A DNA stretch of 64,000 nt, from NCBI RefSeq assembly GCF_001194135.2, contig NC_069002.1, forward strand, positions 16,380,913-16,444,912. Reading direction: 5' to 3'. The position numbers were made by a program, and so were the translations under genes. This DNA comes from Octopus bimaculoides. Taxonomy: Eukaryota. Under the pieces are notes generated by a model. That model searched no databases and was not told where the DNA came from. It saw only the letters and a list, made by a program, of their open reading frames with translations. This document shows, piece after piece, positions 1 through 64,000 of the stretch. Position 1 is the first letter of the stretch, and each line of letters starts with the position of its first letter.

Positions 1-99
1 CACAAATAAATGAATTTATACAACCATATAAATAAATATTTATATATATTATATAGTTATATACATATATACACACATATGATGCATTTATTTCTAATG

Positions 100-187
100 T
101 ATGTCTAGGAAACCGAAAGCAGTTCCGGGAATAAGCGGGCGTTGACGGAAATATCTCCCCCATTTGTCTGCACAGCAATCAGCGGCG
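100..187 (+). promoter_or_regulatory. Putative WDR1 proximal promoter / 5' UTR
   Basis: CpG-containing, GC-richer stretch directly before the ATG; ETS-like TTCCGG at 123-128 and CGGAA at 146-150. TSS cannot be determined. Confidence 0.3.
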
Positions 188-203
188 ATGTCTTACACAC
201 TCA
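188..203 (+). CDS. WDR1: WDR1 coding exon 1 (MSYTL + first base of K)
   Basis: ATG TCT TAC ACA CTC A then GTAAGT donor; phase 1 joins exon 2 (A+AA = Lys); resembles the M-x-Y-x-I/L-K start of AIP1 proteins. Confidence 0.85.
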
Positions 204-3200
204 GTAAGTTGGCTGCAATTTCTTTTGTCTTGGGTTTCTGTTTACAACCACAGTAATGTCTGTCCAACATCTGCCTTATGTATCTGTAATCTAGCCATTG
301 TTATATAAAATGTAAATCTGAACCACTTCAGAAATCTTGTTCTTCTCTCCGCCTCCTCTTTTTACTCGTGATTTAAAAATCTCTTTAGAGAGATTTCCAA
401 CTTTCTACTTTCGTTCTTCTTTTATTCCGGCTTCCAACATCATCCATTTCTTCTTCACAGTCGTTGAACTTTCCATGTATTATTAGATTCAATTACTTTT
501 CCCCATGCCCACAGCTATTACTAAATTAAACACCGTAAATACATTAAGTGCTAAGATATAACTACACTTTAATGCCCCGCCTCGTTGTTTTCGCATAACT
601 TTCCCGAAAGTGCCTTTTTTAAAATGAAATTTTGCAGATCTACGTTTTCCAAGAGGTTGATTATGTAATGTCGATGTCTTAGGCATAGAAATCTGAAAAA
701 GTAGAAAGTGCGGGAAATTGTTGGTAAAAAAATGTGAGAGGGGGAAAAAAAAAAAGGAAGATTGTCTGAAGTAAAATTTATTTTATCATTTCCATCAACA
801 TTATTATAATTTGTTCCTTCGATTACGTATTTCTGCAAAGTTCCTTAAAAAAAAAAAAAAAAAAAAAAAAGATTTCAGAAAATTGTAAGGTAGCAAATTC
901 GGGGGTGGGGCACCTTTTTGTAAGATATGTCATATTATCATATACTCACACAAACGCACATTTCTATATTGGGAAAAAATTGCTCTGTTATTGCCTGTCC
1001 TTCGCCGCTCCCTTTCAATTATTAAAGAAGTCAGGAGCCTGTAAGCGGTCAGTTGACCTTTCTGAAAGAACAACCAAACTCCTTTCATATCAGGTGAACG
1101 ACCTAATAGAAAAGTAGGATGCAATTTGAATAATAGTTCTGAATGTATTGTCTGAAAATAAGATGTGATGGTGATGGCTAGATAATGGCTTTTGATAATA
1201 TTTTAGATCAGTTTTCATCTCCCGTGTTGCGACTTTCCTAAAATAACAGGATTAAAAATTTAACGGAAGCATATATAATTTACAATTAACTCTTAATTTT
1301 TAGTAATATATATGTCTTCTACTGTAGCCCTAGGCTGCCCAAAGCTTTGCGAGTGGATTTGATAGAGGGAAACTGAAAGAAGCCCGTCGTGGGGCTGTGG
1401 GTGTCTTTGTGTCGATGTTTGTCCCCCACCACCGCTTGACAATCGGTGTTGGTGTGTTTACGTCCCCGTAATCTAACAGTTTGGCAAAACTGATCGACAG
1501 AATAAGTATCAGACTTTAAAAATGTACTTCTTGTGTCGATTCGTTCGATTAAAATTCTTCAAGGCGGAGCACCAGTTTAGCCGTTATCTTATAACTGAAA
1601 CAAGTGAAAGAAAAAGCTATGTATGTACGTACGTTTAATTGTATCCTAACCTTAATTTTATTAAAAGGGGTGGGTCACGTAGGATGCTATTTGGTACTTG
1701 GGGTGTCTGTTTAATTGGGGCTGGTTGTTTGATGTCAAACTTCTAACCGATTTTATTTGCCCAACACAAACTTGTTATATTTTCAAACACTTCAGTATAC
1801 GAAGGTAGTGTTTAACCCACGGCCAGTACTGACCAAAGCCATTCCAGTCTCGTGGTAGTTAGATATTTTTGTAGTCATCACTTCATTGTCTAACTTTTTT
1901 TTTGTTTTGTTTTAAGGCTGGCGGATGTGATATGAAGATTTGTCTACTATTTCTAGCAGGTCAAACGACCACGCAACGACACCCTCGTTTGTGTGTCTTA
2001 TGTTTGTTGTTGCTGTTGTTTACTCTTATCGGTTAAACTTACGAGCAGAGATAACCCAGTCGTGATCATCCCATTTACATGTGTCTCTTTATTTTTTCTA
2101 ACGGCGGTAGAGTATGATTTGAGTTAGATATGGTTGCTATTTCCAGCCGCTCAAATGACCACATAGTAGCTCCTCCTTTTAGCTTGTAAGGTCTACCCCA
2201 GGTGAAGCCTGTTATAATAGACATTCCAGCCTTGACTGTACCGTAAGACAACCAATGTGGACCACATCCGTTCTCTTAAAGTACGTTAGGTGTGCTTTGA
2301 AGAAAACCTGGTTGCTATGTCTAGCAGATCGAATGACCGCGTAAAGGTACTCATATTGGCCAGTAAATGTTTCATTGTGTGTACTTAAAATCGGTTGGCA
2401 TGTGTGTGTGTGTGTGTGTGTACGTACTTATATCTGTTGGCTTGCCTGTGTTGCAAAAAATTAGTGAACTGCTTAACTTAGATGCAGAAAACACCTGCTC
2501 CTAGTCTGTGTTGAAGTGCCCCTCGCCTTGTCTGACTTAAACAATTGCACTTCTTATATTACCAGTGCTCGTGTGCGTCTGTCCTGTGTACACACGATCA
2601 GTAACACGATGCTATCGTTATCATTGTTGTGATAATCATTTTCGTCATTGTCACATTTTCTATTGCTCATTGCAACTTTTCAAGCTTTCTTGTCTTTCGT
2701 CTATGAGTGTGTGCATATATGTATAATGTATACGTAATGTGAGTTGTCTGTGGGTGTATAGACGTTAGCTAATTTTATATTTTGACGATTTATTATCTCT
2801 TTTTAATAAATGTAAACATAATAATATTCCTCTACACTGCCTTAAGTATTTTCCGATTCGTTTCGGCCATTCCCGGTGGCCAAATTATCTTTACACATTC
2901 GTCATTGTTTCTTAGTTTCATCTTCGTTAACTATCCAAATTGAAAATTGTTATTTGCGGTATCGTTATATTGATAGCAACATATATAAATTTAAAGCACA
3001 TACATGTATATACAAACTATGTACCGTATTGCGAACAGAAAACACGACTGTTTTCTCTGTTATCTTTTTATCAAGTTTTCATTTTCTTATTTTCATCCGA
3101 ATTTCTGGCATTTTATTCAAAACAGATTCCTGAAATGCATTTATCGACGTTTATTATGTCGTCTGCACGACGAGTTCAAATCCCAGATCCCGGTGCCCCT

Positions 3201-6200
3201 TCATCCTGCAGATGAGACGGTAAACATCTAGAAATGTTAATGATAGAATTAAAAACTTTATAACTTAACCAATCAAACTGCTAGAAACGTCTACAGTATA
3301 AAATATTTTTTTCTACTCTAGGTACAAGGCCCGAAATTTTATGGGGAGGGGGCCAGTCGATTAGATCGACCCCAGTATGCAACATAATTTGCTGAGATAG
3401 GTTTTTCTACAGCCAGATGCCATTCCTGTTGTCAACTTCCATTTGTTTTCAAGTCAGGTAATGTCTCCTTATGGTCAGACATATTTTTGCAGTATATTAG
3501 AAACAAAGGACTCTGCTTGTATGGCAGTGACACTCATTTACAACTATTATATGATGTCAAGGCAGCGAAACAGTAACACACATACTCACACACACTTACT
3601 TGTGTGTGTGTGTGTGTGTGTGTGTGCAGGTGTGGCTGTGGTAAGAAGCTTGCTTCCCATCCACATGCTTCTGGGTTCAGTCCCACTGCGTGGCACCTTG
3701 GGTAAGTGTCTTGTATAATAGCCTCAGGCTGACCAAAGCCTTGTGACAGAAACTGAAAGAAGCCTGTCATATATACATATGTATGTGTGTGTGTGTGTGT
3801 GTATGAAGTACTAAGGTCAATTCATTCAACTGAAAATTCAAGGCAGTGCCCCAGCATAGCCACTGTCAAATGACTGAAACAAGTAAAAGATAAAAAAAAG
3901 AAGATAAAAGATATATAATGGCACAGGAGTGGCTGTGTGGTAAGTAGCTTGCTTACCAACCACATGGTTCTGGGTTCAGTCACACTGCGTGACACCTTGG
4001 GCAAGTGTCTTCTACTATAGCCTAGGGCCGACCAAAGCCTTGTGAGTGGATTTGGTAGACGGAAACTGAAAGAAGCCTGTTTCTAAGACCTTTGGAAATG
4101 TGCTGTGCGTGAGAAGACCCGGCAAGCCAAGTGAGATCGTTGCCAGTGCCCCTGGACTGGCTCTTGTGCGGGTGGCACATAAGATGTACCATCCTGAGCG
4201 TGACCATTGCCAGTACCGCCTGACTGGCCTTGTAGGGTTTTCGAGCGAGATCGTTGCCAGTGNNNNNNNNNNNNNNNNNNNNNNNNNNNNNNNNNNNNNN
4301 NNNNNNNNNNNNNNNNNNNNNNNNNNNNNNNNNNNNNNNNNNNNNNNNNNNNNNNNNNNNNNNNNNNNNNNNNNNNNNNNNNNNNNNNNNNNNNNNNNNN
4401 NNNNNNNNNNNNNNNNNNNNNNNNNNNNNNNNNNNNNNNNNNNNNNNNNNNNNNNNNNNNNNNNNNNNNNNNNNNNNNNNNNNNNNNNNNNNNNNNNNNN
4501 NNNNNNNNNNNNNNNNNNNNNNNNNNNNNNNNNNNNNNNNNNNNNNNNGACGTTAAACGAAGATGATGATGATGATATATATATGTATGTATGTGTGTGT
4601 ATATGTTCGTGTGTCTGTGTTTGTCCCCTCAACATCGCTTGACAACCGATGGTGGTGTGTTTACGTCCCCGTAACTTAGCGGTTCGGCAAAAGAGACCGA
4701 TAGAATAAGTACTAGGCATCCAAAGAATAAGTCCTGGGGTCGATTTGCTCAACTAAAGGTGGTGCTCCAGCATGGCCACAGTCAAATGACACCAGTAAAA
4801 GAGTAAAGAGTAATGGACTTCTTTCAGGTTATGTCTCCCAAATCCATTCAAGGCTTTCATTAGCCTAGAACTATAGTTGGAGACACTTCTGCAAGGTGCC
4901 ATGCAGTATGCAGTTGGACTGAACTCAGAACCATGTGGTTGGGAAGCAAACATCTTACCTCACAGCCACACCTGCACCTATGTATATACACACATATATA
5001 TAACATGTTTTTGTGTTATTTCCAATGAGATTGCAAGAGTGAAACTAATGAAATAACACTTGTGACAGTTGTCACTCCTTTTGTTCCATTTTCAAACAAC
5101 TCTGGAATATCTGTGTCTTTGGTTTTGTCCGCCATTCTCTTCCTTCTCTATATCAGTGATCTTGCCATCTCATCCACCAAGGCCCACTTTTATGTAGATG
5201 ATACAATCATTCATTCATCCCTCACCTTCTCCAGCTACACATTATTCATGTTCAACATAGACACCTTATGCCAAACCTGCACTGGTTTCAGCAATGGAGA
5301 CTTCAAAACCAACCACTTGTGAGGCTGCAACCATCTTTCCTCTTTAATGGGAAAAATCCCTCAAGTATTATTCATATCAAAATTTCATCACACCTTCTCT
5401 CTAAAACGTGGGCAGCCCTTAACTAAAATCCTCAGAGTTGCTCTAAATGCGAGCTTTTACTATCGTTGAGGATCTCTCCTGGCAGAAACATGTCCTTAAC
5501 AAAGCTAGGACTGCATCCCTAAAGCTGGCCCATCTTTACAGGGCCAGAAAATATTTGGCTCTCAACAATTGCTGATACTCTACAAAACTGAAAGGAGGCA
5601 AGGTCCACAGTGGGGTATTACTCTATCTCTGAGACGGTGATACTGTTACACATCCAGACATTCTGGATTGTATCCAGAAAAGGGCCACTTGATTGATTGG
5701 CATAAAATCACTCACAGCACATACTCCAGCCTCAGGCTGACTTTTTTTGTCCCCCTGTCTTTTCTGTCATTTCTTTAATGGCCTTTGTTTTTCAGAATTA
5801 TTTGCTCTTATATCTCCTCCACTCAAAAGTCTCGGTCATTGCTTCCGTGAGGCCCAACACTCAAAAGGAACTCAGCCACTTTGCCTCTGTGAGGGTCAAC
5901 ATTCGAAAGGAAATCATTTTGCCTTCCCGAGGCCCAACAATCAAAAGGAACTCAGCCACTTTGCCTCTGTGAGGCCCAACATTCAAAAGATGTTTTTTAT
6001 GTCACCAGCATGGGTGCACTTGGCTTGATGGATGCTCTCAAGCACAGCACATCGCCAAAGGTCTTGGTCACCAGTCATTGCCTCTGTGAGACTCAAAGTT
6101 TGAAGATTATTCTTCACCACCTCGTCCCATGTCTTCCTGGCTCTACCTCTACCATAGATACCTGCCACAGTTAGAGATCGGCACTTCCTTACACAGCTGT

Positions 6201-9200
6201 CCTCATCCATACACATCATATGACCATACCAGTACAGTCGTCTATCTTGCACACCACATCTGATTCCTCTTATGCCTAACTTTTCTCTCAAGATGCTTAC
6301 ACTCTGTTGAACATGCACACTGACATTGCACATCCAGCGAAGTATGCTGGCTTCATTTCTTTCAAGCCTATGCATGTCCTTGGCTGTCGTAGCCCATGCT
6401 TTACTGCCATGCAGCATAGCTGTTCACACACAGGCATCAAGCAATCTGCTTTTCACTCTGAAAGAGATGCCCTTTGTTGTCAGCAGTGGTAGGAGCTCTC
6501 TGAACTTTGTCCATCCTAATCTTATTCTCACAGCTACGCTCTTGGAGCATCCACCTCCACTACTAATTTGGTCACCTTGATAACAGAAGGTATCTACTAC
6601 CTCTAGCTTGCCTCCCTGACACTCGATGGAGTCTATTTTCAGCATTTATTGGACCTGTGCATCTTCCACACACAAAAGCTAGTTTCCCTGTTAACCTTCA
6701 CTGATAATCAGTTTACAGATATTGAGGAAACTTTTCAGCATTATTTTATTTTAACCCCAAAATATGCTTTGTGGTGATTTTTGTTGCGGAAAATAAAATA
6801 AGCATTTTGGGTTGTCCAATTTCAGATTCACTGCAACTTGCTACTTGCTACCATATTAGAATATTACAAATCTTTCTATTGAACAGCAATTGGTGAGAGC
6901 AGTGGTGGTAAAGCAGAAGCTTTCCCATGGCTTTGAAGTATCTCTTACATTGGCGTAATTAAGTGGTGTAGATAGAAAATGATATTGAAACATTTAACCT
7001 CCTCCTCCTCCTTCTCCTCTTATTCATTTAGTAGTGTACTTTGTACTGCTTCCAGCATGATAACGAGTTACAATGAACCAGAATTCAGAGTATAGTAAGA
7101 TGGCCGGTAATTATTTTTTCCTACAACAAAAACTATCCAGAAATATTCGCCTGTCGTATGATTTAGTTTGAAAATGGTTTTGTGTTTATTTTTCATTAAA
7201 ATTTTGATATCAACTGAGGTGAAAATAAACCATTGCTATACAAAAATAGCTTATTGTACATCAATATAGACTGTTGAGTAATATAAATTGTAAAGGAACC
7301 ACACCCCCTCAGAGGATGAGGTCACCTATGGACTTCTCTTTAGTATTACACCTCTGTTACACTGGATTTATTTCATTGAACATTGACTTCTTCTTAGTCA
7401 TGAAAGTTAATACTTGTTTTTAAACTTGACGACTATTGTGTATGTGTATATGTGTGGGTGTGCGTGTGTGCATAGATTAATCCACTCATAGCATAATAAA
7501 CGCTTCATTTGATCAGACTGATTTAATCTATTATTAAACTTATCATCCATCTCTGGACTTATTAATCACTGCTTATGGTCAGGCAGATGTTTTCATCTTG
7601 GTTAATATAGTCACAATGTTTCGGCCATTTTCAGGTTTTTCTCATATTCAGTTAATGTTCCAAGAATTTGGAACCAAACTGTTCATTAAATGTCCAAAGA
7701 TATTCTCCTTATTGGTTAGTCTACAACTTGTGATGCCTATACTTTGTTATACATTAAAAAGTGGATGTAGGCATAAGTGTAGTACTTTGGGGAGTGGTAA
7801 TAAGTTCAATCCGCAAAGCAGTCAAGATACACACACACACATGCACATATGTAAAAGACCCTCTTTGGTCATGAGACTGACCATGGGATTGCACTGAGAA
7901 AGTTACCCTCTGAGGCATAAGTCCAGGTAAGGTTGTTTATAGAAGACCAGCAGTTACCCATACTCCCCTCTTCATGCCACTGACATTATCCAAGGGAAAG
8001 GCAAAGGCTGATACAGCTTGGCACCAGTGACATCGCATCTCATTTCTACAGCTGAGTGAACTGGAGCAACGTGAAATAAAGTGTCTTGCTAAAGAACACA
8101 ACACAGCCTTGTCTGGGAATCAAACTCACTATCTCATGATTGTGAGCCCAACACTCTAACCATTGAGCCATACGCCTTCGCATATATATATATATATCAT
8201 CCAACTGTCTGGATGTTTTGTTGTCACTTGTCGCATTCTTGTCCAATTTAAAAATTCTTTTTTATATACATATAGTGGCATATATACACTTTGGTCTCTT
8301 ATATGTAAGTACACACACACACACACACACATAAATTTTGTATAACTCTCTTATTCTTTCACTCTCTCTTTCTTTCAGCCCCTTCACACTTATTTCGTTC
8401 TTTCCACCCTTCTTTCTTTCACTCCCCCTCTCTCACATTTCCTGGCCTTCCCTTCATTCTCACCTTCCCTCCTCTTTCACTTCACTCTGTCTCTTTTTTT
8501 TTTTCTCGTCCCTCCCTAATTCTTCTATCCCTCTACCTCTCTCCTCTCCTTCCACATGACCGGTGTTCGACCAAGCCTGACCTTTCTTTCTTGGTTGTAC
8601 TACCATTCATGCAACATCTATATTCCTTCCCATGCCTGTCATCTCTTATGTCCCTGCTGTAAGGCTTCACTTCCACACACGCCAGCTTAATTTTATTCGT
8701 CCTTAGTCGAAAGACACCTGTTGTTAATGTCTTGTTGTTTACATTTGTATTTGTGTACCATTTCTCCATTTTTGTCCGCCCTTGTTTTCATATACATTTG
8801 CTGCTTCTTTCCAAGGAATCTAGTGCTCTTAGCTTAGATTTTCCTTGGGGCTAGCCAGATTGGAGCGGTCTCGAGTATAACCAGCCGAAACTGCAAAGAT
8901 AATCTGGAACTCAACTGACGAATGAAAACTCCAAATGACCCGTCCTTTTTTCATGTCCTTTTTTGTATCATCTAACTGTCTGGATGTTTTGTTGTCGCCT
9001 GTCACGTTCTTGCCCCATTTTTTGTATTCTTTATATATATATATGTGTGTGTGTATATGTATGTATGTATGTATGTACGCACGTGTGCTCCTCCTGTTAA
9101 TAATCGTCACTTGTTTCCAAGTAAGGTAATATTTCCTTGTGACTAGACTTGTTTTTCATGGCAGATTGGAAATAAAGGACTCTGTTTGCATTATGGTGAC

Positions 9201-11576
9201 ACTTGTATATGACTATCATGTGATATCAAGGCAAAGAGACAGTAACATACATACACACATACATGATGGTCTTCTTTCTGTCTTCCAAATCCACTTAGAA
9301 AGCTTTGATCAGCCTGGGGATATATTAGAAGACACTTGTTCATGCAGTGTCGATGTAGTGTTCACACTTGTCCAATGGGACTGAACCTAAAACCATGTGG
9401 TTGGGAAGCCAAAATTCTTGCTACACAGCCATGCCTGCACCAGCAAGTCGTACCTACACCTATCATCATTGTTTAATGTCCTCTTTCCATGGTGGCATGG
9501 GTTGGACACTTTGACACAGAGCTGGCTAGCAGGGAGCTGTCTAAACTCTAATTGTCTGTTGTGGCATGGTTTCTACAGCTGGATGCCCCTCCTAACACCA
9601 ACCACTAAAACAGAGTGTGCTGGGTGCTGTGCTTTTTATGTGCCACTGGCACACGTGCATGAATGCAGCACTGGCATGGGTGCCTTTTTCTAAGTGGCAC
9701 CAGCACCTGAAAGACAAGTCTGTATGTGTAAAAAACAGTAGGTGTGGCTGTGTGGTCTGTAGTTGGCTTCCCAACCACATGGTTCTGGGTTCAGTTCCGC
9801 TGCATGGCACCTTGAGCAAGTGTCTTCTGCAATAGCCTTGGGTGGGCAAAGCTTTGGAAGTGAAATTGCTTAATAGAAACTGTGTGGAATTAGCGAGCTG
9901 GCAGAAACGTTAGCACGCCGGGTGAATGCTTAGTATTTCGTCTGCCACTACGTTCTGAGTTCAAATTCTGCCGAGGTCAACTTTGCCTTTCATCCTTTCA
10001 GGGTTGATTAAATAAGTACTAGTTACGCACTGGGGTCGATATAATCGACTTAATCCATTTGTCTGTCCTTGTTTGTCCCCTCTGTGTGTAGCCCCTTGTG
10101 GGCAGTAAGGAAATAAGGAAACTGTGTGGAAGCCCTTTATTTGTGTGTGTTGAATATTTACACTTAGTGACTTTGCACAATGCTCTTTGTACTAAACGGT
10201 GATATCTGGTTTGCATACTTTGTAAACAGTGTTTTGTGGTTCTGCACTTTGATGACGAGTGGAATAAAAAAAATATTCCTTGAAAAATTGGTCAGTTTGG
10301 TGATATGAAAGGTATCCACCTCAATAAGTCTAACCCATGCCAGCATAGAACAACATATGTAAAACAAATGAATTAATGAATATATGCAATGTATTGAAGG
10401 GAATTTAGCTGCTATTTCTAGCAGGTAGAGTCACCCACATAAAGGCACACTTGTTGGTTCATCACAAAATGTATGAGAGAGGTCTTTTGAGTCAAATGTA
10501 GGTTAGCTTGATTTCTTCTATTTACTCCAACCTCATATCTATGGAACAGCGAAAGTGCAGAGAAGTTACTCATGCTTGAAACATTGCCAAAATGTACAAG
10601 ACCCACTGAACTAACACGCCCACACACATTTAGACAATTTTGTTTGTCTTGCCTGTATGTATACATTTGTAGACACACACACACACTATTTTACTCACAC
10701 ACACACTATTTTACCCTCCACACACTATTTTACACACACATACACACACACACACACACACAGACATGTGTAAAATAGCATTAACAAGCTCGTTATTTAA
10801 TTTACATTATACATGTAATTGAGTTTTTACAAATAAAGCAGGCATCATTATTTTATTTCTATAAAGAAAGAAAGGAGAATGTATTTAATTTGGGTTTAGT
10901 TTCACAAAATATTTTTCTTTTTTTTCTATGGCCATTTGTAAATGAGAAAAAAAACTAATTGTGAGATGAAAAAGCCAGCAAGTCACAACTATGTTTGTTA
11001 TTGTTTGTCTATATTTGTATAACAGCGCTCCTTTAGTTGTATTGTAAGAACCGAAGGAGTGTTACTAGAGGATAGCTGAATATCAACCAATAAAAGATGA
11101 GCCAATTAGATAAAACCACATACTTCTCATTCCTGGAAGCCAGATTGTCCTAACTTTATCTTATTTGTTGTTGTCATCTTCAGTTAACACTCTAAACCCA
11201 GTTGTTTGAGATTTGTTCTGGATGCCTGAATTGGAGAGGCTGAAAGAAAGGACTAAAACAGCGCATTTGAGTCTGTTTGACACATGCTCACAGACTAATA
11301 GGCGTGTGTGTGTATGTTGAAATGGATGAAGCTGTGGTCAAGTGGTTATAAAGTTTATTTCAAAATCACGAAGTACCTGGTTCATTCCCACTGTGTGTAC
11401 TATTATTCTAATATCTTTTACCATGGGGCTCTTACTGAAATGCTGCTTCTGTTAATTCCATCATGACTGTGTGGTAAGAAGCTTGCTTCCCAGCCACATG
11501 GTTTCAGGTTCAGTCCCACTGCGTGACACCTTGGGCAAGTGGCTGGATTTGGTAGACGGAAACTGAAAAAAGCCTG

Positions 11577-11624
<48 letters not shown>

Positions 11625-13546
11625 ATATATATATATATATGCCACTACATATATATACACACACACACACATACACTGTTGTGGTGGACACCCCCAAGTG
11701 AGAAGTGGGCTGTTCCACTACTGATAAATAGTGGACAAGCACAACAAGCAGTGTCAGTCGGCGAGGTATGATGTTCAGGCCAGTCACGCAGACAATGAAA
11801 TACATCATCATAATGCAGGGCATTACATATCATATACGCATGTATATATTTTTATGGGTGTGTCTTTGTGTCTGTGTTTGTCCCCACCACCCATCCCTTG
11901 ACAACTGATGTTAGTGTGTTTACATCCCCGTAACTTAGCAGTTCAGCAAAAAAGACCAATAAAACGAGTACTAGGCTTACAAAGAATAAGTCCCGGGGTC
12001 AATTTCTTTTACTAAAACCTTTTAAGACAGTACTCTAGCATGGCCACAGTCGATTGACTGAAACATATAAAGGAAAAGAATAAAAGAAAAGAATCTGTTT
12101 AGGCAGAATTTCCATTATCATCATCAGCAGCAACAGCAACAAGCTAATGAGGGTTAGGGTTAGGGTTAGGGTTAGTTGACCTGCTAGAAATAGTTGTTTA
12201 TCTCCCTCAGATAACACCTGACCACTTAGATAATAAAAATTTTATCTTGTTACTTCAATCATAATTCAATTCAATCAGGGCTGACCTAGGCCTTAATAGC
12301 TACAACAACCTCCACAGCAAAGTGATTTTGTGAGCAACAATACAAGTGAGAAGCTTTTACAATGTTCTTGCTGTTCTTGTTGCTGAGTAACCAAGGACAG
12401 CTTTAATCTGGCAGATCTATGATATGTGAGTGGCTGACCAAATGAATAGGTGTGGCCCACACATCTCCTCTTCTCTCTTCCTCTCCCTTGTCTCTTTTTT
12501 CTCATCCACACAAACTGCTCACAAGAGGAGCCTCTGACATCAACTATTGTGAAGTATTTTAGAAGAGGTTTAATACTTAACACACACACACACACACACA
12601 CACTCTGGTGTCAATGAGAAGGTGAAATTAGATCCCTGCCTGCTACAGTTGCAACTCTACACAAATACATTAGCTGCATGTTTGGATTGAAGCAGCTTGC
12701 TGCTGAGACTTCTGATGAGCAAATATGTAATTTTTAGCTTCTTACCTCAAATAATGTCAGGTTTCCTGTACGATGCACATGGTTGAGATGTATGGAATCT
12801 CTTGATTTTTTTCTCACTATGAACTGCTATGTGGACTCCCTATTTGCTAGAAATAGCAGCCAAATTCCCCTCAAATTACATTTACCAGCTAAAACAAAAA
12901 ACAAAAAAAGATTGGACAATGTAGTTCCTGATATATAAAGATGGGATGGTCACATTCAAAATATTTGCTTGATCTCCTGGAACAATGACAACAATATTAT
13001 TACTACACCACACAGTATTACACTACACACAGGATAATGTTCTATTTGGTGTACTGTAGCTGAATAAAAACTGGGATGGTCATGGCTGGAATGTCTTTGA
13101 TTATTGGTCTGCATGATGATGATGATGTGTTTGTGTGAGATGTGCAGATATATGTGAAAATGTAAAACAACATGAAATGTGTAAAAGTTAACGTTTAGCT
13201 GTGATATTGTGATATTAAATCTCCTTTGCCCCTGGATAGATTGTCAGTTTATTTGAGGTGACTTTCCCAGAGATCTACAACCTGTTTCTGATAGCTGGTG
13301 TATAGAATAATTGTACTGCCCAAATAATCCTGGATTATTTGTTGGTAAGCAAACACCACATCCATTTGGCTCTAATTCTACTGTGTGTGTAGGGGATGGA
13401 TCTACAAAAGTACATTTTTTTGGTAAAATAGAAGGTAAAAGGAAGGCAGCCAAAGAGAAGAGCAAGATAGGTGGAAAATATTAGTGAATAACATTCAAGA
13501 TTCAACAGAACTGCTATTGGAATGGTTTGAAATTGTATATATTGTT

Positions 13547-13600
<54 letters not shown>

Positions 13601-15026
13601 ATCTGAAGTGCAGTTGGTTTCTGATTGCATTGAAAATTAGGTTCAGTGCTATACAATAGTTTATCCACTCAAAACAAATTCGCACACAGAAACATCTTGG
13701 ACTCATGGAACATTTGCATGGAATTTACTGAGTTTAGGAAGCAGTCTTACTCAGTCACCAAAGTGACTTCCACCATATACAGTATCTCACAGAAATATGT
13801 ACAAGGCGGCAAGTTGGCAGAAACGTTAGCACGCCGGGCGAAATGCTTAGCGGTATTTCGTCTGCCGTTACGTTCTGAGTTCAAATTCCGCCGAGGTCGA
13901 CTTTGCCTTTCATCCTTTCGGAGTCGATAAATTAAGTGTCAGTTGCGCACTGGGGTCGATGTAATCGACTTAATCCCTTTGTCAGTCCTTGTTTGTCCCC
14001 CTCAGTGTTTAGCCCCTTGTGGGCAATAAAGAAATAAGAAATATGTACCCTTCTAAAAAATTTCAGTGAAATTGTCATTACTCTGACAACATCAAAGGAA
14101 ATGAAACGGAAGTAATACTGAATGAAATATATTATGCACACAAAGTTATACTGAATGAAATATATTATGCACACAAATATTATACAAATTTGGAACACCA
14201 AACAATAAACATGATTATTCCCAAACTCCTTTCCCTTACATAGGTTTTGGCAAAAGAAAGAGGACTTGATTTATGCCTGGTAGTGAGGAGAGGCTTCCTA
14301 CGAGGAACGCATCCATGAAGACAACACTGGTTCAAACTTCAGCAAACTGTTTGGGTGGATACACTCTTTCCACTAACAGAAGACACACCTTGGGCCAAAG
14401 ATGAAGCGGTATGATGCCTGTCATCCATCATGCAACGTTGGATATGGCGAATATCACACGCAGTTAAAATAGAAAGACAACCTGGAAGATGTTTATTGCT
14501 TAGCCGTCCAGTAGCTTTGTACTTCTGAATTACTTTGACAACCGTGTTAACTTGTATACTAAACCAGGTATGAACGAAATATTAATTTTCAAAGTTACAA
14601 AAATATGTACACCATGAAGGAAATTTGCTATATTCAATATTTTATCCACTTTTTTTTACTAAATTCAGATGTTGCTGATAATTTCAATTCTAATAAATTA
14701 TTTCTCCTGGCATTTTTGCATTGGTCATTGCTATTGCATCTGCAGGAATTCTGATTTGTGTACCGTGGTGAAAATCTTCTTCATTGTGATTAAAGTGGCA
14801 CCAAAAGGAAAAGAAGTGTCTGAAGATTTGAAGAAAATTATTTTTAATTTGTACAAGGAATTATAAGCGCAGGTGTCTGTGTATGGTAAGAAGCGTGCTT
14901 CCTTACCACATGGTTCTGGGTTCAGTCCCACTGTGTGGCACCTTGGACAAGTGTTTTCTAATATAGCCTTGGGCTATATTAGTAAATTTGGAAGACAGGA
15001 ACTGAAAAAAGCCCATTGTGTGTGTG

Positions 15027-15067
<41 letters not shown>

Positions 15068-18000
15068 ATGTATGTATGTATGTATTTATGTGTGTGTTTC
15101 TTTGTGTCTGTGTTTGTTTCCCTATTGTCACTTGACCACCGATGTTGGTGTGCTCATGTCCCTGTAACTTGACCGATAGAATAAATACCAAGCTTACAAA
15201 GTCCTGGGGTTAATTGCTTCAGCTAAAAGGTGGTGCTCCAGTATGGCCACAGTCAAATGACTGAAACAAATAAAACAATAAAAGAAAAGAATGGTTTAGT
15301 ATACAAGTTAACACGGTTGTCAAAGTAATTCAGAAGTACAAAGCTACTGGACGGCTAAGCAATAAACATCTTCCAGGTTGTCTTTCTATTTTAACTGCGT
15401 GTGATATTCGCCATATCCGACGTTGCATGATGGATGACAGGCATCATACCGCTTCATCTTTGGCCCAAGGTGTGTCTTCTGTTAGTGGAAAGAGTGTATC
15501 CACCCAAACAGTTTGCTGAAGTTTGAACCAGTGTTGTCTTCATGGATGCGTTCCTCGTAGGAAGCCTCTCCTCACTACCAGGCATAAATCAAGTCCTCTT
15601 TCTTTTGCCAAAACCTATGTAAGGGGAAGGAGTTTTGGAATAAAATTCTTTTTTCTGATGAGACTAAAATTAATTTGTTTGGGTTAGATGGTATTAAACA
15701 AGTATGGTGATGATCAGGTAAAGATAATAGCGACAAATGCACTATGCCTTCCATGAAACATGGCGGCAGAAGTGTTATGCTTTGAGTGCGGCTGGTGTGT
15801 GAGGATTCACATTTATTGAGAGAACACTGGATTCAAGGCTTTATTGTGACATATTGCAGAAAACAATATTGAAAAGCATCAAGGAACTAGGAAGACATTC
15901 CATGTTCCAACATGATAATGACCTTAAAAACTCTTCAAAGATGGCGACTAAGTTTTTATCAGATTAAAAGATAAAGATATTACCTTGGTCTACCATGTCA
16001 TCTGATTTAAACCCAGTAAAACATTTGTGAGGTGTTTTTGAAAAGGAAGGTTGAGGAGAAAAAAACCCCACAATGCAACACGCTTGAAAGACATCATTCA
16101 GGATGAATGGAGGTCGATTCCATCACTTATATTCAGAAATTTAGTCGACTCTATGCCCAGAAGACTTAATACAGTCATTGAAAGCAAAAGTGGTCACACC
16201 AAATATTGAATATAGCAAATAATTCTTTAGGGTGTACATATTTTTGTATGGTTTGAAGATTAATATTTCATTCATATCTTTAAAAATGTTTATTGTTTTG
16301 TGTTCCAAATTTGTATAATATTTGCATGTATGATATATTTTATTCAGTATAAATTTTGTTTGATTTACTTTGATATCATCAGAGTAATGGCAATTTTACT
16401 GAAATTTTTTAGGGGTGTATATACTTCTGTGGGATACTGTATATTTTCATGTGTGTGGTTTAGTGGTTAGGGTATTCAGCTCACGATCATAAGGTTGTGA
16501 GTTTGAAAACTGGTGGCACATTGTGTCTTTGAGCAAGTCACTTTAGTCTGTGTTGTTCCCATTCATTCAGCTGGCAAAAAATTAATAGTATCTGTAATTC
16601 AAAGGGCCAGCCTTGTCAAATTCTGTGTCACACTGAATCTCCCTGAGAACTATGTTAAGGGTTTGCATGTCTGTAGAGTGCTCAGCCAACTTGCTTATTA
16701 ATTTCATGAGCAGGTTGTTCTGTTGATCAGATCAACTGGAACCCTTGTCGTCGTAACAGACAGTGTTATTTTCATGTGGATGTAGTCTGATGATGATGAT
16801 GATTTTTGATTTCAAGTTGGCCTTCAACCATTCCCCATCTCTTAAAACAAGACTTAATCACATTTTATTGGAAGTTGGTCTGAGTTGACTGTCTAAAAAA
16901 TCTCGGTGAATTGTGTCTTTGAGATTTATTGACATTTAAACTAAATCTCCTCTTCAAACCTGATTAGTGTTCTTGAGTCATTTGCTGTAAGAGCTTAATT
17001 ATATAAATCTTCTGCCACTAATGAAAGAACTCAACTTTTTTTTCCTATCAAAGCAGCCACTTTATATAAATCTGTAGAAAAGCCAATAAATAGAACCAGT
17101 GCCAGACATCTTGCTTTTTTTTTGTTGCTATAGTTACTGTAACACTCAACAATGAAGCATTATTTTATTCTACCAGGCTCTTCATTCATAAACTTCCAGG
17201 GTTTTATTGTTTTTGTTTTGTTTTTTTTATCTCATTAAATGGTCGAAGTTTTTTTTTTTCCTGATGTTAGAGAAACAATCCATGTTTTGTTTTATTGACA
17301 TACAACACTTGTAGAATGTTTTATTCCTTTCTGTTTTGTATTGCATGTTGTTGCTGCTGCTGCTGCTGCTGCTGTTGTTGTTGTTGTTGTTGTTGTTGGT
17401 GGTGGTGGTAGTGGTAGTGGAGGTGGTGGTGATAGTGCTTCCTTGTTGAGGACGTCACCAAGGTTTCTGAAACTGGGTGTGGGTGACATTTGCTAGAGAG
17501 TTAGATTAGCATGGAGAAAGGACTTGCAAGTTCAATTCCCATCATAAGCTAGTCTTTAAAAGCCCGTGTTTTCATAGTTGAGATAACAAGATGCAGGGAG
17601 ATGTTAACCTCACAGTCTATTGTGGTCCTCTTTCAGTATGTGAGGGCTAATGGTGACCTAGTTATTTCATAGTACTTCAAGTTAAAATGCCAGTACCATG
17701 AAGGCCATAAAAATTTTTGGATATGTTTATCATATTTCTCTGAATTTTTTATTTTATTCTTACCGATTCCTCCTTCTGAAAGTGTTGGTCTGTTTTTGCT
17801 TTAGTCTTAAGAACCGTCCAGCTAAGTAAAATTGAGGCCAAGAAAGCACATCCTTTATAACCATGCCCCTGCATACAATCTGTCCGCAGATAAATCTCCC
17901 CCACATCCCCTCTTCCCAACACTTACCTCTTTATCCCACTTGCCAACCCACCTGCACACAATATGTCCTCGTCAAATCTCTTCCCAAGCCCCCATCTCTC

Positions 18001-21000
18001 AAGCTCTCCCTTCCTCTACCTACTCACTCCATTCCCTCCCCTTCATCCCCCTTCACTCCTTTTGCAACTTACCCACCCACCCACTTACTCTATCCAATCC
18101 ATGCTCCACTTCACTATATACATCATATATCTCCCCGGAACTTGGGCGGATGCCCCCTCTCATCTTCAGCATCTTATCTCTCTCCTCTCTCTTTCTCCAT
18201 TTTCCTTTTGACTGAGGTACCCCTGTATCTCCTCTGTTGCAAGACACCTGTTTTTGTCCCTTATTCGTAGTTTAACCTCTCTTCGCCTGGCACAAAGTCA
18301 CCTTTCTTGATACTCCTTCTCTCTTCAGTTTAAGGGGTCTTGTCCTGCAAGTTGTTTAATGCCCTTCCTGCTGCTGGTGCTATGTAAAAAGCACCCAACA
18401 CACTCTGTAAAGTGGTTGGCATTAGAAATGGTATCCAGCCATAGAAACTATACTAAAGCAGATAGCAGAACTCAACAGTCTTCTGACTTGCCAGCAAAGA
18501 AGGGGGGGGGGGGCATAATATGATGAGCGATGATGATGATGATTTCCTTGTTTAGTTTAATAATCTCTATAATCTGTAATAATTCAACAATTATCTAAAC
18601 TACAACATGATATTTGATAGGGTTAACTTCTCCATGTTAGAATACAGTGTGATGTCTGCATCAGCACCATATCTTGAATTTATGGATTTATGGATCACAT
18701 CTGGTTTATTTGGTTGACAACTTATCACAGCTAGACTGATGCAACACAAGAATTAATACCCTACAGTGTCATTCTAAAAAATAAACAATCACATCAATGA
18801 AGTCTCAATGCTACCAGGTAATGCATGATTAATTCAAAGCCATGTGAATAAATATTACAATTTGACAGTAATGTGAATGCTAAATGGTTGATTGTCGTCA
18901 AATGCAGTAGGAGCAACATCCAGTACTCTCTCACAATAAATGTAGTTTATCACTGAGGTTACCCTTGCTTTAGCAGGTAGACCTATGGGCAAAACCATTC
19001 CAGCCATGACACATACTACTTGTTTAGGAAATGTCTAAAATGCATTATCTAACGTGTTCTCTTTTGTAAGATAAGAGTGTGACTTAGCTGCTATTTCTGA
19101 CTGGATAGCTGACTATGAAAAGGTTCTTTTTTGGATCATTGTGGTTTTTTAATTGACGTGTGCTGCTTGGTGAGCCATACTGAACCCATTAATAATTTCC
19201 TTACACAGATTATATTTTATTATCTCTTACAGAAATGTATTAACTATTAAGATATAAAGAATTTTTTCAACTCTTGGAAAGACCTCTTCCCTTCCCCATA
19301 GATATTAATTAGGTTAATTAAGTTGTATTGTTGGATTTAGACATGCTCTAAACTACTGCCAATTTCTCCTCCAGTACCATCAATGTTAATTATTGAATCT
19401 CTCTCTCTCTCTCTCTGGTTAGGTAACCATGTACCTTCTCTACAGTAAGACACCTGTTTCTATCTCTCTGTCACACCTTACCCTTTCATCATCTAACACA
19501 AGATCACCTCCTCCAATTCCCCCTTCCCTCTCAAAGATTCCTTGTCTTGCAAAGTTACCTGGTGACCCTGCCAGTGCTGGTGCCACTTAAAAAGCATCCA
19601 GTCCACATTGTAAAGTGGTTGGCATTTGGAAGGGCATCCAGCTGTAAAACCCATACCAAAACTGACCTCACTTGTGTTAGTGCCATATAAAAAGCACTCA
19701 GCCCACTCTGTTGGGTCGTTGGTGTTAGGAAAGGCTTCCAGCTATAAAAACCATGCCAAAACAGACACAGTAGTATGGAGCAGGCTCTTGCCTGGCCAAC
19801 TCCTGTCAAACTGTCCAACCCATGCCAGCATGGAAGGGGGACGTTAAACGATGATGATGAGGAGAACAATATTCAACAGCTGAAATTATTGCTCTATAAA
19901 ATTAAGAAATATTCTTCATAGCTATTTTAGTTAACATCACAGACCAAGCGAGGTCTCATTATCAATGGCAATGCTTTATTTATGTTCCACTTCGTGAAAT
20001 TTGAGTAACTTTTTTCTTTACTTCCTTACACAATCTGTTTCTTGTATTTTTAAGCTGTAGGCTTTCACTTCCTTGAGATGCTTTAAATAACCTGTTGTTA
20101 TTTGAGCTGTGTGGAACTTCCAGAAATAAATTCTTCCTTTATTTTGTTTTCTTTTTTTTTGTTTTTTGTTTTTTTGTTTTTCTTGTGTAATCACTATACA
20201 GTTCTATACTAAAGCATTGGTTGTTGGTCTTATTTGTAAACTTATAACATGTTATATTCTATCCTTGGATATATCAGCCCATTACAACTGCTATTTCTTC
20301 TTGATAAACTAACACCCATTCCTCTTCACAATGTTGGATGGTGTAGGCGTTACCATAACCAATTAGATAGGTCCAAAGTATGGCTATTGCTGCTTGAAAA
20401 CTAATTTCCTATCTGCATACAAGAAAGAGCTTCTATTCTAAGATTCTTGTAATAGATTCAATATTATTTGGCAGATGAAAACATATTGGATTAAATATCG
20501 TAGTCTGTAAAAATACATTCTTGTAAATTTAGATCTAATTGAAGCCATCACATAGCAACAGTTCCATTGAGTCGGTTGAAATAATTTGGTGTAGAACCAC
20601 CAGCCAAATAAACTGGTGGTTCAAATATTGTTTTGTGGTCTACTATTTCATGCCTCAATCCATCTGGCTGTAAATAGGTACCATCTCACTGCTGCACTTA
20701 CAGAAGTACTGTGTAATTGATTAGTGTCTTATTCTTCTTATTTTTTTTCAAAGTCCTAGTGAGAGAGGAAGGTCAGCTTCTGTGATTTAGAAGGGAGGGG
20801 GGCAATCCTCATTACCTAAAAGAAGGGTAATTCTCCCCACCCCTGCCAACTCATGGGTTGTTGTTCTAGAAGGAAGCAGTATAATAAGGAAATTAGTTTA
20901 TTTTAGAGTAGATTTTTTTAACAACTTCAATCATGGATAAAAAAGTAAAACTATTTTTTAATTTTTATTTTTCATTTATACAAAAATACAGTTAAATAAC

Positions 21001-24000
21001 ACATACTGAGTCAATTTTTAAAGAATTCAATATTCAATATGCTTAATTCTTGGCATGGATAAATAAAAAATTTTGCTTACACAAGGTAAAAAAAATACCA
21101 ATTTACTTACAGCTGTGAGATTTACAAGAAAGCACGGCCATCCTCTATAGCTTGTGAGCAAACACTGAGTCAGAATCACATTTAGAAATGTCCAGTGAAT
21201 TGGTATCTGTGACTCAACTTAATTATAATCTATAGTTCTTTTGTAATTTATGCTGAAAAATTATCCAATTTATTGGACAAAGTGACTGAAGGAATTAAGG
21301 TACCTAAGGGCCAGCTAGTGGTGTTCAGCTGGGTGATAGAGTAACCCTTTATCATTTAAACTGGCCATATCTGGCCCAAAATTTTCTACTTGTTTTATGT
21401 TCAAACTAACCAGGTCTGGCCTCTCACACTTATCTAAATGGCATTCAATCACAATCATTGTGATTGTCATTCAATAAACAATCACATCATTGAAATCTCA
21501 AAGCTATAAAGACAATGCATGCTTAATTGAAAACAATGTGAATGAATATAAATTACATTTGGTAGAGAAATATGAACACTAAAGGGTTAAGTATAGAATT
21601 CAAGTATTGGGCTTCCACATAGTTTCCATTTTCTCAATTTCTCTCACAAAGCTTGGGTTGACCTTAGACTATGGCCAAGCACATGCTTAAGGTATTGCAC
21701 AATTGAATAAAACACAGAGCTATGTGATTCCAAAGTGAACTTCTTTTTAGTATTGAGATTGAGACCTTTCTACAGTCAACAAAAGTGGAGGCGCAATGGC
21801 CCAGTGGTTAGGGCAGCGGACATGTGGTCATAGGATCGCGGTTTCGATTCCCAGACCAGGCGTTGTGAGTGTTTGTTGAGCAAAAACACCTAAAGCTCCA
21901 CGAGGCTCCAGCAGGGGATGGTGGCGAACCCTGCTGTACTCTTCCACCACAACTTTCTCTCACTCTTACTTCCTGTTTCTGTTGTGCCTGTAATTCAAAG
22001 GGTCAGCCTTGTCACACTGTGTCACGCTGAATATCCCCCGAGAACTACGTTGAGGGTACACGTGTCTGTGGAGTGCTCAGCCACATTAATTTCACGAGCA
22101 GGCTGTTCTGTTGATCGGATCAACTGGAACCCTCGATGTCGTAAGCGACGGAGCGCCAACAACAGTCAACAATCTGCTCCAAAGTGGCACCCTACTTAAT
22201 CCTCGAATGTTTACAGATCTCTTTTTCTGCCAACTTTTCTTATTTCTTTACTGCCCACAAGGGGCTGCACACAGAGGGGACAAACAAGGACAGACAAACA
22301 GATTAAGTCAATTATATCGACCCCCAGTGTGTAACTGGTACTTATTTGGTTGGCCCAAGGCAACAATAGAAGACACTTCCTCTGAACCCCAGAGCCATGT
22401 AGTTGGGAAACAAGTTTCTTACCACATAGCCACACCTGTGCCTATCTCTAGTTTGCTATAAACAGATTTATGTTACAGTCGCAAAAAAATCAAACATTTA
22501 AAAGAGAATCCCGCTTTGTAATACTAATTAATATGGTTGGCATTGCCGTTATATCATTATTGCTGTTTGTTATTTTTTAGCCCCAGAGCGTTGAAGAGCT
22601 AAACTTGATATTATTCCAAAACTAACTAACATCTAGGTTAGCAACTTGTTGATTTGATAATTTCTGTGTGTGTGCCATTAACACACTTACAAAGCTGAAA
22701 CTGGAATGGTCTAAGTTAATCAAAGCTTAGCTTCTAGTTGACTTCGAACAGTGAACATATCTTTGGAAGTGAAGTCTTCACAACTATTGAGTATTATGAG
22801 AACATAGACTTCTGGTTTCTTTGAGGAAATATTCACTTCCAAAAGTGAAGTACAATTAGTAAAAACCAGCTAGTTTGTATTTTTAAAGTTGAGAATAGCA
22901 GCACCTTACATATCACAACAACAAAAATTTAGGTTCATGGATTCCTTTTTTTTTTTTTTATTTAAAATTTAAAATTGATAAAATTAAGACGTTCTCTGGA
23001 AGTGGATAATTAAACTTCTGTGATTGAAATTTAATTAAAATAAAAAATGAAATTTCGTTTTTGTATTTGGTTTGCAAGATTCTTGGTATGGACTTTCATG
23101 TCAGCACAACTTTTATTTTTGATATTTGTTCATAATTTTTTCTGCATGGAAAATTTCGTATACACACTTGTGTTTCCATTCTCTCTCACACTCATGTTCC
23201 AACTCTCTTTCATACTCAAGTAAGTCTCTCCCATATCTTGTTCTTTGCTGTAATGCAAAATAGAATGTAATGGTCATCACAGTTGAAATGTTGTCGAGAT
23301 GAAGCAACTGCCCATTGGCTACCAAACCAACAAAATGGAATTCTAAATATTAATTAGCATTCACAGAATTTATTGATTCAAATAAAGAAATAGCTAAAGT
23401 ATGTAGCCTAGTGGTTAGGATTGTTGGTTCAATTCCCAGGCTCAGTATTTTTGAGCAAAATAATTCATTTTATGTTGCTTCATTTCTCTTAACTGAAAAG
23501 GAGTCACAGCAAAAGTTGGGGTTTGATCCTGAGGCCGATTAGCATTCCATTCTGAAGAGGGGCTAGTTTCAACCACTTGGTTACTTTAGAAACGGGAAAT
23601 AGACCTGGGCCTAATGAACCTGTGAACTGAAGAAACACTTACACTGACTTAAATGTTTGTGTATGTGTGTGTGTTCCTTAAGTGGCTGACTCAAACATGT
23701 TGGATAAAGTTGGCATGACTCTTGAAGCCACAAAATAATCAAACAAGCAATTACTTGTGACACTTCCAAGTAAGAATTGAAACACTTCAAGACATAGAAC
23801 TACTCTAAGATTAATACAATCTTGGAAATGGAGATACTGAATGTTAGTCAATTACATATAATGTACCAAGGGGCCAACTATGTCTGGGGTTAAATTCCCA
23901 CTCAATTTGGTTTCGTGACATTTTCTCTGTTCTTAGAATGTTTTTTTGTTTTTATTTTTTTAACCCTTTAGCATTCAAACCGGCCATATCCGGCCAAAAT

Positions 24001-25727
24001 ATTCTACCTGTTTTATCTTCAAAACAGCCAGATCTGGTCTCTCACACCTATCCTACAACGTCATTTTAAAAATAAACAGTCACATCATCAAAATCTCGAA
24101 ACTATGTGATAGTGCATGATGAATTCAAAATAATGTAAATCAATAAACATTACATTTGTTAGATTAATCTGAATGCTAAAGGGTTAAATATATTTTTCAT
24201 TCAGTTGTACAAAAACAGTACTGCTGCATGACCTTGAGTGTAACAGATAAAAATGGCTAAAAATTAATCCTTAACAAAATTTACTTCTATAAATGTCATT
24301 ATTTTTCAGAAACCACATTTCCAACTCTTCCTCGAACCCAGCGTGGCATGCCTATAGTTTTAGGTGCTGACCCCAAAGGAAAATATTTTCTCTACACCAA
24401 TGGACACAATGTTGTCATCCGAGACATCGAAGTAAGTCTGTTTTAAATACAATATTTCATATTATGTTTCATCTAAATGTCCCATTTCCTTCTCATCTAT
24501 ATTCATTGTTGTTGGCACTCCGTCACTTACGACGTCGAGGGTTCCAGTTGATCCGATCAACGGAACAGCCTGCTCATGAAATTAACGTGCAAGTGGCTGA
24601 GCACTCCACCGACACGTGTACCCTTAACTTAGTTCTCGGGGATATTCAGCGTGACACAGTGTGACAAGGATGACCCTTTGAATTACAGGCACAACAGAAA
24701 CAGGAAGTAAGAGTGAGAGAAAAGTGTGGTGGAAGAGTACAGCAGGGTTCGCCACCATCCCCTGCCGGAGCCTCGTGGAGCTTTAGGTGTTTTCGTTCAA
24801 TAAACACTCACAACGCCCGGTCTGGGAATTGAAACCGCGATCCTATGACAGCGAGTCCACTGCCCTAACCTCTGGGCCATTGCGCCTCCACCATCTATAC
24901 TCACAGTATAGAATACCAACAACTATGAAGTTCACTTTTAAAACCCATTTCATTTATGACATCATTGTTTTAGAGCTCCAGTGACTTTGATGTCACTGCC
25001 ATTACTAAACCCTGATACCAGTAATTGTATCCTTCGTTGTAGGACTCCATCACAGCCTAAAACCTGGTTTACTGTGTCCCACCCCCCAATACTATTAGAC
25101 CTCTAGTTGTGATATCCCTAGTTGTAGGGTCCTGAATGACAACTATACCCTCTAATTGCAGAGCCCTTACAACAACGTTCCTGGTTACAGGCCCCAACTA
25201 GAGTGGACATTCCTAGCTATAGCCCCTAACTCCTACCCATTCCATGCTGTCTAATGTCTGTGTTATGTCATCATTCTAACTGCTAATGATTTGTCTGTTG
25301 TCGTAGAACCCCAACAAATGTGATATGTACACAGAACATTCCGGTAATGTGATTGTTGCCAAATATTCTCCGAGTGGTTTCTACATTGCCTCTGGAGGTA
25401 AGATACCTTTCTCTTTTTCTTATCATTTTACGCTATTAATGAGTCACCAAGGAACTGAATTCTTATCAGTCATGTTTCTATTGAGAACAACTGTCATTCT
25501 GAAGTGTTTAAATAAATTATAGGATTCAATTACATACATATATATATATGTATATAGGTGCAGCAGTGGGTGTGTGGTAAGAAGCTTGCTTCCCAACCAC
25601 ATGGTTCGGAGTTCAGTTCCACTGCATAGCACTTTGGGTAAGTGTCTTCTACTACAGCCTTGGGCCAACCAAAGCCTCGTGAGGGGATTTGGTAAATGGA
25701 AACTGAAAGAAGCCCATCGTGTATGTA

Positions 25728-25824
<97 letters not shown>

Positions 25825-26703
25825 GTGTCTGTATGTATTTGTGTGTTTGTGCTTGTTCCCCCACCATTGCTTGACAGCCGATGTTGGTGTGTTTACATCC
25901 CCATAACCTAGCAGTTCAGCAAAAGAGATCAATAGAATAAGTACTCGGCTTACAAAGATTGAGTCCTGGGGTCGATTTGTTTGACTAAAGGCGGTGCTCC
26001 AGCATGGCTGCAGTCAAATGACTGAAACAAGTAAAAGAAAAGAATAAAAGAACATATATTTATATATGTATATATATCACACATCACCACATTGTTTAAT
26101 GTCTGTTATCCTTGCTGGTATGGGTTGGACAGTTTGACAGGAGCTGGCCAGCCACGGAGCTGTCCAAACAACAAATTGTCTGTTGTGGCATAATTTCTAT
26201 GGCTCGATGCCCTTCCTATATAAATTTTGGCACAAGGTTTGAAGTTTTGGGGGAAGGGGCAAATTGATTACATTGATCCCCAGCGTATAACTGATACTTA
26301 TTTTATTGACCCCGAAAGGATGAAAAACTAAGTCAGCCTTGGCAGCATTTGAACTCAGAACTTAAAGACCGATGAAATGCTTGGCGTGCTAATGATTCTG
26401 CCAGCTTGCTATCCTACTACCATTATCATTTAATGCCCATGTTACCTGCTGGCATGGGTTGGACATATACATACATGTACACATGTATATTATATCTCAA
26501 ATAATGAAAAAGAGGGGAAGTGAGTTGCCAATTATACAAACTTCTCCCAGTACTTGACTAGTATTCTGTTTAGTTGTTGACCCCAAAAGGATGGAAAACA
26601 AAGTTGACTCTAGTGGAATTTGAACTCAAATTAGAGTCAGAAGAAATACTATGAATCATTTTATCTGATGCTCAACAACTCTGCCAGTCCACCACCTGTA
26701 TAC

Positions 26704-26740
<37 letters not shown>

Positions 26741-27261
26741 CCTTTCTGCTCTAGGCACAAGGCTTGAAATTTGTGGGGAGGGGGTAAGTTAATTACGTAA
26801 TAATAATAATAATAATGATGATGAAGATGATTTAGGTACAAGGCCAGTAGTTTTGAAGGGGAGAATGTAGTCAATACCTTTTGAATACAGTTGTTATTTA
26901 TTTTATTGACCCCGAAACAATGAAAGACAAAGTTAACTTCTGCTGGATTTGAACTCAAGAATGTTAAAAAGTGGGAAGAAATACTGCAAGGCATTTTGTC
27001 TGTCTCATCATCATCATCATCATCGTTTAACGTCTGCTTTCCATGCTAGCATGGGTTGGACGATTTGACTGAGGACTGGTGAACCAGATGGCTGCACCAG
27101 GCTCCAATCTGATCTGGCAGAGTTTCTACAGCTGGATGCCCTTCCTAACGCCAACAACTCTGAGAGTGTAGTGGGTGCTTTTACGTGCCACCGGCACAAA
27201 GGCCAGTCAGGCGGATACTGGCAACGGCCACGCTTCCTAATGATTTTGCTAGTTTGCTGTC

Positions 27262-27296
<35 letters not shown>

Positions 27297-28100
27297 TATG
27301 GTTTCAAATTTTACCGTAAGGCCAGCAAGTTTGGAGGTGGGGATAAGTCGATTACATCGACCCAGTATTCAACTGGTATTTATTTTATCGACCCTAAAAG
27401 GATGAAAGCAAAGTTGACCTTGGCTGAATTTGAACTCGGAACATAAAGATGAATGAAATGCTGCTAAGAGTTTTGCCCAGTGTGCTAACAATTGTACCAG
27501 CTCAGACCTTAACCTGTTGAGCATGTCTCTCAGTGGCTAAAGATAAGTGTATCTCTGATTACCAGCTCTGAGTAGCGGGGGAGCATCATTGACATGTGTT
27601 GAGAGGGATTCTTTGGGGTTTAAATAATTCACCCCTGGAAACATTGGTGTTTCTTTCATCATCCTTGGACAGCTCTCATTCAGGGACCTTTTGATTAGGA
27701 TGAGCTACTCAACCTGCAGAAAATTCTAACTGGACCACATCTGCAAAGTCATGTGCTGTGATACATGTTCCTTGTGTATCTTTATCAGATGGGTAATCAT
27801 GATGGATATTTGGGCTTTGTATATTTGCACCTCAGCATCATATTGATGGTGTGTGCTGCTCTCTCAATCAAGAATAATAGCAATAATAATAATAATCATA
27901 CATGTATTTGTTCCAGATGACAGGGGCAAAATTCGAATTTGGGATACAATCAACCCAGAACATGTTCTCTCCAAAGAATATCAACCAATCGCTGGAATAA
28001 TCAAAGACATTTCCTGGTCTCCAGATAGTAAGAGAATGCTTGTTGCTGGTGAAGGCAAGGGAACGTACGTGATCAAATCTATAACATCTCTCTTTTGCTT

Positions 28101-28147
<47 letters not shown>

Positions 28148-29478
28148 CTCTTTCTTTCTCACCCCTTGTTTTTTTTTATTTTGTTATTTAGCCATAGGCC
28201 AGCAAACTATATCAAGCACATTTGCAATCTATCGTATTCCAGCTTTAATCACTTTATCTTTTCAGGTGTATTATTAAAGAGAGGAGAGTGTCATTCATAT
28301 GAAATTGGCTGCTATTACTAGCCGGTTACGCCTCCATGTACTGGCTTCTTTTTGTTGGTGTGTAGCCCCAATCAACTCACACTAACATATACAAAAAGTG
28401 ATATAACTGCAAGAGCTTCTTTTGTCTTTTGGATGATGAATATTTTAAATGATAACAATGTAAACATCTAAAATTTGTAAAATTATTTAAACCATACTAT
28501 CATATAAGTATAAAAAAATTAAAAAGCCACAGCAATGTTAATTACTCCAAACTGGAATTTTGTTGATGTTAAATTATAATTTGATATTTTTACCAGGTTC
28601 GCTCGTGCTTTTCTGGTGGATACAGGTTCCTCTGTTGGAGAAATTAGTGGCCACAGCAAACCAATCAATTCCTGTGACTACAGACAAATTAACCCCTTCA
28701 GGGTGGTGACGGCCAGTGAGGACTACTCTATTATCATGTGTGAAGGCCCACCATTTAAGTTCTCCAAAAAGATTGATGTGAGTATTTAGTTTTTGTTTAA
28801 TGGATTATTGTTGTAGTGTAGTCTCTGGTTGGCTCTGATCAAGGCGAATTATGTAGTAACCCACAGGTTACCCAGTCAGAGCGTACCTGCAGGTGCCATG
28901 AGTACTTCCCACCTCTCATATATCTGTATGTGTGTGCATATATATATATATGTGTGTGTGTGTGTGGAGGTGCAATGGCCCAGTGGTTAGGGCAGCAGAC
29001 TTGCGGTCATAGGATCGCGGTTTCGATTCCCAGACTGGGCGTTGTGAGTGTTTATTGAGCGAAAACACCTAAAGCTCCACGAGGCTCCGGCAGGGGATGG
29101 TGGCAAACCCCGCTGTACTCTTCCACCNNNNNNNNNNNNNNNNNNNNNNNNNNNNNNNNNNNNNNNNNNNNNNNNNNNNNNNNNNNNNNNNNNNNNNNNN
29201 NNNNNNNNNNNNNNNNNNNNNNNNNNNNNNNNNNNNNNNNNNNNNNNNNNNNNNNNNNNNNNNNNNNNNNNNNNNNNNNNNNNNNNNNNNNNNNNNNNNN
29301 NNNNNNNNNNNNNNNNNNNNNNNNNNNNNNNNNNNNNNNNNNNNNNNNNNNNNNNNNNNNNNNNNNNNNNNNNNNNNNNNNNNNNNNNNNNNNNNNNNNN
29401 NNNNNNNNNNNNNNNNNNNNNNNNNNNNNNNNNNNNNNNNNNNNNNNNNNNNNNNNNNNNNNNNNNNNNNNNNNNNNN

Positions 29479-29520
<42 letters not shown>

Positions 29521-30020
29521 CAAATTTGTACAAAAAACAAAATATAGATGAGTTAACAAACAATGTGTTTTAGTTTGACATTCAGGAAAAATGTAAGAAG
29601 CCTGAATGTATATAATGTATGTATGTGTCAAATTCAATAAGATCAGAGATTTATTATACTTAAGGGTCATTTCTCTTAAGTCGATTGTATCTCTTCCTTA
29701 TATCAATAAATCCCTGCCTAGTGTAGAGATCAGTAATTCCTCTGGATTTTGGTCTGTGTTTTAAATTCCATGTTTTTCATTTGCAGACACACACAAATTT
29801 TGTTAACTGCATTCGTTACTCTCCAAATGGTGAAAAATTTATCTCTGGTGGTGCTGATGGAAAAGTAAGTACTAAGGATAAATGTTTGGGTTTGTTTTCA
29901 TTTTGTGTGATGTCCTTAAAGTAATAGTGCAGGGATTACTCTGCAATTAAGAACACACACATACACGTGTGTGTGTGTGTGTGTGTGTATAAGGACTCTA
30001 ATTTGCTGCCAATGTATAAA

Positions 30021-30066
<46 letters not shown>

Positions 30067-30157
30067 CACACGTATATATATATATATATATACATACACA
30101 CGTATATATATATATACATACACACGTATATATATATATATATATATACATACACAC

Positions 30158-30224
<67 letters not shown>

Positions 30225-30723
30225 TTTATACATTGGCAGCAAATTAGGGTCCTTTATGTCTGACTGATCCCTTCAAAGTTCATTTACAATTATTCTGCAA
30301 TAAAGCTTTCATCTTATTTCTATTTTATAAAAATTATAACTGTAATGAAATTAAAAGAAAAAAGGTCTATTGTGAATTCTGAACCATTTTCTCACTGGAC
30401 TGTAATTAATTTGTCTTTAGTTAGATATGAAAATAACATCCACTGAAAACTGATTTTGTACTAAAATTGTTATCTCTCTTTTTATAACTGCCATTTCGTT
30501 TTAATCATTGTCGATATGCCAATAGTGAAATAGTTACCTAGATTATAGTTTAGTATGAAAATATTTACTCATATTTAACTGTTTTTATATTAACATTCAT
30601 TTGGTGACTTGTAAAAATATGGAAGTTCTTGCGGAAATACAAAAGCAAAAATGAAAATAAAAAAAAATATTGTGAAAATCCAGTGATGTTGAAGTTTGAT
30701 TCGCACACATACACACAAACCCA

Positions 30724-30757
<34 letters not shown>

Positions 30758-33700
30758 AAGACAGCATGTAAGCTGAAACTTCAAAGCCACTTTCAACTTT
30801 TCTATTACTATGGTAATGTGAGGATGTCCCATCTTCCTTGAAATAAAACTCTACATCTTCAAAGTTTACTTGAATAATAGGTGTGTCACCTGTGTGAAAA
30901 GACTGCTGTTGGCTTGTGCAGGCTCTCTTTACCATATATACACACACAAGAGTTAATATATAGATGATTTTAGTGTTAGGAAGAGCATCCTGCCATAGAA
31001 ACCATGCCAGAACATACAGTGGAATCTGACACAGCCAATGGCTTTGCCAGCTTCTGTCAGACCATCCAACCCATGTCCGCATGGAAAACATGTTAAATGA
31101 TGAAGATGCTTTATCCAAGTGTTGTTTATTCAACTCTATTTTTGCTGTTAATTATTGAAAAATTAATCCTTGTTGTTTTATTACATTTTTTTTTCCTAGG
31201 CCTTTGTTTATGATGGAAAAAATGGTGAAACAATTGGTGAACTTGGTTCTCCTGCTCACAAAGGTGGTATTTATGGGGTAAGAAGATAATCATTTTTCCC
31301 TGTTTGTTTTTTTTCTTTGTAAATCTTCTGCAAGTTGTACAGTTTTATAAAGTTCTTATATTTTATTTACGTCATTTCCTGAACAAAATTTTATTATCTT
31401 TTATTTTTACCATATTATAAAGCGGAACCATGGTTTATGTGCGGGCGACACATGAAATCTTTCAAGCGGGATCGTTGCCGGTGCCCCTGGACTGGCTCAT
31501 GTGCGGGCAACACATGAAATCTTTCGAGTGGGATCATTGCCGGTGCCCCTGGATTGGCTCATGTGCGGGCGACACATGAAATCTTCCGAGTAGGATCGTT
31601 GCCGGTGCCCCTGGGCTGGCTCTTGTGCGGGTGACACATGAAATTTCTTCGAGTGAGATCGTTGCCGGTGCCCCTGAACTGGCTCTTGTGCGGGTGACAC
31701 ATGAGGTTTCTCGAGCGAGATGAGCGTGGCCGTTGCCAGTACCGCCTGACTGGCCTTCGTGCAGGTGACACATAAAAGCACCCACTACACTCTCTGAGTG
31801 GTTGGCGTTAGGAAGGGCATCCAGCTGTAGAAACTCTGCCAAATCAGATTGGAGCCTGGTGTAACCATCTGGTTTCACCAGTCCTCAGTCAAATCGTCCA
31901 ACCCATGCTAGCATGGAAAGCGGACGTTAAACGACGATGACGACGACATTCTTTCAAGTCCAACAGAATGCCACTCATTTACAGAGGAAGTAACCTCACC
32001 ATCACCCACATCATGATAGGATGTGTGATGGAGCAAAAGGGTTGTTAACTAAAGCTTCTCATCTGCAGCATCTGCATCACATCTAAGGACAGAGATTCAG
32101 TCCATCAGGTCTCTTCTTTTCATTTCTGGATCATCTCATTGGCTCTAGAATTAAGGAGATATTTACCCTGGTTAGGACTTAATAAATAATATCACCAATT
32201 GGGATATCAAAGGAATAACTATTTTGACAGCTGCATCCCCTTCTTACTGCAAACTGTTTAACTCTTTAGCATTCAAACCAGCCATATCTGGTTCTTATTT
32301 TTATGTTCAAACTGGCCAGATCTGGCCTCTCACACATACCCTACAATGTCATTCTAGAAATAGGCAATCACATCATCATAATCTTGAAGCTTCAAGATAA
32401 TGTATGATTAATTCAGAATGATGTGAATGAATAAGCTTGGCATTTGACAGAATAATCTGAATGCTAAAGGATTAACCATGAACTGGAACCCATTTCTGTC
32501 GGTTGGTTGGTTGGTTGTGTTGTGCTGGGGAACAAAGACACATATTTTATTCAGGAGTGCAACATAATGGCTGTTGTACTTGAGGTTTGATTTGAACTCT
32601 TGATTTTGTAGTCCATTGTCCAACACCTTAAAATAACAGCTACTATGCTTCTCTCCCTCTCTTTTCAGAAGGTTATCAAACTAATGCAAACACGAAACTA
32701 CATCTTATGTAGAACTAGGATGTCCTAGTACATCTTATCTAGATCTAGGATGTCATTGTTAGATACTACAGATTATTAAGTTTCTGTTATTAACACCAGG
32801 TCTACTCTCCGATTTAGCAGATCTATAATCAAAGACTGGGTGGATTTGAGGGAGATCTGATTGCTATTTCTAAAACTCCTGGTAACCATATACACTCCTT
32901 TCTTGATCATTGATAATTTGTGATTTTTTTAGCTCCAGGTCAGACATCCCAACTGACAACTGTCTAATTTTTTTTTTTTCAGATAGTGTATCTATGACTA
33001 CACAATCTAATGTAGAGTCTGTCTCTCTCTTTTTTTTTTTAAGTAATGTGTAATTTGAAGGAGATTTAGCTGTTATTTCAAGCAGATTAAGCAACCACAT
33101 AGAGGCTGTAAATGCACCCCTGTTTGCTGTGACCTTGTACAAAAAAAATGTTTGACTACTGTGAAATATTTTTCCATTTTTATGTGAAGGATTGTGGTTT
33201 GTTTTCAAGTTACACTGAGGCATCTTCTGCAGACAAGGACATCAGCTATCAGTGGGACGTTTATTTTTAACTGAGACATCTGTTGTAGGTAGCATTTCTG
33301 CTGTAGGCTAAGACATCTACAACAGCTGAGATGTTTACTACTGACTTGGGTAGATATTCCAGTCTGTGGCAGCTATCAAAATGCACAACACAAAACTTAA
33401 ATCATAATATTTGTATTTATATCTGAGACAAGTGTCTCTGTCAACAAATATAACTATTTCTGTGTGAAATTGTTTTCTTTTTAATCTGATCAAATCTTGA
33501 CATTGGAACTTGCATTTCCGATGCTGCTTTCATGTTTCTTTGATCACCTTAGATCAATTAGACATATTCTTCTATGTTGCCAACATGAATATTTCTATCC
33601 AATATCACTATCTGTTTTGGTATAATTTGTTATGGCTGAATGCCCTTCCTGATACCAAACACCCCATAGAGTGGGCTGAATGCTTTTTATGTGGCACCAC

Positions 33701-36700
33701 CACAATCAAGGTCAGTTTTGGCATAGTTTTTACAGCTGGATGCCCTTCCAAATACCAATGTAGCACCAGCACGAGCAGGGTCGCCAAATAACTTGCAAGA
33801 CTAGAAATTCTGAGAAGGGAGAGGGCATTGGAGGAGGTGATCTTGTGTCAGCTGATGAAAGGTGAGAGTGTGATAGAGAGACGGAGAGGCAAAAACAGGT
33901 GTCTTGCTACCTGGCCAGCTCCTATCAAACTGTCCAACCCATGCCAGCATGGAAGATGGATGTTAAATGATAATGATGATGATCTCAGTTTATGACCATT
34001 TTCATTCTGGTTTTCTTTCTCTTCGTGGCTATACTATCTTTATTATGAAGTATTCTGGCCCCTGGTTTATAAAGACAAGGAATTAATTGAAACATGACTG
34101 CTATATTGATGATCACTTGACCACAGATGCAAGACGATTCTTCAACCCTATTTCTGTCCACTGCTTCTTCAAATTAATTATCATCTATGTACTGCCTCCC
34201 TTCATGTCCATCTCATTACCATATCTTCCCTCTTTGACCTTTCATTTAGCACTTTTCTCCCAATCCTTCCTTTTCCAGGGTCAGCATCACTCTGGAAATC
34301 CCTCCCACTTTATATTTTTCTGACAGACAAACTCCTATAGATTGTGAATCTCAACATCTGCATCAATCTCATTAGTCACTCCCACTTACTTTGATTCATC
34401 ATCATCATCACCATTGTCATCTTATGCTAATTTTCCGATGCTGGCATGAGTTTGTTGAGTTATCATGGGCCGCTCAGTTTTTATTTAGAATTGTTGCTCT
34501 TTTAGGAATGGTCGGAGGGCCACATCTCACTCAAGCATTTTCTTTTGACTTGGTTTTCACAACTGAATGCCCTCCCTCATATTAACCATTGTACAAATAA
34601 AATGCTGGTTGTGTTTTGGTGTGGCACCAACACTAAAGAGGTACCATCCTTGACAGTGCAAGAGTTGGGAAATCCTATCTTGTTTAAAAAAAAATAAACA
34701 GATACAAACAAGCCCTCCATAATGATTTATTCTCAATACTATTGATTTAGTCTCCGTTTTATTGATTGACGAACGAACAAAAACTTTAATCAAATTTTCC
34801 ATTTTGACAGTTCTTATTTCTCTCTTGTTCTTCACTTTAGATTGCTTTCAATCCAGACAATTCTGAAGTGCTGACAGTCTCTGGTGACAAAACTGCCAAG
34901 ATCTGGGATGCTAATACATATACTTTGATCAAGTAAGTCTTATTCAATTATTTTAATTCTTAACACCCTGTACGACTTCAGTCTTCGCCACACCACATCA
35001 CATCTGTCTGTTAATCATGCCGTGTCTGACACTGAGGAATCAAACTTCTGGTGCTTATATTGGCTGTAACAGGAAGTTAAACTCTGTGATATAGGGGAGA
35101 TAACTGTATTCCATTCTTCTGTCATTTATTTACATCATCATCATCGTTTAACGTCCACTTTCCATGCTAGCATGGGTTGGACGATTTGACTTAGGACTGG
35201 CGAACCGGATGGCTGCACCAGGCTCCAATCTAATCTGGCAGAGTTTCTACAGCTGGATGCCCTTCCTAATGCCAACCACTCCAAGAGTGTAGTGGATGCT
35301 TTTACGTGCCACTGGCTAGCCCCTTTTTTCTAAACACAACACAACTCTTTATTCCATGCATCCTAATCTTTCTAACAATTATCTACATGGATTACCATTG
35401 AACTTTAAAAGCTCAAAGACAATATAATGTATTGATATATTTATTTTTTTATATATTATTTTTTATTTTTTTGTAAAAAACATTTTCNNNNNNNNNNNNN
35501 NNNNNNNNNNNNNNNNNNNNNNNNNNNNNNNNNNNNNNNNNNNNNNNNNNNNNNNNNNNNNNNNNNNNNNNNNNNNNNNNNNNNNNNNNNNNNNNNNNNN
35601 NNNNNNNNNNNNNNNNNNNNNNNNNNNNNNNNNNNNNNNNNNNNNNNNNNNNNNNNNNNNNNNNNNNNNNNNNNNNNNNNNNNNNNNNNNNNNNNNNNNN
35701 NNNNNNNNNNNNNNNNNNNNNNNNNNNNNNNNNNNNNNNNNNNNNNNNNNNNNNNNNNNNNNNNNNNNNNNNNNNNNNNNNNNNNNNNNNNNNNNNNNNN
35801 NNNNNNNNNNNNNNNNNNNNNNNNNNNNNNNNNNNNNNNNNNNNNNNNNNNNNNNNNNNNNNNNNNNNNNNNNNNNNNNNNNNNNNNNNNNNNNNNNNNN
35901 NNNNNNNNNNNNNNNNNNNNNNNNNNNNNNNNNNNNNNNNNNNNNNNNNNNNNNNNNNNNNNNNNNNNNNNNNNNNNNNNNNNNNNNNNNNNNNNNNNNN
36001 NNNNNNNNNNNNNNNNNNNNNNNNNNNNNNNNNNNNNNNNNNNNNNNNNNNNNNNNNNNNNNNNNNNNNNNNNNNNNNNNNNNNNNNNNTATATATATAA
36101 TTTAATGTACACAATATGAGCTACTCATAGTTTCCTGCTTTGGAGAAGCAGGTCTAGGCAGGTTTTTATTACACACCATGTGTCTCCAAGCAGTCTTCAG
36201 GCTGAGCTATGTTAAGTTGAGTGACCCTAAAGATTCTACCAATTTACATGCTATCATGCCAAACATATATAAATTATGAATTTGCAGTAGAAAACTGTTG
36301 GATATAGTTTGCTGTTCTGTTAGGTTAAGATCAACAAAAAAGTTCCATCCAGTTATATATTGTTCATGTGTGTATGTATATATCATTTAACGTCTACTTT
36401 CTATGCTGGTATGGGTTGGACAGCTTGACAGGAGCTAGCTAAGCAGAAGACTGCACCATGCTTCACTGTCTGTTTTGGCATGGGTTTTATATCTGGATGC
36501 CCTTCCTAATATCAACCACTCTACGGAGTGGAGTGAGTGCTTTTTACATGGCACTAGCACATACAATGTCAGTTTTGGCATGTTTTTTTTTTTGTACAAC
36601 TGAATGCCCTTCCAAGCTAAGTTTAGTTAAGTTTATATAGAAAAAGAGAAAAAAAAAATCTTAATGTTTCATAAGGAATCTTTCATTAGAAACAAGAATT

Positions 36701-39700
36701 GATCTAAATTAACTTTCTTAATTAGGAAGTTCATTTTCTCACAATGCTATTAATTAGTTATTAAATATATCTAAATTAACTTTCTTCATTAGGAGAGTCA
36801 TCATTTCACAAATGGTATTAATTTGTTGTTAAACAAGTTGTTTGTTTTTTTTTTTCCAGGGAATTTGTGTTTGGGAAGACACTGGAGGACATGTTGGTCA
36901 GTTGTATTTGGATTGGTAATAGCATCATCACAGTCTCTTTGTCTGGATTTGTTACATATTTAGACAGGAATTGCCCAGAGAAGCCTCTTCGTGTTCTTAA
37001 GGTGTGTTTAACATCTCACAAGCGGTGTATGTGTGTGTGTGTTTTCTTAAGTTGACTTGCAGCTGTTGTTTCTTATTTCTTTATTGCCCACAAGGGGCTA
37101 AACATAGAGGGGACAAACAAGGACAGACAAAGGAATTAAGTCGATTACATCGATCCCAGTGCGTAACTGGTACTTAATTTATCGACCTCGAAAGGATGAA
37201 AGGCAAAGTCGACCTCGGTGGAATTTTGAACTCAGAACGTAACGGCAGACAAAATATGGTTAAGCATTTCGCCCGGCATGCTAACGTTTCTGCCAGTTGA
37301 CTTGCAACTGTTGTTTCTGTCAGTCAGTTGGTAGGAATCAAGTTTTGAATGTGGATATTTTTACCATTATGTGACTCTGCATATTTTTTTAGGTCCACAC
37401 AGGTAAAAAATGCTTTTTTAGGACTTCAACTTCATTTACATCCTCTAACATCTCATGATCAGGTCATGAATATTACAACATCAAATTTGTGGCTTTGTGA
37501 TAATGTAGGAGATTGTTAATGGTAAAATAATTAATAATCATCATCATCACTTAACGTCCCTTGTCCATGCTGGCATGGGTAGGACGGTTTGACCAGGGCT
37601 GGCAAGCTGGAAGGCTGCACCAGACTCCACTCTGATTTGGTATGGTTTCTATGACTGGATGCCCTTCCTAACGCCAACCAATCTGAGAGTGTAATGGGTT
37701 CTTCTGCGTGCCACTGGCACAGGTGCCATTTGCATGACACCAGTATCTAATACGACTGTGATTTTACTTGGCTTGATGGGTCTTCTTGTCAAGCGCAACA
37801 TAATGCCAAAGTCTCTCAGTCATTCATCGTTGCCTCTGTGAGCCCCAAAACTTGAAAAGAGCTTTTCACATGCCACCAGCATTGGCCACTTTGCCTCCAT
37901 AAGGCCCAATGCTCATCAGGTGCTTTTTATGTGCCAGTTACGAGACTCCAGCATTGGCCACGACTATGATTTCACTTGGCTTGACAGGTCTTCTCAAGCA
38001 CTGCATATCACCAAAGGTCTCGGTCACTAGTCATTGCCTCTGTGAGGCCCAAAGTTTGAAGATCATGCTTCACCACCTCATCCCATGTCTTCCTGAGTCT
38101 ACCTCTACCATAGGTTCCCTCCACAGTTAGAGATCGGCACTTCTTTACACAGCTGTCCTCATCCATGCGCATCACATGACCATACCAACACAGTCCTCTT
38201 TCTTGCACACCACATCCGATGCCGCTTATGCCCAACTTATGTCATACATGCACAGACATGCACATCCAGCAAAGCATACTGGCTTCATTTCTTTCAAGCC
38301 TACACATGTCCTCAGCTGTCACAACCCATGTTTCACTCCCATGTAGCATAGCTTTTTGCACACAGGCATCGTACAATCTGCCTTTCACTCTGAGGGCGAG
38401 GCCCTTTGTTGCCAGCAGAGATAGGAGCTCCTTGAACTTGGCCCTATTCTTATTCTCACAATATTAAGTATTATGAAGTATTAGGACGGAGAAGAGTAAC
38501 AGGTGTACTGTTAAGGATTTCATTCTCTCCACTGTTTCACATTGATATTTATAATTTCATTAGCAGCATTATTATATTAAAACTTAGGCAGTTAATTCTT
38601 TTTATTGTTTATTTAATAGCTACATCAATTATTTCCTTTTTTTATTCAGTGCTAAAAGTTTGTACATCGTAGAACACTTGTGTGTGAGTGTGTGTGCAAC
38701 TATATATATAGTGAAGGCACATGGATCAGTGGTTAGAATGTTGGCTTCACAATCATGAGGCAGTGAGTTCAATTCCCAGACTGGGCTGTGTGTTGTATTC
38801 TTGAGCAAGACACCTTATTTCACATTGCTCCAGTTCACTCAGCTGTTGAAATGAGTTGTGACATCACTGGTGCCAAGCTGTATCAGCCTTTGCCTTTCCC
38901 TTGGATAATATTGGTGGCACAGAGAGGGCGACAGCTAGTCATCCATAAACAACCTTTCCCAGACTTGTATAAATATAATATAAAAGACGGTTTGATGTAG
39001 AATGTATAGAAACAGTTCCATGATAATTCTATTTCAATACCTGTTCATTTTTGGGGAACAGAGATATATTCATTGTAGTGCTTACAATCCTGGAAGTATT
39101 ATATTCTAGCTTCCTGTTCTGAAGGTTGCTGGTAATAATTCCACAAAACACATACCTACCAATTGTACCAAATATTTTACATTGTAGACATCTCTAACAT
39201 TATTAGAGTGATCTTAACTGTTCATTATTTCACAGTTAACTGAGACAACAGCTGTAACTACTTTACACTCAGTCATGCCCTCACAGATATGTCAGCACTT
39301 GGCTATGAAAAATGGTTAATATGTAATTCTTTTTACATGTAATTTTTTAGGCTTCAAACTTTGAGACTAAGTGGTATTTCTTCCTCAATGAAGGGTCTCA
39401 TATATTTATTGTTTACTGAAACAGATCATCCTTAGTTTTTTGTTTTGTTTTTTTTTATCTTACTATTTACCTATTCTATTGTGTAAACTTTTTAAATCAT
39501 TAAAGAATTAGTTCTTTAATGATTCCAATATTTCATGTCTTGTTTCTTTGTTAGAAATATAAAACATTCAAGTATCTTTATCTTCTGTGGAGAGCAACTT
39601 TGCCTTTCAACCTTCTGAGATCAATAAAACCACCAGTCACATCCTGGGGTCAATATAATTGACTGACCCCTGCCACCAAAATTTCTGGCCTTGTACCTAT

Positions 39701-42700
39701 ATTAAAATTATTATTAAGAAGGTGGCAAGCTGGTACAATCATTAGCATGCCACATAAAATGCTTAGTGACCTTTCATCCTTTTGAGGGTCAATGAAATAA
39801 GTACCGGTTATGCGCTGTTGCTGTATTTGACTAGCCCCCCCCCCTCCCACCAAAATTTTGGGCCTTGTGGTTATAGTGAAAGGGATGGCAAGTTGGCAGA
39901 ATCATTAGTGTGCTGGATGAGGTGCTTAGCAGTATTACATCTGTCACTGTGTTCTGAGTTCAAATTCCGCCAAGGTTGACTTTGTTTTTCATCTTTTCAA
40001 GGTCTTTAAATTAAGTACCAGTGAAACACTGGGGTTGATGTAATCAACTAACTCCCCCTCCCCTCAAAATTGCTAGCTTTGTGCCAAAATTAGCAACCAT
40101 TATTATCATCATCATTATTATTATTATTAATGTTGTTATTATTTTTGTTTGTCTAGGGTCACAACAAACCAATAACAGCCCTGGCCACCACACCTGACAG
40201 AAAATTGGTTTTCACTGGCTGCAGTTCTGGTCACATCAATATCCTTTCGTCTTTGTTCACTGTATTTGTTATTCTATGTTTACTGTATGTTTTTAATGTG
40301 TTTGTTTTATTTTTATTCCTGACTTATAACATTGTAGTCTTCTATAACACTTAGGAAATAGAATGTATAATGAATGGGTGCAGGGGTGTATAGTGAGAAG
40401 ACCAGATATTTGGAAGGTGTATTTTGCTGATAATAAAGACTGTGTTTATGATGCATTGAGAGTGGAATGTAGAAATGATGAGAAGGGATACAAAGAACAG
40501 GTGGGGTATATAATGAGAAGACTAGATATTTGGAAGGTGTATTTTGCTAAAAATAAAGAGTGTATATATGACGTATTGAGTGTGGAATGTAGAAGCAATG
40601 TCTCATCTAATGTGTTTGGTCTTTTGGCCTAAACTGGTCTCTGGTCCTTAACTGGCCCTGGGAAGATGGAAGATAAAATTGAATTCAGTGTTATTTGAAC
40701 TCAGTCTATCAGTTCACTGCCTAGTGAGATGATTTATGAATATAGAGTGATTTGATTAATGAAGAATTGATCAGTATATAGTAATGTCATTAATGAGGGT
40801 GTATGCAGTGATTTATTTAATGTGATTACAACATAATAAAGCTCGTCTGAGGATTTATTCATCAACCTAAAGAAATTTCTGGGCAAATGAATAAAATGAA
40901 TTTTTTAAATTATTATTATTATTGTTATTATTAATAATAATAATAAGTTGATAATGATGATAATAAGTTGATAATGTAATAATAATAATTATTATGATAA
41001 GTTGATAATGATGATAATAAGAAGTTGATAATGTAATAATAATAAGTTGGTAAAGATAACAATAAGTTAATAATGCTAATCCATTGCTAGAGTTAAATCC
41101 TCTAGAGTGTTCATCAGATTTGGGAATGTGTGTGTTACAACAATACTTAATGCTATCTGTTTATTAATTGTCAAATGAATGCTATTTATGGCTGAGGATG
41201 AATGATTATGATAATGACGATGATTTAAAGCTTTTCCTTAATTCCTGTCACATTACTGGGATCTTGTCAATGGACTTGATGATAGAATCGTTGGTAAACC
41301 TCACCAGAGTCAGATACAGGATCTTGTGGTGTCTGGCGATAATTTGATTTCCATCAGCATGGACGACACAATTCGATTCACCTCAATTTCCTCAATGCAA
41401 TACGGGTAGGTTCTTCAGAATCTGATCCTTCTTTCAGCTTGCAGAATTCCATTTATTGTGTCCCTCAGGGTGAAATGCCTTTGTTAGTGTCTCATGTTCC
41501 TAACTTTAAATTTAGAGATTCAGAAGTTTGCAACAGAGGGGACTCAGCTAAAGGAACCCAAACTGATGGATTAAGTCTACCACCTAAGTAAACCACAGCA
41601 GATACAGTTCCTTATTTAAGTTACCATTATTGTAAGACCTCATCCAAGACCTCATCCAAAGGAAAAATTCAGTAAAAAGCACCCTTTGAACACTGGGCGA
41701 TATGCTGTGCCTGAGAAGACCCATCAAGTCAAGTGAGATCATAGTCGTTGCTGATGCCAGTGTTTCATAACTGGCATCTGTGCCATTGGCATGTAAAAAG
41801 CATCTTTTGAACCTTGGGCATCAGAGAGGCAGTGACAAGTGACCAAGACCTTTGACAATATACTGTGCTTGAAAAAAACCTGTCAAGCCAAGTGAGATTG
41901 TAATCATGGCCAATGCCAGTGTTTTGTCAAAAGCACCCATTACACTCTTGGAGTGGTTGGCGTAAGGAAGGGTATCCAGCTGTAGAAACCATGCCAAATC
42001 AGATTGGAACCTGGTGCAGATCCCCAGCTTACCACTTTTCAGTCAAACTGTCCAACCCATGCCAGCATAGAAAACTGATGTTATGATTGACAGTTTTAAT
42101 GAAGTTCAACATGGTTGAACAATCAATCCCAACCAGTTGGGATGCACGGAACAGGTTGTACTATTCATCTTTTTGATCGCTGAACACAAGAGGTGGCTCA
42201 TGAGACTTCCGTTCGGGTTATTATCCTGAGTTACCAGCTCATCCTTGCATCCCAATCCATCACAGAGTTATCCATTCACAGCTGAGTGGACAGGGGCAGT
42301 GTGGAATGAAGTGTTTTTGCTCAAGAACACAACTCACAACCAGTTTGGGAATTGAAACCACAATCTTGCAATTGTGAGTGTAGCATCTAAACCACTAGGC
42401 TACAAACATTGTTTATATGTTTTCTCTCCAGGGATGAGTTATGTATATGTAGTCTTAAGAAACAATCAGAAATACTACAAATTGTAGTGATTGTATATTT
42501 AATGTCCTCTGTTTAATGACTAATTTATTTTATTTTTACTTTTATTTTTGTATGTCATTAACACACACACACACACAGATTTTTTTTGTTTTTTATCTTT
42601 TACTTGTTTCCATTATTAGACTGTGGCCATGCTGGGGCACTGACTTGAAGGGATTTAGTCAAACAAATCAATCCCAGGACTTATTTCTTTTTTAAAGCCT

Positions 42701-45700
42701 GTTACTTATTCTCTCAGTCTCTTTTGTTGAACCATTAAGTTACGGGGATGAAAATACACTAACACTGGTTGTCAAGCAGTGATGTGGGACAAAGACAGAT
42801 ACAAATACACACACACACACATATATAGATATATACAGACACACACACATATATGATGGGCTTCTTTTAGTTTCCATCTCTCAAGTCCACTCACAAGGCT
42901 TTGGTTTGCTTGAGGCTATAATAGAAGACACTTGCCCAAGGTGCCAATGCAGTAGGACGGAACCCAGAACCATGTGTATGTGTGTGTCCATGTATGGAAG
43001 GGAATCCAATTGTAGAAACCGTGCCAAAGCAAACATCAGAGCTTGGCATAGTCCCGTGTCTCACTAGCTCTTGTTAAACCATCCAACCCATGCCAGCATG
43101 GAAAATGAATGTTAGATAATGATGATGATACACACATATATACATACACATGCACACATACACACATATTTATATATACACTCACACATAGTGTTGATAT
43201 TTTTCCATTTTAATTACTATTTTCAGAAATGCCTCAGTAAAATTAGAATCTCAGCCCCGTGCAGTTGCAGTCCACAACAACCTTACTGCAGTTGCCTGTG
43301 TCAAACATGTAATTATTGGGGGTTTTTTTTTTTATTATCTTCTTTCTGCTTTCATGTTGCTGTTTAGCCCCAGGTCAATTCTTGTTTAATAGACTTATAA
43401 TCCAAGGCCAGTTTTCACCGATTCAAAGTTGTTTGTTAGTTGTAGTAGTACAAATAGGATCACATTGTCCTTCTTTTTTTAAAGATGATTGAATGAGTTA
43501 TTTCTAACAACCATGTAGAAGCTCCCTCATTAGTTAAAAAATTATATTTAGAGCAGAAGTGGGAGGAGAAACAGGCAGAGGAAGGCAACTAAATGCAATT
43601 CCTGTGAATATAGAATATTGTTCTGCCAACTTTTGCTGTTATTGTTGAGTACAGTCAGGAGAGTATAGTGAATAGAGTACAGTTCCTAGAGTACAACTGG
43701 TGGTAAATAGACATCCATGGTTTCAATGGTGGGTATCGTGTGGTTATCTGAGCCCCTTGTACATTGACTCAGCCTCCGAATGGTTGAGTGTTCCTTAGGC
43801 AGAATCAGCAGGGGACCTAATGAACTGCAGGTACAATCCATCTGACAGGCTTCCAAACAGTTTCCATCCTGATGTCAAGATTTTGGTCAACCAGTGACTC
43901 AGGTACACTCAACATGCTTTGCAATGGGATTGAACCTGTGGCCTCACACATGCACGTGTTTCATCTGTTTGCTTTTTTTATTTTAATTAATTTTGTATTT
44001 ATCATATTTTATGAACAGTTGTATTGTTGGTTACATGTCTGCAACTGACCAATCACTGGTTCACTACATTCCTGACTGCAAGAGTAACAAGGGAGTGCCT
44101 GTAACTTGGCACAGAACAAATTTAATGAGATTTCATTCAAAGAAAGAAAACAAGAATTTCAGTCCCTTCTTTGATGTTTGTTGCCTTTGACAATATCAGA
44201 AAATGGAAGACATCATCTTTCCATTTCTGTTAATTAAAATTCTTCACACAAGGCATTGGTTTAAGCCAGTTCTATGGGAGTCCATGTGGAGGTGCAATGA
44301 CCCAGTGGTTAGGGCAGCAGACTTGCGGTCATAGGATCGCGGTTTCAATTCCCAGACTGGGCGTTGTGAATGTTTATTGAGCGAAAACACCTAAAGCTCC
44401 ACGAGGTTCCGGCAGGGGATGGTGGCGAACCCTGCTGTACTCTTTCACCCACAACTTTCTCTCACTCTTACTTCCTGTTTCTGTTGTGCCTGTAATTCAA
44501 AGGGTCAGCCTTGTCACACTGTGTCACGCTGAATATCCCTGAGAACTACGTTAAGGGTACACGTGTCTGTGGAGTGCTCAGCCATTTGCACGTTAATTTC
44601 ACGAGCAGGCTGTTCCGTTGATCGGATCAACTGGAACCCTTGACGTCGTAAGCGACGGAGTGCCAACTCATGGGAGCCCATGGCCATTCCTGGTTCCTGC
44701 TTGAATAAGTGTAGCAGTTGTTTAACCCCAGGTCAGCCCTGATCCCCCAGACTATCATCAAAGTTGCTCCACCCATGACCATCTTACTTTTTCCTTATTA
44801 TTTTTCAGCATAGTATGTTTAGGTTGGTGTGACCTTCAGTGGATGAGATGTATGGGAATTTTGACTTCTATTTCTATACTGTTAGATACCCCTCACCATT
44901 GTATTTATTCTTTTATGGTGTTAGGTAGGTGATAGTGGTTCAATTTCTCTTCTCTTCTCTGTTATTTTAACAAATGTTTTTTTTCTTTTCCAGGTAATAT
45001 TATTGCAAGGTGAACGCATTGTCCTAACACTGCCAATTTCATATGATGGATGTTCAGTTGCTTTTAATGTGAATGGCTCACTGTTGGCAGTGGGTGGACT
45101 GGTAAGTTGTTATATTTTCTGTGAGAAAATCTTGTTGATATTTAGAAATGTTTGTCTGAGTTCTCCATTCTCACAGAATGAAGAATGTTTTGTTCTATAA
45201 CTGAAGCTTTAAATCATCATCTTGGGTGCTTCCTCTGCTAATCCTGTGGATTAAGGTCTCAGTAGGGGTACTGACTGTGACCACCCTTATAAGGTACACA
45301 TTTCAGTGAGATGCGTGAGCATCATGGCCTTCTTGTTTCTTATTTCTTATTTCTTTATTGCCCACAAGGGGCTAAACATAGAGGGGGACAAACAAGGACA
45401 GACAAAGGGATTAAGTCGATTACATCGACCCCAGTACGCAACTGGTACTTAATTTACCGACCTCGAAAGGATGAAAGGCAAAGTCGACCTCGGTGGAATT
45501 TGAACTCAGAACGTAACAGCAGACGAAATATCGCTAAGCATTTCGCCCGGCAGGGTAACGTCTCTGCCAGCTCACCGCCTTCTTGTTTCTAAATATCCTA
45601 CTTCATTCACCAACTGCCTTCAACTTCACTGTTAGACTCTGTGCTAATCTACTCAATCTCTTGGTCAATTTCCCTCGTCCTCTTTTTCTTCAATTGAATT

Positions 45701-48700
45701 GAGCCCTCATAGCACTCTTTATTACAACCTATACACCAATATTCTGGGACTTTGGACCAACCTGCTCACCAACCAACCAACCAACCAGCCAACCAACGTA
45801 TCATATATCTCCTTCCAATTCCTCTCTCTGCTGCCCAGGTAACATTCTATTGACAGAATCTAAAGACCTAGAGTGTTAGATTCCTTGATATGCAGACAGC
45901 TGATCAAAATACAATTTATCAAACAGTTGGCTTTTAAAAACCAATCAATTGAAGTGACATTTGATTGAAGCAGTAATTAGTAACAAATTTTTAAATAATT
46001 TCACTGGGAATTTAGCAGAAAATTCCCCAAAATGTTTTTTTTTTTTTTGTATTCAAATGTTTATATCAGTTATAACTTGCAGTTAGATTATTGTGAAAAT
46101 TTGCCGTATTGCAGAAAAAGCAGTTTTTTGTAATATAGTCATTTTTGCTAAAAGTAATGTCGTGCACATGTGATTATCAATTACATAACTAAAAGAAACA
46201 TACACAAANNNNNNNNNNNNNNNNNNNNNNNNNNNNNNNNNNNNNNNNNNNNNNNNNNNNNNNNNNNNNNNNNNNNNNNNNNNNNNNNNNNNNNNNNNNN
46301 NNNNNNNNNNNNNNNNNNNNNNNNNNNNNNNNNNNNNNNNNNNNNNNNNNNNNNNNNNNNNNNNNNNNNNNNNNNNNNNNNNNNNNNNNNNNNNNNNNNN
46401 NNNNNNNNNNNNNNNNNNNNNNNNNNNNNNNNNNNNNNNNNNNNNNNNNNNNNNNNNNNNNNNNNNNNNNNNNNNNNNNNNNNNNNNNNNNNNNNNNNNN
46501 NNNNNNNNNNNNNNNNNNNNNNNNNNNNNNNNNNNNNNNNNNNNNNNNNNNNNNNNNNNNNNNNNNNNNNNNNNNNNNNNNNNNNNNNNNNNNNNNNNNN
46601 NNNNNNNNNNNNNNNNNNNNNNNNNNNNNNNNNNNNNNNNNNNNNNNNNNNNNNNNNNNNNNNNNNNNNNNNNNNNNNNNNNNNNNNNNNNNNNNNNNNN
46701 NNNNNNNNNNNNNNNNNNNNNNNNNNNNNNNNNNNNNNNNNNNNNNNNNNNNCCAATCAACGGAACAGCCTGCTCGTGAAATTAACGTGCAAGTGGCTGA
46801 GCACTCCACAGACACGTGTACCCTTAATGTAGTTCTCGGGGATATTCAGCGTGACACAGTGTGACAAGGCTGACCCTTTGAATTACAGGCACAACAGAAA
46901 CAGGAAGTAAGAGTGAGAGAAAGTTGTGGTGGAAGAGTACAGCAGGGTTCGCCACCATCTCCTGCCGGAGCCTTGTGGAGTTTTAGGTGTTTTCGCTCAA
47001 TAAACACTCACAACGCCCGGTCTGGGAATCGAAACCGCGATCCTATGACCGCGAATCTGCTGCCCTAACTACTGGGCCATTGCGCCTCCACTTTGAAATG
47101 ATTAAACAAGAAAGATTTGAACCGTTTAGCATTTAAACTACACGTCGTATACCTCTGTTTCTAACTCCTGTCTCTACTACGCAGCTAATGTTCTATGAAC
47201 AGAACTAAGGAACTGAAGTGTTAGATTCTTTGATATGCAAATAGCTCATTGAATTATAATTTATCAAAAACTGTTGACCAAAAAAAAAAACAATTGAGAT
47301 CACAGTTGATTGAATTTCATTAATTGCAACAAATTTTAAAGTAATTTCTTTCTAGGAGAAAAAGTTATAGTGCCTCGTTTTATTAGAATAATTCTTTATG
47401 CTCTAAAACCTTTTTAAAAACCAGTTAATTCAAGAATTCACAAATACAGCTTCACTATTTCATGTTTCGTTGGGTTTAAACTTGAAATGATAACGATTAT
47501 AATTGTGTTGAAGTGTTAATTACAGTAAAAACATTAACGCTGCCCCTTCCCTCAAAAATTGAATAACTGTAGATTTTGTAGAAGTTATGACATAAGAACA
47601 TAATTTAAACTGCATTGAAAATATTAACATTTCCCGTCCCTCTTTGAATATTTGCAGATTTGTAGCAGTTATTCTTGGCACTTCGTTGCTTACGACGACG
47701 AGGGTTCCAGTTGATCCGATCAACGGAACAGCCTGCTCGTGAAATTAACGTGCAAGTGGCTGAGCACTCCACAGACACGTGTACCCTTAGCGTAGTTCAC
47801 GGGCAGATTCAGCGTGACACAGAGTGTGACAAGGTTGGCCCTTCGAATTCCAGGCACAATAGCAGTTATTATATAGGATATAAGGGACATGAACTCTTAA
47901 CATTCTGTAAAACAAGAGCCTGCAACTTTCTGATGATGTTGCACTTCCTGAAATTGCAGAAATCATACCAATCAAGTGTGTATGTGTGTGTTTGCATGTG
48001 TGTGCATATGCCTGTGTTTGTATGTCAGCTGCTGGTTCTCAAAAGTGAAAGTAAATTAACTAATGATTTTCTCATTTTTTTTTTTTCCTCTTTTAACAGA
48101 ATTCTTTCCATGTTTACAATGTCAACAACTGTACTTTGACAGAAGCCAAAGTTGTTGAGGAATCGGGCACTGTCAGAGATCTGGCTTTTTCACCTGATGG
48201 CCAATACTTGGCCACAGGTAATGATTCAAGATATGTTATCGCTTATAGCCTTTCTAATTACTCTGTAAGTATGTTTTTCCCATTGTTTTCATTGAATGTC
48301 GTAGTTATTGTATAGCCCTAGGCCTACCTTAATCGAGCAAGTCTATAGTATGTAGACTCTTCACTGAAGAATGATATGAAACAATAATAATGATATGATG
48401 CAATAACCCTAACTCCCAGAGATTTTGTAATTCTGTCTTCTTAATAACAGTGACATATGGTGGTTCTTGTATTGGGTGCGCTGCCACACCAAATTCTACC
48501 AAATTTCAAGCAGGGGTATAACAAAAGTTTTCCCTTAAACTTTGTGATTAAATTAATGAGTAATATCTTTAATGAATTTGCCATTTTCAATGGGTGCGCA
48601 GTGCACCCCTAGCACACTTGGAATATATGTCCCTGCTTAATAACCACACGCTACATTCTGACATACACTGGTTAATTCAAATGTGGCATATCTGCATATG

Positions 48701-56595: not shown

Positions 56596-56947
56596 GTAGG
56601 TCGTTATTGGGCCACCTAACATGACTCTCAGAAGGCTGTAATCTCGCTGGTAAGTAAACCCGGATGAAGAACATATACAAGAAAGGTTGTAACTTAAACA
56701 CGTTTATTGTGACCACACGTATAAACACAATGGAATGATAAATAGAATGGTTGGTGTATAAAGGCCATAGCTCCTCTCAGCAAACTGGCCCGTGACATAA
56801 GCTAGAGCCAGTCAAGTTGCGTCCTCAGAGCTTGTGTGTCCATGCATAAAAGAAGACGAGATGAGATCACGTGTCTGAACCTTAATGTTGCGTAACGCCC
56901 TCTATATCTGTATAGCTAGCTTGTTTACCCGCTGTCAAGGGGGGTAA
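56596..56947. repeat. ~350-bp unclassified repeat, copy 1 (LTR-like hallmarks)
   Basis: Co-oriented homologue at 58200-58552; shared ttgcgtaacgccctctata and tgtcaaggggggtaa. Confidence 0.7.
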
Positions 56948-56951
56948 TGCT

Positions 56952-57252
56952 CTGCACTTCGTCGGTTACGACAACGAGTGTTCCAGATGATCCGATCAAC
57001 GGAACAACCTGTTCGTGAAATTTACAAGCAAGTGGCCGAGTACTTCACAGACAAGCATGCCCTTAACGTTGTTCTCAAGGAGATTCAGCGTGACACAAAA
57101 TATGGTACTGTTCATTTTTGCCAGTTGAGTGGATTGGAGCAACGTAAAGAAAAAAGAAGCGTCTTGCTCAAGGACGCAATGCGCTGCCGTGTATCGAACT
57201 CATGATCTTAAGATCGTGAGCCGAATATCCTAATCACTAAACCACACGCCAT
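56952..57252 (-). mobile_element. Older SINE-C-related copy
   Basis: Same subfamily as 16450-16765, reversed. Confidence 0.7.
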
Positions 57253-58066
57253 CACACACACACACACACACACACAAACGCGCGCGCGCTATAATCTGGA
57301 TCTTTTTGCCAACTCGTAGAATAAATAATGAGGTTTTTATATGTATTTAGGCTAATCTCTCTAAATCCGTTTGTGTGCTTCTTCCACCACAAGTTTATGT
57401 TACGGCAGTCATATACTTTCCCTTTCCTGTTCATGTGGTTGCATATGTGCATATATGTGGACTAGTGTGCATGTATGTATGTGTGTGTGTGTGTGTGTGT
57501 GGCAACAAACAGATTACTAGATGAGTATAAAATACTAGATGTGGAGGTGGCGAGAATGGAAATATTAACGGCATCGAGATCACCAGTCCCGAGGTGTCGC
57601 GGATTCCGCTCCTTCACCCCAGACTCGACAAATAAAAGGAGAATAACACTCAAAATCTCCCGTTTTCTTGGGAAAAAAAAACATATTGCATATATTTTGT
57701 ATATAATGCACAAATACATATTCCCACGCGCACGCGCACGCAAACACACACACGCACGCACGCAAAGACATCACGTACACCCAACAATGTTATTGAAAAA
57801 TCTCGAATATTGTCGGTTGATCTGTCTTTCAGAGGCGTAACCTTGTGTCAACATCAAAAATTGTGTTAATGTCTTCCTGTTTTTTTTTTTTTTTTGGACA
57901 TGACACAGAAAACAGTTGACAAATATTTTGATCTTTGCTCGGTCAGAAACTAGAACTCAACGCAGTATGAGACGCACGTAGTATTTGTCGAGTTAGTTAC
58001 CGTAAAGCTAAATGTACTTTAAATAACGAAGTTCGTTCAGAGATTCAGTGAAAGATTTTAGGCAGA

Positions 58067-58593
58067 GGTAAAGAATACGCACACCACTCGTTTTTGGCGT
58101 AACAAAACCTTAACCCTAATATGCACACCACTCGTTTTCGATGTAACAAAACCCTAAACCTAACAAAACTATAACCCTAACCCTCACCCTTATAGATAGG
58201 TAGGTTGTTGTTGACCCACCTAATGTGTCTCACTCAGAAGATGGTAATCTCATTTGGTAGTAAACCCGAATGGAGAATATATAAACAAGGTTGTAACTTT
58301 AAATACGTTTATTGCGGCCACACGTATATACACAACTGAATGATAAATGGAATGGCTGGTGCGTAGAGGCCATGATTTTCTGTGCTTTTGCTCCGATCTG
58401 GTAGCTGGGGTGTAATATGAGAGAGAGCCAGTCAAGTTAAGTCATCCCAGTTCGCGTCTCAGTGCAGTAAGAGACCGAGGTCTGAACCTTAATATTGCGT
58501 AACGCCCTCTATATATGGCCAGCTTGTTTGAACCCATGTCAAGGGGGGTAACTATACATATACCCTAAACACCGGGTGTGCGTATTCTTTACC
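58067..58593. mobile_element. TIR element with CCCTAA-like subterminal repeats, carrying repeat copy 2
   Basis: Perfect 20-bp IR aggtaaagaatacgcacacc (58066-58085) / ggtgtgcgtattctttacct (58575-58594). Confidence 0.6.
58200..58552. repeat. ~350-bp unclassified repeat, copy 2
   Basis: Homologous to 56596-56947. Confidence 0.7.
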
Positions 58594-59121
58594 TACTCCA
58601 GATTTTATGGGATTTAGTTTCTTTCCTCCAGATGTGAATGTTAGTCTTTGATATAAACACGAACAATTTCTGAAACATCAACAAATACCCGAACCTGAGC
58701 GTGGTGTCCTTTCTGTTCCTCAGTCATAAGTCTTACATCAGTTTACAATTTACCCTCGCATTTCCTTGGCTCAGCACCTCGCCCCGTGTTCCAATAATTA
58801 GGCATTTCCTTTACTGATAAATTCCAGACCAGGGACCTCCGCTTTGTTAGTAAGAGTCAGGTGCTACATAAATGTAGAATATAGGGTGTGTCCACAGAAT
58901 CGTTCTTTATTCTCGATAGTCAAGTTTAAAATACTGAAAGCCATCATAATTACCTTGAACAGCAATTTCTCCTCTCCATTTCCCCCTCCCCTTAAACCCG
59001 GCCCTGGTTCCTGCTTTTAACGTGACATAAAAAAATATTGTTAGGTTGTTTTATTGTTGTTGTTTAAAACTAAATCAGCTCTGATCAAATAGAATAATAA
59101 TAATTAAGACGTTCCAGTTTT

Positions 59122-59839
59122 GGTGCTACTTTGGTATGCGAATTACGTAGCCAACGTGATCTACAAGAGTCAAATTCTACTGCGATCTACATGTTTCATT
59201 TATTAATTATGACTTAAATAGAACATTCTTACATTTTTATATATTTATTTAAAAAAAAATTAAAATGAAGCAGATTTGAAACAAGTTTACTAATTTTATG
59301 TTCGAACGGACATCAACTAGAAGTGTCAAAAATAGAGGATTAAAATTTTTATACATTTACTCGTAGAGTAAGGTGGATTTCGCCATTTCTCCCCTTTCAG
59401 CGAGTTTCCTTCATTTCTCCACCATAGCGATGACATGGTGCAACATCATCTTCATCTTAAAGGCCATTTCTTCGTAAAAATGCAACTGCCTTCGTCTCGT
59501 CTATGACCTCGTTGTAAAACTTTTTAGCCAACATCTTGGGGGTTCTTTAGATATTCAGATATCAATAAACTGGTAAAATCACAGAAGGAAGCACAAATCG
59601 GCTATTGAGACTGATGCCTATACCGGACTGAAGGGTATTGTTGATGTACCTGGTTGAGTCGGGACCGGAGCTTTGACACTCGAACAGACATTCCACTTAT
59701 ACTTCATACTCTCTAACCAGACAATCTCTCGAAACTCATACAGGTGTTTTCCTTCTTCTTGATAAGTATAACTCTTCTTGTTGTAGATCGCATACCAAAG
59801 TAGTTTCATGGCAAGTAGATCGCATACTAAAGTAGCCCC
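59122..59839 (-). mobile_element. Merlin-like (IS1016/ISXO2-related) non-autonomous DNA transposon
   Basis: Perfect 8-bp TSD ccagtttt at 59114-59121 and 59840-59847; GG-starting TIR GGTGCTACTTTGGTATGCG / CGCATACTAAAGTAGCCCC with subterminal GATCTAC repeats; minus-strand relic from 59534: MLAKKFYNEVIDETKAVAFLRRNGL*DEDDVAPCHRYGGEMKETR. Confidence 0.75.
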
Positions 59840-60562
59840 CCAGTTTTGACTATCCTATCCTTTATTAAGATCTACTCTAAAGATCTACTTTAAAGTAACT
59901 ATTTAATATGTCATTTTATAAGAGAGTAGAGTATGGTTTTAAAGAAGATTAAGCTAGGTGGACAAATGAGCCACAGAGGGTCGTTAGTTTAACGGTTCCA
60001 AGCTTAGTTGGTCACGGAACCTTTCTGTGGTTTTCCAAACATCATCCAAAACTAGAGCTTAAGGTCTTTTTCCCCTCCATGGGTTTTCAGCCCAATATAC
60101 TACATGTTATTAATTATATCTCCACCCACTTCCATACCCACCGTTAAATTTCATGCGTGCGTCGTACGTGCAAGGCAGCGCAGGATTTATAGAGGTGGGG
60201 TTTTGTTTGAAACCAACAAACACCAGTTTAAAATCAATTGCTGTTCTAGGAATCGGGATTAAAGCAGAACGATAAATCTGTGTAATTCAACATAAAAGAT
60301 AATAACAACAAGATTAATTATTGGTTGTTGTACAAAAAAATGTTATCAGTTTTATCTTTGTGTCAATATAATAAATTTGTCATTGTTTACTTTTGACGTT
60401 CCCACTAATAAACAAATGTCCAAGAAATTCAGACAGTAAACTTTATCAGTTAAAATATTTCTGTTTTGAACGAACATTTGAAGTGAACCCTAACACAATA
60501 TTTTTAACTTTAAAACAATGTATGAGTGAGTGTGGGTACTATAACTTCGAAAGATGTCGCTC

Positions 60563-61130
60563 GGATCTTTTTTAAAACGGGGGCCACATTTTTCATTAAC
60601 GAAACACTTTGAAACTTGGAACACTGGTAGAATGTGTCATCTAAAACATCTTTTTCTCTTAGTCTTCTTTAAAAAAAAAGAAATCCATAAATTATTCCAT
60701 GTTAAAGTTGTCGTATTTCTGTAATTTCAACCAATCACTGACGTCCATTCAGCCGATATACATTAAGTGCCGACTACATAAACAAACGATTCTGAAACAA
60801 TTAACCCTAACCCTAACACTAGGGTTAGGGTTAGGGTTAAAGCAAATTTAAAATGAAAAAAGCAAATAAAACGAAGGTATGGAGATTAAATACGCTTTAC
60901 ATCGCTTAATCAGCGAAAGGAGTAAATATAAACAACTGAATACTTGTCAGTGATTGGTTGAAATTATCGAAATAAGACAATTTTTTACATGAAATAAATT
61001 CGAATACAAAAATATTTTTCTGTTCTATAACACAAAATAGATAAGTATACGAAGTTTGAAAGTCTTTCGGTACCAAAAACACTACGTAAAACATTAATGA
61101 AAAATGTGGCCCCCGTTTTAAAAAAGATCT
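60563..61130. mobile_element. Foldback-like MITE with 8-bp TSD and a central telomeric palindrome
   Basis: TSD tgtcgctc at 60555-60562 and 61131-61138; perfect 36-bp TIR 60564-60599 / 61094-61129; inner 20-bp IR 60723-60742 / 60946-60965. Confidence 0.85.
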
Positions 61131-61466
61131 TGTCGCTCTAACAACCAAAGTATTAGGACTGGTAAGAGCTTATTTATCCTCGGTGTTTTTAGACTTATGG
61201 AGGTTCTCCCAGTCTCACTGCTTATTTAGGGCAGGGAGTACGAAAAAACTTAAGATCGTTCAGGATTTAGTAACTCTATCAGTAGCACAACACAATGAGA
61301 CAATTTTCTCTGATAGTTAAGAAGGGAGTGTGTGTGTGTGTGTATGAGACCGACAGTGATATCATAATTTCTATTAGGAGTAGCGTCAACCGCTGCACCT
61401 TGCATTTGTGTGTGTGAAAATATACACGCTCACGTGCACTCACTCCCGCACACGCGAGCGTGTACT

Positions 61467-62046
61467 TATCATTTAACGTCCGGTTTTTCTATGTTGGTAT
61501 GGGTTGGATAGTTTGACAGTATCCGGTAAGCCGTAGGGCTACATCGTGCTCCAATTGTCAGCTGTGGCGTGGTTTCTACCGCTGGATGTTCTTCCAAACG
61601 TCAGCCACTTTACAGAGTGTAATGGTTGCTTTTATTTTATTTTTCGTGCCACCTGCACTAGTGGGGTTACCAAGAAATCTGCCAGATGAGGAAAGAACAG
61701 GAAAAAGGAAAATCCCTCTCAATTAAGTGAGAGGGAGCAGTGTTTGAGAGTAGGAAGGCGTCGCTTTATTCCAGGGACAAGTGGAGGTATCTTACTACAG
61801 AGAAGATCCACGGCTACTTTGCGTTTTACAATGGTGAGTGGGAGTATCTAGGTAAAGGATAAGAGGGTAGTGATAGGGTACCCGATTAAAGCTCTCAAGG
61901 AGCAAGAGATGGTACGGGCTGTGGATGAGGAGAGAGGGGCGTTGTAAGGGTATGAGGGGAGAGTAACAGATGTGATTGTTGTGAGTGATGGAAAGGAATG
62001 GAGGTGCGGTTTGGTGGGATATATCAATATAGAAAGGAGAATAAGA

Positions 62047-62123
<77 letters not shown>

Positions 62124-62140
62124 TAGGGATGATAGTTTAG
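61467..62140 (-). mobile_element. C/T-rich-body retroelement with the RTE-type 3' module
   Basis: tcatttaacgtcc...ctggatgttcttccaaacg at the left end; GA-rich plus strand including (GA)n at 62049-62125. Confidence 0.6.
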
Positions 62141-62157
62141 GGACTATCTAGAGGTAC

Positions 62158-63665
62158 ATGGGAAAGGATGAGAATGCTTGCGAGGCTCTCGACCGAGTTC
62201 GGAAACTTGCAGAAAGGATCTACCCAGAATCTCAAAGTGGTTTCAGACCCGGACGATCCACGATGGATATGATTTNNNNNNNNNNNNNNNNNNNNNNNNN
62301 NNNNNNNNNNNNNNNNNNNNNNNNNNNNNNNNNNNNNNNNNNNNNNNNNNNNNNNNNNNNNNNNNNNNNNNNNNNNNNNNNNNNNNNNNNNNNNNNNNNN
62401 NNNNNNNNNNNNNNNNNNNNNNNNNNNNNNNNNNNNNNNNNNNNNNNNNNNNNNNNNNNNNNNNNNNNNNNNNACAGCCTTGAGTCTTTCCATTTGTACA
62501 TGAAGGCCACAATACAATTCAACGGAAACACGTCAGAATCCTTTGATGTTCGACGTGGGGGTAAAACAGGGATGTGTGCTTGCTCCTACCTTGTTCAACA
62601 TCTACTTCGCTATCATACTGAAGTGTGCATTTGGTAGGCAAAACGACGGCGTTTGCCTCCACACAAAGTCGAGTGGTAAACTATTCAATCTGTCAAGGCT
62701 TACTGCTAAGACCAAAGTCCGCAGGGTTTACATCCGGGAGATGCTGTTTGCCGACGACGCGGCTCTAGTAGCTCATTCAGAACTGCAAGACCAAAGTAAT
62801 GGGTCAAGGTGTCTCAGATCCCCACCTTATTACCATCGACAACCACTCACTCGATATGGTCCGTAAGTTTACGTACCTTGACTGAACAATTACGGATGGC
62901 CTCACACGCGACCAGGAGCTGAACAGAAGAATCGGGTTAGTAGCTTCAACCTTCACCAAACTAGCTCAAGAAGTGTGGTTAAACAGCAAGCTGACGAGAT
63001 CCACCAAATTCACAGTCTATAAAGTATGTGTCCTCAGCACCTTGCTATACGGCGGTGAGACCTGGTGCTTTTACGCCAGACAAGAGCACCGCCTGAATGC
63101 CTTCCATCTGCACAACCTTAGGAGTATTCTCGTGGTCAAATGGAATGACCGCATCACCAAAAACGAGATACTTACCCGTTCCCAGCTATTAACTACTCTT
63201 ACACTATTTCAGCAACGCCGTCTCCGCTGGCTGGGACACGTGCACCGGATGCCTGATGGGAGGTTACCGAAAGATATACTGCATGGTGAGCTAGCCTCCG
63301 GTAGACATGTTCGCGGACGACCACATCTCCGTTTCAAGGATGTGTGCAAACGTGACATGAAGGCCATAAGTATGAATACCATAACCTGGGAGAACATGGC
63401 AAAAGACTGTTCCTGCTTGAGACAGACGCTGATTACCGCCCTGAGGGAAGGAAAAGATCACATACGTCAGACAGCAGAGGACAGACAGAGACGCAGGAAG
63501 ACCGAACCACGAACAAACGGTCAACCGACCAACCACATTTGTGACCGTTGCAGCCGTGACTGTCACTCACGCATTGGCCTTGTCAGCCACAAGCGATGCT
63601 GCAACACCGATCCAACCCAAGGTGCAGATCCATAGTCTTTCGAGACTAACGGATGCCAATCTAAT
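62158..63665 (+). mobile_element. RTE-BovB-like LINE, 5'-truncated, defective ORF2 (RT plus C-terminal Zn knuckle)
   Basis: ESQSGFRPGRSTMDMI; GVKQGCVLAPTLFNIY; MLFADDAAL; LLYGGETW; RRLRWLGHVHRM; GRP.LRFKD..KRDMK; CDRCSRDCHSRIGLVSHKRCC; 3' end catagtctttcgagactaacggatgccaat; frameshifts and a deletion near 62787. Confidence 0.93.
62276..62473. other. Assembly gap
   Basis: N run. Confidence 1.
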
Positions 63666-63670
63666 ATATA

Positions 63671-64000
63671 TACTCTCTTTTACTTGTTTCAGTCTTTTGA
63701 CTGTGGCCATGCTGGAGCACCGCCTTTAGTCGAGCAAATCGACCCCAGCACTTATTCTTTGGAAGCCTAGTACTTATTCTATCGGTCTCTTTTGCCGAAC
63801 CGCTAAGTTACGGGGACATAAACACACCAGCATCGGTTGTCAAGCGATGTTGGGGGGACAAACACAGACATACAAACACATACACACATACATATATATA
63901 TATGTATGTATGTGTGTATATATATATATATACACACACGACGGGCTTCTTTCATTTTCCGTCAACTAAATCCACTCAGAAGCCTTTGGTCATCCCGAGG
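63671..64000 (-). mobile_element. SINE-A (runs off the window)
   Basis: Reverse complement of the SINE-A tail, body and microsatellite. Confidence 0.85.

Follow-up and report, generated by a model that had tools for sequence, protein, structure and literature searches.

WDR1 gene model

The 64,000-nucleotide window of Octopus bimaculoides DNA analysed here (contig NC_069002.1) carries on its forward strand the predicted coding region of WDR1, encoding actin-interacting protein 1 (AIP1), at 188..51548. The model comprises 16 coding exons and 15 introns, of which 14 are GT-AG introns with ordinary acceptors and one, intron 10, has AT-AC termini. Exons were mapped by tblastn with a human WDR1 query that is 92–99% identical to human WDR1 entries in the database. 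Translation of the 16-exon model gives a protein of 596 amino acids that equals XP_014774553.1 residue for residue and shares ~50% identity with AIP1 of arthropods and molluscs across 99–100% of its length, and the named best matches are all AIP1/WDR1, headed by 'actin-interacting protein 1 [Octopus bimaculoides]'. Collinear, full-length similarity to a two-propeller, 14-WD-repeat protein of ~600 amino acids thus identifies the gene, by homology, as WDR1/AIP1. Comparison of the window with chromosome CM046622.1 of GCA_001194135.2 (from ~16,380,913) returned 0 mismatches over 51,748 compared bases.

The two exons that flank intron 10 meet within a conserved stretch of a WD blade. Coding exon 10 (40157..40238, plus strand) follows a normal acceptor, tttttgtttgtctag, and ends with the first base of an Asn codon, and coding exon 11 (41252..41405, plus strand) starts AT TAC TGG GAT, completes that Asn and ends with the residues ...SSMQYG ahead of the donor GTAGGT. 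Joining 40238 to 41252 restores the motif GHINYWD, with A|AT as the Asn codon. The peptide encoded by the joined exons aligns through the splice point both to human WDR1 (PDB 9qfq, GHINYWD identical) and to C. elegans AIP1/UNC-78 (PDB 1nr0). Among 247 retrieved WDR1 proteins, 80 contain GHINYWD, including those of O. sinensis (XP_029649430.1) and O. vulgaris (UUA79760.1). A check for transcript contigs recorded under the exact octopus protein gave none; GHINYWD in XP_014774553.1 and in these two congener entries is indirect evidence for the spliced junction.

Splice signals of intron 10

Intron 10 occupies 40239..41251 on the plus strand (1013 nt, phase 1). The upstream exon ends ...GGTCACATCA (GGT CAC ATC A) through 40238 and is followed from 40239 by ATATCCTTTC; the intron ends ...GCTTTTCCTTAATTCCTGTCAC through 41251, a tail that can also be read as ...TCCTGTCAC, and is followed from 41252 by the exon bases ATTACTGGGAT. 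The intron termini are therefore AT at 40239-40 and AC at 41250..41251, the latter read directly from the sequence. The spliced mRNA would contain CACATCAATTACTGGGAT across this junction, and placing the boundaries at 40239|41253 or 40240|41254 would yield an mRNA identical to that from 40238|41252.

Both diagnostic signals of the U12 class are found at these ends. The putative U12-type 5' splice site ATATCCTTT (40239..40247, plus strand) reads as /[AG]TATCCTT at the exon boundary and agrees with the consensus at 9/9 positions. A candidate branch-point motif, TTCCTTAAT (41234..41242, plus strand), resembles TCCTTAAC and lies within the zone ~10–20 nt upstream of the 3' splice site in which such motifs are expected; its final base is T where the consensus has C, a single deviation that is also present in mouse Wdr1. 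Of the two candidate branch adenosines, 41240 lies 11 nt and 41241 lies 10 nt from the last base of the intron, a C, in agreement with the first-pass annotation, which had put the branch about 10 nt from the terminal AC. The same annotation had described the intron as devoid of a polypyrimidine tract, and this holds only in part: the stretch between the branch motif and the AC is only 7 nt long (TCCTGTC), but the pyrimidine fraction at -25..-4 is 0.68, inside the range of 0.59–0.91 of the 14 GT-AG introns of the gene, because pyrimidines also dominate the branch motif. Pyrimidine content was accordingly dropped as an argument for U12 identity, since it does not separate intron 10 from its U2-type neighbours.

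The weight of these motifs as evidence comes from where they lie and not from any enrichment in the window. Shuffled sequence would be expected to contain 1.44 copies of RTATCCTTT, and the window has one; TCCTTAAY-N6-14-AC is present four times where 2.88 are expected, and neither count is an enrichment. The sole RTATCCTTT on both strands (128 kb) nevertheless falls exactly at the codon where splicing restores the frame; with per-position expectations of ~1e-5 for RTATCCTTT and ~2e-5 for TCCTTAAY-N6-14-AC, the joint chance is ~1e-10 per site. A second [AG]TATCCTT, at 25027, lies inside intron 2, away from exon ends, and is taken as a chance occurrence. Intron 1, which carries TCCTTAAC at 24268, was rejected as a U12-type candidate: its donor is GTAAGT and the motif lies 34 nt from the acceptor. 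Scanning the whole window with Rfam gave zero matches, with no snRNA, snoRNA or minor snRNA gene.

Conservation of the intron in other animals

Table S2 of Olthof 2019 counts Wdr1/WDR1 among the minor-intron genes of mouse and of human, with a mouse 5' splice site TCA|ATATCCTTT and branch site TTCTCCTTAATC (chr5:38535341-38537138) and a human 5' splice site TTA|ATATCCTTT and branch site TTTTCCTTAACC (chr4:10083179-10084442, GRCh38, 1264 nt) (PMC6717393). WDR1 is also among the U12-intron genes listed in a lupus neutrophil study. The fetched human locus reads GAC GGA CAC ATT A|ATATCCTTTGAC...TTTTCCTTAACCCCACCCTAC|AT TAC TGG GAT, so that the intron begins with ATATCCTTTG after ATT A|, and its extent at locus positions 32425-33688 corresponds exactly to chr4:10084442-10083179. 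Octopus intron 10 therefore shares its codon and phase with the minor intron catalogued in human.

The likeness to the mammalian introns extends over the gene, the Asn codon of GHINYWD, phase 1, the AT-AC subtype and the 5' splice site ATATCCTTT. The octopus 12-mer TCAATATCCTTT, composed of three exon bases and the 5' splice site, is identical to the mouse Wdr1 minor 5' splice site, and the octopus branch motif TCCTTAAT is as in mouse, whereas human has TCCTTAAC. Lengths are similar as well (1013 nt in octopus, 1264 in human, 1798 in mouse). The octopus intron differs in its cephalopod host and in an unrelated interior with lineage-specific repeats, and it is known here from genome sequence.

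Ten other animals, with human counted for its catalogued minor intron, have a U12-type intron at precisely this codon and in this phase. AT-AC introns of the U12 type occupy the site in the argonaut Argonauta hians, in the chiton Liolophura sinensis (branch motif TCCTTAAC), in the abalone Haliotis asinina (branch motif TTCCTTAAC), in the tick Ixodes hexagonus (intron ~96 nt, branch motif TCCTTAGC), in the spotted gar Lepisosteus oculatus, where the arrangement is as in human, and in the elephantfish Paramormyrops kingsleyae. The bivalve Solemya velum and the tubeworm Lamellibrachia satsuma share position and phase with the octopus but have GT-AG rather than AT-AC termini; both retain a U12-type 5' splice site, GTATCCTT, with branch motifs TTCTTGAC and TCCTTGAC, respectively. 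Switching from AT-AC to GT-AG subtype within the U12 class is a known evolutionary pattern. At this codon the WDR1 genes of Drosophila and of the springtail Folsomia candida have no intron, and the exon is continuous. The first-pass annotation had proposed the orthologous intron of other metazoans as a check on the U12 assignment, and its presence in vertebrates, a tick, molluscs and a tubeworm lends that assignment comparative support.

Because codon and phase are shared between the vertebrate and the protostome introns, the WDR1 minor intron predates the protostome–deuterostome split, with retention of its exact position and phase. Its subsequent history, as reconstructed from these genomes, is one of persistence as a U12-type intron with occasional subtype switching in some lophotrochozoans and loss in some hexapods (flies and springtails). 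This history fits two published surveys, one in which most molluscan orthologues of human minor introns are likewise minor (PMC11347168) and one, by Larue & Roy 2023, which included Octopus sinensis in a cross-species comparison of minor-intron conservation and found molluscs relatively enriched in minor introns (PMC10639083).

Public annotations at the intron

Annotation pipelines have handled this intron in several incompatible ways, as had been predicted of gene finders that assume GT-AG boundaries. The older RefSeq model, XP_014774553.1, uses the exact 40238/41252 junction and contains GHINYWD. The 2015 annotation splits the gene in two at intron 10, giving UniProt A0A0L8H8Y8 (381 aa), which reads past the donor into the intron and ends ...YNT, and A0A0L8H8F0 (217 aa), which restarts at MDDTIRF; these two entries and XP_014774553.1 all fall in one cluster with the octopus protein. 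O. vulgaris models include the same split (CAI9738773.1) and one read-through isoform. The current RefSeq protein, XP_052831609.1, differs from the 596-residue model solely by Y345I, which turns the motif into GHINIWD.

The origin of Y345I can be traced to the junction. A difference between assemblies was ruled out as its cause, the window and the RefSeq assembly matching throughout 51,748 nt, and on identical sequence the substitution needs a shifted junction. GHINIWD is obtainable only via 40243|41257, with an intron CT..AC, or via 40242|41256, with an intron CC..TA, and an mRNA with the shifted RefSeq junction would contain CACATCAATATCTGGGAT. The same residue change recurs well beyond the octopus: GHINIWD is present in 12 of the 247 retrieved WDR1 proteins, namely the octopus protein and 11 others from several fishes and a gibbon, and in 9 further proteins of that set read-through gives GHINIL(S/L). 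One of the GHINIWD proteins comes from Paramormyrops, where the genome reads ATC A|ATATCCTTTC...CCCAC|AT TAC TGG, which encodes GHINYWD and reveals the same 5-nt shift. In Ixodes hexagonus the annotated protein is also wrong at the site, with RFARFWD where the genome supports GCISFWD.

Alternative readings of the junction

Our preferred reading, a U12-dependent AT-AC intron spliced at 40238/41252, has to be weighed against four others. That the true junction is the one implied by XP_052831609.1 would account for a current reference protein that departs from our model at a single residue, and the sequence identity of window and assembly leaves just the two shifted placements described above as its source. 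Neither CT..AC nor CC..TA, however, is a known splice-site class; tyrosine is present at the position in the older RefSeq model, in O. sinensis and in the O. vulgaris GenBank entry UUA79760.1; and the Paramormyrops genome contradicts its own GHINIWD protein. The program intronIC includes a built-in automatic correction of annotated non-canonical boundaries near strong minor 5' splice sites, so this kind of mistake at minor introns is a recognised one. A CT..AC intron is also what a GT..AG intron looks like from the opposite strand, a resemblance that points to a probable artefact of alignment or annotation. We consider the shifted junction very unlikely to be real. A different escape from AT-AC splicing, in which the U12-like motifs are there by chance and the major spliceosome uses a cryptic GT/GC-AG pair, has abundant raw material: enumeration of every GT/GC donor in 40170-40330 against every AG acceptor in 41100-41400 returned 17 donors and 11 acceptors that form 36 in-frame, stop-free combinations, 40249/41285 among them. 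Yet all 36 remove YWD and adjacent conserved residues of the WD blade, which confirms an earlier remark that no GT-AG solution restores GHINYWD. The usable AGs all lie at or beyond 41285, inside conserved sequence of the coding exon, and the AG nearest upstream of the true acceptor (41229-30) leads into an in-frame TAA. The donors are weak (GTCTTT, GTTCAC, GTATTT and others), and coincidence would have to account both for a positional chance of ~1e-10 and for the same signals at the same site in 10 other species. Cryptic GT/GC-AG splicing is in our view extremely improbable.

Removal of the AT-AC intron by the major, U2-dependent spliceosome would leave the mRNA unchanged and alter only the machinery. 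Introns of that kind carry U2-like 5' sites (AT followed by a GTRAGT-like sequence) and lack the TCCTTAAC branch motif near the 3' end. Rare U2-dependent AT-AC introns are described in an earlier report (PMC1557818), but both U12 motifs are near-perfect in intron 10 and the human orthologue is classed as minor, so that a U2-dependent mechanism is exceedingly unlikely here. The 2015 annotation invites the more radical view that there is no intron at all and that the locus yields two products, the 381-residue read-through and the 217-residue protein that starts at MDDTIRF, both of which exist as UniProt entries. The two halves nonetheless add up to a single collinear WDR1 of 14 blades and match full-length homologues from across the animals, the read-through tail is without homology, and the same split in O. 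vulgaris models is expected of gene finders that fail at a non-GT-AG intron; a pair of separate genes is next to impossible on this evidence. Against the junction at 40238/41252 itself stand the different junction implied by the current RefSeq protein, the T in place of the consensus C at the end of the branch motif, and a 3' pyrimidine content that does not set the intron apart from its U2-type neighbours.

Discussion

The splice signals, the restored conserved motif and the orthologous U12-type introns together lead us to conclude that intron 10 of O. bimaculoides WDR1/AIP1 is very probably a U12-dependent AT-AC intron and the orthologue of the catalogued human and mouse WDR1 minor intron. 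The first-pass annotation had called it a canonical U12-type AT-AC intron of WDR1 at 40239-41251, and its coordinates proved exact. Compared with U12-type AT-AC introns in general, intron 10 shares the rigid 5' splice site consensus, the AT-AC termini, the non-zero phase and a TCCTTAAC-like branch motif 10–15 nt from the 3' end, and the presence of a single minor intron among many major ones, a trait of the class, is repeated in octopus WDR1. Nothing notable sets it apart from the class, the T for C at the last base of the branch motif being a common variant.

The spliceosome that removes U12-type AT-AC introns is the one built from U11/U12 and U4atac/U6atac.U5 (Tarn & Steitz 1996, cited in PMC10639083). 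By analogy, the U11/U12 di-snRNP would engage both ends of intron 10, with U11 binding the 5' splice site ATATCCTTT and U12 binding the branch motif TTCCTTAAT in such a way that the A at 41240 or 41241 is bulged. The U4atac/U6atac.U5 tri-snRNP would then join, U6atac would replace U11 at the 5' splice site, and catalysis by the U4atac/U6atac.U5 complex would excise the intron between 40238 and 41252, leaving A|AT as the Asn codon. Dependence on U11, U12 and U6atac is what established knowledge of the minor spliceosome would lead one to expect of such an intron. Were intron 10 retained, the predicted reading frame would close 36 codons beyond that Asn, as it does in the 381-residue model, and the protein would be cut short within the second beta-propeller half.

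These results temper the significance that had been attached to the intron. Its implied novelty does not survive: the vertebrate intron was already catalogued, XP_014774553.1 already has the junction, and intron 10 is the orthologue of a known, deeply conserved minor intron. The first-pass annotation had further proposed that through this intron the minor spliceosome controls actin turnover in the animal. Such control is an extrapolation that would hinge on slow or rate-limiting removal of the intron in octopus; if true, it would apply no more to the octopus than to human, and equally to most bilaterians, and intron 10 opens no new question on actin regulation. Octopus-specific regulated retention of the intron may be a biological alternative, although one without support here.

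The main practical interest of the intron instead lies in its repeated mis-modelling by annotation pipelines, and a recurrent, specific annotation error that it provokes is the one mildly useful by-product of this work. Public annotations contain at least three kinds of error at the site: division of the gene in two, truncation by read-through, and a junction shifted by 5 nt that produces Y345I. The shift may have a simple source in the sequence of the boundaries themselves. ATATC|CT offers a CT five bases into the intron and an exon of the form xxTAC offers an AC five bases in, so that a strand-agnostic aligner may prefer CT..AC despite two mismatches and thereby put a wrong residue (Y to I) into reference proteins; we hold the chances for and against this explanation to be roughly even. 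A systematic effect would leave single-residue errors of this kind at many AT-AC introns in RefSeq. Users of the current octopus RefSeq protein, or of the fish and gibbon proteins with GHINIWD, should expect a wrong residue at this position.

The interior of intron 10 contains two repeat features. Two copies of a 92-nt segment, 88% identical and with starts 120 nt apart, lie at 40383..40594 (plus strand), and we assign them no function. An AT-rich minisatellite with TAATAAGTTGATAATG-like units of ~20–57 nt extends over 40926..41081 on the same strand.

Conservation of the WDR1 AT-AC intron in other animals

The U12-type AT-AC intron of octopus WDR1 (40239-41251) has counterparts in distant animals, and its site is shared by introns of either terminal subtype. 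In the WDR1 orthologue of the tick Ixodes hexagonus (31440-31640 of locus L006) the site used in octopus is occupied by an AT-AC intron about 96 nt long, with the junction reading ATC A/ATATCCTTTTACC...TTTTCCTTAGCGCTTCTGTGCAC/GC TTC TGG. The deposited tick protein reads ...YTGTYSRFCARFWD, so that it is mis-modelled at the AT-AC site. In Solemya velum (locus L002, about 14400 and 16560) and Lamellibrachia satsuma (locus L005, about 19917 and 21147) the intron found at the octopus codon and phase is U12-type with GT-AG termini, marked by GTATCCTT, then TTCTTGAC or TCCTTGAC, then AG; in these two lophotrochozoans it is a conserved minor intron with a switched subtype. The Drosophila (L007) and Folsomia candida (L008) loci have no intron at the homologous codon, where the exon runs through, which indicates that the minor intron was lost in these hexapods.

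Annotation of the AT-AC intron and of the last intron

Existing gene models fail at the AT-AC intron in more than one way. In the original 2015 annotation, WDR1 was broken there into two proteins (40157-40355 and 41360-51548): A0A0L8H8Y8 (381 aa), in which the donor is read through to a stop within the intron, and A0A0L8H8F0 (217 aa), which begins MDDTIRF in exon 11. The same model failures recur in O. vulgaris CAI9738773.1 and isoform X2. The current RefSeq protein of O. bimaculoides, XP_052831609.1, has GHINIWD rather than GHINYWD around residue 345; given an identical genome sequence, this reading means that the junction must have been moved by 5 nt (40238-41257 region), and the implied intron, 40244-41256, has CT..AC termini. 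GHINIWD is found in 11 further proteins (fishes, a gibbon) among the retrieved WDR1 homologues, and the Paramormyrops genome has an AT-AC junction with the Tyr clearly encoded.

At the donor of the last WDR1 intron the open frame continues (NIKG/ and a further 11 residues, not shown, onward; 49363-49481). XP_036368037.1, isoform X2 of O. sinensis, terminates in the homologous read-through tail, which suggests that the last WDR1 intron is annotated as retained in this congener.

Other U12-like motifs, repeats and assembly gaps

A perfect TCCTTAAC at 24268-24275 precedes the acceptor of the 24 kb intron 1 (204-24309) by 34 nt. Intron 1 was rejected as a second U12 intron because its donor is GTAAGT and the distance from TCCTTAAC to the acceptor is too long; the match looks like chance. 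The sole other copy of [AG]TATCCTT in the window (25027-25034), within intron 2 and away from exon boundaries, is probably also due to chance.

Within the AT-AC intron a 92-nt segment is present twice (40383-40594; 120 nt start to start), and the two copies, which are 88% identical, account for a spurious 89-aa ORF at 40363-40632. The AT-AC intron also contains an AT-rich minisatellite (40926-41081). Of the seven assembly gaps (N runs at 4263-4548, 29128-29478, 35488-36089, 46209-46752, 51946-52768, 53807-53816 and 62276-62473), five fall in WDR1 introns and none overlaps any exon or the AT-AC intron. Open frames resembling RT C-terminal fragments of non-LTR retrotransposon type, with motifs such as FADD.AL and another of 11 residues, occur at 62504-63632 on the plus strand and at 5986-6423 and 38008-38235 on the minus strand. 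SINE-like repeats turn up repeatedly on both strands all through the introns, with translated motifs such as a 10-residue string and LGRASS.
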